Sequence record: SRR16203515_2665
Reading direction: 5' to 3' (one strand)
DNA length: 58,543 nt
Below the pieces are notes generated by a model. That model had not been told where the DNA came from and ran no database searches. It saw nothing but the letters and a program-made list of their open reading frames with translations. Positions 1 to 58,543 of this stretch are shown one piece after another. The translations under genes were made by a program, and so were the position numbers. Numbering within the stretch: position 1 is the stretch's first letter; each line of letters starts with the position of its first letter.

Positions 1-1
1 A

Positions 2-622
2 AAGATGGGCAAAAAGGTGATGTTTGCGTTCAATATTTCAGGCACGATTGAGCAGATGGCAGCCCGCCATGACATGGTCCACGAGTTGGGGGGCACCTGT
101 GTGATGGTCAGTTTGAATGCCGTCGGCCTTGCAGGGTTATTGTGGTTAAACAGCTATTCCAAACTGCCAATCCATGCCCATCGCAATGGTTGGGGCGCGT
201 TGTCGCGGGCCGAGATTTTGGGGTGGGAATACCCTGCGTGGTCGAAAATTTGGCGGCTTGCGGGTGCAGATCACCTGCATGTAAACGGCCTTCAAAACAA
301 ATTTAGCGAACCTGACGACAGCGTAGTACGCTCGGCCAAGTCGGTGCAAACCCCCCTCTCTGACAAACATCCACATATTGCAATGCCTGTTTTTTCATCG
401 GGTCAAACGGTGGTTCAAGTGGGCGATACCTTTGAGCGCGTGGGAAGTGCAGATTGCATCTATGCCGCAGGTGGCGGAATTTTGGCACACCCTGATGGCC
501 CCAAGGCCGGCGTGATTGCCCTGCGTCAGGCGTGGGACTGCGCGATCAGTGGTGCCGAGCGTGAACGCTTTGCTGAAACGCATCCTGAATTCAAAACAGC
601 GCTAAAAGCCTTTTCAAAATGA
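2..622 (+). CDS. RuBisCO-like protein (form IV), C-terminal part; OiaX/OiaT-like; truncated by left window edge
   Basis: RuBisCO barrel motifs HAHRNGWG, GADHLH, MPVFSSGQ, AGGGILAHPDG; frame open to the edge; adjacent DUF1537 kinase. Confidence 0.85.
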   Translation, partial: KMGKKVMFAFNISGTIEQMAARHDMVHELGGTCVMVSLNAVGLAGLLWLNSYSKLPIHAHRNGWGALSRAEILGWEYPAWSKIWRLAGADHLHVNGLQNKFSEPDDSVVRSAKSVQTPLSDKHPHIAMPVFSSGQTVVQVGDTFERVGSADCIYAAGGGILAHPDGPKAGVIALRQAWDCAISGAERERFAETHPEFKTALKAFSK

Positions 623-1719
623 GCATTGAACAAAAGACACCCCTTGTTGGATGGATCGGGGACGATTTCACAGGCTCTGCCGCAACGCTTGAGGTTATGG
701 CCTTTGCTGGGCTGCGCGCGATTTTGTTTGTCGATCTTCCGCGCCCCGAACAACTCTCTGAATTTACGGATGTGCAGGGGATCGGAATTGCCACCACATC
801 GCGCAGTCAAACACCCGAATGGATGGCCGAACATCTGCCCAAATATTTCGAATTTCTACGTGATCAAAAGGTATCGATCGCTCATTACAAAGTCTGTTCA
901 ACCCTGGACAGCGCACCCCATGTCGGGTCGATTGGGTGCGCCATTGATATCGCGCAAAATACGTATCACAGCCGTCATGTCCCTGTTTTAATCGCGGCCC
1001 CAAAAATGCGGCGTTATCAGGCGTTTGGCCATTTATTCGCCGCAGCTGGTTCGGATGTTGTGCGCATTGACGAACACCCAACCATGGCTCACCATCCCGT
1101 GACCCCCATTTCCGACAGCCACGTGGCGCGTCATTTGTCGCATCAAACACAACGACAATTTGCGACACTGTCTGTCGAGGATATTGAGGGCACGGCCCCA
1201 GAAACCTTCTTTTCCAACAAGGAGGCAGAAATCATTGCCTGTGACGCGATGTCAGAGGCGCATATGAGCGCGATTGGACAGGCCATTTGGTCAACCCAGC
1301 AAAACCCACAATTTGTCGTTGGATCACAGGGCATTGAATATGCCTTAATCAATCACTGGCGCGCACGTGGGTTCATTAATCATCAAAACGCAACCCCCAA
1401 GGCCCCTGCTGTGGAACAGCTAATTTGTGTTTCAGGTTCGCTTTCTCCACATACTGCAGAGCAAATCGAATATGCGCAAACTGTGGGTTTTAAGGGGATT
1501 TCAGTTGATGCCCGCAACCTGTTGGAAAATACCGAGGATGTTCTGCGTAAAACGCATCAAACCGCGCTGGGTGTTGTCGCAGACGGGCAAAGCCCATTGA
1601 TTTACACGGCCAAGGGTAAACCTGATTTGCATATGGGCCTGAGTATCTCTGAGAACGCCAAAATTGGTGCGTGTTTGGGCCAAGATTTCGCGATGTTCAC
1701 TTATGGTAAGGGGCTCTAA
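619..1719 (+). pseudogene. Four-carbon acid sugar kinase family (DUF1537, OiaK-like), C-terminally truncated near 1685
   Basis: Motifs GDDFTGS, YKVCSTLDS, HPTMAHHPVTP, VGSQG, SGSLS; ends soon after AKIGACLGQ with no C-terminal GGD/LKGG motifs; overlaps the antisense GntR ORF. Confidence 0.75.
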
Positions 1720-2298
1720 ACCCACGCTGCGCACAGCCTCGTGGTGGAATTCCTTCATCCACTCAAAGACACTTTTGGTCAGGGCCTCGAATATTGGATT
1801 GCCGCTAATCAATGCGATCTTTGTGTGAAACTTCTGATCCAGATCCAAAAAGGTGCGCCCGTCATTGGCGGCCTTAGATTGTTGATCAATTAGGGCACTA
1901 AGTTCTGTGATATCCTCGGGCGTGCGGTTCAATGCAGCGATGGTGCAGCTGGCCTCCTCTAAAACACTGCGGGCTTGCTTTAAATGGTCAAGCGAACCTT
2001 GCGAATGCAGTAGGGCGTGTTTCATCGTGACCGCCAGTTGATTTAACAGACCGTCCATTTTTGGTTCCGCAATCTTTGGGCGTTCCCCGTGGCGGATCGT
2101 GATCAATCCCATCAATTGCAATTGTTGCATGGCCTCGCGAATGGCCGGCCTTCCAACTCCATATTGCGCCATTAGTTCCCGCTCAGACGGGATTGGCGTT
2201 CCGGGTGTCATGCCAGAGCCTTGGATCAAATCAATCAGGCGATCACGCACTTCATCGGAGATTTTTCGGGGTGAAATGGAATCAGGTATAGTCATCAT
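1501..2298 (-). CDS. GntR/FadR-family regulator; native C-terminus apparently lost at about 1680, with read-through tail
   Basis: wHTH IPSERELMAQYGVGRPAIREA; FCD motifs DQKFHTKIA, SGNP, EHREIL; sequence after EHREILAQ is the antisense of the kinase gene. Confidence 0.85.
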   Translation of the reverse strand: MMTIPDSISPRKISDEVRDRLIDLIQGSGMTPGTPIPSERELMAQYGVGRPAIREAMQQLQLMGLITIRHGERPKIAEPKMDGLLNQLAVTMKHALLHSQGSLDHLKQARSVLEEASCTIAALNRTPEDITELSALIDQQSKAANDGRTFLDLDQKFHTKIALISGNPIFEALTKSVFEWMKEFHHEAVRSVGLEPLTISEHREILAQTRTNFGVLRDTQAHMQIRFTLGRVNQWALPVCDNTQRGLMRFTQNILGIFQQVAGIN

Positions 2299-2430
2299 AC
2301 CAGTTTAAGAAAGAAAATCAGATAGCGCTAGCAAAAAGCGGTTGCTATTGGGGGATTATCGGCATTCACTATCGGGTATATGCACGCTTGCATTTAGAAT
2401 TTGCCTTACCTTTCGTTTGCCGAGGACAGT

Positions 2431-3381
2431 ATGCTTTCTTCTGAACAAATCATTGCGTTTCGTCGGGATGGATATCTGGTTGTTGAGGATTTAATCAGCC
2501 CCGAGGTGCGACACGCCGTTGTGGCGGAATATGCCGATCTGATGGATCACCTTTATACTGAATGGCGACAACGTGATCAGGTTCCTGAACTGGCGCCTGA
2601 TGCGACGTTTTGGGATAAATTGGATGCGGCGGTTCAGGCCAAAATTGAATGGTATCAGCCTTTTGACATTTCCCTGCCCGCGGACGGCATTACCGCCGAA
2701 ACCCCAATGCATTTCGGGCCAGCGGTCTTTGATATGATCACAAGTAATCGCATTTTAAATACGGTTGAATGCCTGATCGGTTCCGAAATCACATCAAACC
2801 CCATTCAGCATGTTCGCATCAAACCGCCAGAGCGTGATGTTCAGCACAGGGAAACCCGTGCGCATATCGTGTCCACAGATTGGCATCAGGATCGGGCCGT
2901 AACATTAGAGGCGGCGGATGACACCGAAATGGTCACAGTCTGGTTGGCGATCACGGATACGACGGTTGAAAACGGATGTCTGCAGGTCAAGCCCGGCAGA
3001 ACAACAGACATGATCCCACATTGTGCGCTGACGCAGCTGGGCATCCAAGAGAAGTTTTTACCAAAACAGGACGCCGTGCCCGCACCCGTTAAGGCAGGGG
3101 GCGGTGTAATTTTTCACCCCCTGACACCTCATGCAAGTTTGCGAAACCTGTCGAATGAATATCGCTGGTCCTTTGATTTGCGCTATAACGTGACGGGGCA
3201 AAATACGGGGCGGGATCATTTTCCAGATTTTGTTGCACGTTCGCGCACAAATCCGTCCGCTGAACTGCGCGATTGGCAGGTTTGGAAAAACATGTGGGAA
3301 GCCACCCGCGCAGATATTGCGCAATCGGAACATATTAATCAACACGGACGATGGTCTGCGGATGGACCATATTGCGCATAA
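2431..3381 (+). CDS. Phytanoyl-CoA dioxygenase (PhyH) family Fe(II)/2OG enzyme
   Basis: FRRDGYLVV, WHQD (HxD), ENGCL, distal H in TPHAS, RWSFDLRY. Confidence 0.85.
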   Translation: MLSSEQIIAFRRDGYLVVEDLISPEVRHAVVAEYADLMDHLYTEWRQRDQVPELAPDATFWDKLDAAVQAKIEWYQPFDISLPADGITAETPMHFGPAVFDMITSNRILNTVECLIGSEITSNPIQHVRIKPPERDVQHRETRAHIVSTDWHQDRAVTLEAADDTEMVTVWLAITDTTVENGCLQVKPGRTTDMIPHCALTQLGIQEKFLPKQDAVPAPVKAGGGVIFHPLTPHASLRNLSNEYRWSFDLRYNVTGQNTGRDHFPDFVARSRTNPSAELRDWQVWKNMWEATRADIAQSEHINQHGRWSADGPYCA

Positions 3382-3392
3382 CAGGAATAGAC

Positions 3393-4903
3393 ATGGATAA
3401 AATCGTCAGACTTCGGGCTGAGGACAACGTGGTAGTTGCCAACCGTACACTAGAGGCGGGGTACGACATTGGGGGCATAGTGCTGCGAGACGCCATTCCA
3501 GCAGGGCATAAAATCGCGTCATCTGACATTTCGGCAGGTGCACGCATTTTGAAATATGGACAGACCATCGGCTACGCCATGTCTGACATCCCTTCTGGCA
3601 CGCATTTGCATACGCATAATGTGGAATTTCGCGCAACGGATGCTGCCTACCAATTCGGCACAAATTTGCGTGATGTGGCACCTGTTCCCGAGCAGGAGCG
3701 CGATACATTTATGGGATATCGTCGCGAAAATGGCAGCGTGGGAACGCGCAACTACATTGCCATTGTCACATCCGTAAATTGTTCTGCCACGGCTGCGCGG
3801 CGCATTGCGGACAGTTTTGGGGAAGAGGAGTTGTCCCAATATCCCAACGTTGATGGTGTTGTGGCATTCGTGCATGGCACAGGGTGCGGCATGGCAGGCG
3901 ATGGTGAAGGGTTTGAGGCGCTGCAACGTGTCATGTGGGGGTACGCCAAACATCCAAATCACGGCGGTGTCGTGATGGTTGGTTTGGGCTGTGAAATGAA
4001 CCAAATTGACTGGCTGCTGGATGCCTATGGATTGAAACAATCCCCAACCTTTCAAACTATGAATATTCAATCGGTTGCGGGGTTGCAGAAAACGATTGAA
4101 ATGGGTGTGAAAAAGGTACGCGAGATGCTGCCCATCGTGAATGCCGCGCGGCGCATGCCTTGTCCTGCGTCTGAATTAAAGGTGGCGCTGCAATGTGGCG
4201 GATCGGATGCATGGTCGGGGATCACCGCCAATCCTGCATTGGGCGAGGCTTGTGATTTGCTTGTGGCCCAAGGGGGCACAGGGGTTTTGGCCGAAACGCC
4301 CGAAATCTATGGCGCCGAACATCTGCTGACAGAACGCGCGATTGATCGCGCAACGGGGGATCGCCTCATCGGGTTGATCAACTGGTGGGAGGATTACACC
4401 GCACGAAACCGTGGATCGATGGACAACAACCCCAGCCCTGGAAACAAAAAAGGGGGGCTGACCACCATCCTTGAAAAATCATTGGGGGCGGCGGCCAAGG
4501 GGGGAACAACCCCTCTGACAGGCGTTTATAAATACGCCAACCCGTGCGCGCACGTGGGTTCACATTTATGGACAGCCCTGGGTATGATCCCGCCTCGGTC
4601 ACGGGACAGATCGCGGGGGGCTGTAACCTTGTGTGTTTCACCACGGGTCGCGGATCGGCCTTTGGTTCAAAGCCCGCGCCAACCATCAAACTATCCACCA
4701 ACACGGCGATGTACGAACGCATGGTGGATGACATGGATATCAATTGTGGGGACATCATTACAGGTGGTGCAACAATCCAATCAAAGGGCCGCGAGATTTA
4801 TGATTTGTTCCTGCGCGTCGCCTCGGGTGAGGCGTCAAAATCCGAAGCACAGGGTTTGGGTGATTATGAATTTGTGCCATGGCAAATTGGGGCGGTGATG
4901 TGA
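3393..4903 (+). pseudogene. UxaA/GarD family dehydratase with SAF domain, split by a 1-nt frameshift at about 4538
   Basis: GTRNYI, HGTGCG, LQCGGSD, NNPSPGNKKGGLTTILEKSLG in one frame; FMDSPGYD, FTTGRGS continue in another frame (ORF 4544..4903). Confidence 0.85.
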
Positions 4904-5904
4904 TGGTAAAACTTCTTCTTGCTGGAACGGGACTGATTGGTGAACGCCATCTAAATCATATTTTGGAACACCCTGATTTGACGCTTGCGGGCATAATTGA
5001 CCCAGTGGTCGAAAATCGCACCGTCGCCCATGCGCCGGGTTTTTCCACGTTGGACGATGTGGATGTCGCGGCAGATGGGATCATATTGGCAACCCCCACT
5101 GATACTCACGCGCCCCTAACCATTGCGGCACTGGAACGGGGGTTGCATGTACTGGTTGAAAAACCCGTGGCTGCGTCCTTGGCTGAAGCGGATGAGATGA
5201 TCGCCGCATCAAAGCGCACAGGGAAAAAGATATTGGTGGGGCACCATCGCCGCCATCATCCCTTGGTCAGCAAAACGGTTGAAATCCTATCCTCGGGTCA
5301 GATTGGCCGTCCCTTGGTGGCCTCGCTTTTGTGGTGCATGAAAAAACCGGATGATTATTTCAATGTGGACTGGCGCAAAGGTGTGGATGGCGGACCCGTC
5401 AAACAAAACCTGATCCACGACGTTGATACACTGCGCGCCTTTTTTGGCGAGGTGACATCCGTCACTGGTGCAGGCAGCAATGTGATGCGCAATGCCCCGC
5501 GCCACGAAAACGGCGGCGTGGTTTTAACATTTGACAGTGGGGCGATTGTCACAATCGCCTTTTCGGATGTCACGCCAACCCCATGGGGATTTGAGGCCGG
5601 CACAGGAGAAAGCCCGCATATCCCAAAAACGGCACAAACCTCGATGCAGATCGCCTGTTCAAACGGGGGATTGGAATTTCCGACATTAAATGTTTGGAGT
5701 GGGGCCGCGCATTGGAATGAAAAGCCCGAGATGCAGCCCACAGATGTCGATCAGGCTGTACCGTTGATCAAACAGTTAGAGCATTTCGCACAGGTGATCC
5801 AATGCAAAGCAGAGCCCGTAGTTGATGCCGCATCCGCGCGTGAAACGTTGGCTGTCATTTTGGAAATCGAACGCGCCACTGCGCCACCCTCGCTCAGATT
5901 ATAA
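4903..5904 (+). CDS. Gfo/Idh/MocA family oxidoreductase
   Basis: GTGLIG, HVLVEKP, GHHRRH, NLIHDVD. Confidence 0.9.
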   Translation: MVKLLLAGTGLIGERHLNHILEHPDLTLAGIIDPVVENRTVAHAPGFSTLDDVDVAADGIILATPTDTHAPLTIAALERGLHVLVEKPVAASLAEADEMIAASKRTGKKILVGHHRRHHPLVSKTVEILSSGQIGRPLVASLLWCMKKPDDYFNVDWRKGVDGGPVKQNLIHDVDTLRAFFGEVTSVTGAGSNVMRNAPRHENGGVVLTFDSGAIVTIAFSDVTPTPWGFEAGTGESPHIPKTAQTSMQIACSNGGLEFPTLNVWSGAAHWNEKPEMQPTDVDQAVPLIKQLEHFAQVIQCKAEPVVDAASARETLAVILEIERATAPPSLRL

Positions 5905-5914
5905 CGGTGCAAAG

Positions 5915-6820
5915 ATGACCCAAGCCCCCGCAACATTGATCCAATCACAGGCCCGCACTGGAATTGTTCTGATGATTGCCGCATGGGGCACGTTTTCTGT
6001 CATAGACACTTCGGCCAAGTTTTTGGTGATGGCGGCGATCCCTGCGGTTCAGGTCGCCTTTATGCGCTATGCGGTGCAATTTTTGTTTACGGTGATCGAG
6101 GGATCGCGCGATGGCATATCGGTCATCCGCACGCTTAATCGCACGACACTGACGCTGTTGATTTTGCGTGGATTGATCTTGGTGGTCTCGACGTTTTTTA
6201 ATTTTATCGCCGTCAAATATCTATCGCTCACGATGACCGCGGCAATAATGTTTTCCTCCCCGATCTATGTCGCCCTGCTTTCCATCCTATTTTTGGGAGA
6301 GCGCGTTGGCATTTGGCGGTGGAGTGCAATCATCGTGGGATTTATCGGCGTTTTAATCATCGTGCGCCCTTTTAATGAGGATTTTCATTGGGCCGCGCTC
6401 TTGTCGCTTCATAATGCGGTTGCTGTCGCTGTGTTTTCGATGATCACACGGCGCTTGGCGGGCACGGTAAATGCACAGGTCATGCAGTTTTTCGCAGGCG
6501 GTTTGGGCATGTTGGCACTGCTGCCTTTTGCGATTTATGCCTGGCGCATGCCGACCGAAACCATCGGTTGGGTGTTGTTGTTCGTCATGGGGGGCGCCGC
6601 ATGGTTGGGGCATAACATGTTCTCACGTGCGCATGTATATGCCAGTGCCAGTACGCTTATGCCATTTTCCTACTCATTCATAATATTTATGGCGCTTTCT
6701 TCAACCATATTTTTCGCCACTCGCCCAGATATTTGGGTCTATGTTGGGGCGGCATTGGTTGCAGGATCGGGCCTAATCATTTGGTGGCGCGAAAAACAAA
6801 ATAATCCACGGGACACGTAG
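5915..6820 (+). CDS. DMT/EamA family transporter
   Basis: About 10 hydrophobic segments; LGERVG..RW..GFIGV..IVRP. Confidence 0.85.
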   Translation: MTQAPATLIQSQARTGIVLMIAAWGTFSVIDTSAKFLVMAAIPAVQVAFMRYAVQFLFTVIEGSRDGISVIRTLNRTTLTLLILRGLILVVSTFFNFIAVKYLSLTMTAAIMFSSPIYVALLSILFLGERVGIWRWSAIIVGFIGVLIIVRPFNEDFHWAALLSLHNAVAVAVFSMITRRLAGTVNAQVMQFFAGGLGMLALLPFAIYAWRMPTETIGWVLLFVMGGAAWLGHNMFSRAHVYASASTLMPFSYSFIIFMALSSTIFFATRPDIWVYVGAALVAGSGLIIWWREKQNNPRDT

Positions 6821-6833
6821 AAGGATAACCAAG

Positions 6834-7574
6834 ATGAATTCATATGATTTTGACGATCAAGTCGCCGTTATCACAGGGGGGGCACAGGGCATTGGGTATG
6901 CAGTTGCCAAGCGGATGATTGAAAATGGCGCCAAGGTTGTCATTTGGGATTTCGACACGGAGCTGGCCCATGCCAGCGCGTCCGAGTTGGGCGCAACTGC
7001 GCTTCATTGTGATGTCAGCGATTGGGATAGTGTTCAGGCCGCAGCACAGCAAACAGAAAATCAATTTGGTCGCATTGATGTTTTGGTCAACTCTGCCGGT
7101 GTGGCAGGGGCCAATGCCGTGGTCGAGGAGTATCCGATTGAGGAATGGAATAAAATCATGTCCGTCAATCTGAACGGAACCTTTCACACAAATCGTGCTG
7201 TCATTGCGGGGATGAAACATCGCGGATATGGGCGAATTGTGAACATTGCATCGATTGCAGGAAAAGAGGGCAATCCAAACGCGAGCGCCTATTCCGCATC
7301 CAAGGCGGGGGTGATCGCACTAACAAAATCATTGGGCAAAGAGACGGCAGATTTCAACATCGGTGTAAATTGCGTCACGCCCGCGGCGGCCCGAACGGCG
7401 ATCTTTGATCAGATGTCAGAGGAACATATCAACTACATGCTGTCAAAAATTCCGCGTAACCGATTTGTTGATGTGGCCGAGGTTGCCAACATGATCTGTT
7501 GGATCGCAAGTGCCGAAAACGCATTCACAACTGGGGCTGTGTTTGACCTGTCAGGTGGACGCGCAACGTATTAA
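6834..7574 (+). CDS. SDR family oxidoreductase
   Basis: TGGAQGIG, NSAG, YSASK. Confidence 0.92.
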   Translation: MNSYDFDDQVAVITGGAQGIGYAVAKRMIENGAKVVIWDFDTELAHASASELGATALHCDVSDWDSVQAAAQQTENQFGRIDVLVNSAGVAGANAVVEEYPIEEWNKIMSVNLNGTFHTNRAVIAGMKHRGYGRIVNIASIAGKEGNPNASAYSASKAGVIALTKSLGKETADFNIGVNCVTPAAARTAIFDQMSEEHINYMLSKIPRNRFVDVAEVANMICWIASAENAFTTGAVFDLSGGRATY

Positions 7575-7589
7575 ATTAGGGAGGCTCGC

Positions 7590-8480
7590 ATGAAGCATAT
7601 TGGTGTGATCGGACTGGGGGATATGGGCAGTGGTCTGGCCAAGAACCTGATGGTAAATGGATTTTCCGTCTTTGGTCTGGATCTCAAGCCCGAACGACAG
7701 GTAGCATTTACCGATACGGGCGGCACGTTGGTGGACGATGCCGCAGAATTGGGGCGTCGGGTTGATGCGGCCTTTGTGATGGTGATGAACGGGGATCAGG
7801 CAAAATCGGTGATCTTGGGCCCGGATGGTTTGGTCGACAATATGGAGCAGGGTGGTGTTGTGATCCTAAGCGCGACAATCAAACCACATGAGGCCGTTGA
7901 AATTGGCGCGGCCATGCAGGGCAGTGGCATTGACTTTATCGACACGCCCGTATCGGGCGGGTTTCCAGGGGCGCAGGGCGGCACGCTGACCATGATGGCG
8001 GCTGCCCCAGATGTTGTTATGGCGCGCGCCCGTCCTGTGTTAGAGGCGGTCTCGGCCTCGATCCACCACGTAGGAACCAAGGCAGGGGATGGACAAACGG
8101 TTAAGGCCTGTTTGCAATCTCTGATCGGGTCGGTGTTTTCCGCCACGTTTGAGGCCGCCGCGTTAGCCGCCAAGGCAGGGGTAAGTGGTGATGTGCTATA
8201 TAATGTATTCTCAACCTCTGGGGCGGGCAGTGGGATTGTGAACAACGCTCTTCAAAAAATCATTGATCGCGAATTCGAAGGGACGGGCAGCCATATCAAT
8301 ACGATGCACAAAGACCTGACCATTTCCTTGAACTTGGCCGAAAATCTGGGTGTTCCCATGCACACAGCTGCTGCTGCGATGCAGATATTTCACGCAGGGC
8401 GCAGCAAATATCCCAACGGTGACAACTGGGTCTGCACCCGCGTGATCGAAGACATCATTGGCGCTGAACTGCATCGATAG
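7590..8480 (+). CDS. NAD(P)-dependent beta-hydroxyacid dehydrogenase (LtnD-like)
   Basis: GLGDMG, DTPVSGG, GTLTMM, KDL. Confidence 0.85.
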   Translation: MKHIGVIGLGDMGSGLAKNLMVNGFSVFGLDLKPERQVAFTDTGGTLVDDAAELGRRVDAAFVMVMNGDQAKSVILGPDGLVDNMEQGGVVILSATIKPHEAVEIGAAMQGSGIDFIDTPVSGGFPGAQGGTLTMMAAAPDVVMARARPVLEAVSASIHHVGTKAGDGQTVKACLQSLIGSVFSATFEAAALAAKAGVSGDVLYNVFSTSGAGSGIVNNALQKIIDREFEGTGSHINTMHKDLTISLNLAENLGVPMHTAAAAMQIFHAGRSKYPNGDNWVCTRVIEDIIGAELHR

Positions 8481-8492
8481 GAGGAAGGGCGC

Positions 8493-9368
8493 ATGAAACT
8501 GGGTGTAATTTGTGATGGGATCAGTCGGGATCTGGAACATACTGTTTCGGTCATGAATGAATTTGATCTGACCTATGCTGAACTGCAATTTGTGTGGGAT
8601 CACGAAGTTGGGGATCACAGCGCCGAAGAAATCAAAAAGATTAATCAAATTTGTCGGGACAACGGCAAGCCTGTCAGTTGTCTATCGCGCCACATTTTTG
8701 CGGGGATGAGTACCGAAAATCGCCCCGGTGATGCGCTTCATCAAAAACATATGGATGCGCTAAAACGTGTGGTTGATATGGCTCATGTGGTGGGGTCGCC
8801 ATTGGTGCGGATCATGACTCAGAAAAAGGAACAAATTTTGTGGGGGCATAATGGCGCCGAACAGTGGAATGTTGCCAAGGGGGCGTGGGATACGACGCCC
8901 CCCATGATAGCCCCCGCCGTGGATTTTGCGCGTCAGGCGGGCGTGATCTTGGTCGTGGAAACGGGCAATGGGACCATGGTGAATTCCAATTACACCGCCC
9001 GCAAACTGATTGATGAGCTGGATGCCAAAGATACGCTCAAGGTGTTGTGGGACCCAGCCAATAATTGTTGGTGTCATGAATTGGCCTATCCTGACGGTTA
9101 TGATACTGTGCGTGACGGGTACTTGGGCCATATTCATATCAAGGACGTATTGGTGGACACACCCCGCGCTACATTAACTGTCAAGAAAATGGGAGAGGGA
9201 CAATTGGCACCGCTTTTTGCGCCCCTTGCCGATGCGCTACGGCGTGATAGCTATGACGGAGTGATTTCCTTTGAAAGTGTTTATCACCCTGGAAACGGTA
9301 ATTTTGAGGATGGATTTCGACAATCCATCGGTCTGTTCAAAGATTTATTTGGAGATAACCTAGAATGA
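8493..9368 (+). CDS. Sugar phosphate isomerase/epimerase (xylose-isomerase-like TIM barrel)
   Basis: Metal ligands VVET, WDPAN, HIHIKD, ISFE. Confidence 0.85.
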   Translation: MKLGVICDGISRDLEHTVSVMNEFDLTYAELQFVWDHEVGDHSAEEIKKINQICRDNGKPVSCLSRHIFAGMSTENRPGDALHQKHMDALKRVVDMAHVVGSPLVRIMTQKKEQILWGHNGAEQWNVAKGAWDTTPPMIAPAVDFARQAGVILVVETGNGTMVNSNYTARKLIDELDAKDTLKVLWDPANNCWCHELAYPDGYDTVRDGYLGHIHIKDVLVDTPRATLTVKKMGEGQLAPLFAPLADALRRDSYDGVISFESVYHPGNGNFEDGFRQSIGLFKDLFGDNLE

Positions 9369-10285
9369 GCGACAAAGATGTAATTGGATTTATTGGTGTT
9401 GGTTACATGGGGCATGGGATGGCCCATAACATCATGAAGGGGGGCTATCCTCTTGTTATAAAGGGAAATAAAAACCGTGTTCCCGTTGATGATCTGGTAA
9501 ATTCAGGGGCGCGTGAGGCGCAGGATTTGGCAGACTTGGTTGCACAATGTGATGTCATTCATATGTGTCTTTCGAATTCTCACCAAGTGGAAAATATTAT
9601 TTTCGGCGCAGGTGGTATCTTGGAAAACGCGAAAGACGGATTGATCGTGATTGATTGCACCACGGCTGATCCAACATCAACCACGCGCATCGCCGATGCC
9701 ATGGCTGACAAGGGAATGCATTTTGTCGATGCCCCCTTGGGTCGCACCCCGAAAGAGGCCGCAGAAGGCGCTTTGGATGCGATGATCGGGGCCGGTGATG
9801 AGTTATTTGAACGGATTAAGCCGATTGTTGAATGCTGGTCTGGCAATATCATCCATGTGGGTCCCGTTGGCGCGGGGCATAAAATGAAATTGATCATGAA
9901 TTTCATTGCGATGAGCTATGCATCCCTATATTCCGAGGCGACAGTTTTGGCCGCGAAATCAGGGCTTTCGCCGCAAAAGGTGAATGAGGTGATCGGATCA
10001 AGCCGTCTGTCAAACGGGTTCTTCGATACCTTTATGAAATATTTGGTCGGCGGTGATCCGAACGCGCATAAGTTTTCGTTGGAAAATGGGGCCAAAGATA
10101 TCGGTTACGTCGCCAATATGGCTCATGATGCGCAGATGATGAACCTAATGGGAGCTGCGGCGAAAAACTATTTCACCCATGCGATTGCCATGGCCAACGG
10201 AGATAATTATGTGCCCACATTGGTGGATATGATAGGTGTGATGAACGGCATCAATATTCAGGAAGAAGTGGAAAAGGGGCGCTGA
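9365..10285 (+). CDS. 3-hydroxyisobutyrate dehydrogenase family oxidoreductase
   Basis: GFIGVGYMG, DAPLGRTP, GAGHKMKLIMN. Confidence 0.88.
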   Translation: MSDKDVIGFIGVGYMGHGMAHNIMKGGYPLVIKGNKNRVPVDDLVNSGAREAQDLADLVAQCDVIHMCLSNSHQVENIIFGAGGILENAKDGLIVIDCTTADPTSTTRIADAMADKGMHFVDAPLGRTPKEAAEGALDAMIGAGDELFERIKPIVECWSGNIIHVGPVGAGHKMKLIMNFIAMSYASLYSEATVLAAKSGLSPQKVNEVIGSSRLSNGFFDTFMKYLVGGDPNAHKFSLENGAKDIGYVANMAHDAQMMNLMGAAAKNYFTHAIAMANGDNYVPTLVDMIGVMNGINIQEEVEKGR

Positions 10286-10292
10286 TGCCCCT

Positions 10293-10895
10293 TTATCCCG
10301 CACGCCCTTGGGAAAATGCAGCGGCCAAAAAGACCACCATCAACATCGAAAGCGCCATTAAAATGTTGATGGTGCGTTGCGTGCGCTGACTTAGATTCAA
10401 TTCATGCAAGAGGGTGCCCGCATAAAGCCATCCAAGATGCAAGGGTATCCAAATCGCATTTGTGATCAATATCTTAAGAATGATTTCTAATGTCAAATTA
10501 TCGGGCATAAACCCAAACCCAGTGATGAGGGACGTGTTCACAACATAGGCTTTGGGATTGATTGCCTGCAACAACACGCCGCCCATGATGCCCGGTGGTG
10601 ATTTCGCCTCGATAAAGGCGATTTTTGCGCCTGCAAATGCGATCCGCGCCGCCAAGTAGATCAGATAACTCATTGATAAGGTTAAAAGAACGATCCGCAG
10701 GGTCGGCATTGATAAAATGACCGCGGCAAATCCTGTGATCACGGCCAACATGACCATGTTTGTTCCTAAAAATAGCCCAAAAACATATCGCAACGACGGT
10801 TTGAACCCATAGGCCGCCCCAAATCCAGCTGTTGTCAAAACACCTGGGCCCGGTGTGATGATCAAAAACAAAACAGCAAGTGCGAAAACGATCAT
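10293..10895 (-). CDS. LysE/RhtB family translocator
   Basis: ITPGPG, YLIYLA, NPKAY. Confidence 0.9.
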   Translation of the reverse strand: MIVFALAVLFLIITPGPGVLTTAGFGAAYGFKPSLRYVFGLFLGTNMVMLAVITGFAAVILSMPTLRIVLLTLSMSYLIYLAARIAFAGAKIAFIEAKSPPGIMGGVLLQAINPKAYVVNTSLITGFGFMPDNLTLEIILKILITNAIWIPLHLGWLYAGTLLHELNLSQRTQRTINILMALSMLMVVFLAAAFSQGRAG

Positions 10896-11081
10896 GGTTT
10901 AAAAAAAACCTTATTTCAAAGCGGTACATTTGATATCGCAAGTATTGAAAACTAATTCTGCTTTATCAAGGGTTTGTTCAGATGGATTGCGTCAATTTTG
11001 CTCCTAAAAAAAATTCCGAACTTCCCATTTAATTCCGCGTTCGCCCGTCTAACTCCCAATTACTAAATAAGGAGAAGATGA

Positions 11082-11213
11082 ATGGCTGAATGTGGATGCG
11101 GGCGCAGCCCGACAGGTAAATGCGTAGGCTGGCATGGCAAAAGCAAAGAACAATATCAGGAAAAGAAAGCAGCCTATGAAGCCAAACAGGCCGCTAAATC
11201 CGCAGAGAATTAA
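11082..11213 (+). CDS. 43-aa CDGSH-like small protein (MAECGCGRSPTGKCVGWHGK...), below the ORF-track cutoff
   Basis: AAGGAG RBS at 11069-11074; Cys3His pattern; downstream hairpin at about 11218-11240. Confidence 0.7.
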   Translation: MAECGCGRSPTGKCVGWHGKSKEQYQEKKAAYEAKQAAKSAEN

Positions 11214-11327
11214 ATTCATGGGTCGCATTCGCGGCCCATTCTTTAAGCAGTCATTGTTACAGGGAATTTTGCAATTAAATGCTAATCAGTAAAACACGCA
11301 GTTGGCCTAACACACTTTGCCAGACAT

Positions 11328-11368
11328 AAAAAAACACCTCGCGTTAGCCGCTAAGGTGTTGTTTTTTT
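11328..11368. terminator. Bidirectional intrinsic terminator between the small ORF and tRNA-Asn
   Basis: A-run, AACACCT...AGGTGTT stem, T-run. Confidence 0.6.
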
Positions 11369-11442
11369 GGCTCCGGCGGTAGGGATCGAACCTACGACCA
11401 ATTGATTAACAGTCAACTGCTCTACCGCTGAGCTACGCCGGA
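11368..11442 (-). tRNA. tRNA-Asn(GTT)
   Basis: TCCGGCGTAGCTCAGCGGTAGAGCAGTTGACTGTTAATCAATTGGTCGTAGGTTCGATCCCTACCGCCGGAGCCA cloverleaf with CCA. Confidence 0.97.
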
Positions 11443-11516
11443 ACTTGAGGTGCGTATAACAAGTGCGATTCAGGACGTCCAGAGGGTATTTTCGATTTTC
11501 GTGAAAAAATTTTTGT

Positions 11517-12422
11517 TCATATTAATGGGGAAAAGATGCCATCAAAAGCAATTGGTTTTTCGACAGAAATCAACCCTTTATTATGCAACTCCAACAGGTG
11601 GGCAAAGACGTTGCGCGCCGCCACTGGGATCAGTTTCGCGTCAATATCCGTATAGATCGCCTTGGCCAGTTCATGGGGCGTGGCAGGGCCTGCTTGTAAC
11701 TGTGTAAGTATTTGAACTTCGCGTTCACGGCGGTGGGATAACAGCCATCGTATCCGTTCGTTGGGCGCGCGCACGATGTCCCCGTGGCCCGGCAAAAACA
11801 GGTCCCAATCATAGTTCAGCAAATGTTCACAAGATCGCATGAAATCCCCCACATCCCCATCGGGGGGCGACACCATGGATGTGGCCCAATCCATCACATG
11901 ATCGGCCGTGAATAGGATTTTATCCACCTGAAAACACATGTGATTTGCCATGTGTCCTGGGGTGTGATGCGCGGTCAAGCACCATTCATCACAGGTGACG
12001 CTCTCCAAATGTGACAGGGTGTGATCGGGTTCAAATGCGCGATCAATGCCTTCGCCCCCGCCCAAACCGCCCTGTTCAGACAAGGATTTCATCAGAGTAC
12101 TTTTTCCCGCCTCATGATCGCCAAAGGCATAGATGGGCGCCGCGACATTTTTTGAAAGACGCATGGCCAATTCGGAATGATCATAATGAGCGTGTGTTAC
12201 AAAGATATGCGTGATCGTCCCCCCCTCTGGCACAGCGGCCAGAATCGTGGAGAGATGCGCATCGTCATTTGGACCTGGATCAATCACCGCCACCTGTTTT
12301 TCGCCCAATAGATAGGTGTTTGTGCCGTGATAGGTCATGGGTGAAGGATTGGGGGCAACGATCCGCCGAATGGACGGGGTCACCTGATCAAATGTGCCAC
12401 GGGGCGGTGGATAGCTGCTCAT
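11517..12422 (-). CDS. MBL-fold metallo-hydrolase
   Basis: THAHYDH, TPGH, DH, PGHG. Confidence 0.92.
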   Translation of the reverse strand: MSSYPPPRGTFDQVTPSIRRIVAPNPSPMTYHGTNTYLLGEKQVAVIDPGPNDDAHLSTILAAVPEGGTITHIFVTHAHYDHSELAMRLSKNVAAPIYAFGDHEAGKSTLMKSLSEQGGLGGGEGIDRAFEPDHTLSHLESVTCDEWCLTAHHTPGHMANHMCFQVDKILFTADHVMDWATSMVSPPDGDVGDFMRSCEHLLNYDWDLFLPGHGDIVRAPNERIRWLLSHRREREVQILTQLQAGPATPHELAKAIYTDIDAKLIPVAARNVFAHLLELHNKGLISVEKPIAFDGIFSPLI

Positions 12423-12461
12423 TTCGATTTCCTTTTACCCGCTGTTTGAGTATGTCTATCT

Positions 12462-13763
12462 GTGATGTTTAGTTGGATCAAACAGTATATGCCCAAACGG
12501 CTGTATTGGCGCGCTGCGCTGATATTGATTTTGCCTGTCGTTTTGATTCAGTTACTCGTGTCCTTCGTATTCATTCAGCGTCATTTTGAGGGGGTAACAG
12601 AACAACTTACCCGTGGCCTGACCCAAGAATTGGCGTATTTTGAAACGCTGATCCGCACTGGTGATATTGAGGGGGCGCGGGCCTTTGCAGATGCCTTGGA
12701 TATTTCGCTCAGTGTGAACCCCGATGGGGCATTCCAACCAACACGACGGTTTTATGATTTAACGGGGATTGTTGTGATCCGTGAATTATCGCGTGTTGCA
12801 TCGCTGCGTGGTGTGGATTTGCCAGATAATCGTATCGTGATTTTGCGCATGGCAATCCCGGGGTACGAGGAGCTGGAATTAACCTTCGCACGTCGCCGCG
12901 TGTCGGCATCAAACCCGCATCAGTTGATTGTGAATATGGTATTTTTCGGGGGCATTTTCACAATCATCGCTTTCTTTTATCTGCGCAATCAATTGCGCCC
13001 CATTACACGTTTGGCGGCCGCGGCCGAGGCCTTTGGCCGTGGACAGAATGTGGACTATTCGCCCAGTGGCGCGATTGAGGTGCGCGCAGCGGGGGATGCG
13101 TTTTTGAACATGCGTTCCCGCATTGAACGCCACATTGAACAACGTACGCTGATCCTGTCGGGGGTTAGTCATGATTTACGCACGCCACTGACGCGTCTGA
13201 AACTGGGCTTGTCGATGTTGGGGGATCGCGACCGCGAACCATTGGAACAAGATGTTGAGGATATGCGCATCCTGTTGGATGAGTTTTTAGTTTACGCCAA
13301 AACCCTTGGTGAAGATCGCAGCCGAAATGAACCCGTGAATGCGATCAAATTACTGGATGGGTTGGTGCAGGATTATGCGCGCATCGGGCAGGTGGTGCAG
13401 TTGCATATTGAGGCCGATGAAACTGTAGTGATGATGCGCGAAAACATGGTGAAACGCGCATTGGAAAACCTGCTGAACAATGCGTTTCGCTATGGGGATC
13501 AGGTACGCCTGAGCCTGCATAGCGACGCTGCATTCGTGACGTTCCGTGTCGAGGATAACGGGCCAGGTATCCCGCCTGATCAACGTGAAGATGCCCTAAA
13601 ACCCTTTGCCCGCCTTGACCCCGCCCGCAATCAGAACAAGGGGTCAAGTGTCGGCCTTGGTCTCCCTATCGCCAATGACATTGCACGTGCACATGGGGGT
13701 CATTTGATTTTGTCCGATGCGCAGGGTGGTGGTTTGCGCGTCGACATGCGGATTGCAAAATAA
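12462..13763 (+). CDS. EnvZ-like sensor histidine kinase
   Basis: Two TM segments, HAMP, SHDLRTPL, NLLNNA, DNGPGI, GLGL. Confidence 0.92.
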   Translation: MMFSWIKQYMPKRLYWRAALILILPVVLIQLLVSFVFIQRHFEGVTEQLTRGLTQELAYFETLIRTGDIEGARAFADALDISLSVNPDGAFQPTRRFYDLTGIVVIRELSRVASLRGVDLPDNRIVILRMAIPGYEELELTFARRRVSASNPHQLIVNMVFFGGIFTIIAFFYLRNQLRPITRLAAAAEAFGRGQNVDYSPSGAIEVRAAGDAFLNMRSRIERHIEQRTLILSGVSHDLRTPLTRLKLGLSMLGDRDREPLEQDVEDMRILLDEFLVYAKTLGEDRSRNEPVNAIKLLDGLVQDYARIGQVVQLHIEADETVVMMRENMVKRALENLLNNAFRYGDQVRLSLHSDAAFVTFRVEDNGPGIPPDQREDALKPFARLDPARNQNKGSSVGLGLPIANDIARAHGGHLILSDAQGGGLRVDMRIAK

Positions 13764-13842
13764 ATGTGGAGGGCGCAGGTCCGCGGTGATCTGTGAGATT
13801 GCCGTGTTGACTTCGCGTATTTTAGAATGAAATGTTTAAAAG

Positions 13843-13919
13843 TGGTAGGCCCGGCAGGACTTGAACCCGCAACCAAAGCGTTATGAGCGCTCTGCTCTAA
13901 CCAATTGAGCTACAGGCCC
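13843..13919 (-). tRNA. tRNA with CAT anticodon, most likely tRNA-Ile2 (lysidine)
   Basis: GGGCCTGTAGCTCAATTGGTTAGAGCAGAGCGCTCATAACGCTTTGGTTGCGGGTTCAAGTCCTGCCGGGCCTACCA; lacks initiator features. Confidence 0.9.
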
Positions 13920-14024
13920 ACTTTTTCCTCGTGCTATCACATGTCGCGCCAAGGTCAAGGGTTTGCGATTGAAACTTAGCGTGCAATATATTAGTTGGGC
14001 GCTAATTTCGCGAAAGGACCACAG

Positions 14025-15071
14025 ATGACGGACGGCAACAAAGGCGCGACCTATGCGCAAGCGGGTGTAGATATTGATGCAGGCAACGCCTTGGTGGATC
14101 GCATCAAACCCGCAGCAAAACGCACAAACAGACGCGGCGTTATGGCGGGCATTGGTGGATTTGGGGGTCTTTTCGATCTTAAGGCTGCGGGGTTTAACGA
14201 CCCGATCCTTGTCTCGGCCACCGATGGTGTGGGAACAAAATTGCGCATCGCAATTGACACAGGCAATTTTGACACAATCGGCATTGATTTGGTGGCGATG
14301 TGCGTGAACGATCTGGTCTGTCAGAGGGGCGAGCCTCTGTTTTTCCTTGATTATTTTGCGACAGGGAAATTGCAGGTTGAACAGGCCGCAACAATCATCA
14401 ACGGGATTGCAACGGGTTGTGAATTGTCGGGCTGTGCATTGATTGGTGGTGAAACCGCGGAAATGCCGGGCATGTATGCCAATGATGATTTTGATTTGGC
14501 AGGCTTTGCCGTGGGCGCGATGGAACGCGGTGGCGCATTGCCACGTGATGTCAGTGTTGGGGACAAATTGATTGCCCTGCGTTCAAGTGGTGTGCATTCT
14601 AATGGCTATTCCTTGGTGCGCCATTTGGTAGAGGGTTCTGGCCTTACTTGGGCGGATCAATCCCCGTTTTCTGATGGCACACTTGGCGCAGCGCTTTTGG
14701 CGCCAACGCGTTTATATGTGAAACAATCCTTGGCTGCGTTGAACGCAGGTGGGGTGCATGCACTGACACACATTACAGGCGGTGGCCTGACTGAAAATAT
14801 CCCACGCGCCTTGAACGCGGGGCAGGGGATTTCCGTTGATCTGAACACATGGGATTTACCGCCTGTGTTCCAATGGCTGATGACGCAAGGGGGCATGGAA
14901 CAAGCCGAGATGTTGAAAACATTCAACTGTGGCTTGGGCATGGTTCTGATTGTTGATCCGACGCAAGAGGGCTCTGTGATCCAATGCCTAACGGACATGG
15001 GCGAAGATCTAGTAACAATTGGTCAGGTCACGGACAATGCTGGCGTTCAATACACGGGCACATTGTCGTGA
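14025..15071 (+). CDS. purM: Phosphoribosylformylglycinamidine cyclo-ligase
   Basis: [41 protein letters not shown]. Confidence 0.97.
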
Positions 15072-15664
15072 CAAAACGGGTTGTGATTTTCGCCTCTGGC
15101 GGTGGATCAAATGCCGTGAAACTGATGGAAAGCATGCAGGGCGATCACCCTGTGAAGCCGTCCCTAATCGTGACAAACCAACCCAATGCAGGTGTTATTC
15201 AACAGGCCGAACGTTTTGGTGTTGCGTGCGAGGTGATTGATCACAAATCCTTTGCCGGGGATCGCGCGGCCTTTGAAACGGAAATCCAAAATCGTCTGAT
15301 CCCATATCAGATAGATATCATCTGTTTGGCGGGGTTCATGCGGGTTCTGACATCTGGCTTTACAGATCATTGGAGTGGTCGGATGTTAAACATTCATCCC
15401 TCTCTCTTGCCGAAATACAAAGGGCTCAATACCCATGCGCGCGCGATTGAGGCGGGGGATAAACACGCAGGCTGCACGGTGCATGAGGTGACTGCCGAAT
15501 TGGATGATGGTCCGATCTTGGGACAAATAAGTGTTCCGATCCTGTCAGATGACACACCCGCGGAGCTGGCCGCGCGCGTGTTGACCCAAGAACATCAATT
15601 GTACCCAGCGGTCCTAAAACGCTTTGCCGTGGGGGATAAAACCCCGATTATGCGCAAAACATAA
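15068..15664 (+). CDS. purN: Phosphoribosylglycinamide formyltransferase
   Basis: [31 protein letters not shown]. Confidence 0.97.
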
Positions 15665-15736
15665 AGCTTTCCAAGTCCCCGAAAATTTTGTAATCACAAA
15701 AAGAGCGGGGGTGTTAGAGTAGAATAAGAAACATAA

Positions 15737-16900
15737 ATGAAGACCCTGACAACCACAAAAGAGCTTGCTGATTTTTGTTCTGATGCCGCAGGCTACCCCT
15801 ATATTACCGTTGATACCGAGTTCCTGCGCGAGCGGACCTATTATTCAAAACTCTGCCTGATACAAATTGCTTATTCAGGTGAGGGGGATGAAAACGCCGT
15901 TTTGGTTGATCCGCTTTCCGCCGACATATCATTAGAACCGCTATATGATCTGTTTCGAAACGAGGCTGTGGTTAAGGTATTTCATGCAGCCCGTCAGGAT
16001 TTGGAAATCTTTTTCATTGATGCCGGCGTCATTCCAAAACCCTTGTTTGACACACAGGTTGCCGCGATGGTCTGTGGATTTGGCGATCAGGTTGGATATG
16101 AAACATTGGTGCGCAAGGTTGCAAAACAATCCTTGGATAAATCATCGCGCTTCACCGATTGGTCGCGTCGTCCATTAACAGATGCGCAGAAAACCTATGC
16201 TTTGGCCGATGTCACGCATCTGCGTGTGATTTACGAAAAGCTAGCCGCGAAACTAGCGAAAAATAAACGCGCCCATTGGGTCGAAGAAGAACTTCAAACC
16301 CTAACCAATCCCGAAACCTATATCACCCGTCCAGAAGAGGCGTGGAAACGTGTGAAAACCCGCACGAATTCTGCGCGGATGTTGGGAATTGTGCGCGCCT
16401 TGGCCGAATTTCGCGAGGCACATGCACAATCCAAAAACATTCCCCGAAATCGGGTGTTCAAGGATGATGCATTAATCGAATTGGCATCCACCAAACCGCA
16501 ATCCTTTGATGATTTGCAACGCTCGCGCCTGTTGTTGCGCGAGGCTCGCAAAGGCGACATTGCCAAGGGTATTTTGGCGGCGGTGGCCTCTGCCTTAGCG
16601 CTTCAACCCGAATACTTGCCCCAAGTGGATAAAAAAGAGGATGCACCCGACAGCAACCCTGCACTGAGTGAAATGTTACGTGTGTTGCTAAAGGCGAAAA
16701 CAGAACACTTGGGGGTTGCGGCAAAACTTGTTGCCGCTGCCTCTGATCTGGATGCCATGGCCGCGGGCGAGCGGAACTTGGACATGCTGCGCGGCTGGCG
16801 GGCAGAGGTATTCGGGGACGAGGCAAAGCGCCTCTGTCAGGGCGAAATCGGCCTTGTCGCCAAGGGGCGCGTTGTCACAACCTTTGAACTTCCAAATTAA
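15737..16900 (+). CDS. rnd: Ribonuclease D
   Basis: DTEF.RERTY, HAARQD, FDTQ, TDWSRRPL, YALAD; HRDC region. Confidence 0.95.
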   Translation: MKTLTTTKELADFCSDAAGYPYITVDTEFLRERTYYSKLCLIQIAYSGEGDENAVLVDPLSADISLEPLYDLFRNEAVVKVFHAARQDLEIFFIDAGVIPKPLFDTQVAAMVCGFGDQVGYETLVRKVAKQSLDKSSRFTDWSRRPLTDAQKTYALADVTHLRVIYEKLAAKLAKNKRAHWVEEELQTLTNPETYITRPEEAWKRVKTRTNSARMLGIVRALAEFREAHAQSKNIPRNRVFKDDALIELASTKPQSFDDLQRSRLLLREARKGDIAKGILAAVASALALQPEYLPQVDKKEDAPDSNPALSEMLRVLLKAKTEHLGVAAKLVAAASDLDAMAAGERNLDMLRGWRAEVFGDEAKRLCQGEIGLVAKGRVVTTFELPN

Positions 16901-16969
16901 ACACAACCAAAGCTTGCAATTTATTCTGCCTTTATTACCCTAAGCCTCATTTAGATAAGGAATAGGGTG

Positions 16970-17619
16970 ATGAGCGTTTCTGCTTTTTTATTTCCAATCC
17001 TCGCTGCGGGCGCGGAACTCATGGCGACGGGGCTGGCGGGCGAGTTTGCGAAATCCACGGGCAAAGCCGTGTGGCGTTAAACCATGCAGAGGCCAGTTCC
17101 AAGGTCGCGCGTGCAAACCTGCTTTATCCCTTTAACGTGGCCAAGGCCGCGCCATTATTATACGCGGCGGCGGAATTGGCGGGGGATAATTTTAACTACT
17201 GGATGCTTTGCGGTCGCGCGCAGGTAAAACTGGGAATGCTATCACAGGCGCAACAGGCCTTTGAAACCGCAAAGGCGGTTGCAAAAAAACGAAATCCGCA
17301 GGGGCGTGAATATGCTGGGGTCTTGACGGACCTTGGCGATGTGCATGTGGCACAGGGGGATATTCCCGCCGCGCTGATCGCCTATCAAGAGGGGTTGGGG
17401 ATACGCCGCACCCTGATCCAGCAGGACCCGCGTAATGCCGAATGGCAGCAGGATTTGGCGGTGTCACGTGCGAAAATGACCATGATCGATGCAGAAAATG
17501 CCAGAGACCATTGGGCCAAGGTGGTTTAAATATTATCCGACATGCAGTCCCGTGGCGATTTATTGCCAGGGGATGTCCACAAACTGGAATACGCGCGGGA
17601 CCAGCTAGGGTTGGATTGA
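16970..17619 (+). pseudogene. Decayed tetratricopeptide-repeat protein gene
   Basis: TPR motif LGDVHVAQGD..AL.AY..L.IRR.L..DP.N..WQ.DL; separate 36-codon N-terminal piece (16970-17080); in-frame TAA at 17527 followed by plausible tail ILSDMQSRG... Confidence 0.6.
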
Positions 17620-18075
17620 CAGGCTATTGGTTTCGCCAATGATCACGATTTTGCGAATACCGTCCAACGTTCCAGTAGACAGGAATTTACCAGCGGTCAA
17701 TTGACGGTTTGTGGGGCTGCCCACGGGCAGGCGCACGTCAACCTCTGCATTCAGGACGAAATGCAATTCACCAGCGGGTGCGGTTTCAAGCGCCTCAAAT
17801 TCTGCATTCGCGGCCCCTGCACGGGTGGCATAAGCGGTCACAATCAATATTTTGCCGTCTGATGTGGGGTCCAATTTCAAATCCGCGATTTGATGAATCG
17901 GGGTACCAGCATATTCGCGTTCTGTAATGGTGCTTATCATATTTTCTTCTGGGATCAGGCTTGGCGGACCCTCTTGGGCGCGCAACCAATTGGTGGGATT
18001 CAGGCGTGCCGAACTGATCTGTGAACAGGCCCCAACCAGCGATAGCAACAGAAATGGCATAACAATACGGCGCAT
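17605..18075 (-). CDS. Hypothetical lipoprotein
   Basis: Lipobox LVGAC followed by RLNPTNW. Confidence 0.75.
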   Translation of the reverse strand: MRRIVMPFLLLSLVGACSQISSARLNPTNWLRAQEGPPSLIPEENMISTITEREYAGTPIHQIADLKLDPTSDGKILIVTAYATRAGAANAEFEALETAPAGELHFVLNAEVDVRLPVGSPTNRQLTAGKFLSTGTLDGIRKIVIIGETNSLSIQP

Positions 18076-18194
18076 ACAACCAATCCTTTTGGTTTTTGGA
18101 AGTGGTAGCGCAAATTAATCCCCATGAAAAGCGTGACTTGCCCTAGACCTTTGGCGAAACCCCGCCTAAATCTATTCCAAACGGAAGGACAGTC

Positions 18195-18596
18195 ATGGCC
18201 AGCGCAGCATTTGAAGAGATCGTAGAAGATTTTGAATTCCTGGACGATTGGGAAGATCGCTATCGTCACGTCATTGATATGGGCAAAGCAATGGAGGATA
18301 TGGACACAGCATTTAAGGTAGACGCGAATAAGGTGCATGGATGTGCATCGCAAGTGTGGCTACAGTTTTATAGCGAGGATGGCACGTTTCGTTTTGACGG
18401 GGACAGTGATGCGATGATCGTGCGCGGGTTAGTAGCGGTTCTGCGCACGCTTTATAACGGTCTGCCGCTGAACGAAATGGCCGCTGTTGATGCACATGCG
18501 GAATTGGCGCGCTTGAGCCTAAACGATCACCTTTCAGCGCAGCGATCAAATGGTGTGAGATCCATGGTGGAAAAAATTCAAACAGTCGCCGCCTGA
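18195..18596 (+). CDS. sufE: SufE family protein
   Basis: DWEDRY, VHGCASQVW, DSDAMIVRGL, LSAQRSNG. Confidence 0.93.
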   Translation: MASAAFEEIVEDFEFLDDWEDRYRHVIDMGKAMEDMDTAFKVDANKVHGCASQVWLQFYSEDGTFRFDGDSDAMIVRGLVAVLRTLYNGLPLNEMAAVDAHAELARLSLNDHLSAQRSNGVRSMVEKIQTVAA

Positions 18597-18658
18597 TCTT
18601 CACCCACCCAGTTTGCAATTACGTCGGCGGGGCGCGTGTTGTGCCAAGTGGCGCGTTC

Positions 18659-19303
18659 CTAACCCTTGGCAAAGATGATCAGTTCCGCCTCTAAATCGCC
18701 ATATCCTGTGGGGCGATATTCAAAGTCCAATCCCATCTTGTCGGCGTACCCACGCGCTTTTTCGATCAATTCGTCCGTCGGGTTTTGTGCCTGATAAACC
18801 AGTTTTGTGTAATTTCCAAAATACATTGAAATCAGATCAGGATGGCAGTCCAATCCCAAGGGTTTCCAAACAAAGGCGTCAAATTGTCGGACCAAAAAAT
18901 CGGTCAGGTAAAAGGCCGTGAATTCATCGCGTTTTGCGAAATCTTCATTGCCCTGAAAAAAGGAATAGCAATGCGGCCCTCGCAGCATTTTCACGCCCAA
19001 CCGGTCACAGGCCGCCTGCAAGAGACCACCGGTGCCGCAATCCGCATAAAGGACATAGATATCGTCATAGGCCGCATGATGTTCTGCGATCTTCTCCTCG
19101 ATCAGGGGAGCGATTTTTTCGGGGGCATTGTGCAGAATTGCGGGCAGGCATTTTAGATCAAGATGTGTAAACCCGTGGCGGGCGATGATGTCCAAAATCT
19201 CACGCGCCAAGGCTCCGCAGGCCAAGAGCAACACGCGACCCTGATTTTCAGTCAGGGTTGTTTCCTGATGGCTAAGTTCCTGATCTGTGATGTCCATTGC
19301 CAT
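18659..19303 (-). CDS. DUF1638 family protein
   Basis: ACGALARE, LHNAPE, YADCGTGG, PHCY, FYLTDFL; next to a corrinoid protein gene. Confidence 0.8.
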   Translation of the reverse strand: MAMDITDQELSHQETTLTENQGRVLLLACGALAREILDIIARHGFTHLDLKCLPAILHNAPEKIAPLIEEKIAEHHAAYDDIYVLYADCGTGGLLQAACDRLGVKMLRGPHCYSFFQGNEDFAKRDEFTAFYLTDFLVRQFDAFVWKPLGLDCHPDLISMYFGNYTKLVYQAQNPTDELIEKARGYADKMGLDFEYRPTGYGDLEAELIIFAKG

Positions 19304-19369
19304 GTTCCAAATAAAAAGGCCCGCGCAAGGAGGACGCGCGAGCCTTTGGTTAAACGATGTACTCGTCTA

Positions 19370-20062
19370 TCACAATTGATTGTGCTTGCGCGCAACAAAC
19401 TCTTTCGCGGTTTCAACCGCCACAGCCGCGTCACGGCAATAGGCATCTGCGCCAATGGCTTTGCCAAATTCTTCGTTCAATGGCGCACCTCCAACAAGAA
19501 CGATATAATCATCACGCACACCTTGTTCGACCATGGTGTCAATGACGACCTTCATGTATGGCATTGTTGTTGTCAAAAGCGCGGACATGCCCAGGATGTC
19601 GGGCTGTTCTGTTTCCAACGCTTCGATATAGGTTTCAACGGCGTTGTTGATGCCTAAATCAACAACTTCAAAACCTGCGCCTTCCATCATCATGGAAACA
19701 AGGTTTTTACCGATGTCGTGAATGTCACCTTTCACGGTGCCGATGACCATTTTACCAACACGTGGCGCACCTGTTTCGGCCAGCAATGGTTTTAGGATCG
19801 CCATGCCACCCTTCATCGCGTTTGCCGCCAACAGAACCTCGGGCACAAACAGAATGCCGTCTCGGAAATCCTGGCCAACAATGGTCATACCGCCAACCAG
19901 CGCTTCTGTTAGGATTTGATAGGGCGCCCAGCCACGCTCGAGCAGGATGTTAACACTTTCTTCGATTTCCTCTTTCAGGCCATCGTAAAGGTCATCAAAC
20001 ATCTGTTGAACCAGTTCCTCATCGTCTAGTTCGGACAGGATGATGTCGTCTTCTTCGAACAT
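19370..20062 (-). CDS. Corrinoid (B12-binding) protein of split methionine synthase/methyltransferase
   Basis: FVPEVL, GTVKGDIHDIGKNLV, SALLTTTM, VGGAP. Confidence 0.93.
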   Translation of the reverse strand: MFEEDDIILSELDDEELVQQMFDDLYDGLKEEIEESVNILLERGWAPYQILTEALVGGMTIVGQDFRDGILFVPEVLLAANAMKGGMAILKPLLAETGAPRVGKMVIGTVKGDIHDIGKNLVSMMMEGAGFEVVDLGINNAVETYIEALETEQPDILGMSALLTTTMPYMKVVIDTMVEQGVRDDYIVLVGGAPLNEEFGKAIGADAYCRDAAVAVETAKEFVARKHNQL

Positions 20063-20235
20063 AGTCTGCTTCCTTATCAATGCGCACCGCGCGTTTTGGT
20101 TAATCCACCAAATGCCATTTTGTCGCGGTCTAAGTTGGCATTTTGCGACAATAAGCATTTAAATCCCGACCTAGCCTCATTTTTTTGGAACATCTAGGGT
20201 TTGGATGATGCAAATAATGCATAATCTTTACAAAT

Positions 20236-20250
20236 GTTCTTTGTTTGTTC
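20236..20250 (+). promoter_or_regulatory. LexA (SOS) box, host
   Basis: GTTC-TTTGTTT-GTTC matches the alphaproteobacterial GTTC-N7-GTTC consensus, 12 bp upstream of the radical SAM start. Confidence 0.8.
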
Positions 20251-20262
20251 TATATTGCGATC

Positions 20263-21351
20263 ATGGGTCATAATGTGAACATCTTTCCAAACATTCAGGC
20301 GCTTGGGCGCGGTACGACGGGCGTGCCAAAATCACGCTTTGATACACAGAAACGGGAGTGGTTTGATGATGGTTGGGAAACAGAGGAGGAGGCGCAAGTT
20401 TTGCGCACCCTTGTTACCGAAGAACCCGCCAAAAGCGCGATTTCGTATAATGCCTCGACCGATCTTCCGTTTGATCGGTCGATCAATGCCTATCGCGGGT
20501 GCGAACATGGATGTGTTTATTGCTACGCGCGTCCCTCTCATAATTATCTGGATCTATCCTCGGGGCTTGATTTTGAAACCAAGCTTTTTGCAAAAACGGG
20601 AGTTGTGGATCAATTGCGCCGGGAATTGGCGCGTCCAAAATATCAGGTGGCGCCGATTGCGATTGGAACAAACACGGATCCCTATCAGGCGATTGAAGGG
20701 CGCTATCAAACGACACGGCAGATATTGGAACTGATGTTGGAAACCCGTCATCCTGTTACCATTGTCACCAAGGGGGCCATGATTGAACGGGATATTGATC
20801 TGCTGGCGGCATTGGCAGACCAGGGGTTAACGCGGGTTGGGATATCGGTAACCAGTTTGGATCGCACCCTGTCGCGCCGTATGGAGCCGCGTGCGCCTGA
20901 CCCCAAGCGACGTTTGGCGGTTATTCATCGTTTGAGCGATGCGGGCATCCCCGTGCGTGTCATGGCATCGCCCATGATCCCGGGGCTCAGCGATCATGAG
21001 TTAGAGGCGATATTGCAGGCGGGGCGCGACCATGGGGCCACATCGGCAAGTTGGAACATGTTGCGCCTTCCACATGATACAGAGGCATTGTTTAAGGATT
21101 GGTTGACGCGACATTACCCAAACCACCGCGACCGTGTGATCGGCCATATGCGCGATATGTATGACGGCAAATTGTATGATGCGTCATTTGCAACCCGTAT
21201 GCGGGGCAGGGGTGTTTATGCCGAAACGATTCAGATGCGGTTTCAGGTGGCTATGAAACGGTTGGGATTGGCCGAGCGTGTCGCGAAACTGCGGTCCGAT
21301 TTGTTCGTGTCCCCGCGCCAACCCTCGGCGCAGGGGGATTTGTTTGATTAG
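20263..21351 (+). CDS. PA0069/SplB-like radical SAM protein
   Basis: YRGCEHGCVYCYAR (CxxxCxxC), GTNTDPYQ, C-terminal QGDLF clamp-binding-like motif. Confidence 0.9.
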   Translation: MGHNVNIFPNIQALGRGTTGVPKSRFDTQKREWFDDGWETEEEAQVLRTLVTEEPAKSAISYNASTDLPFDRSINAYRGCEHGCVYCYARPSHNYLDLSSGLDFETKLFAKTGVVDQLRRELARPKYQVAPIAIGTNTDPYQAIEGRYQTTRQILELMLETRHPVTIVTKGAMIERDIDLLAALADQGLTRVGISVTSLDRTLSRRMEPRAPDPKRRLAVIHRLSDAGIPVRVMASPMIPGLSDHELEAILQAGRDHGATSASWNMLRLPHDTEALFKDWLTRHYPNHRDRVIGHMRDMYDGKLYDASFATRMRGRGVYAETIQMRFQVAMKRLGLAERVAKLRSDLFVSPRQPSAQGDLFD

Positions 21352-22370
21352 GCGACTGTGCGGCGGCGTGAACGGCGTGTGCGCTGTGGCGCTGCGTCGG
21401 CGTCCCCTGTGCCATCACTGTCCGAACTAAACGCGCCGACCTTGGCGACGATTTCATCAAGGTTGGATTTTTCGGCAGCAGGGCGCGTTTCTAATGCGGT
21501 GCGCATTGCGCGTAGGTGATCGGGCATTGTGCCACAGCATCCGCCAATGATTTTTGCGCCACTGTCACGGGCCATCACGGCATAATCTGCCATCAATTCA
21601 GGCGTGCCGTTGTAACAGATGTGACCGTCCACGTATTTTGGAATGCCTGCATTTCCTTTGGCAACAATGGCTTGGGCAGGGGCCTCATTTGAAAATCCTT
21701 GGACCGCACGCAACAAATCCGATGCGCCCGTTCCGCAATTCGCACCAAAGGCGACAGGTGGATTTGGCAGGCTGTTTATCAAGGCGACCATATCGCGCGA
21801 TGTGACGCCCATCATCGTGCGTCCGGCTGTATCAAAGCTCATCGTGCCAACCCATGGCAAATCAACATGCGAAAATGCCTCGGCTGCGGCGCGGTATTCT
21901 TCTGCCGATGAAATGGTTTCGAGCCACAAAACATCTGCACCGCCTTCTTTCAACCCGATCGCCTGATCCAGAAAGATCTCTACACAGTCTGCGTGTGACA
22001 GGCTGCCCACTGGTTCCAAAATTTCACCTGTGGGTCCGACAGAGGCGGCCACCACCACAGGACGATCCTCGGCATCGGCAATTTCGCGGCCCAATTCGAC
22101 AGATAGGCGGGATAGTTCGCGAGCGCGATGGCCTGCATCATGCAGTTTCAAACGCGCAGAGTTACCCCCAAAGCTGTTTGTCAAAAACAGATCACTGCCC
22201 GCATCCACCGCCATTTGGTACAGTTTGCGGATGTTGTCAGGGTGGGTTTCGTTCCACAATTCCGGGGCATCCCCCGAGGATAACCCCATGTTAAACAGGT
22301 TTGTTCCCGTGGCCCCATCCGCCAAAATCCAATCGCGGGTGTCTAACATGTTTAAAAATGCATTTGTCAT
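21348..22370 (-). CDS. bmt: Betaine-homocysteine S-methyltransferase (homocysteine-binding domain)
   Basis: [27 protein letters not shown]. Confidence 0.85.
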
Positions 22371-22531
22371 CGGAAACTCCTCATTATCCCCCACGCGATG
22401 ACACAGAGTACGACATAAGACAAATTCATAAAATTCACGTTGATTATGAATACGGTTCAATACGTATTGGGTGCTTGTATCAGGCGGCCAACTGCCCTAA
22501 AGAGGCGCCATCCAGAATAGAAAGTTTGCCA

Positions 22532-23290
22532 ATGGCGCGTCGCACCAAAATTTATGAAGGTAAGGCCAAAGTTTTATACGAAGGACCTGAGCCTGGAACC
22601 ATCGTTCAATACTTCAAAGATGACGCCACCGCGTTCAACGCCGAAAAGAAAGACGTGATCGACGGTAAGGGTGTTTTGAACAACCGTTTGTCTGAGTTTT
22701 TCATGACTGGTTTGCAAGCGATTGGCATACCGACGCATTTCATCAAACGTTTGAATATGCGGGAACAAATGGTGCGCAAATGTGAAATTATCCCGCTTGA
22801 GGTGATTGTTCGTAACTATGCAGCAGGATCCATTTCCAAACGTCTGGGGATTGAAGAGGGCACGCAGATGCCGCGCCCCATTGTTGAATACTGTTATAAA
22901 GACGACAGTTTGGGTGATCCATTGGTCACCGAAGAACATATTGCCGCCTTTGGTTGGGCCAGCCAACAAGATATGGAAGATATCCTGTCGCTTGCATTGC
23001 GTGTGAATGATTTCATGTCTGGCTTGATGTTGGGCGTTGGCATTCGTTTGGTTGATTTCAAAATTGAAATTGGCCGTGTGTACGAAGGCGACTATCAACG
23101 TTTGATCATCGCCGATGAAATTAGCCCTGACAGCTGCCGTTTGTGGGACATCGAAACAGGCCGCAAATTGGATAAGGATGTGTTCCGCCGCGATCTGGGC
23201 GATCTGACAGATGCCTATTCTGAAGTTGCACGTCGCTTGGGTGTTTTGCCCAAAACTGCGCAGATGCCAAAACCTACAATCGTTGAATAA
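22532..23290 (+). CDS. purC: SAICAR synthase
   Basis: [35 protein letters not shown]. Confidence 0.97.
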
Positions 23291-23302
23291 GAGGGATTAG
23301 TG

Positions 23303-23542
23303 ATGAAAGCCCGTGTTTATGTCATGTTGAAATCTGGTGTTCTTGACCCTCAGGGCGAGGCCGTGCGCCATGCGCTTGGCGCATTGGGGTTTGACGGTGT
23401 CCAAGGGGTGCGTCAGGGTAAAGTGATTGAACTGGATCTTGCAGCAACGGATAAGGCCGCAGCAGAGGTCGAAGTCAAAGAGATGTGTGAAAAGCTTTTG
23501 GCCAACACCGTGATCGAAAGCTATCAGATCGAGTTAAGCTAA
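23303..23542 (+). CDS. purS: FGAM synthase subunit PurS
   Basis: [18 protein letters not shown]. Confidence 0.96.
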
Positions 23543-24210
23543 TGCGCGCAGCCGTTATTCAATTTCCCGGATCAAACTGTGATCGCGATATGGCAGTAGC
23601 ACTTAAGGCTGCTGGTGCTGATGTCACAATGGTGTGGCACAAAAATACCGATTTGCCCGATGGTTTGGATTTCGTGGCAATACCTGGTGGATTTTCATTT
23701 GGCGATTATTTGCGGGTTGGTGCGATTGCCGCGCGTTCCCCCATTTGTCAGTCGGTGGTCGCATTCGCAAATCGCGGTGGATATGTGTTCGGCGTCTGCA
23801 ACGGATTTCAGGTTTTGACCGAAACGGGCCTGTTGCCGGGTGCATTGTTGCGCAATGCAGGATTGAAATACATCTGTAAGCACGTGGAATTGAACGTGGA
23901 AACGACACAGTCTGCCTATACCTCGGCGTATAAAGCGGATCAGTCGATCACAATTCCAATCGCGCACCATGATGGGAACTATAACCTAGATGATGCGAAC
24001 GCGCAGGCCCTATTTGATCAGGATCGGGTGGCCTTTACCTATGCTGACAATCCCAACGGATCTGTGCGCAGTATTGCTGGTGTCCTGTCAGAAAATCGTC
24101 GCGTTTTGGGCATGATGCCCCACCCAGAGCGTTTGGCCGATCCAGCACAGGGTGGCACAGACGGTCAGCCGTTTTTTGCCGGATTGATGGATCAAATCGC
24201 CACGGTGTAA
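23542..24210 (+). CDS. purQ: FGAM synthase subunit PurQ
   Basis: [31 protein letters not shown]. Confidence 0.97.
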
Positions 24211-24242
24211 CGTCCACTGATTGTTGGGTATAGTTAGACGGT

Positions 24243-26033
24243 ATGACGCCGACAAATAGTGATTCTGATGATGATAATGTCCCAAACGTGCGCAGCTCCC
24301 TGCGCCTGCGTTTGATGATTGCTATTCTTTTTGTGATCGCGGCAGTTACGCTTTATCTGACCAATAGCATTTTGATGGAACGCTTTTCGCAAAGCACGGC
24401 AAATCGTGCAGAGCTGCGATTGGCACTGTATGGTGGAAACCTAAAAAGCGAACTGCAACGTAATTCTATTGTTCCGCAATTGTTGGCGCGCGATCAGTCA
24501 TTGATCACTGCGTTGGAACTAAACGATTTTTCACAAACCTCACAGCGTTTGATTAGTTTCTTGGACGAAATCAACGCGGCCTCGCTTAGCCTGCTGGATG
24601 TGGACGGGCGTACCGTGGCCGCGACCGAACGGCACAATATTGCGGCCGCCCATCGGGAAAAGGCCTATTTCGTTGACGCGATGCGGTCGAACGAAACGGT
24701 GTTCAGCGTTGTGGAAAAAGAAAGTGGTGGTTTCGGGTTCTATTACGCCAAACGATTGGAGGCGCAAAATACCCCCTTGGGCGTGATTTTGGTCGAGGTG
24801 GATTTGTTACAATTTGAACGCGCATGGGCGGGAATTGCCGATGCGGTGTTTGTTTCTGACAGCAGCGGGATCATTGTTCTGTCAACTGAACCACGTTGGC
24901 GCGGATTGACCGAGGAAGAGGCATTAACGCGCGAACCCGCAGAAAGCGCGATTGATCGCGCATTGCGCTTTACGGCGGATTGGGCTGGGGGCGATTCACA
25001 ATTTGACAGTTATTTTCAGGGTCGTGCGGTGATGCGCCAACAGGGGCGGTTGGGTTTCCAAGGATGGCAAATTACGAATTTCACGGCCTATTCAACGGTG
25101 CGTGAACGCATAAATGCGATTTTGGCCTTTGAAATTATGCTGTTTGCGTTGATTTTTGCGGCTGGCTTTTATTTCCTAAACCGTCGCAACACCCTACGCT
25201 TGGTCCTCTTTCAGCGCGAAAGCGAAGATTTGCGCGCCCTAAACCAACGCCTGCAACGTGAAATAGCAGAACGTAAAAAGGTGGAAGAAAACCTGCAAGT
25301 TGCGGAACAAAGTCTGGCACAAAGTTCGAAATTGGCGGCCTTGGGCGAAATGTCGGCGGCCGTGTCGCATGAATTAAACCAACCGCTGACGGCGATGAAA
25401 ACTTATTTGGCGGGTGCTGGATTATTGTTGCGCCGCAATCGCCCGGATGAGGCGCTGGCTGCGTTTTCCCGTATTGATGATTTATTGGAACGTATGGGCG
25501 CGATTACACGTCAGTTGAAATCCTATGCCCGCAAGGGGGGCGAAAGTTTACAACCTGTGAATATGGCGGATGCGGTTTCTTCGTCCCTTGCGATGATGGA
25601 TCCACAGCTTCAGCAACATAAAGTGCGCCTAAGTAAAGTGATCAGTGATCAGGATGCGTTGGTCATGGGGGATCGGATGCGGATTGAACAGGTTCTGATC
25701 AACCTGATCCGAAACGCGATCGACGCCATCAAAACCGTCAAAGATCCCGAGATTGAGATTATTCTCAGCACGGGGCAAATGATTTCCCTAACCGTGCGCG
25801 ACAATGGGTTTGGGATTGCCGATTTGGATGATTTGTTTGAACCGTTTTATACGACCAAACAGGCGGGCGACGGGACGGGGCTGGGCCTGGCGATTTCGTC
25901 GGGGATTATCAACGACATGGGCGGGCGATTGATGGCGCGCAATTCCGACGAAGGGGGCGCTGTATTCGAAGTTATCCTGCCCCCAATTGACGAATATAAC
26001 ACTGGAAAAGAACCATTTGAGGCTGCGGAGTAA
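24243..26033 (+). CDS. DctB-like sensor histidine kinase
   Basis: Periplasmic cache-like region, KLAALGEMSAAVSHELNQPL, NAIDA, DNGFG, GTGLGL. Confidence 0.88.
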   Translation: MTPTNSDSDDDNVPNVRSSLRLRLMIAILFVIAAVTLYLTNSILMERFSQSTANRAELRLALYGGNLKSELQRNSIVPQLLARDQSLITALELNDFSQTSQRLISFLDEINAASLSLLDVDGRTVAATERHNIAAAHREKAYFVDAMRSNETVFSVVEKESGGFGFYYAKRLEAQNTPLGVILVEVDLLQFERAWAGIADAVFVSDSSGIIVLSTEPRWRGLTEEEALTREPAESAIDRALRFTADWAGGDSQFDSYFQGRAVMRQQGRLGFQGWQITNFTAYSTVRERINAILAFEIMLFALIFAAGFYFLNRRNTLRLVLFQRESEDLRALNQRLQREIAERKKVEENLQVAEQSLAQSSKLAALGEMSAAVSHELNQPLTAMKTYLAGAGLLLRRNRPDEALAAFSRIDDLLERMGAITRQLKSYARKGGESLQPVNMADAVSSSLAMMDPQLQQHKVRLSKVISDQDALVMGDRMRIEQVLINLIRNAIDAIKTVKDPEIEIILSTGQMISLTVRDNGFGIADLDDLFEPFYTTKQAGDGTGLGLAISSGIINDMGGRLMARNSDEGGAVFEVILPPIDEYNTGKEPFEAAE

Positions 26034-26036
26034 ACT

Positions 26037-27371
26037 ATGGGTAAGGCTATGAAAATCGCGATTGTGGATGATGAAAAGGACATGCGTTTGTCCATCACAC
26101 AATGGCTTGCGCTGTCGGGATATGACACGGAAAGTTTTGCCAAGGCCGAGGATGCCTTGGCGGCAATCGGTCCTGATTATCCGGGGATTGTCATCACAGA
26201 TATCAAAATGCCTGGCATGGACGGCATGCAATTTTTGCGTCAATTGATGGCGCGTGACAGCGCGTTGCCCGTTATCATGATTACCGGACACGGGGATGTC
26301 CCGATGGCGGTCGAGGCGATGCGCGTTGGGGCCTATAATTTCCTAGAAAAGCCGTTTAACCCCGACACGATGAGCCAACTGGCGAAAAAGGCCACGCAAC
26401 AACGCCGCCTAACCTTGGACAATCGTGCTTTGCGCCGCGAATTGTCCGATGGCACACAATTGATGAAAAAGCTGATGGGCAAATCCAACCCGATGCAGCG
26501 GTTGCGTGAAGATATTTTGGACATCGCACAAGCCGATGGCCACATCCTGATTGATGGGGAAACGGGGACGGGGAAAACATTGGTGGCCCATGCGCTGCAT
26601 GCGGTTGGCAATCGTGCGGGTAAGAAATTTGTGATCCTCAACTGTTCCGCATATGAAGAGGACGCCTTGATGCGGCGTCTGTTTGGGCCCGTTTATGCGG
26701 ATGATAGCTTTTTACCCGCGATTGAAGAGGCGCGGGGCGGAACGCTGGTCCTTGAAGATATTGAGGTGCTCAGCGAACAGGTCCAAGGCAAACTGTTGGC
26801 CGAAATCGATACCCAAGGGACACCTGCCGAAACACGCATCATCGCGATCAGCAACGGACAAGAGGTTGGGAAATCGGTTGCCGATAAACTGCGCCCCGAT
26901 CTGCTATACCGATTGAACGCATTGCAAATCACGGTTCCTCCACTGCGCAAGCGCGGAGACGATATTTTGGAAATGTTCAATCGCCAATGCGAACAATTTG
27001 CTGATGACTATGGTTGCGACGCGCCTGCCATTTCGGCCCAAGATGCCGCGCAATTGTTACAGGCACCTTGGCCTGGAAATGTACGTCAGTTGATGAATGT
27101 GGTGGAACAGGCCGTGCTGCAATCCCGACGGGGCGAGGGGTCAATCTCATCCCTGTTGATGACGGGTGAAGATGAAAAGACAACCGTCGTCACAACCGAG
27201 GGCAAACCACTTAAGGAATATGTCGAGGCTTTTGAGCGCATGTTAATTGACAACACCATGCGTCGGCACAAAGGATCCATTGCCAAGGTTATGGATGAAC
27301 TGCGCCTGCCGCGCCGCACGTTAAACGAAAAGATGGCCAAATACAGTCTGCAGCGCGCCGATTATATCTAA
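26037..27371 (+). CDS. DctD-like response regulator (REC-AAA-HTH) lacking GAFTGA
   Basis: DD, TDIKMPG, GETGTGKT, WPGNVRQL, C-terminal Fis-like HTH. Confidence 0.88.
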   Translation: MGKAMKIAIVDDEKDMRLSITQWLALSGYDTESFAKAEDALAAIGPDYPGIVITDIKMPGMDGMQFLRQLMARDSALPVIMITGHGDVPMAVEAMRVGAYNFLEKPFNPDTMSQLAKKATQQRRLTLDNRALRRELSDGTQLMKKLMGKSNPMQRLREDILDIAQADGHILIDGETGTGKTLVAHALHAVGNRAGKKFVILNCSAYEEDALMRRLFGPVYADDSFLPAIEEARGGTLVLEDIEVLSEQVQGKLLAEIDTQGTPAETRIIAISNGQEVGKSVADKLRPDLLYRLNALQITVPPLRKRGDDILEMFNRQCEQFADDYGCDAPAISAQDAAQLLQAPWPGNVRQLMNVVEQAVLQSRRGEGSISSLLMTGEDEKTTVVTTEGKPLKEYVEAFERMLIDNTMRRHKGSIAKVMDELRLPRRTLNEKMAKYSLQRADYI

Positions 27372-27832
27372 GTCTTGGATCGCTTGAACGCTGTGATCCA
27401 CAGGAACGCCAGTGCAAATGACACAATGGCGTTCCAACCCGCCATGGATATCCCCATCAGCGACCATGCAATCTCATCACAGCGCACCAGCGGCGCTGTC
27501 ATGATCTGATCCAGCAATTGATCAACGCTCAGCCCATCTGTGGATGAGGATGTGCAGGTATCTGGTCCCTGCCACCATTTCTGTTCCACGCCCACATGAT
27601 AAACGCCAATGACGCCTGTTGTTAGCGCGGATAAAGCGCCCAACACTAACAAACCGCGATAGGCAAGGAATAGAAACAGAACACCAATCCCAATGGCAGC
27701 GATATGGGGATAACGTTGCCAATAGCACATCTTACACGGGGGCAATTCGCCGATGTATTGAAATCCAAGTGCGGCGATCATCATACCCAATGATCCAAGC
27801 GCGGCGATTAATCCCAACCTGCGTCCCGTCAT
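27368..27832 (-). CDS. dsbB: Disulfide bond formation protein B family
   Basis: PCKMCYWQRYP, YHVGVE, second Cys pair. Confidence 0.88.
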   Translation of the reverse strand: MTGRRLGLIAALGSLGMMIAALGFQYIGELPPCKMCYWQRYPHIAAIGIGVLFLFLAYRGLLVLGALSALTTGVIGVYHVGVEQKWWQGPDTCTSSSTDGLSVDQLLDQIMTAPLVRCDEIAWSLMGISMAGWNAIVSFALAFLWITAFKRSKT

Positions 27833-28410
27833 AAATATTGTACCCCTAAAAATCCCAAGAACAGCACAGCCAAGCCTGCAGCAAACACCCAACCCAGATA
27901 GCGTTCAATGAACGATTTGATGGGAGGGCCGAAAAAGTAAAGCAACCCACACACCAAAAAGAAACGAACAGAACGTGCAATGACCGCCGTGGACACAAAT
28001 AACCACAGGGGCATCTCCGTTGCACCTGACATGATTGTGATCACCTTGAACGGAAAGGGGGTGATGCCCGCCATCAGTACGGTCCAAAACCCCATGTCAT
28101 TAAAGCGTGTTGCATATTCGGCCATGGCATCGGCTTTGCCCAAGGCGATTAATGCGGGTTCTGCGATTTGTTCAAAAGTGAACATGCCGATCGCATAGCC
28201 AAACAATCCCCCCAAAACCGAAAAGGTCATCGCCACGAATGCATAAAGCCACGCACGATGACGCGCGGCCAAAACCATGGGGATCAGCATGACATCGACA
28301 GGGATTGGAAAGAACGAAGACTCGATAAACGCAATGACGGCCAAGATCCAAATTGCACGGGGATGTTCGGACATCCGCATGGTCCAATCATATAGGGATC
28401 GTAACATCAT
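27829..28410 (-). CDS. YqaA/DedA family membrane protein
   Basis: ESSFFPIP.D, SVLGG..GY.IG, TPFPFKV, ARSVRFF. Confidence 0.9.
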   Translation of the reverse strand: MMLRSLYDWTMRMSEHPRAIWILAVIAFIESSFFPIPVDVMLIPMVLAARHRAWLYAFVAMTFSVLGGLFGYAIGMFTFEQIAEPALIALGKADAMAEYATRFNDMGFWTVLMAGITPFPFKVITIMSGATEMPLWLFVSTAVIARSVRFFLVCGLLYFFGPPIKSFIERYLGWVFAAGLAVLFLGFLGVQYL

Positions 28411-28514
28411 AACCTCTTAAACCTATGGTGCTGAGAAAACATGCAAAACTTTTGCGGTCAAGCGCGTTTTCCCTCTGGACCTTGGCAAAACATTTGTTTA
28501 ATCACCCCCTCAGT

Positions 28515-28600
28515 GCCCGAGTGGCGGAATGGTAGACGCAGGGGATTCAAAATCCCCCGCCTTCACGGGCGTGTGAGTTCGAATCTCACCTTGGGCACCA
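28515..28600 (+). tRNA. tRNA-Leu(CAA); probable prophage integration target
   Basis: GCCCGAGTGGCGGAATGGTAGACGCAGGGGATTCAAAATCCCCCGCCTTCACGGGCGTGTGAGTTCGAATCTCACCTTGGGCACCA with long variable arm. Confidence 0.97.
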
Positions 28601-28663
28601 AATAATCCGCAATAATTTCAGTCATTTAGCGTGTTTCCCTTGGGTTTACCCATTCGGCGGAAT

Positions 28664-28702
28664 TGCTCGAATTTGCAAGTGCTCGGAAATGTGCTCGGAA
28701 AT
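28664..28702 (+). repeat. Tandem direct repeats GTGCTCGGAAAT x2 plus one degenerate copy; candidate integrase arm sites
   Basis: TGCTCGAATTT 28664, GTGCTCGGAAAT 28679 and 28691, between tRNA and integrase. Confidence 0.6.
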
Positions 28703-28704
28703 TT

Positions 28705-28719
28705 GTTCTCGCACTGTTC
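28705..28719. promoter_or_regulatory. Candidate LexA box near att
   Basis: GTTC-TCGCACT-GTTC, intergenic. Confidence 0.55.
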
Positions 28720-28741
28720 CATTCCATAATTGTTGGGCGAT

Positions 28742-29779
28742 TCAATATTGTGTCCTTTCTAGTGCTGCCCGTGCACTGTTTGCTAACGCTTTTTGTTTCA
28801 CTGCTGCGGTGTAGTGATTCACCATTTGCTCCGTTTGTCCCGTAATCGCGGCAATCTCTTCAACAGTGCATCCAGCAATCATCAATTCACTTGCTGCTGA
28901 ATATCGTAACGAATGAATATCGTACTTTTCAGCACCAATCTTGTTGCGAATTTTGATTATCGCTTTCTGTGCTCCGTCATATGTCCATTTACCGTCACCG
29001 CTTGGATTGGTCACAATGAACATTGATTGCTTTTGCGTATTACCTAGTAACGTCAGGAGACGTGTTCCAAATGGCACCCACAGATGCTTACCAGTTTTAT
29101 TCTGTACGACATAAATGCCGCCCTCAGAAATTTCATGCCACTGCATATCAAGCACATCGCCAATGCGTTGTCCTGTACCCAATAACATTTCAAAAACTAG
29201 CAGTTCTCGTGGTCCCGCAACTTTTCTAAATTCATCCACCAAGGCAGGGGGCCATGGGAGACGTTTGGCTTTGGATGGTGGAAACAGTTTCACACCTTTG
29301 GCGTGGTTTGTATCTACCCATCCGATGTCGATTGCGTGTTCCATCAGAATACGCATCACTTGGACGCAGTAGTTAGCAAAGCGAGGCTTATCTGCATTCG
29401 CATCACGTAACCTTATGACGTCCTTTCTGCGTACTTTTCGTGGGTCAACCTCTGGCATATTTTTCAAAAGCGCACGTAACACACGGTCATAAGCTGGTCG
29501 TGTGCTATCCGCTAATTTTGTGTAACGAACAGATTTTTCGTAACTGCGAATTAGCTTGCGGAAGGTACGTCTGCTGTCGCGTTCATCAGCGAGCGTCCGC
29601 TCTTCGCGTTCCCCGCGCATCATCGAAGCATATTCTGCAAAAAACTCTGCGCTCTTGGGGTCTTGGTTTTGAAATTTAGCCGTAGTCCAACCCTGTCTTT
29701 CAAACCAAAGTGTTTTGGTCTTATGACGACCGCCACCTTTGTAATAGACATATTTTGGTAGTTTGACTTTGGCTGCCAT
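28742..29779 (-). CDS. Tyrosine recombinase/integrase 1 (att-proximal)
   Basis: GTGQRIGD (R), QNKTG (K), HSLR, NHY (Y); TAATG coupling to the upstream small gene. Confidence 0.93.
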   Translation of the reverse strand: MAAKVKLPKYVYYKGGGRHKTKTLWFERQGWTTAKFQNQDPKSAEFFAEYASMMRGEREERTLADERDSRRTFRKLIRSYEKSVRYTKLADSTRPAYDRVLRALLKNMPEVDPRKVRRKDVIRLRDANADKPRFANYCVQVMRILMEHAIDIGWVDTNHAKGVKLFPPSKAKRLPWPPALVDEFRKVAGPRELLVFEMLLGTGQRIGDVLDMQWHEISEGGIYVVQNKTGKHLWVPFGTRLLTLLGNTQKQSMFIVTNPSGDGKWTYDGAQKAIIKIRNKIGAEKYDIHSLRYSAASELMIAGCTVEEIAAITGQTEQMVNHYTAAVKQKALANSARAALERTQY

Positions 29780-29952
29780 TAGGTGAATTTCCAATCAACA
29801 TAATCAAGTTCGTTGACTTCATCGTCATCTTTTTTCTCGAACCATATTTCTATGGATTTGCCATCTACTTTGACGCCTTGCACATTCTTACCCTTCGCTT
29901 GAAACAAAGTCACAAGGTCTACGGCTCGTTGTGCAGTGCTAGTTTTCGCCAT
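29779..29952 (-). CDS. 57-aa protein coupled to integrase 1, candidate RDF/excisionase
   Basis: MAKTSTAQRAVDLV...; AGGAG RBS; stop overlaps the int1 start; paralog at 34908-35123. Confidence 0.65.
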   Translation of the reverse strand: MAKTSTAQRAVDLVTLFQAKGKNVQGVKVDGKSIEIWFEKKDDDEVNELDYVDWKFT

Positions 29953-29954
29953 GC

Positions 29955-30221
29955 TTACTCCTTTCTGGCTTTCTTGAGCCTGTCGAGTGCTGCCAGTGCT
30001 TTTGAAGGCTTCTGACGTGTCTCTACAGGCTTGTGAGGGGTAGGGGCTGCTGGTTTTACCCTGCAAGCCTCAATAAGGTCATTAATTTCATCGTCTCTAA
30101 TGCTCTTTGAGCGACCACACGCTATGATAAGACCGTGTTCTGTGGCGACCTTAACCATAGCATCGTGTGGTAAACCTAGTTGTTTCGCTAGGTCCTTAGT
30201 TTTGATTAGCTTGACGCTCAT
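29955..30221 (-). CDS. HTH/excisionase-like protein
   Basis: N-terminal LIKTKDLAKQLGL helix-turn-helix pattern; basic; overlaps the int2 end. Confidence 0.6.
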   Translation of the reverse strand: MSVKLIKTKDLAKQLGLPHDAMVKVATEHGLIIACGRSKSIRDDEINDLIEACRVKPAAPTPHKPVETRQKPSKALAALDRLKKARKE

Positions 30222-31269
30222 GTTTTCCCTGTTGATTATGGTGACCTTCCAATGCCATTGCAGCAGCATCAAGGTTCTTGGGCATCAAGTGCGAATAGGC
30301 AGCAATCTGCCTAATGTCCTTGTGGCCCATCCAATGTTGCGCCGTTATCAAATCAACACCATTCGCCAGTAGGCGGGTGCAGCAGGTGTGCCGCATGGCG
30401 TGGATTACAAACTGCGCGTCTTCACTCAGACCAAGCGCGTTGCGCATCTTGTTCCAAGCATTCTCAAAGCTACGCAGCGACAGATGTCCGAAGACAGTTG
30501 CTTGTGTAGCACCACGTTCAAGGCGCAACTGACGAACAGCAGCCTTAATACGATTTGTCATGGACACCGAACGTGACTTACCTGTCTTCGTGCGGTTGCC
30601 CCAAAATGTTATGCGATTGGACTGGAAGTCGACATCAGCCCACTCAAGTTTAAATGCCTCAGCCTTTCGACATCCTGAATCCATGTAGAAATAATACAGG
30701 GGAACGAAATGCGGTGCGTTATCCCAGAACCAGTTTTCTGCACACTGGTCTTCAACGTCAGAAAGATACCTTTTGCGACCTTCTGCGACCTGTACATGAC
30801 CCATGCGCTGAGGTTTGTTGGTCATGCCGCCGCGTTCGTAAGCATACTTCATGGCTCCGTATAGGAAGCTGGACGTACCATTGATGTGGGATGCGCTGTA
30901 CTTGGACAGCATGTCATCGAACAAAGCCTTCTGCTTGGGCATCGTGATTGCATCCATGAACGTATCAGCACCGAAGTGTTCAATCAGTGCGTTGGCATAG
31001 CTGTTGTATTGACGCGGACTGGCAGTATCGCTTTTTGATGTATCTACACGGTAGTCAACGTAACGGTTCATCGCCTCACGCACTGTCATAGGCGCAGCAT
31101 TGCTGTCACTGACTGATGCGGATGCCACAACACCCGCTTTCACTTGCGCCAAAAACAATTCAGCCAATGCCAATGTGTCGAAGGATTGCACATAGCGTTT
31201 GCTGTTGTGCTGTTTGTCGACTTGGAATTTGCCTGTGGGTGTCAGGGATATGCCAGAGGGTAGGGGCAT
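30196..31269 (-). CDS. Tyrosine recombinase/integrase 2
   Basis: SGCRKAE (R), TKTG (K), HAMRH, MGH, AAY; full catalytic set. Confidence 0.93.
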   Translation of the reverse strand: MPLPSGISLTPTGKFQVDKQHNSKRYVQSFDTLALAELFLAQVKAGVVASASVSDSNAAPMTVREAMNRYVDYRVDTSKSDTASPRQYNSYANALIEHFGADTFMDAITMPKQKALFDDMLSKYSASHINGTSSFLYGAMKYAYERGGMTNKPQRMGHVQVAEGRKRYLSDVEDQCAENWFWDNAPHFVPLYYFYMDSGCRKAEAFKLEWADVDFQSNRITFWGNRTKTGKSRSVSMTNRIKAAVRQLRLERGATQATVFGHLSLRSFENAWNKMRNALGLSEDAQFVIHAMRHTCCTRLLANGVDLITAQHWMGHKDIRQIAAYSHLMPKNLDAAAMALEGHHNQQGKHERQANQN

Positions 31270-31270
31270 C

Positions 31271-32653
31271 TTAATCACCATCTCCTTCGCCAGAACCACC
31301 GTAAGCACCTTTACCAAATCCACCTTGGCCGAATGCTTTCATGGTTTCTTGCATTTGTTTCATCATTTCCTGCATATCTTCGACCTGCTTTTTCATGTCC
31401 AAGTAGTCTTGGCTTGGCTTAGAGCGTTCTTCGAGTTCTTCGCTTGCCTGAAGTGCCTGAGCGCGGTCTGTTTCCAAACGCGCTCTCTCTTGTGGGTGTA
31501 TGTGCTTACCTTTTGCATCCATCTCCATTTCTATGGATGCCGCGTGTTTTGCCGCAGCGCGTGACATACCTTCTGCTGCAACTTGGTTGCGGTATTCCGC
31601 ACCCATCTTACGCTCTAGGTCTGCTTCATGTTCACTGAGCAGTTTGTGCAGAGCGCGACGAAAACGATTAAAGTCGTTTTTGTTTAAATATTGATCTGCG
31701 TAATGCAATGCTTCTGATAATGATTGTGTTCTGCCAATCACCGCATCCACCTTGCTTTGTACATATTTCGTCAACATCGCAGTATCAGCGTCACGCACGT
31801 ACATATCTGCATCATCTTTCGCTGGGTCGCTGTTGGGATTGAACAGATACCAGCGACCCTTGTCGCCACGCTTACGTGTCCAACCTGCGTTATCACCCAG
31901 TGACATACCTTCCAGAAAATCAACGGACTTGATGGTTCGTTTTGCGCGGTAAGGGTTTTTGTCAGGGCGTCCCAACCAGATGGCACCTGTTACAGTGTCT
32001 ACCCACCAATGCTTGTCGCGTGTAGTTGCAAAATATTCTTTGTTGTCTTTTGGCATGTGCTGCCAAGCGGCAACTGGTATTGGATAGTCTTGACTGACGC
32101 CCCACTTGGCATCATCAAGATACTTTGCCCAGTTGCTTGGGTTGTCACCCCAATGGAATTTACCAGTCTCTGCTTCAAGATGGTGGTGGACCTTGGATTC
32201 TTCACCATCCTTCCACGCCATGTTGTCCCACCAGCCAATATCGGAACTGGTTGCCTGATGTAATGCACCTAAAACCTCGCTCCCTTTCGCTGACAGAAAA
32301 ATTCTACGGTATCTTTTATCTTGAAGGTCTTTTTGTATTTGAAACCAACCAAGGCAACGACCACCACGAACAGCAGTAGGGTCATCAGCTAACAGATAGA
32401 ATACGCGGTCAGCTGATGATTGTTGTTTGAAGCCTAACGACTTTGCAACCTTGTGTAATTCAAGACCCTGTTCGGTCATGCCTAAAAACAGATACACAGC
32501 AGTCTGCATCGCTTTCATTGTCAGCACACCATCACCTGCATGTTTCTGCAGGACGTCAAACTGGTGCAACATTACGGACAAGTCGTTGCGCATCTGTTTA
32601 CTGGTTACGATTGGCATGGTTATACTCCTACACCTTGGATTCATTTGCCTCAT
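31271..32653 (-). CDS. Protein with N-terminal MarR-like winged helix and a long unknown C-terminal extension
   Basis: VAKSLGFKQQSSADRV...LGWFQIQKDLQDKRYRRIFLSAKG fits the MarR wing; sits upstream of an integrase. Confidence 0.65.
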   Translation of the reverse strand: MRQMNPRCRSITMPIVTSKQMRNDLSVMLHQFDVLQKHAGDGVLTMKAMQTAVYLFLGMTEQGLELHKVAKSLGFKQQSSADRVFYLLADDPTAVRGGRCLGWFQIQKDLQDKRYRRIFLSAKGSEVLGALHQATSSDIGWWDNMAWKDGEESKVHHHLEAETGKFHWGDNPSNWAKYLDDAKWGVSQDYPIPVAAWQHMPKDNKEYFATTRDKHWWVDTVTGAIWLGRPDKNPYRAKRTIKSVDFLEGMSLGDNAGWTRKRGDKGRWYLFNPNSDPAKDDADMYVRDADTAMLTKYVQSKVDAVIGRTQSLSEALHYADQYLNKNDFNRFRRALHKLLSEHEADLERKMGAEYRNQVAAEGMSRAAAKHAASIEMEMDAKGKHIHPQERARLETDRAQALQASEELEERSKPSQDYLDMKKQVEDMQEMMKQMQETMKAFGQGGFGKGAYGGSGEGDGD

Positions 32654-32692
32654 GGCAAGGCATATCAGAATCCAAGGCGTTTGCCATTCAAT

Positions 32693-32881
32693 TTATACTT
32701 CTTGCGCAAGTTCTGCGCACACTGTTGCGACATAGTCCCTGATGGACTGTTCAGTCATCCTGATATGGTGTGCTGACGCATCCAAGCCGTAGTACGAAAA
32801 CACGTTGATGACCTCATTTAGACACACGTGGTCTGTCAGACTGTCCAATTTGTCTTTGTAGATTTGCTCTGTAGTTTTCAT
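32693..32881 (-). CDS. Hypothetical early protein
   Basis: 62-aa ORF, GAGG RBS, coupled to the upstream gene. Confidence 0.55.
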   Translation of the reverse strand: MKTTEQIYKDKLDSLTDHVCLNEVINVFSYYGLDASAHHIRMTEQSIRDYVATVCAELAQEV

Positions 32882-33264
32882 ACTGTCACCTCTTGGCCTG
32901 TTGGAGCAGTAATGCGTAGCCCTTCCATCAACTCTTCAGCCAGTTTGATGCGATGCGCTTGTGCATCATCCCAAATCTTGTCGTAGAACTCGCCAGATTT
33001 AGAGATAAGGCCAGCCTCATTTGTGAGTTTGCGCAGATACGCCTCTGCCTCAACAAAAGCATCAAGTGCGGACCTGGCATTGCGAGACATCTTGGCACGT
33101 TCACGAGCTAGTTCAGCGGGTGTCGCATACTCATTTTCAGTGTGCCAGTAATCAGCGGTCATACCCTTTGTATCGACCAAAGCATCAACACCTGCTTTCA
33201 AGGCGTCGCACAGTTGATAGAATGCCATCTGTTCGTCTGTCATATTTGCTGTATCGCGTTTCAT
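32878..33264 (-). CDS. Hypothetical early protein
   Basis: Start MKRDTAN with GGAG RBS; helical. Confidence 0.65.
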   Translation of the reverse strand: MKRDTANMTDEQMAFYQLCDALKAGVDALVDTKGMTADYWHTENEYATPAELARERAKMSRNARSALDAFVEAEAYLRKLTNEAGLISKSGEFYDKIWDDAQAHRIKLAEELMEGLRITAPTGQEVTV

Positions 33265-33297
33265 AACTTTCTCCGTATTCAGTTGCGAAATAGTGGG

Positions 33298-33351
33298 GAT
33301 GCCCACTGGATGCCCACGCGGAGAGGAAAGCGTGGGACACCAGTAGACACC
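33298..33351 (-). ncRNA. Long intergenic hairpin with CU-rich loop
   Basis: GGTGTCTACTGG-TGT-CCCACGC / loop TTTCCTCTCC / GCGTGGG-CAT-CCAGTGGGCATC; G-U pairs favour the minus strand. Confidence 0.6.
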
Positions 33352-33353
33352 GC

Positions 33354-33827
33354 TTAGGCTGCGGTGACTGCACCTTTGCGATTTAGGCGACGATTTTTGC
33401 GGACCTGCTTGCTGACACACTTTTCAATGTCGATGACCCAACGGTCGCGGCGAGGCATTGGAAATGTTTCATACCCCTCGCTCAACGCTAAAGTAAAAGT
33501 GTCGTGCGTCGTATCAATCCAACCATCGAACGGCAGTTCCAAAATGACGCCCACGATGCCATTGTCAGAATAGGTCTTGCGAACAATCATCTGTTCCATT
33601 GCGACCCATTCATCAAATGTCAGGTATCTGCCCTCAGACAGCGTCTCGCCGCATTTAGGGCATTCGCCTTTGACGACATCCATAATGTCGATGGTAGCGA
33701 TGTCAGGTCCAACTGGTTTGTCAGGGCAAGACCCGCAAGTCGCAATCTTGCCAATACCAATCAAACTATCGAGAACACGCTCGATTAAGTCGAATTTGTC
33801 GTCGTCGTTTAGTCCAATATAAGCCAT
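33354..33827 (-). CDS. Hypothetical early protein with zinc-ribbon (CxxC...CxxC)
   Basis: CGSC and CPKC; GGAG upstream of MAYIG. Confidence 0.65.
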   Translation of the reverse strand: MAYIGLNDDDKFDLIERVLDSLIGIGKIATCGSCPDKPVGPDIATIDIMDVVKGECPKCGETLSEGRYLTFDEWVAMEQMIVRKTYSDNGIVGVILELPFDGWIDTTHDTFTLALSEGYETFPMPRRDRWVIDIEKCVSKQVRKNRRLNRKGAVTAA

Positions 33828-33878
33828 TGAGTTTATTACCTTTCTCCACGCAAGTGGGTTAGTTTGCCAAGTGGCTAT

Positions 33879-33891
33879 CCTTAGTGCAACC
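33879..33891 (-). promoter_or_regulatory. Candidate phage RNA polymerase promoter
   Basis: GGTTGCACTAAGG, matches copies at 36128 and 57393. Confidence 0.65.
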
Positions 33892-33899
33892 AAAAACAA

Positions 33900-34298
33900 T
33901 TACAGGTCGCTTGTCTTAAGTCCGTGGTAGCCCACGTCCTCTGCATCGTTGCGGTTCGCAATGTTTTGTTTTGCTTCTGCAACGTACTCTTGAAGGGTAT
34001 TGTGATTGCCCTCATCTTCGAAGCGAAAGTACGGCGGTACGATACGGCGCGTGTACTCAACGCTGTCATCATCATACTGGTGCAACTGGTGCAACGAGAG
34101 GCGGGCAGGTGACCCTGTAAGCCAGCTATAAACAGATGTGATTTTGCTTTCGTCACCTGTTGGGTAGCGTGGCGGTTTGCTGTTGCGCTTGGTGACAATA
34201 GACATCTCACGCGGGTCTACACCGTGTGTGACAGTTGCCATTGCAAGAGCGTCATCCGCTCCAAAAGACCAGTATTCGTGGCGTTTTAAGTCTTTCAT
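33900..34298 (-). CDS. Hypothetical early protein
   Basis: 132-aa ORF, AAGGA upstream. Confidence 0.6.
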   Translation of the reverse strand: MKDLKRHEYWSFGADDALAMATVTHGVDPREMSIVTKRNSKPPRYPTGDESKITSVYSWLTGSPARLSLHQLHQYDDDSVEYTRRIVPPYFRFEDEGNHNTLQEYVAEAKQNIANRNDAEDVGYHGLKTSDL

Positions 34299-34310
34299 GC
34301 TCGATTTTCC

Positions 34311-34553
34311 TTATGTGTTGATTAGGTGCAATGCTGGGACTGCGATTTTTGTATAGTGGCCATTATAATAATGTGTGTTGACCCAAACGCAGGTCTGGCC
34401 ACCGATTTGTTCCCACTTGTGAGAAATGCGGTATTTGACGTCTTCTGGCATTGTGTGCGCAGCGGCGTCGAGGTGTTCCTTCACAGCGTGAGGGTCGCCT
34501 TGAATTTGGGATGCACGGTCCCCATATATAATGTGCAGGTCAGTCGAAACCAT
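34311..34553 (-). CDS. Hypothetical early protein (first gene after the sigma70-like promoter)
   Basis: AGGAG RBS; 80 aa. Confidence 0.65.
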   Translation of the reverse strand: MVSTDLHIIYGDRASQIQGDPHAVKEHLDAAAHTMPEDVKYRISHKWEQIGGQTCVWVNTHYYNGHYTKIAVPALHLINT

Positions 34554-34597
34554 CTTAATCTCCTAAATGCGACTACGGACGAATTTGTCCGATTCGA

Positions 34598-34626
34598 AGC
34601 GTACACGAGAGATAAAACCCAGTCAA
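34598..34626 (-). promoter_or_regulatory. Sigma70-like early promoter
   Basis: TTGACT-17 bp-TACGCT, 45 bp upstream of the 34553 start. Confidence 0.55.
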
Positions 34627-34789
34627 TACGCACATGGCAAACAAATCCATATTAACGGTGCTTAAGGGTCGTTTGTAACAGCTTTATGACAACCCGAACA
34701 AATGTCTGGAAAAACAGCAGGGTCAGCGCAAAAGCGTCTTCACTATATAATAAGGAGTGGTGCTGGTGCGAAAACGGCAGGTTGAGACA

Positions 34790-34837
34790 CAAAAAATGCG
34801 GCACAGCTAAAATTAAGGGAGGGAGAGGCTGTACCGC
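34790..34837 (-). terminator. Intrinsic terminator with CU-rich loop
   Basis: GCGGTACAGC / CTCTCCCTCCCTTAATTTTA / GCTGTGCCGC then ATTTTTTG. Confidence 0.6.
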
Positions 34838-34907
34838 AAGTTACCCGAAGGTAAGAACATGAATAATGTGGTGTTGCATAAGGTGTGCCAATTCGAAAAC
34901 GGCAGGG

Positions 34908-35123
34908 CTATGATTTTTGCTTTTGGGAGAACTTGCGTTGCATGAGTTGATGGAGTTTGTTTCTGCCAAACGCTTCGTCAACCGAATTGTAACTGCCACC
35001 ATCATCAATGAACTCGACGCGGATTTTGGTTTTGTCAATTTCGACAGCTTTGACCTCGTATCCGTGATTGTGAAATGTGCTGACTAATTCTAATGCGCGG
35101 TTCGTGACGCTAACCTTGGCCAT
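34908..35123 (-). CDS. Paralog of the integrase-1-coupled small protein
   Basis: MAKVSVTNRALELV... aligns ungapped with 29779-29952 (15 identities in the first 38 aa); AGGA RBS. Confidence 0.7.
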   Translation of the reverse strand: MAKVSVTNRALELVSTFHNHGYEVKAVEIDKTKIRVEFIDDGGSYNSVDEAFGRNKLHQLMQRKFSQKQKS

Positions 35124-35534
35124 CTGTAGGTATCCTGTGAGTTGAGAAAACGATAGGTAAAACACAGACAGGCAAATCGCGCCGATGCAACCCAAAATCA
35201 GGGCAAAATGGCGCGTGTTAAATTACAGATTTAACCCCACCCCCAGTATTTATTGGATAATCCTAGCTTGCCTTGGACAATCGCTGGAATTGCCCCTGAT
35301 TTTTGCAGGGATTTGGTCGAGGCGGCATGGGGGGATTTTTGCGACGGGTATTTAGCGTACACCCGCTCAGATTTTTTTGTCAGAATTATTGTCAACCCAA
35401 TTTCGACCAATGACAAAAAATTACCATTTAAGGTTTTGCGGGACGACACGCAGGGATTCGTGCCTATAAATAGGTAGTTATCGTAACAGTTCAAAGGAAA
35501 TGCGATGACGCTCAAAAAACCTCTTTCAAAGTTC

Positions 35535-35569
35535 TTGACAAATCCGTCAGTTAAGAACAAAAGTAGAAC
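35535..35569 (+). promoter_or_regulatory. Candidate LexA-repressed promoter
   Basis: TTGACA 35535-35540 and GAAC-AAAAGTA-GAAC 35555-35569. Confidence 0.7.
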
Positions 35570-35627
35570 ATTCCAAAATCGTCGATATTTAAAAACCAGC
35601 ATGGCTCATGCCTATGGGGGGCAACCT

Positions 35628-35819
35628 ATGTTTATTTCAAATCGTCCACCTAAAGACGAACCAGATGAGGTCACTCAGTTGGCCCATGCGATAATCGAGT
35701 TGGTTTTACCAAAATACGATTTAGGTGAGCGGTTGACGTTGGAAGAAATGAACTGGGTTGTGGAATTAGCCGAATTGCAACTTAACGAGGCATACGGTGA
35801 CCCTTCTAACTACGATTAA
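35628..35819 (+). CDS. Small acidic hypothetical protein, antisense to the phage genes
   Basis: MFISNRPPKDEP...; G-rich RBS; downstream of the LexA box. Confidence 0.55.
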   Translation: MFISNRPPKDEPDEVTQLAHAIIELVLPKYDLGERLTLEEMNWVVELAELQLNEAYGDPSNYD

Positions 35820-36039
35820 GAAACATCACATCAGCATCCACTGCACTTGGTGTAACCATTCACGAATGACCACGGTCGCTAAAATCCTGACTATGGTTTC
35901 TGACAATTACACCTTTGAACGCTTAAAACGGAACGCCAAGTGCAACAGATGCGGTCGCCAAAAGGCTGACCTCAGGATTCATTACGTTACACCTGAGGCC
36001 GCTAGGTATCATGAAGAGAACCCAAGGTTGGACCTGTAG
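35797..36039 (+). CDS. Small zinc-ribbon protein (CTWC...CNRC)
   Basis: GAGG RBS before the GTG start; two CxxC pairs. Confidence 0.7.
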   Translation: MTLLTTIKKHHISIHCTWCNHSRMTTVAKILTMVSDNYTFERLKRNAKCNRCGRQKADLRIHYVTPEAARYHEENPRLDL

Positions 36040-36041
36040 TT

Positions 36042-36111
36042 ACCTGTAGTTGACCTATAGATAGACGTTGTACGATGTCTTATTTTTATATCTTTTAGGT
36101 CACCTATAGGT
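36042..36111 (-). repeat. Short repeats CTA(C/T)AGGT x4, like T7 SRR/SRL end repeats
   Basis: Plus strand ACCTGTAG, ACCTGTAG, ACCTATAG, ACCTATAG downstream of terL. Confidence 0.6.
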
Positions 36112-36127
36112 AGGGTTTCCCCTTTAC

Positions 36128-36140
36128 CCATAGTACAACC
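36128..36140 (-). promoter_or_regulatory. Candidate phage RNA polymerase promoter (phiOR-like position)
   Basis: GGTTGTACTATGG just downstream of terL. Confidence 0.7.
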
Positions 36141-36175
36141 TTATTATTTGGTCTTTTTCAAAGCCGCTACGAACG

Positions 36176-37870
36176 TCACCACTTATAGGAACTATTAGTA
36201 TCCTTGAGATTATGACCTGTCATAATTGCAAATCCTAGCTGATGTTGTCGTTGCATTCTGCGCATTTCGTCTCTCATCAGGTCTTCACGTCTTGCTGCCA
36301 TACGCTTCTCGACGTCTTGAGCCATAGCATCCACCCAATATTGAACGGCCATAGCAAGTGCGTCTAAACGGTCGTCGTTGACCAGTGCGCCTCTGTCTCT
36401 CGTTATTCTGGTGAGTTGGTACATCAATTGATAACGCAGGGCTTGCTCAGGCGGCAGATGCTGACAGCTTTCGTAGTCTTTTTTGATGACCTTCTTGTCC
36501 ACCACAAGCCTGTGTTGGTTCATTACAGGTTCCAGAACGTCTATTATCCGCAGTTCCTTTTGCTTATTGTGACGGACCTCTGAGAGGGTACAGGGGTAAA
36601 TCCTATTCAGCACAGGCGTGAACAGTTGGTTAAACATACCGTCACCGAAGTTGGACTCGACGATTATCTCGTTCACACCTTCTTCTTTGGCGATACGCGC
36701 AAGCTGTTCTAAGGCTTCCTCTGAGTACCCACCAGCTATCCCACCGCATCGACGGACGAACTGATAGCCGTTGAGCATTTTTACGACTGCATAACCAGTT
36801 TCATCAACGCCTCTACCTGAGGGGTCGATACTCATAACTGAGCCGCTGTATTCGACAAAATCGTCAGCCATAAACATAGGTCTGTGGTAGTGGTCACCTG
36901 TAAATCCTACGTTTGGCAAATCTTGGACAATATACTGTTCATCAGATGACCATGAGAGCCGCTCAGGAGCCTCGTGAGTGGGGCAATCCATCACGATTAG
37001 GTCACCTACCTTAAGAGGGTATCTAAGGGCGTCAGAGAGTCTTGTATCGAGCATGAACTGAAGGGCGAATCCGCTGCGTCCATAAGATGCTTCACGCTCT
37101 AGTAAGTCAAACTCAGAGAAACGTTTTGGGTCAGTTGGTTGACCTTCTAAGTTAATGTCGTTTTGCAGTCTGCTATTTACGAATTTAGCCAGCTTACCAC
37201 CATATCCAATACTTGTATCTTCATCGGGGTAACGTGCTGGCCAGATATGCGTTTTGTAACCACGTTCTGGTAGCTTATTGTAGAGGCTTTCTTGGTTCTG
37301 TGGCGTACCCAAATAGATGATACGTCCATCAGGCTTTAAGATAGCGTCAAATTCCTTCACGGCCTCTGATAAACGGTCCCGCATACCCTGTGTCATAGAG
37401 TTATTTGGCACCTCAATATCATCCGCAATAATGTAATCCGCACGTGAACCCGCCAATTGGCCAGTAATTCCGACGCTTTTTACAGAAGGTGCGTGGCTTG
37501 CGGCGGCTGGACCGACGTCAAAACTGATTTTTGACTGCCTTTGGTCCTCTCGTGGACGCAAATGCGCCAGTATTTCCATCTCATTTATCAGTCTAAGCGT
37601 GAAAGTTGTGAAGTCATCAGCGCGTGTTTTGGACGCTGACACCACAAGTATGTTTAATTGTGGGTTACAATAGAGCAACCAAACTACATATGCGGACGTA
37701 ATCCAGCTTTTGCCTACACCACGGAACGCTTCAACAATCATTCGTTTGTCGCCGTGCTGGATATTCTTAGCAATATCGTACTGAACGGGTGTCGGGTCAG
37801 GCAAATTAAGGTGCTTCCAGACGACAAATAGGAATTTGCGAAAATCACTTAATGGATTAGGCTGTGTCAT
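36176..37870 (-). CDS. Terminase large subunit (T7 gp19-like)
   Basis: AFRGVGKSW, GITGQLAGSRAD.IIADD, YLGTPQ, IDPSGRG.DETG, DDRLDAL. Confidence 0.96.
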   Translation of the reverse strand: MTQPNPLSDFRKFLFVVWKHLNLPDPTPVQYDIAKNIQHGDKRMIVEAFRGVGKSWITSAYVVWLLYCNPQLNILVVSASKTRADDFTTFTLRLINEMEILAHLRPREDQRQSKISFDVGPAAASHAPSVKSVGITGQLAGSRADYIIADDIEVPNNSMTQGMRDRLSEAVKEFDAILKPDGRIIYLGTPQNQESLYNKLPERGYKTHIWPARYPDEDTSIGYGGKLAKFVNSRLQNDINLEGQPTDPKRFSEFDLLEREASYGRSGFALQFMLDTRLSDALRYPLKVGDLIVMDCPTHEAPERLSWSSDEQYIVQDLPNVGFTGDHYHRPMFMADDFVEYSGSVMSIDPSGRGVDETGYAVVKMLNGYQFVRRCGGIAGGYSEEALEQLARIAKEEGVNEIIVESNFGDGMFNQLFTPVLNRIYPCTLSEVRHNKQKELRIIDVLEPVMNQHRLVVDKKVIKKDYESCQHLPPEQALRYQLMYQLTRITRDRGALVNDDRLDALAMAVQYWVDAMAQDVEKRMAARREDLMRDEMRRMQRQHQLGFAIMTGHNLKDTNSSYKW

Positions 37871-38014
37871 ATGAGAACTTTACTTAAATTGTTTAAATAC
37901 GCAGTGCTGATAGCGATGTTCGCTGTCTGCGCATGGTTCTTTGCGATTCTGTTTAATGACAGCCCTGATTGTGGCCCAGGTTCTGTCGAAAGAGACACCT
38001 GCATCGTCAATTAA
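37871..38014 (+). CDS. 47-aa antisense membrane peptide between terS and terL (not in the ORF track)
   Basis: MRTLLKLFKYAVLIAMFAVCAWFFAILFNDSPDCGPGSVERDTCIVN fills the whole intergenic gap. Confidence 0.5.
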   Translation: MRTLLKLFKYAVLIAMFAVCAWFFAILFNDSPDCGPGSVERDTCIVN

Positions 38015-38240
38015 GTTTCATTTCAGACAAGTCAGCGTCATCGTCGTTAAAGTCGGGCAGGGTGGCTACAAGGTCAGCTAGAGGTGAACCCTCTGCTGCT
38101 ACAGCCTCAATGCCGTTGTCTTTCAGGAACTGTCGAGCCACGTTCAGGTCCGCTGATTTAGCCTCAGGGTCACTGATGCGCGACAGTAAATTCTCTGCTA
38201 ACGTTTGGTGTAGCAGTTCCATCAATTCAGATTTTGTCAT
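38007..38240 (-). CDS. Terminase small subunit (T7 gp18-like)
   Basis: ELLH..LA..LL.RI, ADLNVARQFLKDNGI; upstream of terL. Confidence 0.85.
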   Translation of the reverse strand: MTKSELMELLHQTLAENLLSRISDPEAKSADLNVARQFLKDNGIEAVAAEGSPLADLVATLPDFNDDDADLSEMKLN

Positions 38241-38331
38241 TTTTTAATCCAGTCTCAAATTGGGACGTATAAATTTACGAAACATCTTGAGTTTCATAAT
38301 TCCAATGGTGGGTTGGCGTTTAGTTTGTCGA

Positions 38332-38742
38332 CTAGCTAGTCAACTCACCATCCATCCCTAGTGGGTCAGTTTCTCTCCTGTTGTAAGCTGGCCCACGTCT
38401 CCTCAATGAAACCATCATAGACATTAGCCCACGTCCCATTTCTGACGGGCTAGGGGCCAACCATCCAAGTACAAGGGCTATCAAAACCCACGGTGGTATG
38501 GATTGGTCGATGTTTACGGTTTCACCTGTTGCTTCTAATTCTGTCTCTGTAATGACGACATCACGACCAGCTTCCTGATTGGACTGATTGCCAACCGCTT
38601 GCTGCGTTGCCTCACGTGCTACCTGAGTGCCTATAGGCGTCACGGAGACGCCCTTGAAAGAGGGCATAAGGAAAGACGGGATGCTCGAACACCCCGTAAC
38701 CATAAGTAGCATTAGGAGGCCAATAAGTGGCCTGTACGTCAT
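38332..38742 (-). CDS. Lipoprotein with C-terminal TM segment; candidate unimolecular spanin
   Basis: Lipobox VTGC-SS and hydrophobic PPWVLIALVLGWL. Confidence 0.55.
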   Translation of the reverse strand: MTYRPLIGLLMLLMVTGCSSIPSFLMPSFKGVSVTPIGTQVAREATQQAVGNQSNQEAGRDVVITETELEATGETVNIDQSIPPWVLIALVLGWLAPSPSEMGRGLMSMMVSLRRRGPAYNRRETDPLGMDGELTS

Positions 38743-38978
38743 TTCTTCATAGATATTTCAGTGCTGATTGAGCCTTTAGACCCAAGCAAGAAATACGCTG
38801 AAACAAGTCCTGACAGGGCAAGGTACTGCGCCATCAGAATACTATCAGCAGCGGCCATACGGGCGGGGGCTACGATGGTGGCGATTGTCGAGACAACCAT
38901 TAGTCCCAGTGCGACCCAGCACATATGGCGACGATTGGATTGATATTTTTCTTTGTCGACTACTAATCCGTCAGTCAT
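38739..38978 (-). CDS. Two-TM protein, holin candidate
   Basis: 79 aa with two hydrophobic helices, in the lysis-cassette position. Confidence 0.5.
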   Translation of the reverse strand: MTDGLVVDKEKYQSNRRHMCWVALGLMVVSTIATIVAPARMAAADSILMAQYLALSGLVSAYFLLGSKGSISTEISMKK

Positions 38979-38979
38979 A

Positions 38980-39432
38980 TCAAAATCCTTTCACGTACCA
39001 AACCAAGCCAACCAATGCGCCAATCACAAGTGAGAAGCCCAAGAAGATACCGATGGCAACTGCGATGTTTTCCATCAGTTCTTCACGTTCTTTCTGTGCT
39101 TGGCGTTCGGCTTCTTTGCGTTTCTTACGGGCTTGCGCTTGGTAGCGTAGCCAGTCATCCTTGAGGCCAATGCGACCTGTGTAGACCATCAATAGTTCGA
39201 GGTCTTTTTCAGCTTGTCGTATTTCTTCAAGTGCAAGAAACTCTTCCAAATCTGTTTGGACTTTAGAAGAGAAGGGGCTGTTGGAACGTTTGCTTAGTTT
39301 CTTTTGCAGGTCGTCTTTTGATTGCACCATTGTGCCAATTGAAGACGCCACAGTGACCAGTTCACGACCTGCCTGAACTGCACCCTTTACGGTTTTATAT
39401 GCCGCTGTGAACGCCGCTAATTCAGCGAGCAT
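38980..39432 (-). CDS. Hypothetical protein with C-terminal TM anchor
   Basis: 150 aa, coiled-coil then hydrophobic tail. Confidence 0.7.
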   Translation of the reverse strand: MLAELAAFTAAYKTVKGAVQAGRELVTVASSIGTMVQSKDDLQKKLSKRSNSPFSSKVQTDLEEFLALEEIRQAEKDLELLMVYTGRIGLKDDWLRYQAQARKKRKEAERQAQKEREELMENIAVAIGIFLGFSLVIGALVGLVWYVKGF

Positions 39433-39458
39433 TCGTTAATCCAATTTGTCTGAAATTA

Positions 39459-39725
39459 TTAGTGGTTGGCCATCGCTTCGACGGCCTTCCTTATCGCTTT
39501 AATGTTCTCGTCCATTCTGGCCGTAGCGACTGCGAGAGAATACAAATTATCTTCAATTGCAGAGACACGTATTTCTAAACGAGAGAGGTCTTCACGGTTC
39601 TCTTCCACGTTTGCAATCGTCATCGTAAATACCCAAACGATTGCTACAGCTTGAACCACAAGACCAAATAGGAATGTTACAGGCACACTCTTAGAAAGGT
39701 GCCAGTTATCTTGCTGGTCTGTCAT
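39459..39725 (-). CDS. Small TM plus coiled-coil phage protein
   Basis: WHLSKSVP-hydrophobic helix followed by heptads. Confidence 0.7.
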   Translation of the reverse strand: MTDQQDNWHLSKSVPVTFLFGLVVQAVAIVWVFTMTIANVEENREDLSRLEIRVSAIEDNLYSLAVATARMDENIKAIRKAVEAMANH

Positions 39726-39738
39726 GGGGGTTTAGTGC

Positions 39739-40056
39739 TTATGCGGCTTCTTCAGGCGCGGGTTCTGGCGTAGGAATTGTTTCAACTGCCCAAGTGGCCT
39801 GATAGCCACCACCAGATTTAGCTTCGTATCCAGTTATTTGTGCAGATTCTGTCTCTGATACTGTTGGCTCGTTGGACAAATCCAAAACATACCTGTTACC
39901 ATCAACAAGAATTTCAAAGTTGTCTTCATTACTTTCAACAGCTGTACTGCCACAACCTTGGTGTTGCGTAATGTCAAAAGTATCTCTGTCTTGTATTGCT
40001 ACAATAAAATCACCACGCTCAAGATGAGAGGTGTTATCAAATATTTTAATTCGCAT
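39739..40056 (-). CDS. Hypothetical protein (tail-fibre associated position)
   Basis: AGGAG RBS; 105 aa. Confidence 0.65.
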   Translation of the reverse strand: MRIKIFDNTSHLERGDFIVAIQDRDTFDITQHQGCGSTAVESNEDNFEILVDGNRYVLDLSNEPTVSETESAQITGYEAKSGGGYQATWAVETIPTPEPAPEEAA

Positions 40057-40066
40057 TGTTTAACTC

Positions 40067-40774
40067 CTATGCATCTTCTTCAATGACCAACATTGACCAC
40101 TGCATTTTACCTGCTGCCCGTCTATCCCATTGGTTGTAATAAGAAGGCCCAGACCAATCATATAAATAAACAGTTTCACCCGCTATTGCGTGACACTCGC
40201 CTCCAAACTGGTTTGAATTAGTATAACCACTACTGTTCCAAGAGACTTGATTATGCGGCTGTATTTCGTGAACTTGTGATGTTAGAGAGGTGTTTGCCCT
40301 TCGGCCAAAAGCTAATGTTCCATTAAGGCTTATGTTATAGGCGTACATAAAATTGTTATCTAACCAATCAAAAGTAGCGTTTCTAGTTGTATATCTTTCT
40401 CTGTGAGCATCACCAATGTATAATTGGGGCGTATGGCTTGTATTATCTGTTCTAACCCAGCTATGTCCCATTTTGGGGCTGTATCTTATACTAGCGTAAT
40501 TTTCACTACTACTGTTACTACTACCAGTATTAGGCAAATAAATTAGAATAAATCGATTAGTATTGTGACCAGTTGAAGTTGTACCAGTACCATTAGTCCC
40601 AGCAAAAAAACCACATACACCATAATAGTCACTATACCCGCTTCTTATACTAGCAGTAAAACCAAGTCTCGCAATTTTGCCAGAGGGAACAGTGTACCCT
40701 GTAGACACAGCATCCCAATTATTAGTTGTTTGTGCTTGGTAAAATCCATTGTAAAATTTTATATTTCTTCCCAT
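40067..40774 (-). CDS. Hypothetical beta-rich protein, probable tail-fibre partner or receptor-binding protein
   Basis: AGGAGG RBS; YTVPSGK motif; AT-rich; follows the tail fibre. Confidence 0.65.
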   Translation of the reverse strand: MGRNIKFYNGFYQAQTTNNWDAVSTGYTVPSGKIARLGFTASIRSGYSDYYGVCGFFAGTNGTGTTSTGHNTNRFILIYLPNTGSSNSSSENYASIRYSPKMGHSWVRTDNTSHTPQLYIGDAHRERYTTRNATFDWLDNNFMYAYNISLNGTLAFGRRANTSLTSQVHEIQPHNQVSWNSSGYTNSNQFGGECHAIAGETVYLYDWSGPSYYNQWDRRAAGKMQWSMLVIEEDA

Positions 40775-40783
40775 AGCTACCTC

Positions 40784-43693
40784 CTAGAAAGCCGAGAATG
40801 CTGTACCGCCACCAGCACTGGCTACTGCGGTATCTACGTAGTTTTTGTTTGCTGCGTCAGTTCCCGATGAAACTGTGTCAACGCCTTGAATGCGGCCTGT
40901 GCCGCTAAGAGTGATGTCACCACCATGTACTGTTAGGTCACCAGCAAATTCACCGTTGCCCCCAGAGCTAACTGTAAGTCTGTTGTTTCCCGAACCATCA
41001 CGAACAATAAAGTGGTTTGAATATTGTATGTACCAACTGTTGTCGTGGTATTGCATTTTACCTGCGTGTTCGCCTGTCCAGCTACCAGAAGTTGACCGAA
41101 TGTCCGAACTATTGTTTAGGAAAACAGCATTAGCACCGCCTTTAAATTCTGCGTCACCGTTGAACTGAGTAAACGTGTCAATGTAGGTATTACTTCCTCT
41201 GATATAATTGTTATTTGTGTTATTATAATCAAAGAATGTTTGCGTCCCGCCGTTATTATTAAGCGTTATCCCACTAAATACTGGGGCGGAACTTGTTAGT
41301 ACGCCTTGGTTCAAATAGTTGCTAAACTGGTTGCCATCCCATAGGTCAGCATCTAGGCCAGAGCCAGAGCCATCTACAGTTTTGATTGCTGTCAGTATTT
41401 CACTTGCAGTCTGGTCGCCAGTAGCACCGCTTTCGATACCATCCAACTTTGAACCATCAGATGCAACGTCACGACCATCAACTGTGCCAGAAACCGCAAT
41501 ATTTCCTGTGATGTCTACACCTGTGCTGGTGGTGGCGAGTTTGGCTGAGTTGTCGTAGTAAAGGTCAACGGAGCCGTTTGAGTTTGCAATGATTGCATTT
41601 TCTGTTGCATTAACTCTAAGGGTAATATTAGGGCCATTGGTGTCTATTTTAAGACCACCTGTGCCTACCTCTCGAATAAGACTATCAGTTCCATTGTGAA
41701 AAATCTGCAAATCAGACCCAGAACCGAAGGTGGCTTTGTCGTTGTCGCCTAAGGATAGGTTGCCTGTAAGTGTACCGCCTGTCGTCATTAAAGCACCAGC
41801 AGCCGTTACATTTGCAGTATCGGTTACGTCAGCACCCGCCTCAATGCCATCTAGCTTTGCACCATCTACTGATACGTCACGACCATCTACGGTTTCTGCG
41901 CCAGAGAACGTGAGGTTGCCTGTAAGCTGCCCACCACTAAGGGGTAGGAAGCCAGAACCAGCGGTTACGCCTTGTTCCCATGCAGATGTGCTAGAGTTGT
42001 AAACCTTTAGAACGCCGCTTGTCGTATTGTAAAACAGGTCGCCATTGTCATTGTTTGTCGATGGGTCTGTTGCGCCAACGCGATAAATATCTGAAAAATC
42101 ATTTATGTTGTTGATGTTGGTTGCAACTGTGTTGACGTTGCTGATTGAACCGCCGACGCTGTTTACGTTTGTAATGTTAGTTGCAACAGTACCTATATCA
42201 CTCGCATCAGCCGCTACCGTCGTGACATCTGAAGAGATACCCGCAACAGTGGTTACGTTTCCTGAAATACCTGCAACTGTCGTGATGTTTGCGTCATTAC
42301 CAGCAACTGTGTTGATGTTGGTTGTATTCCCAGCAACGGTCGTCACATTGCCGCTTACGCCAGCAACCGTATTCACGTTCGTGATGTTTGTGCCAACCGT
42401 ATCAACATTCGTGATAGATGCGGCAACGGTTTCAATTTCAGACACCGCTTCATTCAAGTCGTTTGCAGCGGTAATAACAGCGGCAATATCGCTTGAGACT
42501 GTCGAAACGTCCGTGATGGCAGTTGCAACAGTGTTTATCTGAGAGATGTTTGTTGCGGCTGTGTTGATGTTGGCAATGTCAGTTGCAGCGGTGTTTACGT
42601 TTGTAATCGCACCCGCGACTGTATTGACGTTTGAGATTGAGCCAGCCGTTGTGTTTACGTCTGCAATTGAGTTTCCAACCGCTGTCACATTGGCGTTGTT
42701 GTTTGCAACTGTGGTGACATCAGTGGCGATACCAGTGACAGTCGTAACCGCTGCGCTAATACCTGCAACAGTGGTCACATCACCATCAATTGTGCCAACG
42801 TTGTTGACGTTTGTTATGTTGCCAGCAACCGTGTTGATATTGGCAATATCAGTCGCCGCTGTTGTGACGTTTGTATTATTTGCTGCGACTGTTGATACAG
42901 CCGTGTTAATACCTGCAACCGTCGAAATGTCTGTGTTGTTTCCAGCAACAGCAGTCACGTTTGCATCATTGTTTGCAACTGTTGTGACGTTTCCACTAAT
43001 ACCCGCCACAGTCGTGATGTTGGCATCATTCGTTGCCACTGTAGTGACGTTCGCATCGTTGTTCGCAACTGTAGTCACATCGCCGCTGATACCCGCCACT
43101 GTTGTGACGTTTGCATCAATACCTGCAACCGTGTTCACATTTGCGATGTTTGTTGCTGTGGTTGTTACGTTGGCATCATTTGTCGCCACTGTCGTGACGT
43201 TGCCAGAGATACCTGCAACGGTTGTCACGTCACTGTCTATCCCAGCGACTGTCGTCACATTTGCATCGTTATTGGCGACTGTGGTGACATTGCTGTCGAT
43301 ATTGGCAACCTTAGTCACGTCAGTCGAAATACTTGCGACTGTCAGTACGTCATCAATGTTTGCATCAACAGTAGACTTTGCATCGTTCGCAATGTCTCGT
43401 GCTTCCTCTGCCAAGTATCTGGACTGTTGATTGGCAAGGTCCAAGTCAGCTTCAAAGAGGGTCGAGCCATCGGTGAAGTCAACGAGAGCCGTGAGCGGGG
43501 TAGACCGCTTGATAATAATTTCTGCATTGCTTGCAGGGGCGGCGGTCAAATTGATGGTGCTGTCATTTACAAAGGTAAACGCACTTGCAACACCATCGAC
43601 TTCTACAACCACGTCATCACGTGAAATGTAATCAAACGTGACCGCGTACTGCGTTGTGGAACCGTCGCCTGTGTAAGTCACAATCGTGGCCAT
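40784..43693 (-). CDS. Tail fibre protein (T7 gp17-like N-terminus, long 10-aa repeat shaft)
   Basis: YTGDGSTT..F.YI, VDFTDGS.L.E.DL.LA..Q..Y anchor domain; VTTVAGIxxN repeats. Confidence 0.92.
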   Translation of the reverse strand: MATIVTYTGDGSTTQYAVTFDYISRDDVVVEVDGVASAFTFVNDSTINLTAAPASNAEIIIKRSTPLTALVDFTDGSTLFEADLDLANQQSRYLAEEARDIANDAKSTVDANIDDVLTVASISTDVTKVANIDSNVTTVANNDANVTTVAGIDSDVTTVAGISGNVTTVATNDANVTTTATNIANVNTVAGIDANVTTVAGISGDVTTVANNDANVTTVATNDANITTVAGISGNVTTVANNDANVTAVAGNNTDISTVAGINTAVSTVAANNTNVTTAATDIANINTVAGNITNVNNVGTIDGDVTTVAGISAAVTTVTGIATDVTTVANNNANVTAVGNSIADVNTTAGSISNVNTVAGAITNVNTAATDIANINTAATNISQINTVATAITDVSTVSSDIAAVITAANDLNEAVSEIETVAASITNVDTVGTNITNVNTVAGVSGNVTTVAGNTTNINTVAGNDANITTVAGISGNVTTVAGISSDVTTVAADASDIGTVATNITNVNSVGGSISNVNTVATNINNINDFSDIYRVGATDPSTNNDNGDLFYNTTSGVLKVYNSSTSAWEQGVTAGSGFLPLSGGQLTGNLTFSGAETVDGRDVSVDGAKLDGIEAGADVTDTANVTAAGALMTTGGTLTGNLSLGDNDKATFGSGSDLQIFHNGTDSLIREVGTGGLKIDTNGPNITLRVNATENAIIANSNGSVDLYYDNSAKLATTSTGVDITGNIAVSGTVDGRDVASDGSKLDGIESGATGDQTASEILTAIKTVDGSGSGLDADLWDGNQFSNYLNQGVLTSSAPVFSGITLNNNGGTQTFFDYNNTNNNYIRGSNTYIDTFTQFNGDAEFKGGANAVFLNNSSDIRSTSGSWTGEHAGKMQYHDNSWYIQYSNHFIVRDGSGNNRLTVSSGGNGEFAGDLTVHGGDITLSGTGRIQGVDTVSSGTDAANKNYVDTAVASAGGGTAFSAF

Positions 43694-43704
43694 AAATGTC
43701 TCCT

Positions 43705-43737
43705 AAAAAGAAAGAAAAACCCCGCACTTGGCGGGGC
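43705..43737 (-). terminator. Intrinsic terminator after the gp16-like gene
   Basis: GCCCCGC-CAAGT-GCGGGGT then TTTTCTTTCTTTT. Confidence 0.75.
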
Positions 43738-43742
43738 TGAAG

Positions 43743-46700
43743 TTAGTCAAGGTTCATGTCGAGAACTGGCATTTCGCCTATGTTGCCTCGTTTTGCCTTG
43801 TCGCTGTACCTATCGTACTCACGAACGCGCTGCTGCAACTCTGGAAACTCTTTGTACAAGAGCCGTTTTGCACGGTCCCTGTAGCGAGAGATTTGCCTAT
43901 TGAGCATCTGCACACGGTGACTGTCGCGTGAAAGAACAAGGTTATAATCGTCATCGTCTTTGCGATAACGGTCTTTGTTTATTTCTCTCACGAGTGCTTC
44001 TGACAGGGTACGCCCTGAAACCTTGGTTGTACCTACTAATTGGTTCCAACGTTGGTATTGCTCTGGCGTCAAAGTAATGCCGCCAATCTTACGCTCTCCA
44101 CCAGTAAACCTGTAGTTTAGCTTTTGCATTTCGCTATTGATTAGTGCGATGTCTTTGTCTTCAGGCTTCATAGATTTGACCTGAATGTACCCAAGCATTT
44201 TCTCAGGAGTTTCGAGTGGTTGTCCACTAATCCAATCATACTTGATAGGTAAGGACGAACGACCTATGCCTGACTGCTTTCTAAATTGGTCAAGAACTGT
44301 GCGCACTTCACGCAAATTGTCATCAAAGGCATTATTCAACTGGCCTGTGAAACTTGAGAACGGAAGCATAGAACCTGCACGACGCTTAAAGAAACCATCA
44401 ACTTCCCACGGTGTATCCTTTGCATTCATTATGTTTACGACGTCAGCAATACCTTGCAGGTATGTCTTACTGACGATGTTATTGCCTATTGCTGCAACGG
44501 TCATGGAAATATAACTGGATGCATCGGCGTCTGCCATTTGACCCATCTCAATCATTTCGCTGATGTCACCAACAATACCAAACGCTGTGGTCCAAGGGTC
44601 CATGCGTTGGTAGCTTATCCACTTCGGATTATCGGGTGTACCCACGTTGATTGAATAAGGTTGCCAGTTCTTTGAGTTGCGATAGAGCGCAGCCAGTTTG
44701 GGGTCTGTAGGTCCACCCCCAGTGATGCGCCCTTCAACCGCAAGATACGTTAGCGATGAGTAGATTGCTGTACCCAAAACCATCTTACCGACAGCCTGTG
44801 AACGTACTGCTGGGTCAGTGCTTCTTAACGCTTCCATATATTCTTCACGGTAAAGGTTAAGTATGGGTGTTCTATCCCATGCATTCGTCATGATGTTCAT
44901 GGGCGTTTGGATAAACGGAACAATCTGACGAAGCACAGGATGCCTATTGGCATACTCCTGAAACCCGTGTGACATCGTTCCTCGTTGCAGAGGGTTGGTA
45001 AATGTCGTCTGACGGGCTTCGTCTAGTGCTTTCATAGCATAGGCACTACGTTGGTTTGCGGCACCTAAGGTTTCGTTAATGAACTGTTCTTTGACCTTTG
45101 GGTCGTCAGCAACTTTGCCCATCAAAACCATTTCCTGCCAACGTTCTTCAGCAGAAATTTTGGTTTCAAACGCTTTTTCAAATTCAGCATCAATGAACTC
45201 TTGGCGTGAGTTGTAACCCATCTTGTTTAGGTCACCGATGCTCATACGACTTGCATCAACCACAATGTTAGAACGTAAGTTAGAACGGAAAGCGAGTTGT
45301 TTGAAAAACTCATCTTCGGTTCCAAGCGCACGAGAGGGCAGTGTGGTCGCTTTGCCAAGCAGGTCTATAACCGTCGATGCTGCTTTGTTTTGAACACCTA
45401 AAGCCTCACCAGACAAGGCACGTGTTGTGCGCTGTCCTTGCATAGAGTCAATCTTAGCAGAGTTATCAATGATAGCCTTATGGTTCCAACCTGACTTCGC
45501 AGCCATCGTTATCGCGTCCTTCATATAGGTCGCCATGTAGACGTATGTTTTTAACGCCTTGGTTGTTTCCTTACCATCAAGTCTAAAAGCCGCTCCAACC
45601 GCTCTTTCAGCAGGTCGTGCAAGCAAGTTTACCGTGTTTGATGTCATGTTCAGCGCATGGGTCGTGTAGCCAGATAGAATGCTGTTAATCCAGTATTCGT
45701 TCAGGACACGTAGCCATTTACGCTCAACGGCTTTCTTAACGTACTTTGAACGTCTCGCTTCATCATCAATGCTGCGAAGTTTCTTGGCCAACATGCGCAC
45801 ACGTTCAGAGCCACCAAAGACTGCAAGCCTGTCTAGGCTGTCGACTTTAAGCGCATCATCAGTGGCGATACGCCCAGCAGCCGTTGCACGTGCAGCAGCG
45901 GTTTGTAGACCTTTAACGTTAGCCTGTAGTTCCACATGCATCTGCATGGCATCCACCAATTGACGGTCAATTTCCTCTGTTGCTTTGCCTGTATTACTGA
46001 GCATTTCAATCTTATCGGCTAAGTCGCTGATGCGTTTGCCTGTTGATTGAAGAGCCATCTTACCAGCGACGATGCGTGAAGCCATGTCACGAGATACGGT
46101 TTCCCGTACGTTTAGGTCACGTATGAGCCTATTAACGTCTGTGCCTGTGTTCTCAGCCGTGTATTGTAGGGCTTTTGCTACGACTTCCTGCTGTGTCTCA
46201 GGCTTATCTGCACCCATCTTTTTAAAGCCATCACTCTGTGAGATGACGTCTTGTAGTGCATCAATGACCTTCGCACCTTCGACAGGGCCAGTCATGTTTT
46301 CAAAGTTAAGAAACGCACCTTCTTCCATAGAGCGCAACTCAAAGTCATTCATGTCACGCGCACGGGTTAGTGCAGCGTCAAACTTATCGCGGTCTATGAG
46401 TTCAATCTTTGGTGCGACCTCAACCTCGACAATCGGTGTCTCTGGTTGGGTAGGGGCTTCAGCTTCTACATCAGGACGGGCTACGGCTTCAGGGATAGCA
46501 GACGGTTCTTCACCTTTTGGTGCGTTTGCATCCAGTTCAGGTGCATCGCTGCCAACAGGCGTATCAACACGCTGTTCAGATTTAAGAGCAAGCATCTCGC
46601 CATCAGGCTCATAGACCGTGCCATCAGGTGCCTCGAAGGTGCCGTCTGGTTTTGCAACCAGTGCATCATCTTTGTTTGTTGCAATGCTTTCTTCGATGTC

Positions 46701-47573
46701 AGCCGCTTCAGCGTGAACTTCGTCTAACTGAGCAGCAGTTTCGTCTGATACCTCGCCAAGCTGTTTAATCTCTGTGTTGGCCTTACGACCAAGAGCGGCA
46801 AACTTAACGCTTCTGATAACGCCCTCTAAGGCCAAACCAGCAATGCCACCCTCAAGTGAGTTACGTAGTCTGTTCTCCCATTCAGGGGCGTTCACATCCG
46901 TTGCAAGAGCCTCTGTGACAGCGTTTTGCGCCCAGCCGTTTTCCTGAAGGAAAGCTGATAGGTTGGCCTCGTAGGGGTCAAAGACGGTTGCATCAACAAT
47001 GCCACCTTTAAGCATTGCGCCCACAAAGGTCTTTGCACCACCAAGCGCATAGAAGCCTGTCACAAACTGCGAAATGCCTTGAGCGACATTGCCAGCCGTA
47101 CCTTCAGGTGCGTCTATGAACTCAATCTGGTTCTCAGCAAAGTTTGTGATGGCATCTTGCGCAAGCTGGTCGCGGTTTTCCACGACCTTTTCACGTGACC
47201 AATAAGATGGCACCCAGTCTGTTTTACCGTCATTATCGCTGTCTTCCCAAACCAAGCGACCAACACCCAAGCGTTCCTCTAGGTTTTCACCGACAGTGTT
47301 TACGGTTTGGGCTGTTTCGTTGATTGCCTCCTCAACACCGTTAGCAATGCCTTGTAAGACATCACCAGCTACTGCGCTTGCTTGTTGCAGCATACCTTGG
47401 TTGGCCTGTGCCTCTGCATCAGCCGCTGCAATTTCATCTGGAGTGCGGTAGGTGCCACGCATGACATCGTCTGCTGCACCTTCACCATACATCTGGTCAA
47501 AATCATAGACGGATATGGTGCCGTCATAGAGTTGCTTTTTTGCCAACTCTAAGTCTGTAACTGTTTCTACCAT
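43743..47573 (-). CDS. Internal virion protein D (gp16-like)
   Basis: 1276 aa; position after gp14/15; DEFFKQ, PFIQTP.N, WQPYSI motifs typical of marine T7-like core proteins. Confidence 0.75.
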   Translation of the reverse strand: MVETVTDLELAKKQLYDGTISVYDFDQMYGEGAADDVMRGTYRTPDEIAAADAEAQANQGMLQQASAVAGDVLQGIANGVEEAINETAQTVNTVGENLEERLGVGRLVWEDSDNDGKTDWVPSYWSREKVVENRDQLAQDAITNFAENQIEFIDAPEGTAGNVAQGISQFVTGFYALGGAKTFVGAMLKGGIVDATVFDPYEANLSAFLQENGWAQNAVTEALATDVNAPEWENRLRNSLEGGIAGLALEGVIRSVKFAALGRKANTEIKQLGEVSDETAAQLDEVHAEAADIEESIATNKDDALVAKPDGTFEAPDGTVYEPDGEMLALKSEQRVDTPVGSDAPELDANAPKGEEPSAIPEAVARPDVEAEAPTQPETPIVEVEVAPKIELIDRDKFDAALTRARDMNDFELRSMEEGAFLNFENMTGPVEGAKVIDALQDVISQSDGFKKMGADKPETQQEVVAKALQYTAENTGTDVNRLIRDLNVRETVSRDMASRIVAGKMALQSTGKRISDLADKIEMLSNTGKATEEIDRQLVDAMQMHVELQANVKGLQTAAARATAAGRIATDDALKVDSLDRLAVFGGSERVRMLAKKLRSIDDEARRSKYVKKAVERKWLRVLNEYWINSILSGYTTHALNMTSNTVNLLARPAERAVGAAFRLDGKETTKALKTYVYMATYMKDAITMAAKSGWNHKAIIDNSAKIDSMQGQRTTRALSGEALGVQNKAASTVIDLLGKATTLPSRALGTEDEFFKQLAFRSNLRSNIVVDASRMSIGDLNKMGYNSRQEFIDAEFEKAFETKISAEERWQEMVLMGKVADDPKVKEQFINETLGAANQRSAYAMKALDEARQTTFTNPLQRGTMSHGFQEYANRHPVLRQIVPFIQTPMNIMTNAWDRTPILNLYREEYMEALRSTDPAVRSQAVGKMVLGTAIYSSLTYLAVEGRITGGGPTDPKLAALYRNSKNWQPYSINVGTPDNPKWISYQRMDPWTTAFGIVGDISEMIEMGQMADADASSYISMTVAAIGNNIVSKTYLQGIADVVNIMNAKDTPWEVDGFFKRRAGSMLPFSSFTGQLNNAFDDNLREVRTVLDQFRKQSGIGRSSLPIKYDWISGQPLETPEKMLGYIQVKSMKPEDKDIALINSEMQKLNYRFTGGERKIGGITLTPEQYQRWNQLVGTTKVSGRTLSEALVREINKDRYRKDDDDYNLVLSRDSHRVQMLNRQISRYRDRAKRLLYKEFPELQQRVREYDRYSDKAKRGNIGEMPVLDMNLD

Positions 47574-47588
47574 GTTCGTTCCTATGAA

Positions 47589-49220
47589 TTAGTCGAGAGA
47601 TGTAAATGTGGGTAGGTTTGCGGGTGTAAGTTCTGCTGTATTCTCGCCCTTAGCTTCCTGATATTTCATGAGTAATCTGCGAGATACGTCTTCTGCTATG
47701 TCTTCTTTCGCCTGTTCGTCTGGGAATTTACCATCGTTTTGGCTCATCCATTTTTGGACCTGTTGGCGATAAAACTTCTTAAACTGACTGTAAGCCCGTT
47801 GGCTGTTGGTCAGTCTTTGAACATCATAATCATCAGGGTTGCCACGCACCGCGCTTCTAAATTGGTCAGCGGCATCTGCCTCAGTGGTATTTCCATTAAA
47901 GTCCAAGCCAGCCGCTTCGTCATTCGCTGGGTCGTAGTTCTGACGCCAGTAGCTTAATTTTGTGAAAATCTCATTGCTGCCAATGCGTAAATTGGTTGCA
48001 TATGTTTCTAAAACTGAACGGGCCTCTGCTTCGGTTTTTGCCAGTGAAAGGGCTTCATCCAACGCAATTTCTGTTTCTGGAGTTTTATTAGAAGCCTCTA
48101 AATTCTTATCGTGAGCCTCTAGCAAACTCTGTATCTGCAAGGCTTCATCTACATTCTTCTCAACACCAGTTGCTTGTAGGGCAGCCATTTCTTGGTCGAT
48201 TGCAGCACGACCTTCTGCGGTTGGGTTTTCAAGATATGCAAATAAAGTCTGGTTGGCTGTTGCACGGACGGCTTCATTTGCTTCATTGACCTCACGTTCT
48301 TGTTGTACACGTCTGCGTTCTTGCAGGGTGAAAACCTTGTTCTGAATATCTATGATTTTGTCTTGTATCTTCAGAGAACTCGACGCTGTGTCAGTTCCAA
48401 ACTTAATGTTATCAAACAAGTCCAGGATGCTATCATCAGCAGTGTATTCTGAAATAGTACCAACGCCTTGCAAGACGGAGTTAATCACGTCTTCATTGCT
48501 GACGCCATCAACCTTTTTGCCATCTGCCAGAGTTTGGACGTAGCCCCCTAGTTTTTGAAGTGCTGCTTGGCGTTCTTCAAGTGTTGCACCTTCTTGCATC
48601 AGCACCATCGTTGCCATCGCAACTTGGTTTTCAAATGCCTTACGGGCAGCTTCTTTCTGCCAAGCTACGTGCTTGTCGCGCCATGCGCCTCTAAAGACTT
48701 CGTTTGATTTAGCAGCAGAGGTTCCGAAGTATTCCTGCAATTCAGAAGGAATGAACCCAGATAGGCCATTCGCCTCAATAAATTCGTTCTGAAACTTCTG
48801 AATAAAAGATTCAATGCGTTCAGGGTCACCGTTTTGGTATAACTTGCGTTGTTCTAAGACACGCTCAAGGTCATCTGCGTAGCGCATAGCCATCGTAGAC
48901 ATCTGTGAGATGCGGTAGCCTTTGCGTATATACGGGCTGGCACCTTCTTCGATTATGCCTTTCTTAACTGCATCACCAATAGCGATGCGGTTTTCGGCAT
49001 ACAAACGTTGTCCCTCAAGTATCTCTCGTTCAGCAGCCTGTTTCTCCATGCCAGCAAGGGCAGAGGTTGCTTTGCTGCTAAAACCTTCAAGTGTCTTTGC
49101 CAGTGCTGCAAGTGAACTGCGTTTTTCAGTACCTCGAACGTAGACATCCACTGGGGATGCAGTTGCAGATACTGTGGGTAATTGTCCCTCAAAAGGGTTT
49201 CCGACTACGGGTCTAGCCAT
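47589..49220 (-). CDS. Internal virion protein C (gp15-like)
   Basis: 543 aa, helical; synteny. Confidence 0.65.
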   Translation of the reverse strand: MARPVVGNPFEGQLPTVSATASPVDVYVRGTEKRSSLAALAKTLEGFSSKATSALAGMEKQAAEREILEGQRLYAENRIAIGDAVKKGIIEEGASPYIRKGYRISQMSTMAMRYADDLERVLEQRKLYQNGDPERIESFIQKFQNEFIEANGLSGFIPSELQEYFGTSAAKSNEVFRGAWRDKHVAWQKEAARKAFENQVAMATMVLMQEGATLEERQAALQKLGGYVQTLADGKKVDGVSNEDVINSVLQGVGTISEYTADDSILDLFDNIKFGTDTASSSLKIQDKIIDIQNKVFTLQERRRVQQEREVNEANEAVRATANQTLFAYLENPTAEGRAAIDQEMAALQATGVEKNVDEALQIQSLLEAHDKNLEASNKTPETEIALDEALSLAKTEAEARSVLETYATNLRIGSNEIFTKLSYWRQNYDPANDEAAGLDFNGNTTEADAADQFRSAVRGNPDDYDVQRLTNSQRAYSQFKKFYRQQVQKWMSQNDGKFPDEQAKEDIAEDVSRRLLMKYQEAKGENTAELTPANLPTFTSLD

Positions 49221-49229
49221 CTATCCCTC

Positions 49230-49787
49230 CTAAATGTTGGCGTATCGTGCTTTTGTGTCAAAGTAGGAGACACCAAAGTCAGCGAGTGGTTCAGCCACTG
49301 CAAATAACGTTTCAGCCATACCGACTGGTTGCATTGAGTTAATGCGTGAAATGGCTTCTGTTTGATAACCAAGCTGGTTCATCGCTGTTTGTTGGGCGAT
49401 ACCTTCCATGCGTTCATCCACACGGTCGTTGTACATGCCCTCAGAACGCTCAAAGTCAGCTATAAGTTGACTGACGTTCGCGCCTTGAACACCAGAGCCA
49501 GCGGCTGCTGCAAGGGCTGTAGCAGAGGCTTTGCGCTCTTTTAGGTCAGCATCCAACTTCTGTTGCAGTGTACGTGCTTGTTCCTGCTGGATGCGCAGGT
49601 TGGACTGCTTGGTCTTTAAAAAATAAGCGTCTTTTGCTGACTGTGTGTTTGCCACATAGGCTTGGTTCTTTTTCTTAGCTGTGTCGGCTGCTGCTGCCAT
49701 TTGGGCAACTGCTGTGACGCCCTGTATCGCCAACGATGCTGTCGCAAGTTGGGTTGCGGTCATAGCCGCAATTGCTGGTACGCACAT
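49230..49787 (-). CDS. Internal virion protein B (gp14-like)
   Basis: MCVP start, Ala/Gln-rich, GSGVQG; synteny. Confidence 0.75.
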   Translation of the reverse strand: MCVPAIAAMTATQLATASLAIQGVTAVAQMAAAADTAKKKNQAYVANTQSAKDAYFLKTKQSNLRIQQEQARTLQQKLDADLKERKASATALAAAAGSGVQGANVSQLIADFERSEGMYNDRVDERMEGIAQQTAMNQLGYQTEAISRINSMQPVGMAETLFAVAEPLADFGVSYFDTKARYANI

Positions 49788-49788
49788 A

Positions 49789-50247
49789 TTATATCCTCAC
49801 AAATTCGTAGAAGGGTCTTTGTTCAACCCCCCATCGCTCGTGTTTGTTGATGAATGAGAAACCCATCCATTTAAGCCATTTGATGTGAAGTTCGTTACGT
49901 GCATCGACGTAATTATGCAGAACAAGGTAGTCTTGTTGCAGCTTGTGTAAGACCTGTTTGGAGTGACGCAGGAAAGTAATCTGGTATTTTTCTATGTCAT
50001 CTGTCGCGCATAACCAGATACTGCCAGCGTCTTTAATTAACGATTTGCCAACCCCAAGCAAACCTACTGGTACGCCTGTAGGGGCAACCATCGTCAATGA
50101 AGTGTCGCCATATTTTAAGCCATCAAGCAAAGCACCCAGCGGCTCACGTCCTGTGGCCGCTAGGCATTCATCATAATCTGCTTGTCTGAGGCGAGGGGCT
50201 AAGAAGTAAACGTCATCGTAATCAGTTTTTCTTAAATATTTATTCAT
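49789..50247 (-). CDS. Internal virion protein A (gp13-like, GNAT-like fold)
   Basis: LRQAD..E, NYVDARN..HIKWLKWMGF; synteny. Confidence 0.8.
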   Translation of the reverse strand: MNKYLRKTDYDDVYFLAPRLRQADYDECLAATGREPLGALLDGLKYGDTSLTMVAPTGVPVGLLGVGKSLIKDAGSIWLCATDDIEKYQITFLRHSKQVLHKLQQDYLVLHNYVDARNELHIKWLKWMGFSFINKHERWGVEQRPFYEFVRI

Positions 50248-52595
50248 CGTCTCTTTGCACGAAGGTGTATGTTTCCTTCCCACTCAGCAGATAGGAACTG
50301 ACAGGGTAGGTGACTTTCACTTTCAATCGTAATTTTGGCGCGGTCAGATTTAATCATAATGGGAAACCTGAAGTCGCCACTGGTTAAAATGGTGTCACCA
50401 ATGATGTTCTCACCACCACCAATCAAACGCCCAGTAAATGAGTATGTTTGTATGGGGTTGCCACCAATCTTACTTTCAACTTTGCAGTCAAATTCGCCGC
50501 TGTCTTGGTATCGCAGTAGCCAATGTTTGATTTGTAGCCGACCACCAGCAATGGCCACACGGCCACCAGCGGGTGTGCTTTCTTTCAACGTTGGTTCTGA
50601 GAACTCATACTTCATTGTGTAGGGTTCACCGATGTAAACATCAGTCGATGACTTATCACCATCTACAACAACAGTTGTCGCTGTGCTTGAGGTGACAGGT
50701 ATCAGTTGTCCCTGTGATGTCCCACGAGTTACGACAGACGGGTTTGATAGCTGGAAGGGAATGGTGAATGTTGTTTCATCAGCAACACCGTCATAGGTCA
50801 CCGTGCAGTTGTCTTCAGTTATCCTGAAGTCCAATCGTGTGACATAGTCTTGGTCAGTGTCAGACCGTCCTTCATCGAAGTTAATCTTGTAGAGAATGGT
50901 TTTGCCTGACTTGTTTCCAACGACATACAAAGCACTTTCAATGAACTCAGCGTTTAGTATCTCAAGTCCGTTGAACGTGTACTTAAACCAAGCAGACTGC
51001 ATTTTCTCACGTCCAGACCAGTGCCACTTATAGACAAACATGGAACTGCTATCCTGTGTCGAAAGACAGATAAGCGAGTTTTCTGTTGTTGATGCGGCCA
51101 TGTCATAGACGCCATCAGGTATGAACTTTGATACGTGAGAGGTGACATCAACAGCATCTGAGCGGTCAGTGTCATCAATGACGTAATATTCACGCACAGA
51201 GGTGAAGCCACCGCGTGTGGCAGGGAAGTAAACAACGTTACCCGCTGTGGCAGGTCGTGCCGCTGTACTTGCTTCATACTCTGTCGTTTGAGCAATGCTG
51301 GTGTTCTTTGGTGTTAAGAAGTCACCGCCTTTTAAAATGAACTGTGTCTGGTCACTAAACAGCAGCAGCTTACGGTCAAAGGGTATTGCGTGTTGTAGGA
51401 AAGAAACCTTTGTGTGCGAAGCTGCAACGTCTATCGGGTCAGTGTCCAACAGGGTTCTGGCAGTTGCTGCAAAGAAGTCAAAGTATTCAGATGTTCGAGA
51501 CATCACGACATTCTCGCCAGCAAGCACACCTAGTCTGTTCTGGAAGAAAAAGATGTCTGATAGCTTCTGCCCAATAAAGGTTGGGTCAGGCACACTACCT
51601 TCGTCACCAACAGCACGGTCGCCCCATTCAGCCTGTTCAAACGTAAACGAACCATCAGCTTGCCTAATGAGCAAATGCGGCATGGTCGTTTTGTCGAACT
51701 CAAAGGGAATATTAGGCTTTACCCATTCGACCCAAGTCCCTTCAGAACTAAGGTTTTGACCAGCGTTCTGAGCCTCGAACTTCACGTAATAATTGTCAAA
51801 ATCGTTGGTCTGGTCGCCCTGAACTTCCGCTACATATCCATGTGGTGCTTGGCGTGGTAGGTCATCAAATCGCTGAACTACTCCGACCGTTGCATCCAGT
51901 CCCGTATCACCAAGGCTATCGTATGTGGCGAGGTCAAAACTTGCGTTGCCTGTTTTGTTGATGACAACGGTGGAACCATCGGCTCTCGCTGTGAACCCGC
52001 TTTGTCCATTAACTGCTGTGGCAAGTCTTGAGGCGATGTCATCGGTACGTGTTTCCAATTGATCTGTTGCTGAAGTTGTAATGTTAGCAGCAATAGAGCC
52101 ATCAAGATAGATTGTGTAACGCTGATTGTAGTCACCTTGCTTTACAGCCACCAACCCAGTGTAGGGATAGTTCGGTGTTGTCTGTGTAGACATTGCTGTG
52201 GTGATGTCAGTGTTCACGATAAACGTGTAATCAGCCACGGTTACAAACTTAAACGACGTCGCTGGTGTTGTGGTGTTCAGATAAGACGTGCCATCGGGGT
52301 AGGTGACAGTCTTCTGATTACCTGCAAGGTCATAGACAGCAATCGTGTTGTTATCATCAATGAACACGAAGTATCGCTCATTGACGTCACGGTTAATCAA
52401 ATGCACCGCTTGGCCAGAGGTTACAGAGTTCTTCAGTGTTGCCACGTACTCAAGAGGTGGTCGTTTAAACAAACCCTCTACGAGCGAACTGAATGCATTT
52501 TCTTGCAGTTCTGCTTGGCTACTCAAGCGCAAGCTAGGTGACTGCTGAGACACCCCTTGGACAAGGTTAGGAATAGCAGAACTTATTTGAGGCAT
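50244..52595 (-). CDS. Tail tubular protein B (gp12-like)
   Basis: IPNLVQGVSQQ, GLFKRPP, W.DR.VGD, FFQNRLG, QSAW. Confidence 0.95.
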   Translation of the reverse strand: MPQISSAIPNLVQGVSQQSPSLRLSSQAELQENAFSSLVEGLFKRPPLEYVATLKNSVTSGQAVHLINRDVNERYFVFIDDNNTIAVYDLAGNQKTVTYPDGTSYLNTTTPATSFKFVTVADYTFIVNTDITTAMSTQTTPNYPYTGLVAVKQGDYNQRYTIYLDGSIAANITTSATDQLETRTDDIASRLATAVNGQSGFTARADGSTVVINKTGNASFDLATYDSLGDTGLDATVGVVQRFDDLPRQAPHGYVAEVQGDQTNDFDNYYVKFEAQNAGQNLSSEGTWVEWVKPNIPFEFDKTTMPHLLIRQADGSFTFEQAEWGDRAVGDEGSVPDPTFIGQKLSDIFFFQNRLGVLAGENVVMSRTSEYFDFFAATARTLLDTDPIDVAASHTKVSFLQHAIPFDRKLLLFSDQTQFILKGGDFLTPKNTSIAQTTEYEASTAARPATAGNVVYFPATRGGFTSVREYYVIDDTDRSDAVDVTSHVSKFIPDGVYDMAASTTENSLICLSTQDSSSMFVYKWHWSGREKMQSAWFKYTFNGLEILNAEFIESALYVVGNKSGKTILYKINFDEGRSDTDQDYVTRLDFRITEDNCTVTYDGVADETTFTIPFQLSNPSVVTRGTSQGQLIPVTSSTATTVVVDGDKSSTDVYIGEPYTMKYEFSEPTLKESTPAGGRVAIAGGRLQIKHWLLRYQDSGEFDCKVESKIGGNPIQTYSFTGRLIGGGENIIGDTILTSGDFRFPIMIKSDRAKITIESESHLPCQFLSAEWEGNIHLRAKRR

Positions 52596-53185
52596 TACGG
52601 TAGAATCCTATGTTTGAACCCACGGTTCAGCACACGAGCGACAGAGTAGCTGTCCATCATCGTGTAATCGGCTGTGTCACCTTCGTATTGCTTCAAATCA
52701 ACAAGGGCTTGTTGTTCGTCGCGCAGGGTCATTGCGTGGATTGTTTCGCTGTTTAGCAAGCGGTCTGCGTATATACGTGCAGCACGGGCAGTGATGTAGC
52801 GTTTGGCGACCTCTGGAATAACGTCGAAGTCTTGGAAGTAAATAATATCGACTTTTATAGTGCTACCAAATTCATAGGTACGCTTGTTCAGGTCGAATAA
52901 CTTGCCCTCACGCACCACAACATTGAAGTCACGGCTATCTATTCTGGCTGTATCCGCTGGGATAAGGATGTTTTCATTGTTATCTGGCGGTAGTTTCACA
53001 CCATGTTCAGTGTTCCAGTGCCAGCCTTGTGACTGAATTTCACGGCTGACCTCTAATAAGACCTGTCTGGCAATAGTAACGTCTGTCACTTGGTTGCCTG
53101 TAAGTGTGTTCACAGGGGCTTCACCGATAGTCGTAAGAAGTACGTTGACCGCTTCTAGTTCGGTCATATTGGTTGGTTTGGTCAT
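52595..53185 (-). CDS. Tail tubular protein A (gp11-like)
   Basis: TELEAVN.LL..IGEAPV, Q.QGW.WN, YITARAAR. Confidence 0.95.
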   Translation of the reverse strand: MTKPTNMTELEAVNVLLTTIGEAPVNTLTGNQVTDVTIARQVLLEVSREIQSQGWHWNTEHGVKLPPDNNENILIPADTARIDSRDFNVVVREGKLFDLNKRTYEFGSTIKVDIIYFQDFDVIPEVAKRYITARAARIYADRLLNSETIHAMTLRDEQQALVDLKQYEGDTADYTMMDSYSVARVLNRGFKHRILP

Positions 53186-53194
53186 AGCGCCCTC

Positions 53195-53232
53195 AAAAAT
53201 AAAAAAAAGGGCCAGCCACTAGGACTGACCCT
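53195..53232 (-). terminator. Terminator after the capsid gene (T-phi-like position)
   Basis: AGGGTCAG...CTGGCCCT followed by a long T-run. Confidence 0.8.
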
Positions 53233-53238
53233 GATAGA

Positions 53239-54201
53239 TCAAGCAATCTTAATTTCGACTGCGCATTCTGGACGAAGGACGCCATGGCCCATCGCATATT
53301 TAGCAGCCATTAGAGTACCTTGATACATGATGTTAAAGTCACCAGTAGTTTGTTCTACTGCCAAATCCATCAATTTCACTGTACCGATAGCTTGCTTCTG
53401 CATGACTAATGCAGCGGTATTTGAGAAGTCACCGTTGTAGGTGTTGTTCTCACCTGATGCTGCCGAAACGTTCGTCGTAGGTAGGTTATTTGTCTTTACG
53501 ATTTGAATACCTGCTACCCGAAGAACAGTACCGTCAGCATATACCCCAGCACCGCCCCAATCACGATTGATAACGTCTGTTGTCTGAACGAGATTGTAGT
53601 ATTGTTCTGGCTTAACCAAAGCCACGCGCTCGTTTTCTGGAACGTCTTTTTCGTCCATAGCTTGAGCCGCGTCAAAGATTGCCGCAGCCAAGTCAGCACC
53701 TGAAGTACGTGCGTTCGCAGATGTGATAGCTGTTCCACCGTTACCTCCTGATACTGTTGCCGCTGAACGTGCTGCAAGTAGACCAACACGCATTGTGCGA
53801 GTGTCGAACTCTTTCGCCAAAGCCATACCCAGAAGACGTGAGTATTCTGCACGTACATCGTAGTGGTTCTTTGCTTCGTCGATGTCAGCAATGAATGTGT
53901 CCGCAACGAGTAGGTCATCAATGTTGATAACGACTTCGTTGTGGTTCACTGATTGTGTACCTAGCAGCGGTGTACCAACTGTGTGGTAAGCTGCTGATGT
54001 TTTACCCATCACTGGGAATGATGCGGATTTACCGCTTGAGATTGTACGTGACGTATGAAGGTCTTTCATCACGTTGTTTTCGTCAAATGCAGTCAAAACT
54101 TCCCCAGCAAACACCTTTAGAAATAAGCTGTTTTCTGTTGCGAAGTTTGTTGGCGTTGCGCCATTGACCACACCTAAGCGAGACGCTGTTGCGTTTGCCA
54201 T
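53239..54201 (-). CDS. Major capsid protein (gp10-like)
   Basis: LFLKVFAGEVLTAF, RTISSGKSASFP, IDEAKNHYDVRAEYS, YAMGHGVLRPE. Confidence 0.97.
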   Translation of the reverse strand: MANATASRLGVVNGATPTNFATENSLFLKVFAGEVLTAFDENNVMKDLHTSRTISSGKSASFPVMGKTSAAYHTVGTPLLGTQSVNHNEVVINIDDLLVADTFIADIDEAKNHYDVRAEYSRLLGMALAKEFDTRTMRVGLLAARSAATVSGGNGGTAITSANARTSGADLAAAIFDAAQAMDEKDVPENERVALVKPEQYYNLVQTTDVINRDWGGAGVYADGTVLRVAGIQIVKTNNLPTTNVSAASGENNTYNGDFSNTAALVMQKQAIGTVKLMDLAVEQTTGDFNIMYQGTLMAAKYAMGHGVLRPECAVEIKIA

Positions 54202-54358
54202 AGTTGTTTATCCTTATGTTAAATGTGGGAAATGACTGTCGCTACTAATCGCACGGGTTGTCAGACGCATCTGGCCTATGTTTTCATTGTCGATAGTCGG
54301 TCTGCCTAAAGAGGCATGACGGTGACCCTAAGGATAATGATGGGGCTTTCGCCCCACC

Positions 54359-54490
54359 TTATTTTTTCTTAGCTGTTTTCTTCGCGCGTCTAAAAGCTGC
54401 ATCAGTAGGTGCGCCTTTTGCACCTTTCTTGCGGGGCTTTTCTCCACGCTTACGCTTTAATTCGATATTATGATAAAGACTGTGACCCAT
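54359..54490 (-). CDS. 43-aa highly basic peptide
   Basis: MGHSLYHNIELKRKRGEKPRKKGAKGAPTDAAFRRAKKTAKKK; starts 1 nt after the previous stop. Confidence 0.7.
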   Translation of the reverse strand: MGHSLYHNIELKRKRGEKPRKKGAKGAPTDAAFRRAKKTAKKK

Positions 54491-54491
54491 A

Positions 54492-54551
54492 TTATTTCTT
54501 CTTTGGTGGACGGCCACGTTTCTTACCGTAGGTTCCTTTTCCCATAGGCAT
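54492..54551 (-). CDS. 19-aa basic peptide with AT-hook-like RGRP
   Basis: MPMGKGTYGKKRGRPPKKK; AGGAG RBS. Confidence 0.7.
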   Translation of the reverse strand: MPMGKGTYGKKRGRPPKKK

Positions 54552-54562
54552 GGTTAGCACTC

Positions 54563-55282
54563 CTAAAATACGTTTGATCTAGCAAGTTTCTGTTCAACGT
54601 CTTTGGTGTAAGCAGGGTCGGAGCCGTAGCGGCTGTCTTTCATCGCAGCCACCACTTCAGCCGTGGACCTAAATTCGTCCTTAGAGGCTGCTTTGGCTTT
54701 GCCTGAGATAAGATTGGGTTCAACACCCTCTGCTGCTTCACGCTTTGAAATTAGCCACTCTACGGCCATCTTTGCGTTGTCAGTACCTGTTTCAACCATT
54801 GAGTTGTAAAGCTGTAACTCAGCAGTATCCATGTTTGATTTGGCCCAGTCGGTTAACTCTTGATAACCTTCCGTCCCCCCAGCGACTTGCATCACAGCAT
54901 CAACATCAGCGGTCTGCGCTGCGGCCATGCCTTTGATGTAGGTTTCTACCATTTCGCGTGGGTAGCCCATCTGTTCCAGTTCAGTGAAACTGTCGGAACT
55001 CAGTTCTCCTTGGTTTGCAAATTCCTCTGCGAACTTATCAAAGCTAACCGTTTCACCTTTAGGTTCTGTTTCCACATTTGCTTCATCAGCATCTGTAGTC
55101 TCTTCCTTCGGTGCGGACAGTTTCTTTTCCAGTTCTGCATACGACTTGGCTAAATCCTCAGGAGATGTAAACTTTTCTGGCAACCAATCTGGTCGCTCAG
55201 AAAGGTTATCCTGCGTTGCTTCCACTGGGGGTGGGGCATCAGGGCCAGTCTGGGCTTCGGTGATTGTTACGCTGTCTGCCAT
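54563..55282 (-). CDS. Capsid assembly/scaffolding protein (gp9-like)
   Basis: RPDWLPEKF..EDLAKSY.ELEKK; F.S.AEV..AM.D.RY..DPAY. Confidence 0.93.
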   Translation of the reverse strand: MADSVTITEAQTGPDAPPPVEATQDNLSERPDWLPEKFTSPEDLAKSYAELEKKLSAPKEETTDADEANVETEPKGETVSFDKFAEEFANQGELSSDSFTELEQMGYPREMVETYIKGMAAAQTADVDAVMQVAGGTEGYQELTDWAKSNMDTAELQLYNSMVETGTDNAKMAVEWLISKREAAEGVEPNLISGKAKAASKDEFRSTAEVVAAMKDSRYGSDPAYTKDVEQKLARSNVF

Positions 55283-55377
55283 TAGTAATCCGTTCTTATG
55301 TTCTTACGAGGTGTTTCGGATTGCTTGTCAGTTTGCTTGGGTGCCTCCGTCTTGGGCGTTGGCTTGGGCTTGCTCAT
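55282..55377 (-). CDS. 31-aa peptide overlapping the portal end, coupled to the scaffold gene
   Basis: MSKPKPTPKTEAPKQTDKQSETPRKNIRTDY; TAATG overlap with the scaffold start. Confidence 0.4.
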   Translation of the reverse strand: MSKPKPTPKTEAPKQTDKQSETPRKNIRTDY

Positions 55378-56890
55378 ATGAATTTCCTAATTGTTTAACA
55401 CCCTCTTGCAGTGCAGAAGGTCCAGCTTGCATCAGCATTTGCTGCATTTGTGCTTGCTGCATTTCTTGGGCGATTTGTTCTTCAGACTTAATCAATCCTT
55501 CAGTGTCGATGCCTAAGGCAGTCGCACGACGTTTGATGTAGTCTTGAAGGTTAACGTATTGTTGCAGGACTTCTGGCCCTAAGGCTTCAGCCATGCCTCG
55601 AATAAAGAGGTCCAGTTTGCGTAAATCATGACCACGTCCCAAGGCTTCCATACCTGTCACAATGGTGGGTTTAACCACATCGTCAGGTAGCTTTGGAAGT
55701 TTGTTGGCTTTGGTCAGTACATCAATCTTGCGATTAACGTATGGCAACTGAAACTCCATGCTCAGAATGCTGTAGATGCCACTGAGTGTGTCTTCTAGTT
55801 CACTTGCGAGGTATCTAATTTCTTCTGCTGTGACACGTTCTGCGTCACGTTGTACGGATGATTGCAGCATAAATTGCTGGCTCAAACGTTCTTCAATTCC
55901 TGCCATTGCTTGATAGGCGACACGGAAGTCATTGTACTTTTCCATCTGTAAGACAGAAACGTCCTGACGGTTACCTTCAATGATGGCAGTGTTTTCAGCT
56001 TCTGCGATGGTGCGCATTCTCGTTGTGCCGTTTGGATTCACCATAAAGAGAACCTTGGCAGCAGAGGCTGCACCTTCAACGATAGCTTGTGACAAGGCTT
56101 CAAGGGACCGTAGGTCACCTAGAAGTTCTTCTACAAAGCCACGCCCGTAGTCTTCACCATCAATGCGGCTAAAGCGCAGGGGCAGGAAGGGGACGCTTTC
56201 TGCGCGGTACTTACCTTTTGACCCTGTTATTAATTCGCCTTTGACCTCTTGGTGAACGTGGAACATTTCGTTCTTACGCTCAACGTAGGTGTAGACTTCA
56301 AGTGTCTTTTCATCGCCCTCAAGTTTACCTTGGATTTTAGCAGCAGTTGCTTTGTCCAAACTGTTTGGGCTGACATGTTCTACAGTAATAACCTCAAGCA
56401 CGTCACCATTAGGCGCACGATTGACGGTGTAACTGTCCAAGTGGAACACGCGGACTTTATCTGAGCCTACGTGCAGTAGCACATTACCACCTACGATGAG
56501 GTGTTTTAGTGCCTCGTGTACCGCAACTCTGTCGCCAGCACTTTCAATCTCGCTCATCACCGCACGTTCATATTCACCCAACTGTTTCTCAACATCGGTA
56601 CGTGCTTCTGGGTCATCTGCCATTTGCTTGAGCGTGTATGGCTCGACCATAAAGCGGAAGAACGGTGCGTTAGGCGGCATCAATGCCAGCGAAAGTTTAG
56701 AGGCCAGATTGTTCACACCACGTGCGCCAATGCCCTGATAGGGCGTATACAGGTCTGATGTCTCGTTATGAGTATCAGGCGGTATTAAGCTAGGAATGGT
56801 GAGTTCTGAACAGTCTCTGGCTCTATCAAGATAGGGCTGACGTAAATGTTCAAGCTGACGGTAACGCTCTTCGGCTTTACCCATGCTCAT
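55328..56890 (-). CDS. Portal/head-tail connector (gp8-like)
   Basis: QGIGARGVNNLASKL, GEDYGRG.VEE.LGDL, ERVTAEEIR, TGMEALGR. Confidence 0.97.
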   Translation of the reverse strand: MSMGKAEERYRQLEHLRQPYLDRARDCSELTIPSLIPPDTHNETSDLYTPYQGIGARGVNNLASKLSLALMPPNAPFFRFMVEPYTLKQMADDPEARTDVEKQLGEYERAVMSEIESAGDRVAVHEALKHLIVGGNVLLHVGSDKVRVFHLDSYTVNRAPNGDVLEVITVEHVSPNSLDKATAAKIQGKLEGDEKTLEVYTYVERKNEMFHVHQEVKGELITGSKGKYRAESVPFLPLRFSRIDGEDYGRGFVEELLGDLRSLEALSQAIVEGAASAAKVLFMVNPNGTTRMRTIAEAENTAIIEGNRQDVSVLQMEKYNDFRVAYQAMAGIEERLSQQFMLQSSVQRDAERVTAEEIRYLASELEDTLSGIYSILSMEFQLPYVNRKIDVLTKANKLPKLPDDVVKPTIVTGMEALGRGHDLRKLDLFIRGMAEALGPEVLQQYVNLQDYIKRRATALGIDTEGLIKSEEQIAQEMQQAQMQQMLMQAGPSALQEGVKQLGNSYEQAQANAQDGGTQAN

Positions 56891-56898
56891 TTACTGTC

Positions 56899-57198
56899 TC
56901 ACTTATTGATTTGTAGACCCGTTTGTTTTGCCATGTTTGCAACAACTGGGTCGAGGTCAACGCGAAGCTGTGAAGTGCCTTGCGCTTTCTTCAAGGTTGC
57001 GCCTTTTTCTGCCTGTACGCCACTCTCAGGATTTGAGGGGTCATAGACGTTTTGCATTACAGGCTTACCGCTTGCATCCAGCGCACCTGACGTACCCATA
57101 ACGGGTGCTGGAGGTGGTGGTGCAGGGGGTGGGGGCGCAGGAGGGGTCGGTGCAACCGCTGCTGGGGCTGGCACGGACGGGGTGCTAAAGAAGCACAT
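56899..57198 (-). CDS. Pro-rich virion protein upstream of portal (gp7.3-like position)
   Basis: MCF start, poly-Pro, GTSQLRVDL. Confidence 0.7.
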   Translation of the reverse strand: MCFFSTPSVPAPAAVAPTPPAPPPPAPPPPAPVMGTSGALDASGKPVMQNVYDPSNPESGVQAEKGATLKKAQGTSQLRVDLDPVVANMAKQTGLQINK

Positions 57199-57201
57199 GG
57201 G

Positions 57202-57381
57202 CTATTCTCCTGTTAATTGTCGTTTAGATTGTTCTTCAAATTGTTTGCGGAGAAACTCAACGACTGAGCGTTGTCCACCACGCCACATTAAGTGTTGATG
57301 TGTTTCATCTAATTGTGGAGACTGGTTTGGAAAACGCTCTTCTAATTCGTTTAAGAGTTCTTCAGAAACGTATGGAAACAT
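57202..57381 (-). CDS. 59-aa phage protein, first gene of the structural module
   Basis: MFPYVSEELLNELEERFP...WRGGQRSVVEFL; GGAGG RBS. Confidence 0.75.
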   Translation of the reverse strand: MFPYVSEELLNELEERFPNQSPQLDETHQHLMWRGGQRSVVEFLRKQFEEQSKRQLTGE

Positions 57382-57392
57382 TTAGTAATCCT

Positions 57393-57405
57393 CCATAGTG
57401 CAACC
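57393..57405 (-). promoter_or_regulatory. Candidate phage RNA polymerase late promoter
   Basis: GGTTGCACTATGG directly before the structural operon RBS. Confidence 0.75.
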
Positions 57406-57424
57406 GTTTGTTGGGAATGTGGTT

Positions 57425-57766
57425 ATGAAAAAATTATTGTTGATTGCTTTAATAACTTTTGGTGCGCCAGCTTGGTCACAAGTGGATATGAATTATAAGC
57501 GGTGCGAAAATTTAGCCTACGATGTGACTATGTTGATACTTGGGGGCGCACCATTAGAGTTGGTTTACGACCACGTGCGGTACAGAGAAAGTGCTTTGGT
57601 TAAAGGCGCAAATGATGACAACCGATTTGCCAAGTATTTGGCGCGGACTGTTTATGAAACGTTAGGCGCATTTAAAAGCGAGGGTATTACCCTTGAAGTT
57701 ATAGACCTTGCAGTGGTTGATGAGTTTTGCAAAGGTGCTCTGCGATATTACAAACGCCCAAAATAA
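57425..57766 (+). CDS. Antisense secreted/periplasmic hypothetical protein (moron-like)
   Basis: Signal peptide MKKLLLIALITFGAPAWS-Q; two Cys. Confidence 0.65.
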   Translation: MKKLLLIALITFGAPAWSQVDMNYKRCENLAYDVTMLILGGAPLELVYDHVRYRESALVKGANDDNRFAKYLARTVYETLGAFKSEGITLEVIDLAVVDEFCKGALRYYKRPK

Positions 57767-58543
57767 TCACTCACAACTCTTCTGCCCAGTCTCAGGGTCA
57801 AAGTAGCAAGCCTCTGCATTGTTCTCTTCTTCTTTAGGCGCATTAAGCACACCATAGCGTTTACCCGCCGCACGGAATGTCGTGATGCCTTTGCATCCCA
57901 GCTTCCAAGCATTTAGGTATAGGTCTTTGAACTCATCGTAAGTGACATCATCACCCACGTTGCAGGTCTTAGAGACTGCGCTGTCGACATACTTAGCCGC
58001 CAATGCCAGCACCATCAGGTGTTCCTGTGCTGTAATTTCGTTGGCTGTTCGTCCACTCACACCTTGGCTGTAAGCATAATCCTCAACACGCTCGACCTGT
58101 GTGCCGTCAAACTGTGTGATTGAACGGTCATAGTAGAGCATGAATGGCGGTTCGATGCCCGATGAAACATTATCAGCCACCAAGCTAATCGTGCCTGTAG
58201 GCGCAATACTGGTGAGGTGTGAGTTACGAATACCGTTCTCGCTAATCTTCTCAAGAACCCACAAAGGCAAGGTCTGTACGAAGGGTGCATCTAGGTATTC
58301 GTCAAAATCGAAGAGGGGGAACGGACCCTTTTCGCCAGCCAATTCTGCGCTACTTGCATAGGTGTAGTCCCGAAGAGTGATTAAAATTTGCTCCGCAAAC
58401 TCTAGGAACTCAGGGCTGGCATACGCTTTTCCTATCATCTCTCCTGCATTTGCCAGTCCCGTAATGCCCAAGCCCATGCGACGTTTGTTGTGCGCCTCAA
58501 TGCGCTGCTGTGGCAGAGGGTAAATGGTACGGTCAATTACGTT
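57767..58543 (-). CDS. nrdJ: Class II (adenosylcobalamin) ribonucleotide reductase, C-terminal part
   Basis: NVID..YPLP..KRRMGLG, IAPTGTIS, SSGIEP, DSAVSKT, KGITTFR, C-terminal Cys pair; open to the edge. Confidence 0.88.
   Translation of the reverse strand, partial: NVIDRTIYPLPQQRIEAHNKRRMGLGITGLANAGEMIGKAYASPEFLEFAEQILITLRDYTYASSAELAGEKGPFPLFDFDEYLDAPFVQTLPLWVLEKISENGIRNSHLTSIAPTGTISLVADNVSSGIEPPFMLYYDRSITQFDGTQVERVEDYAYSQGVSGRTANEITAQEHLMVLALAAKYVDSAVSKTCNVGDDVTYDEFKDLYLNAWKLGCKGITTFRAAGKRYGVLNAPKEEENNAEACYFDPETGQKSCE

Follow-up and report, generated by a model that had tools for sequence, protein, structure and literature searches.

A temperate T7-like roseophage could divide labour between two recombination systems, as our comparison of related loci indicates. 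The window, i.e. the whole stretch of 58,543 nucleotides from record SRR16203515_2665 that we analysed, holds a marine prophage of this kind, inserted in a host tRNA gene and extending beyond the window. It encodes two tyrosine integrases, and we think it rather probable that the phage genome is circularised or resolved by int2 through recombination between the repeats at its two ends, and that integration falls to int1. The features of this locus are:

28515 to 28600, plus strand: tRNA-Leu(CAA) gene of the host, marking the left end of the prophage (ARAGORN)
28544 to 28600, plus strand: core shared by the att sites, corresponding to tRNA positions 30-86 (the free attP of L098 matches it over 57 nt)
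28679 to 28700, minus strand: pair of arm-type direct repeats TTCCGAGCAC, attributed to int1 from copy counts and relatives
28742 to 29779, minus strand: int1, tyrosine integrase of 345 aa from an alphaproteobacterial temperate-phage family (PF00589), the probable integrating enzyme
29779 to 29952, minus strand: small protein of 57 aa, a companion of int1-type integrases (its stop codon and the int1 start overlap by 1 nt)
29955 to 30221, minus strand: HTH_17-like excisionase-type gene, 88 aa, overlapping int2 by 26 nt
30196 to 31269, minus strand: int2, tyrosine integrase of 357 aa (PF00589)
31271 to 32653, minus strand: MarR-like gene, 460 aa (phrog_9665, E 4.9e-5)
36176 to 37870, minus strand: T7-type terminase large subunit (terL), which with gp8-gp17 homologues places the element in the Autographiviridae

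The prophage carries the T7-like structural and packaging families (gp8-gp17, terL), and its terL is 78-79% identical to those of the CRP roseophages. The host flank is 99% identical to contig C9 of genome G001, which ends within the tRNA-Leu gene. The original prediction described five abutting or overlapping minus-strand genes (MarR-like, int2, HTH, small, int1) followed by an att site, and all are present in that order. It also took the integrases to be unrelated and to sit in one element, which our results bear out: BLASTP similarity between them is not significant (best E 1.2), ARAGORN calls no second tRNA in the region, and a repeat finder gave no att-like repeat between them. The free-phage loci L012, L102 and L098 support a single element too. 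Free-phage relatives have the order MarR-int2-small-int1-attP-RNA polymerase, with both integrases preceding one attP and the RNA polymerase (RNAP) in L012 and L102. The window ends before the RNAP; a single-subunit RNAP lies beside the same att core in L176, at the other prophage end, as well as in L012 and L102, and a scan of the genome contigs for RNAP gave two loci.

int1 is probably the integrating enzyme. It matches PF00589 at 50.3 bits, above the gathering score, with the catalytic residues R205-K228-H289-R292-Q315-Y323, i.e. the R-K-HxxR-Y set with Q at the second His position that had been read from the translation. This glutamine, in place of His or Trp, is the family norm: it occurs in 119 of the 120 int1 homologues listed, all 120 of which keep R, K, R and Y, and also in the int1-only loci L171 and L175. 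The dN/dS of int1 is 0.06-0.07 against L002 and L098. The attP of the free phage L098 has a 57-nt core identical to the 3' part of the host tRNA with arm repeats on both sides, and in L012, L102, L171 and L175 the att identity ends where the anticodon loop begins; the crossover most likely falls in this loop, at 28546-28552. The arm repeat TTCCGAGCAC has two copies in the window, four in the L098 attP and two in L176, and in relatives the arm motifs track the int1-type gene, including loci that lack int2. Both prophages that we observed (the window, and L002 with L176) are broken at the tRNA-Leu core.

Comparison among relatives establishes int1, the 57-aa gene and attP as an exchangeable module, and by sequence it is this module that aims the whole phage at the tRNA-Leu(CAA) anticodon loop. 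The 57-aa gene precedes int1 in L002, L012, L097, L098, L102, L171, L174 and L175. Our survey of related phages for the tandem found a second integrase behind int2 in 12 of the 37 classifiable clusters, with five types of partner module; besides int1, four other integrase types occupy the slot between int2 and RNAP, with other att sites. The partner att sites lie in tRNA-Leu, tRNA-Tyr and, by eye, tRNA-Ser (the fragments in L019 and L025), and the arm motifs go with the partner; Rfam recognised none of the partial att fragments in seven phage loci. Among the roles that had been suggested for the tandem, a captured cassette that retargets the phage suits int1 well, as the slot is filled by differing integrases and att sites in relatives. 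A split into integration and excision does not agree with L171 and L175, which carry int1, the small gene and attP without int2, nor with the pairing of int2 with five unrelated partners. By gene content the two enzymes are also no obligate two-recombinase system like XerC/D, FimB/E or RIT; because there are five partner types and each enzyme is also found alone, there are no fixed partners on a shared site.

A long MarR-like gene is, on these comparisons, a mark of the two-integrase lineage. Counted from stop to stop, it has 367-462 codons in loci with a second module vs 113-132 in single-integrase loci. The MarR-like gene that had been predicted is present in the window, but at 460 aa the regulator domain is confined to its N-terminus and followed by a variable tail of ~320 aa.

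int2 is, by sequence similarity, the native integrase of a T7-like roseophage group, being 38% identical to the integrase of Roseobacter phage CRP-361 and 30-38% across the CRP roseophages. It matches PF00589 at 80.6 bits (gathering score 27.1) and has the full R-K-HxxR-H-Y set that was expected (R201-K228-H290-R293-H316-Y325). It is not decaying and is under full purifying selection: its dN/dS is 0.07-0.13 in pairs of two-integrase loci, and 12 pairs of single-integrase ones give 0.05-0.16. Of 43 non-redundant locus/window rows, 42 keep the whole hexad; none of the int2 loci surveyed has a broken gene, and the catalytic domain is the most constrained part, with 174 of 180 residues identical to L002. 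An inactive, non-conserved enzyme had been named as grounds for rejecting the tandem; both integrases are conserved. A second module follows int2 in all seven members of the window's clade with known context, down to 51% identity (the int2 tree is a quick IQ-TREE run and the RNAP tree was made with FastTree). Searched with an int2 profile, 401 family genomes returned nothing at E<=1e-60. The 3' ends of int2 are mosaic among homologues, and in the window's clade the N-terminal domain is more variable than the catalytic domain. We do not claim relaxed selection on the arm-binding domain, for which a slight trend is confounded by mosaicism. Summed sequencing depth, a measure that cannot rank genes, is lower over int1 than over int2 and the repeat.

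The ancestral tmRNA attP of int2 has evidently been lost from the integrase slot. Comparison of att cores indicates that int2 of single-integrase relatives uses the 3' end of tmRNA. This tail core is found in 18 of 25 single-integrase clusters and in none of the nine complete two-integrase spacers, which argues against the earlier suggestion of dual att specificity within the slot. An exact copy of the core, placed where RF01849 ends, is present in 18 of 151 family genomes, and the reversed control has 0 hits; its pattern with one mismatch allowed is absent from G001 because the tmRNA tail of G001 differs.

A second int2-type site occurs in the terminal repeat of relatives and, judged by position, probably also in that of the window, and it is likely the reason why int2 is kept intact. 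The features of this region are:

34908 to 35123, minus strand: paralogue of the 57-aa protein (30% identity), directly after the putative terminal repeat
35214 to 35238, minus strand: candidate int2 core site in the putative terminal repeat, from position and geometry
35270 to 35289, minus strand: candidate arm sites, a pair of short direct repeats at offsets +87 and +99, assigned by position only
35362 to 35376, minus strand: conserved motif, which in related phages stands immediately before the terminal repeat (Lo5R7ANS and LUZ100 motifs)

The terminal repeat of the window probably runs to about 35120. In Lo5R7ANS a similar motif stands before the 246-bp duplication, in LUZ100 one lies ~20 bp before the 244-bp DTR, and a 245-bp block is conserved with L011 and L096. 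The int2-type site of relatives consists of two arm repeats and a core with a free 7-bp overlap, ~140 bp into the putative terminal repeat; in half-sites and 7-bp spacing it agrees with both the host tmRNA target and the attP cores, and its direct repeats are the same as the attP arms. Arm 7-mers common to the repeat and the attP region were rarely equalled by random windows in LUZ100 (1/400), Lo5R7ANS (0/400), CRP-361 (1/400), CRP-113 (0/400) and L013 (0/400); the test was weak for L293 (15/400) and not significant for ProddE, BB8 (70/400) or for the two-integrase L253/L242 against the RNAP-upstream region. The matching motifs lie inside the LUZ100 DTR, which holds the LUZ100 attP arm motif twice, and inside the Lo5R7ANS duplication, which holds arms and a core-like motif.

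We built a core profile solely from 11 attP cores and 8 tmRNA tails. In 17 of 22 loci, four of these 17 being two-integrase loci, its top-ranking match across the entire locus is the repeat-proximal site, which lies at +138 to +149; the loci are kin, so these are not 22 independent tests. The profile does not recognise the sites of the window's int2 clade (rank 475 of 30119 in the window, 152 in L011 and 54 in L096), nor a site in L248, L263 and CRP-113. The candidate core of the window has 9-bp half-sites, complementary at 7 of 9 positions, flanking a 7-bp overlap; its offset from the repeat-start motif is +138, as in single-integrase relatives, and the prophage part of the window has no further copy. 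The half-sites are the same in L011 and L096, and the overlap differs between these close relatives. L096, whose int2 is 79% identical and which lacks int1, shares the repeat site, and no motif is common to this site and the int1 attP (115/400). IHF-like boxes are not enriched (11 of 25 vs 28% background), and CRP-143, which has no integrase and as a member of a distant group is a weak control, has no arms or core by eye. A 127-bp terminal duplication in BB8 is probably an assembler overlap and was set aside. The contigs of L171 and L175 do not reach the terminal repeats.

We propose that the incoming linear genome has an int2-type site at both ends and that int2 could recombine end with end because the two overlaps are identical. 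This would make the circle needed for integration and/or resolve multimers, like P1 Cre on loxP, and the int1 module in the slot would direct the whole phage into tRNA-Leu(CAA). Dimer resolution, one of the roles originally listed, comes closest to what we infer for int2. The P1 genome is circularised by Cre, a tyrosine recombinase, on two identical sites in the terminal redundancy, and lambda Int recombines a one-armed site with its own copy in the attL x attL reaction. Cre is a dedicated enzyme without an arm-binding domain, whereas int2, a lambda-type integrase, has arm sites and, in relatives, an attP as well. By this analogy the int2 system would work like Cre-lox and not be a member of it, because the core has two candidate arm repeats in front of it. 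A single enzyme would handle both integration and end-joining in the single-integrase relatives; in the two-integrase lineage integration would have passed to swappable modules, with int2 retaining end-joining. Counting against this model, L171 and L175 integrate, by their sequence, without int2, and end-joining by int2 would hence not be essential everywhere. We are evenly divided on the wider reading that T7-like phages with arm-binding integrases generally join their ends through a terminal-repeat site, and that the roseophage lineage split a fixed int2 from a tRNA-Leu/-Tyr/-Ser/tmRNA slot.

The module swap could be real and the terminal-repeat site serve for binding only, as a MarR operator or as a regulatory, replication or packaging site bound by int2, which we consider unlikely. 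Dimer operators typically also have variable central bases, and in the L019/L020/L025/L185 group the region upstream of RNAP likewise contains motifs that resemble half-sites and arms. For temperate T7-like phages, the accessible text of PMC10134795 proposes that MarR binds on either side of the RNAP promoter. However, the half-sites with their 7-bp spacing match the tmRNA target and attP cores, the direct repeats match the attP arms, and it is the catalytic domain of int2 that is most constrained (the 174 of 180 residues shared with L002).

It is less likely again that int2 still integrates, using a second attP, either the terminal-repeat site or one so far unseen, for another host target. 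In its favour, int2 is intact and constrained, and tyrosine-integrase cores can be as short as 11-46 bp, as the accessible part of 10.1101/410191 gives for pelagiphages, so BLAST could miss a second attP. The comparison with G001 covered 28560-45000 and the prophage runs past the window end at 58543; within that range no host-matching block stood above noise, except one 106-bp prophage-like match. Moreover, the overlap differs among the window, L011 and L096, which a fixed host target would forbid, and both observed prophages break at the tRNA-Leu core.

The idea that int2 is a recent relic without a job, its low dN/dS stemming from a single-integrase past or ongoing exchange, we find improbable. 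It would suit the loss of int2 in L171 and L175, the mosaic 3' ends and the variable N-terminal domain, but all seven clade members with known context carry the second module, down to 51% identity, no broken int2 was seen, and its dN/dS equals that of single-integrase phages. Nested independent elements, or a division of integration and excision between two enzymes at a single att, are hardly credible and already contradicted by L012, L102 and L098: the integrases are unrelated and L176 adjoins the apparent arm region of another island, but neither spacer nor att lies between the genes, both integrases stand before a single attP in free phages, partners are swapped among unrelated families, and int1 modules occur alone in L171 and L175.

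Known phages share parts of this arrangement. CRP-361, -227, -114, -113, -171 and -125, as described in the accessible part of PMC11092137, have the same order MarR-integrase-RNAP, but one integrase and a MarR of ~110 aa; no att term occurs in that part of the main text, and the tmRNA-type attP of CRP-361 was found in our analysis. HTVC019P-type pelagiphages (10.1101/410191) and Pseudomonas phage LUZ100 (PMC10134795) follow the same temperate T7-like plan with attP between integrase and RNAP and tRNA targets, but have a single integrase; the accessible portions of these two papers mention neither a circularisation route nor a terminal-repeat integrase site, and 'circular' has 0 matches in the LUZ100 text. 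Paracoccus phage vB_PkoS_Pkon1 has a 54-aa gene overlapping an integrase 40% identical to int1, with att directly downstream; it differs in being a siphovirus, with att annotated in an OmpR-family gene and His at the position of Q315. Gordonia phages Utz, Howe and Bowser (PMC5559632) and Psychrobacillus phage Perkons (PMC13245101) have several integrases whose roles, in the available text, their authors left open. Like the window they carry at least two intact unrelated integrases, one without a recognisable attP, but they are not T7-like, and in that text no resident integrase with a swappable slot and no terminal-repeat site are described. Our literature search returned no integrase site in T7-like terminal repeats and no two-integrase roseophages, and a prior description may exist.

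Marine Autographiviridae inject a linear genome with short direct repeats, which requires closure before integrating, and an integrase gene is found in 625 of 1143 of their populations according to the accessible part of PMC12361551. An integrase site inside the repeat would be a concrete closure mechanism, testable in the cultured LUZ100, Lo5R7ANS and CRP-361. If true, it would explain how such phages circularise before integration and also account for intact phage integrases without attP, a recurring puzzle. The two-integrase lineage would be a natural separation-of-function experiment, and the roseophage att sites (tmRNA, tRNA-Leu, tRNA-Tyr) may be useful for host prediction and for Rhodobacteraceae integration vectors.

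The two Xis/RDF-like genes that had been assigned to one operon are both present, but they belong to two different integrase modules. The 57-aa protein may be a directionality factor, as its position suggests; it has no Pfam or PHROG match, its structure model (pLDDT 77, pTM 0.48) is a helix with two strands and not the winged helix of a Xis, and a fold search with the model gave no clear match (best Z 3.6). Its paralogue at 34908 to 35123 is absent from L002. The HTH gene is likewise absent from L002 and has no Pfam match, the Atlas giving an HTH_17 lead (score 0.95, on 49-58% of cluster members), and its dN/dS against L098 is 0.37. Its homologue in L096 is 62% identical, matches phrog_66 at E 0.026 and overlaps L096's own integrase. 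By this comparison the HTH gene is a leftover of an earlier, L096-type third integrase module.

The two-integrase observation is real, and comparison with relatives shows one phage with a swappable integration module that owns the tRNA-Leu att. Positions 1-28600 of the window are Rhodobacteraceae-like chromosome, 99% identical to the nearest host genome (G001) as far as the tRNA. The prophage that follows has T7-type family matches for portal, capsid, tail tubes, internal virion proteins and terminase, and its terL is 78-79% identical to those of cultured CRP roseophages. The five genes have the predicted layout, with neighbours abutting or overlapping:

28515-28600 (tRNA-Leu(CAA)) to the window end: T7-like prophage with T7-type gene families, its far end beyond the window
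28742-29779, minus: int1, tyrosine integrase, 345 aa
29779-29952, minus: small gene, 57 aa
29955-30221, minus: HTH gene, 88 aa
30196-31269, minus: int2, tyrosine integrase, 357 aa
31271-32653, minus: MarR-like gene

As the original prediction held, int1 and int2 are unrelated: each passes PF00589, and they do not align with each other. The closest cultured kin of int2 are the CRP roseophage integrases (38%), which lie in the order MarR-integrase-RNA polymerase (RNAP). Int1 best matches the integrase of Paracoccus siphophage Pkon1 (40%), where, as at the int1 locus, a small gene (54 aa) overlaps the integrase start and att lies just downstream. The Gln noted at the second His position of int1 is the family norm (119/120 among the homologues listed).

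All fetched int2 genes were clustered at 97% over the 3' part, which reduced 85 loci (L-numbers) to 51 clusters; seven distant single-integrase clusters (L033, L045, L050, L053, L056, L069 and L073) and seven with nothing known downstream of int2 were left out. Int2 is followed by RNAP in 25 of the remaining clusters and by a second module in 12. These second modules differ in their integrase:

int1-type integrase with small gene: L002, L012, L097, L098, L102
HTH gene with a different integrase: L096; L095 (sequence ends after HTH)
convergent integrase: L019
two short integrases without N-terminal arm domain: L020, L180, L185; and L025

Judged from these loci, the att site goes with the type of partner integrase, not with int2. 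It is tRNA-Leu for int1-type partners, a tRNA-Tyr-like 3' part for the L020 type (matches in 5/5 genomes; identity from the anticodon arm), and tRNA-Ser-like fragments, judged by eye, in L019 and L025. The int2 genes of L019 and L020 are closer than those of L020 and L185, but it is L020 and L185 that have partner, att and flanking repeats in common, L019 differing in all. L171 and L175 have the order long MarR-small gene-int1-attP-RNAP, without int2. The HTH gene of L096 overlaps that locus's own integrase and is 62% identical to the window HTH gene, which is therefore an orphan of an L096-type module; at dN/dS 0.37 the HTH gene is the least constrained among the genes measured. L180 (959-2259) has 4-5 small opposite-strand cargo genes between int2 and the tRNA-Tyr-like att.

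In a FastTree of RNAP, one branch (support 92) contains all 15 loci bearing a second module or int1, together with single-integrase L024, whose contig begins within the integrase. This tree and its outgroup suggest that the single integrase is ancestral and the slot came later. The MarR-like ORF has 367-462 codons in every second-module or int1-bearing locus with a complete upstream gene, and 113-132 in single-integrase loci. The long MarR-like repressors, seen only in the swappable-slot lineage, have highly variable C-terminal tails of 250-350 aa:

window 31271-32653
L002 6701-8008
L019 8823-10004
L020 2953-4215
L171 280-1437

The comparisons also show that int2 has lost a tmRNA attP. A 17-nt core common to single-integrase spacers occurs exactly in 18/151 family genomes (reversed control 0), where it lies at the 3' terminus of tmRNA, which is of the permuted alphaproteobacterial kind; in one genome, G015, a duplicate core lies 7 kb away, the pattern expected of an island. 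Allowing at most 3 mismatches, the core is present in 18/25 single-integrase clusters, including L009 (4250-4632), L013 (5435-5814) and cultured CRP-361, and in 0/9 complete two-integrase spacers. No further core matching G001 rises above noise in window 28560-45000. Just upstream of RNAP, L020 (6375-6666), L019 (12264-12537), L025 (6300-6520) and L185 (5387-5603) have arm-like repeats with one perfect int2 half-site, either an old attP arm relic or an operator.

Close to the end of their genomes, relatives carry a further site of the int2 type. Comparison across loci revealed a conserved block in the terL-to-early region, whose opening motif directly precedes the 246-bp terminal duplication in the Lo5R7ANS record, lies ~20 bp before the 244-bp direct terminal repeat of LUZ100 and resembles the T7 record start; from these positions we infer that the terminal repeat starts at the motif (window ~35366). 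Two direct repeats lie ~85-110 bp past the motif, and a pair of 9-bp half-sites with 7 bp between lies at +138 to +149. A core profile trained only on 11 attP cores and 8 tmRNA tails ranks this site top among all locus positions in 17 of the 22 loci in which the motif was found (27 were given), and second in one more; two-integrase loci among the top ranks are L253, L025, L246 and L242. The 7-bp overlap varies freely around constant half-sites, as expected for a site recombining with its own copy. Where there is a single integrase, these direct repeats are identical to the arm motif of attP. We counted 7-mers present twice in both regions and compared them with 400 random windows; the observed value was reached by 1/400 for CRP-361 and LUZ100 and by 0/400 for CRP-113, L013 and Lo5R7ANS, the result being weak for L293 and not significant for ProddE, BB8, L253 and L242. 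The arms lie within the terminal repeat in LUZ100 and Lo5R7ANS. The stretch from arms to core shows no enrichment of an IHF-like box (11/25 vs 28%). L260 (~8280-8350) combines the terminal-repeat site with an extra arm motif resembling the att arms of the L019 convergent integrase; the L260 contig does not include an integrase for it.

The profile misses the candidate site of the window (rank 475 of 30119), and also L011 (rank 152), L096 (rank 54), L248, L263 and CRP-113; the window int2 clade shares no more than 37-38% identity with the enzymes behind the profile. The window site is assigned to int2 by position:

35238-35214: candidate int2 core, exactly +138, an inverted repeat complementary at 7 of 9 positions, with 7 bp between the halves

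This core occurs once in the prophage part of the window, and L011 and L096 have the same half-sites with different overlaps. Since L096 has int2 without int1, and the terminal repeat and the attP of int1 have no common motif (115/400), the candidate site probably goes with int2. Right after the inferred terminal repeat (34908-35123) lies a second copy of the 57-aa family, which is not followed by an integrase. In Desulfovibrio phage ProddE, an excisionase is annotated close to that phage's own repeat. Between terL and the repeat, two small genes (35505-36039, plus) oppose the phage direction; one has two CxxC motifs, and the pair is kept in L002 and L096.

We consider it fairly probable that labour is divided, int2 joining ends or resolving multimers and int1 integrating. 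Int2 would be made early, from a MarR-int2 unit, and would recombine the two copies of its site, one in each terminal repeat, which would close the circle or resolve multimers. The two copies would have identical overlaps that differ from the one in attP, so no cross-reaction would be expected. Int1 would then integrate the circle, in a reaction whose direction may depend on the 57-aa protein. L171 and L175 are a hint that int2 can be replaced by host recombination. Phage P1 circularises by Cre-lox, and attL x attL recombination is known in lambda. That the terminal-repeat site is for binding only, or is a MarR site, seems rather doubtful, and that it serves as a second attP is unlikely.

Judged from its sequences, int2 is not a decaying relic, and selection on it continues. 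A relic is improbable in view of purifying dN/dS (0.07-0.13 in seven two-integrase pairs, further ones giving 0.20 for a 170-codon partial, 0.04 for a near-identical pair and two saturated values; 0.05-0.16 in 12 single-integrase pairs), a catalytic hexad intact in all rows except L185 (Asn for the first His), and a second module after int2 in 7/7 context-known members of the window int2 clade in a quick tree, down to 51% identity.

Nested elements, or split roles of the two integrases, are very unlikely; the predicted single element is borne out by L012, L102, L098, L176 and the sister prophage L002. The latter sits in the same tRNA (int2 89%, small gene 100%, int1 97% identical) and has no HTH gene. 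L012 and L102 are unintegrated forms with the order int2-small gene-int1-tRNA-Leu fragment-RNAP. L098 represents attP in a phage almost identical to this one, with a 57-nt tRNA-Leu core and two arm repeats per side; in L176 the same core and right-hand arms adjoin RNAP, which makes it the opposite prophage end. The match to the tRNA ends at the first anticodon-loop base in L012, L102, L171 and L175, and we therefore place the crossover at the anticodon loop. The T-stem of the att core (28515-28600 vs L002 and L098) has one compensated base-pair difference, so that the tRNA can still fold with the 3' part that the phage brings.

Temperate T7-like phages that have one integrase, and attP ahead of RNAP, are described in 10.1101/410191, PMC11092137, PMC10134795 and PMC12361551; PMC5559632 and PMC13245101 report phages with at least two intact integrases, some without attP, left unexplained; the passages seen of PMC9934374 and PMC4111918 contain nothing bearing on the two-integrase question. 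Literature searches, covering main texts, found no terminal-repeat integrase site and no account of this roseophage lineage. The tandem by itself is a modest finding; the fixed-plus-swappable arrangement and the terminal-repeat integrase site make an open question testable.

The 969-aa tail fibre (42100-43350) contains a long 10-residue tandem repeat with a 30-bp period. A phage-RNAP promoter-like motif stands at window 36128-36142 and 57393-57407 (minus) and at L113 ~860, downstream of terL and ahead of the late genes; relatives have it before RNAP as well, and it resembles the SP6 promoter. L007 (G001 C9 384937-388042), a phage-like remnant with an RNR-like end and an HNH-like ORF, has a 106-bp match to window 34789-34893.

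Follow-up and report, generated by a model that had tools for sequence, protein, structure and literature searches.

A two-gene cassette in a temperate T7-like prophage lies behind a promoter whose expected -10 place is covered by a putative LexA operator, and comparison with host and phage relatives indicates that DNA damage very probably induces it. The cassette occupies positions 35535-36039 of the window (the whole stretch of 58,543 nt analysed, record SRR16203515_2665). By analogy with the tum operon of coliphage 186, it may be an antirepressor-type trigger that provides the SOS input of the prophage, which is the reading adopted here, tentatively and at somewhat less than probable. The cassette comprises the following features:

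35535-35540, + strand: -35 hexamer TTGACA, read directly from the sequence.
35555-35569, + strand: putative LexA operator of the alphaproteobacterial direct-repeat type, GAACAAAAGTAGAAC, a perfect GAAC-N7-GAAC.
35570-35627, + strand: 5' leader that contains a ribosome-binding site, GGGGGG (35616-35621), preceded by a small hairpin (about 35599-35611), from the sequence and an upstream alignment.
35628-35819, + strand: ORF1, a 63-aa acidic protein with a predicted helical hairpin, from homology, codon bias and a structure model.
35797-36039, + strand: ORF2, an 80-aa basic Zn-ribbon protein with a GTG start, from translation, alignment and a structure model.

Comparison between lineages shows that both ORF1 and ORF2 are coding. 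The GGGGGG site precedes the ORF1 start (ATG at 35628), and in all lineages the homology of ORF1 starts at M[FY]ISN, with variation over the three codon positions (11/7/30) showing a third-position bias. A 104-aa ORF from 35505 was rejected as the gene because variation in its additional 123 nt shows no codon bias (9/9/6) and this part contains in-frame stops in four of six sequences from other lineages. Codon-position bias is likewise absent from the leader, which is thus non-coding; its consensus fold has five pairs, of which three show compensatory changes, and is weak in energy (-3.27 kcal/mol). Counted in the translation, ORF1 has 14 D/E against 4 K/R, and its model (pLDDT 72.9) places helices at residues 14-32 and 38-56. 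The start of ORF2 overlaps the end of ORF1 by 23 nt and is preceded by a GAGG site. ORF2 has 14 K/R against 7 D/E and carries the motifs C16-x2-C19 and C49-x2-C52, whose four cysteines are invariant, together with H21, in 20 aligned homologues (model pLDDT 86.9). A preliminary description of this DNA had reported a small acidic protein and a CxxC-CxxC zinc ribbon, both opposite to the phage gene flow; these are ORF1 and ORF2 on the + strand, with the terminase gene on the - strand.

Both proteins belong to no described family. No homology to known antirepressors or to other families was found for ORF1 or ORF2 in Pfam, PHROGs, NCBIfam or PADLOC, ORF1 being without a match in all four. For ORF2, no Pfam family scored at or above the cut-off, and the only PHROGs match was phrog_22120 (unknown function, E 0.0069). 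Searches of the cassette proteins against PDB sequences and with Foldseek, VIA-align and the ESM Atlas revealed no relation to a known family. Foldseek of ORF2 against the PDB gave nothing at E <= 0.001 and only generic Zn-ribbon rows (HypA, rubredoxin), its profile matched PDB sequences at E >= 0.2, a wide VIA-align search reached a best Z of 3.7 with no fold match, and in the ESM Atlas both ORFs fell into unnamed clusters only. Known antirepressors themselves make up many families unrelated to one another. Ogr of phage P2 and Delta of P4 are zinc-finger late activators of about 70-80 aa, with four cysteines arranged as two CxxC-like pairs. ORF2 resembles them in its size and in its four cysteines in two CxxC pairs, but it differs in its cysteine spacing and in the presence of the invariant histidine. 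Furthermore, Ogr/Delta was absent from the Pfam families matched by ORF2 at E up to 1 and from the 25 Pfam families listed, of 33 in all, for the 20 homologues.

The operator begins 14 nt 3' of the -35 hexamer; with a 17-nt spacer the -10 element would lie at 35558-35563, so the box covers its expected place. The TTGACA and the perfect GAAC-N7-GAAC reported earlier are read at these coordinates. The overlap of the box with the -10 region is predicted from geometry, a consensus -10 being absent behind the TTGACA and the site not being returned by a promoter scan of 34500-36500. The bare GAAC-N7-GAAC motif is by itself not significant in the window (5 sites against 2.04 expected, a count reached by 6 of 100 shuffles). 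The extended form GAACANNNGTAGAAC (GAACA-N3-GTAGAAC) is significant, with one occurrence against 0.01 expected and a match in 1 of 100 shuffles. A gammaproteobacterial-type box (CTGT-N8-ACAG) was dropped: its single site (0.61 expected) lies within a structural gene. A motif scan of the window found no box at the early genes.

The host operators, taken from the nearest genome (G001, with 35% of sampled 31-mers common with the window) and its congeners, are of the same kind. In G001, TTGACA-N8-GAACACATGTAGAAC lies upstream of lexA and GAACAAGAGTAGAAC upstream of recA. The phage box GAACAAAAGTAGAAC differs from this recA operator at one of 15 positions, a spacer base, and has the same orientation relative to its genes. 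The variant GAACAAATGTAGAAC found in related cassettes is one base off the lexA operator. GTAGAAC occurs as the second repeat at only two of the 85 bare-motif sites of G001, namely the lexA and recA operators. The extended motif is present in all eight genomes searched of the host genus (12 sites, against 1 for a control pattern); in the other 33 genomes searched it is found at 8 sites, against 10 for the control. The host clade employs the alphaproteobacterial GAAC-N7-GAAC LexA box, which stands before lexA and recA in G001. An internal control is provided by the host part of the window:

20236-20250, - strand: host LexA-type box GTTCTTTGTTTGTTC before a PA0069-family radical SAM gene.

This box, reported in the preliminary description, is real: it sits between TTTACA and TATATT, and an identical 15-mer is present in G001. 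The role also given to the att-proximal box (28705) found no support; this box is a bare motif without the host signature.

Eleven cassette-bearing sequences could be compared, namely the window, L004, L117-L124 and L072; their ORF1 identity goes down to 22-39%. The GAAC-N7-GAAC box is present in all 11, within about 75 nt 5' of ORF1, and ten share the arrangement -35-N14-GAACAAA[AT]GTAGAACAT, in which the -35 is TTGACA in eight and TTGACT in two (L123 and L124). The 14-nt spacer and the flanks vary, while the -35, the spacing and the form of the box are kept in these ten. In the divergent lineage L072, a TTGACC stands 25 nt before the box, whose spacer is changed and whose two GAAC repeats are kept at N7. 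The box is also the longest invariant block of an eight-sequence upstream alignment. Because the box is found in every cassette and is kept with its -35 and spacing in 10 of 11 despite drifting flanks, LexA control of the cassette is well supported and is regarded with considerable confidence. From the operator and promoter geometry that emerges from this comparison, we infer that LexA binds the site and that damage induces the cassette.

The surroundings of the cassette support the identification of the element as a temperate T7-like prophage, integrated at a tRNA-Leu gene of a marine Roseobacter-type bacterium. The relevant features are the following:

28515-28600, + strand: tRNA-Leu(caa), integration site and left prophage border.
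28742-29794, - strand: outer tyrosine integrase beside the tRNA-Leu (PF00589, E 3.2e-13).
30196-31323, - strand: inner tyrosine integrase, the phage's own (PF00589, E 1.7e-22).
31271-32653, - strand: 460-aa candidate prophage repressor with a MarR-type winged helix at its N-terminus, from a profile search.
35147-35390, strand unassigned: conserved non-coding block that separates the cassette promoter from the first early gene, 87% identical in L004.
36032-36188, + strand: cluster of six ACC[TC][AG]TAG-type repeats, from the cassette to the end of the terminase gene, from motif counts.
36176-37870, - strand: T7-type large terminase (TerL), convergent with the cassette (PF22530, E 9.4e-40).

At the tRNA the GC content drops from about 0.51 to about 0.47. 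Pfam matches cover the portal, scaffold, capsid, tube A, nozzle, gp13, gp14, tail-fibre N-terminus, TerS and TerL in the T7 order, and TerL is 78-79% identical to that of the Roseobacter phages CRP-227, CRP-113 and CRP-171. The window ends within a ribonucleotide reductase gene, the remainder of the prophage lying outside it. G001 is without this prophage, and only window positions 34789-34893 match that genome (86%). The repeat CTATAGGT occurs three times in the window against 0.36 expected, always within 36032-36188, and similar repeats occupy the same place in L004, L072 and L019. CTATAGG-type motifs were rejected as a general phage promoter, as they occur beside the cassette only. In relatives without the cassette (e.g. 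L059, L065, L067), the core of the conserved block (35330-35390) follows TerL at a distance of roughly 340-410 nt, with weaker matches further out from TerL in L015 and L045; the block is possibly a genome-end or early-promoter region. In the cassette-less subgroup B, a box of the form GAACAAA[AG]CATGAAC (GAACAAAGAATGAAC in L020) was rejected as a positional homologue of the operator, since its place is on the far side of the conserved block, within 300 nt of uniform conservation.

The absence of a CI-like repressor from the window, as proposed previously, agrees with the Pfam scan of 33 ORFs, in which no S24 peptidase and no CI-type domain were found. The MarR-like protein of the same proposal is best placed at 31271-32653. 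Its profile matches MarR/SlyA among PDB sequences (E 1e-6), it is 26% identical to CRP-227 gp7, which is annotated as 'MarR family' (E 2e-5), and Pfam shows no S24 domain in it. It is the candidate prophage repressor. A functional link to the dual integrases had been suggested as well and found no support; the two are unrelated to each other, with no significant BLASTP similarity.

Temperate T7-like phages with a MarR and integrase module are known among pelagiphages, cyanophages, roseophages and Pseudomonas phages; the lysogeny module of these phages is reportedly treated by Boeckman et al. 2022. Published examples are LUZ100 (PMC10134795) and the CRP roseophages (PMC11092137). As far as the accessible parts of these two papers go, the prophage shares with them a genome of T7 type, integration at a tRNA and a MarR-like gene that immediately precedes a tyrosine integrase, and in the free phages the RNA polymerase gene comes after the integrase. 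It differs from them in its 460-aa MarR-type protein and in a second, unrelated integrase. The terms LexA and SOS have no occurrence in the accessible text of either paper, and the antisense cassette is not annotated in CRP-227, the closest isolate inspected. The novelty claimed for the circuit is in line with the literature search, in which no paper was found that connects LexA with temperate T7-like phages.

The tum gene makes coliphage 186 inducible, and its relative P2, which is without tum, is not inducible. In the proposed mechanism, host LexA bound to GAACAAAAGTAGAAC, in the -10/+1 zone of the TTGACA promoter, would repress both genes in the lysogen, so that the translationally coupled ORF1 and ORF2 would be off. 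After DNA damage, activated RecA would promote the self-cleavage of LexA, and the acidic helical hairpin (ORF1) and the basic Zn-ribbon (ORF2) would be made. These products may then act in trans on the MarR-type protein, a repressor that would be unable to sense RecA itself. Antirepressor action is the most conjectural step of this scheme, and it is held here as plausible though not probable. The MarR-type candidate repressor without an S24 domain is counted as fitting such a role; its gene lies about 3 kb from the cassette on the opposite strand. A complex prediction for the 460-aa MarR-type protein with ORF1 returned 'no answer' (score 0.00) in two runs, which speaks neither for nor against binding.

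The available text of two sources presents LexA-controlled antirepressor or lytic genes as an established induction route in several unrelated phages (PMC9437464, PMC3121763). The tum operon, a LexA-controlled antirepressor, is cited in the first of them. Like tum, the cassette has a promoter of its own with a LexA operator, situated well away from the immunity region and close to a genome end, and its small product would act in trans. As with tum, the module is found in some relatives but not in others, and the repressor (here the MarR-type candidate) is not RecA-cleavable. Unlike tum, it has two genes, one of them for a Zn-ribbon, its antirepressor activity is putative, and its proteins show no sequence or fold similarity to the 186 system. 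Moreover, the host box is an alphaproteobacterial direct repeat rather than CTGT-N8-ACAG, and the phage is T7-like with a MarR-type regulator rather than P2-like with CI. The trans-acting antirepressors of Salmonella Gifsy and SPC32H/epsilon15 phages (PMC3121763; SPC32H via PMC9437464), as described in the accessible portions of these sources, also involve a small LexA-controlled gene outside the immunity region and modules exchangeable between phages. They belong to other phage families and hosts and show no homology, and the putative target here is a MarR-type winged-helix protein with a 320-aa extension. GIL01 and CTX-phi resemble the present case in that SOS boxes within a phage promoter let the prophage use host LexA to sense damage; according to the part of the source available (PMC4551915), LexA there acts on the main lytic or replication promoter, whereas here it would act on an accessory antisense operon.

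The alternative that survives best is that LexA control is real and the cassette is SOS-regulated cargo (a moron), whose proteins act on the host or on competitors, for example in division, replication, repair or the exclusion of other phages, and have no part in induction; this is a serious possibility, judged rather less than probable. The cassette is an accessory module, present in two of 60 TerL-related viral loci (L005 and L072; loci with at least 900 nt after TerL). Its proteins matched none of 50,697 phage records, including the CRP isolates with the MarR and integrase module. Being absent from most relatives and from the phage records, it cannot serve this phage group as a general switch. 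An accessory distribution also fits a true antirepressor, as in the precedent of 186 and P2. In agreement with cargo, the cassette lies at a variable junction, where L004 has further antisense ORFs, one for a signal-peptide protein and one for a membrane protein.

The distribution of the Zn-ribbon family also favours cargo. Homologues occur in 34 of 401 host-family genomes, in very mixed and mostly non-prophage contexts. Two viral loci (L018 and L027) have a homologue upstream of TerL on the phage-gene strand and outside such a cassette, in L018 among opposite-strand ORFs. Among 30 Zn-ribbon loci examined, 27 are without a box, as is the copy of G001 itself, and in the other three a bare box lies no more than 350 nt upstream, with the GTAGAAC signature in two cases (L138 and L145). 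In L145, a 1.6-kb contig that holds little else, the identical 15-mer stands directly upstream of the homologue; the absence of ORF1 and of prophage genes there points to a host-directed SOS function. In L138, the gene comes after a WYL-domain regulator, a type of regulator often linked to DNA-damage responses. Searches for remote Zn-ribbon homologues gave none in genome contigs with ORF2, nothing new in viral contigs with P0002, P0011 and P0004, and, with P0011, a truncated copy in L125 and one dubious match.

Against cargo, there is no family or defence-system match and hence no positive functional evidence, and ORF1 is seen only in the phage cassette, where it diverges along with the MarR-type protein. 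Between the window and L004, identity is 37% for ORF1 and 26% for the MarR-type protein, as compared with 80% for ORF2, 98% for TerL and 87% (nucleotide) for the inner integrase and its counterpart at the end of the L004 contig. Coming from one lineage pair and a generally mosaic early region, these values weakly suggest that ORF1 and the MarR-type protein co-diverge.

It is unlikely that the box is conserved for another reason (a promoter or leader constraint, or the site of a phage protein) and that expression is independent of LexA. The bare motif is common, with 85 sites in G001, where the control pattern has 104, a consensus -10 is absent, and all 11 sequences were retrieved via the cassette's own proteins, several of them being close relatives (L118/L119, L121/L122 and L123/L124). 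RNA-library contigs of relatives, from four of the six RNA-labelled runs among 19 listed, cover 35724-35940, 35768-35918, 35496-35645 and 35473-35622, as well as TerL, and two of them extend over DNA upstream of the cassette promoter. With strand and starts absent and DNA carry-over possible, they argue neither for nor against promoter use. However, the box is the longest invariant block amid drifting flanks, its form, rare elsewhere, is that of the lexA and recA operators in the host genus, and L072 alters the spacer while retaining both GAAC repeats at N7.

A role of the Zn-ribbon in excision control is very unlikely; in this reading it would be an integrase cofactor or a recombination directionality factor, produced in the SOS response only, and would tie excision to damage. 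No excisionase is recognisable in the window, the charge of ORF2 is basic, and family members directly follow, and overlap the end of, a tyrosine integrase gene in two unrelated genomes (L155 and, as the truncated copy, L125). Nevertheless, such contexts are only two of about 31, a distance of about 4 kb separates the cassette from the integrases, relatives that carry this integrase type are without the cassette, and ORF2 shows no similarity to known Xis/RDF families. Finally, a LexA-controlled type II toxin-antitoxin module, of a sort known in other bacteria, would match the usual layout in its gene order, with the acidic antitoxin ahead of the basic toxin, and in the sizes, charges and 23-nt overlap of the genes, but it is highly improbable, since a plausible small acidic upstream ORF accompanies only two of 30 Zn-ribbon loci (L130 and L138), a toxin could not tolerate the lack of a partner seen in most homologues, and no TA or defence family matched in Pfam or PADLOC.

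Returning to the antirepressor-type trigger, its most specific version is doubtful as it stands: the cassette would make a MarR-repressed T7-like prophage damage-inducible, with LexA gating a specificity-matched anti-MarR ORF1, which would co-diverge with its repressor, and a Zn-ribbon SOS effector. If true, temperate Autographiviridae would have their first defined induction circuit, and the response of some marine T7-like prophages, but not of their relatives, to UV or mitomycin C would be explained. The Zn-ribbon would then represent a new family, repeatedly employed by Rhodobacterales as an effector of the SOS response.

T7-like phages were long regarded as strictly lytic, and no description of how their temperate members sense host distress was found in the literature searched. 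The cassette is a clear candidate for the means by which a phage of an abundant marine Roseobacter lineage receives an SOS input, with an operator that copies the host's own recA and lexA sites, and its natural cassette-less relatives, the CRP phages, provide a ready comparison. It also brings forward two protein families without known function, the Zn-ribbon one being widespread in Paracoccaceae genomes. Even if its products are cargo, the finding would still add a phage-borne member to the alphaproteobacterial LexA regulon.

The cassette lies in a prophage whose genes run on the minus strand, opposite to its own two ORFs. Host DNA makes up bases 1 to ~28,500 of the window (GC ~0.50–0.54, against 0.43–0.49 beyond), and the prophage starts at a tRNA-Leu gene. 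Leftwards from the window end, Pfam identifies ribonucleotide reductase, portal, scaffold and T7-type capsid, followed by tail tube A, nozzle, gp13, gp14, a tail-fibre N-terminus and the small and T7-type large (TerL) terminases. Left of TerL come, in order, the cassette, several unknown early ORFs, a 460-aa protein, an integrase, a 105-aa ORF and a second integrase. The relevant features are the following:

28515–28600, tRNA-Leu(caa), start of the prophage
28705–28719, bare-motif box GAACAGTGCGAGAAC, past the stop of the outer integrase
28742–29794, second (outer) tyrosine integrase, adjoining the tRNA-Leu side (Pfam)
29955–30272, 105-aa ORF
30196–31323, inner tyrosine integrase (Pfam)
31271–32653, 460-aa protein with an N-terminal MarR-type winged helix
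35535–35540, plus strand, -35 hexamer TTGACA, read from the sequence
35555–35569, plus strand, candidate LexA box GAACAAAAGTAGAAC, read from the sequence
35628–35819, plus strand, ORF1, ATG start behind GGGGGG, placed by homology and codon-position variation
35797–36039, plus strand, ORF2, GTG start behind GAGG, overlapping ORF1 by 23 nt
36176–37870, minus strand, TerL (Pfam)

TerL is 78–79% identical to that of the Roseobacter phages CRP-227, CRP-113, CRP-171 and others, which are Autographiviridae with an integrase and a gene annotated 'MarR family' ahead of the RNA polymerase gene. According to the accessible text of one source, an integrase is present in nine of the ten roseophages described (PMC11092137). 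The two integrases of the window share no significant similarity. The outer one and the 105-aa ORF sit between the phage integrase and tRNA-Leu and may be what is left of a different element at this tRNA; no tRNA-fragment repeat separating them was found.

The elements named in the preliminary description (TTGACA, box and two plus-strand ORFs) are all present. The box had been placed over the -10 region: its geometry does cover the -10 zone, but there is no consensus -10, and a promoter scan made no call here. The gene for the small acidic protein starts at 35628 and not at 35505. Homology of ORF1 begins at M[FY]ISN in all other lineages, and among five close sequences its variation is mostly third-position (11/7/30), while that of the 123 nt upstream is even over codon positions (9/9/6). 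Since, in addition, the 5´ extension is broken by in-frame stops in four relatives (L004, L123, L124 and L072), the 104-aa protein called by several sources is a gene-calling artefact, a translated promoter. The overlap of ORF1 and ORF2 recurs in the related viral contig L004, and from this arrangement we infer translational coupling. A small hairpin (35599–35611) directly precedes the ORF1 ribosome-binding site; it has compensatory changes in three of five pairs across eight sequences and a weak energy, and on the minus strand, where a T-run follows, it scores as terminator-like.

By itself, the bare motif GAAC-N7-GAAC is no more than chance: the window has five copies versus 2.04 expected (reached in 6 of 100 shuffles), and G001, the genome nearest to the window's host, has 85 sites versus 104 for a control pattern. 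The box exceeds chance because of its match to host operators, which were taken from G001 rather than from the window's own genome (35% of sampled 31-mers in common). G001 carries TTGACA-N8-GAACACATGTAGAAC upstream of lexA and GAACAAGAGTAGAAC upstream of recA; none of its other 85 bare sites apart from these two has GTAGAAC in the second position. A single spacer base separates the phage box from the recA site, a single base separates the variant GAACAAATGTAGAAC of its relatives from the lexA site, and the orientation to the gene agrees as well. The extended pattern GAACANNNGTAGAAC occurs once in the window versus 0.01 expected and in eight of eight genomes of the host genus (12 sites versus 1 control), its position before lexA and recA being confirmed in G001; the other 33 genomes searched show no enrichment (8 versus 10). 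The phage operator therefore appears to copy the strongest operators of the host genus. The exact 15-mer is also found at G421:C4:614009-614023, in a 1.6-Mb genome of the same class and another family. The host radical SAM box, previously offered as an internal control, is a sound one: it precedes a PA0069-family gene, lies between TTTACA and TATATT, and has an identical 15-mer copy in G001. In Pseudomonas, PA0069 is a member of the LexA regulon.

Searches with the cassette proteins gave no match in phage records and returned one IMG/VR contig (L004, L005, L127) and eight metagenome contigs (L117–L124); one further, divergent carrier, L072, is among 80 TerL-related viral loci. The order box, ORF1, ORF2 is kept in 11 of 11 cassette-bearing sequences, which include near-duplicates (L118/L119, L121/L122, L123/L124) and represent about five or six lineages. 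Comparison of these carriers, all found via the cassette itself, shows the box wherever the cassette is present. Placement relative to TerL covers nine of them: the cassette is antisense just after TerL in the window, L004 and L072, while alignment with the window reaches or enters the TerL end for L117 and L120–L122, and extends only through the cassette for L118 and L119 (L123 and L124 are unplaced). Ten of the 11 upstreams read -35 (TTGACA in 8, TTGACT in 2)-N14-GAACAAA[AT]GTAGAACAT, with a 14-nt spacer and flanks of variable sequence, and in an eight-sequence alignment no other invariant block is as long as the box. L072 keeps GAAC-N7-GAAC with a different spacer, GAACATACCGTGAAC. Identity across lineages falls to 22–39% for ORF1 and 41–69% for ORF2 (25% over 52 aa in L072).

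On this comparison, the cassette is very probably under LexA control. LexA would occupy the -10/+1 zone of the TTGACA promoter, leaving the operon silent in the lysogen; DNA damage would release LexA and turn the operon on. This regulatory step is well supported by comparison of sequences, and it is the output that we infer: tentatively, and at somewhat less than even probability, an antirepressor-type trigger. That reading is favoured because the candidate repressor is of MarR type and cannot sense RecA, and because LexA-gated antirepressors are an established solution in several unrelated phages, as far as the accessible text of two sources goes (PMC9437464; PMC3121763). The candidate is the 460-aa protein, whose N-terminus matches MarR/SlyA chains (E 1e-6, profile against PDB sequences), which is 26% identical to CRP-227 gp7, and in which Pfam finds no S24 domain. 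Its 320-aa C-terminal extension matches no family and ends in a charged, coiled-coil-like part. A collection of 5.8 billion proteins yielded just two close relatives; L004 and another viral relative, L019, encode like-sized proteins of the same layout at 20–26% identity. A further argument is that, between the window and L004, ORF1 (37% identity) and the MarR-type protein (26%) diverged together, which ORF2 (80%), TerL (98%) and the inner integrase (87%, nucleotide) did not.

Counted against an antirepressor are the rarity of the cassette, carried by 2 of the 60 related loci that extend far enough beyond TerL and absent from the CRP isolates, and the use of the zinc-ribbon family in non-prophage settings, in some cases behind this same box. 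The cassette's accessory distribution can be read either way, since tum is present in phage 186 and absent from its relative P2. The main rival, that the cassette is SOS-regulated cargo, is a slightly less probable but real possibility, in keeping with the variability of the junction, at which L004 has two additional ORFs in antisense. These (L004 4811–5500, beside the conserved block) encode a 129-aa signal-peptide protein and an 80-aa membrane protein, and look like prophage-expressed morons. Less likely than cargo are the remaining readings. A non-functional box, which the bare-motif count would allow, is improbable given the match to host operators; excision control is slightly less likely again, and a toxin-antitoxin pair is the least likely. 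Nothing was found linking the cassette to either of the integrases with which it had been proposed to work. The att-proximal box (28705–28719), assigned a role in the same circuit, is a bare motif without the host signature.

For ORF1, a 63-aa acidic protein with two predicted helices (pLDDT 72.9), homologues were found in this cassette only. ORF2, an 80-aa basic zinc-ribbon protein (model pLDDT 86.9) with invariant C16, C19, H21, C49 and C52, has 31 relatives at E ≤ 1e-3 in a full HMMER scan, and profile matches in 34 of 401 host-family genomes in very mixed contexts. Neither is named by Pfam, PHROGs, NCBIfam, PADLOC, PDB sequences or ESM Atlas, nor ORF2 by fold searches. A small acidic ORF lies upstream of the homologue in 2 of 30 loci, and in three a bare box stands no more than 350 nt ahead of it, versus ~0.3 by chance (rough estimate); the box is GAACGCATGTAGAAC at L138, and at L145 an identical GAACAAAAGTAGAAC stands 15 nt before the start, without ORF1. 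Homologues directly follow an integrase in two contexts (L155 and, from a separate search, L125) and lie upstream of TerL, outside the cassette position, in L018 and L027. The host-family genome G198 has 14 family matches, in tandem clusters at several places on C1 and some with stops, and further matches are at contig ends, which suggests a repeated or mobile unit.

Several neighbouring elements were also observed. Six direct ACC[TC][AG]TAG copies lie between the ORF2 stop and the TerL end (36032–36188), where all three window copies of CTATAGGT (0.36 expected) are found, and similar motifs occupy the corresponding position in L004, L072 and L019. Repeats marking the genome end, like those next to the T7 terminal repeat, are one possibility, protein-binding sites another. 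A non-coding block (35147–35390) is 87% identical in L004, and its core (35330–35390) is seen again in relatives that lack the cassette, L059, L065 and L067 among them, at ~340–410 nt past TerL, so the cassette has the look of an insertion that separates TerL from the block. Seven cassette-less viral contigs (L013, L014, L016, L017, L019, L020 and L073) carry a GAAC-N7-GAAC box ~350 nt after TerL (GAACAAA[AG]CATGAAC in six, GAACAAAGAATGAAC in L020). It is antisense, flanked by the conserved block on one side and the first early gene on the other, with no ORF behind it. LexA might act directly on the early region there, although the box is not singled out, because the whole 300-nt region is conserved. 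In the early region, 34789–34893 (105 nt) has an 86% identical counterpart inside a G001 small-ORF island that otherwise has nothing in common with the prophage, and the adjoining 34711–34770 (60 nt) is 93% identical in L004; the stretch may be a small RNA or regulatory element.

The original observation is thus confirmed, and its interpretation partly supported. No literature was found tying LexA to 'temperate T7-like' phages, the two terms co-occurring solely in a reference list, and, with partial literature coverage, nothing on topic by title or abstract appeared among the matches listed for Autographiviridae, LexA and prophage. Neither LexA nor SOS is mentioned in the accessible text of the LUZ100 (PMC10134795) and CRP roseophage (PMC11092137) papers. 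Prophages are already known to carry accessory operons gated by LexA; what is new is the phage family, temperate Autographiviridae, together with an alphaproteobacterial box apparently tuned to the host genus, a putative MarR-type partner and two undescribed protein families.
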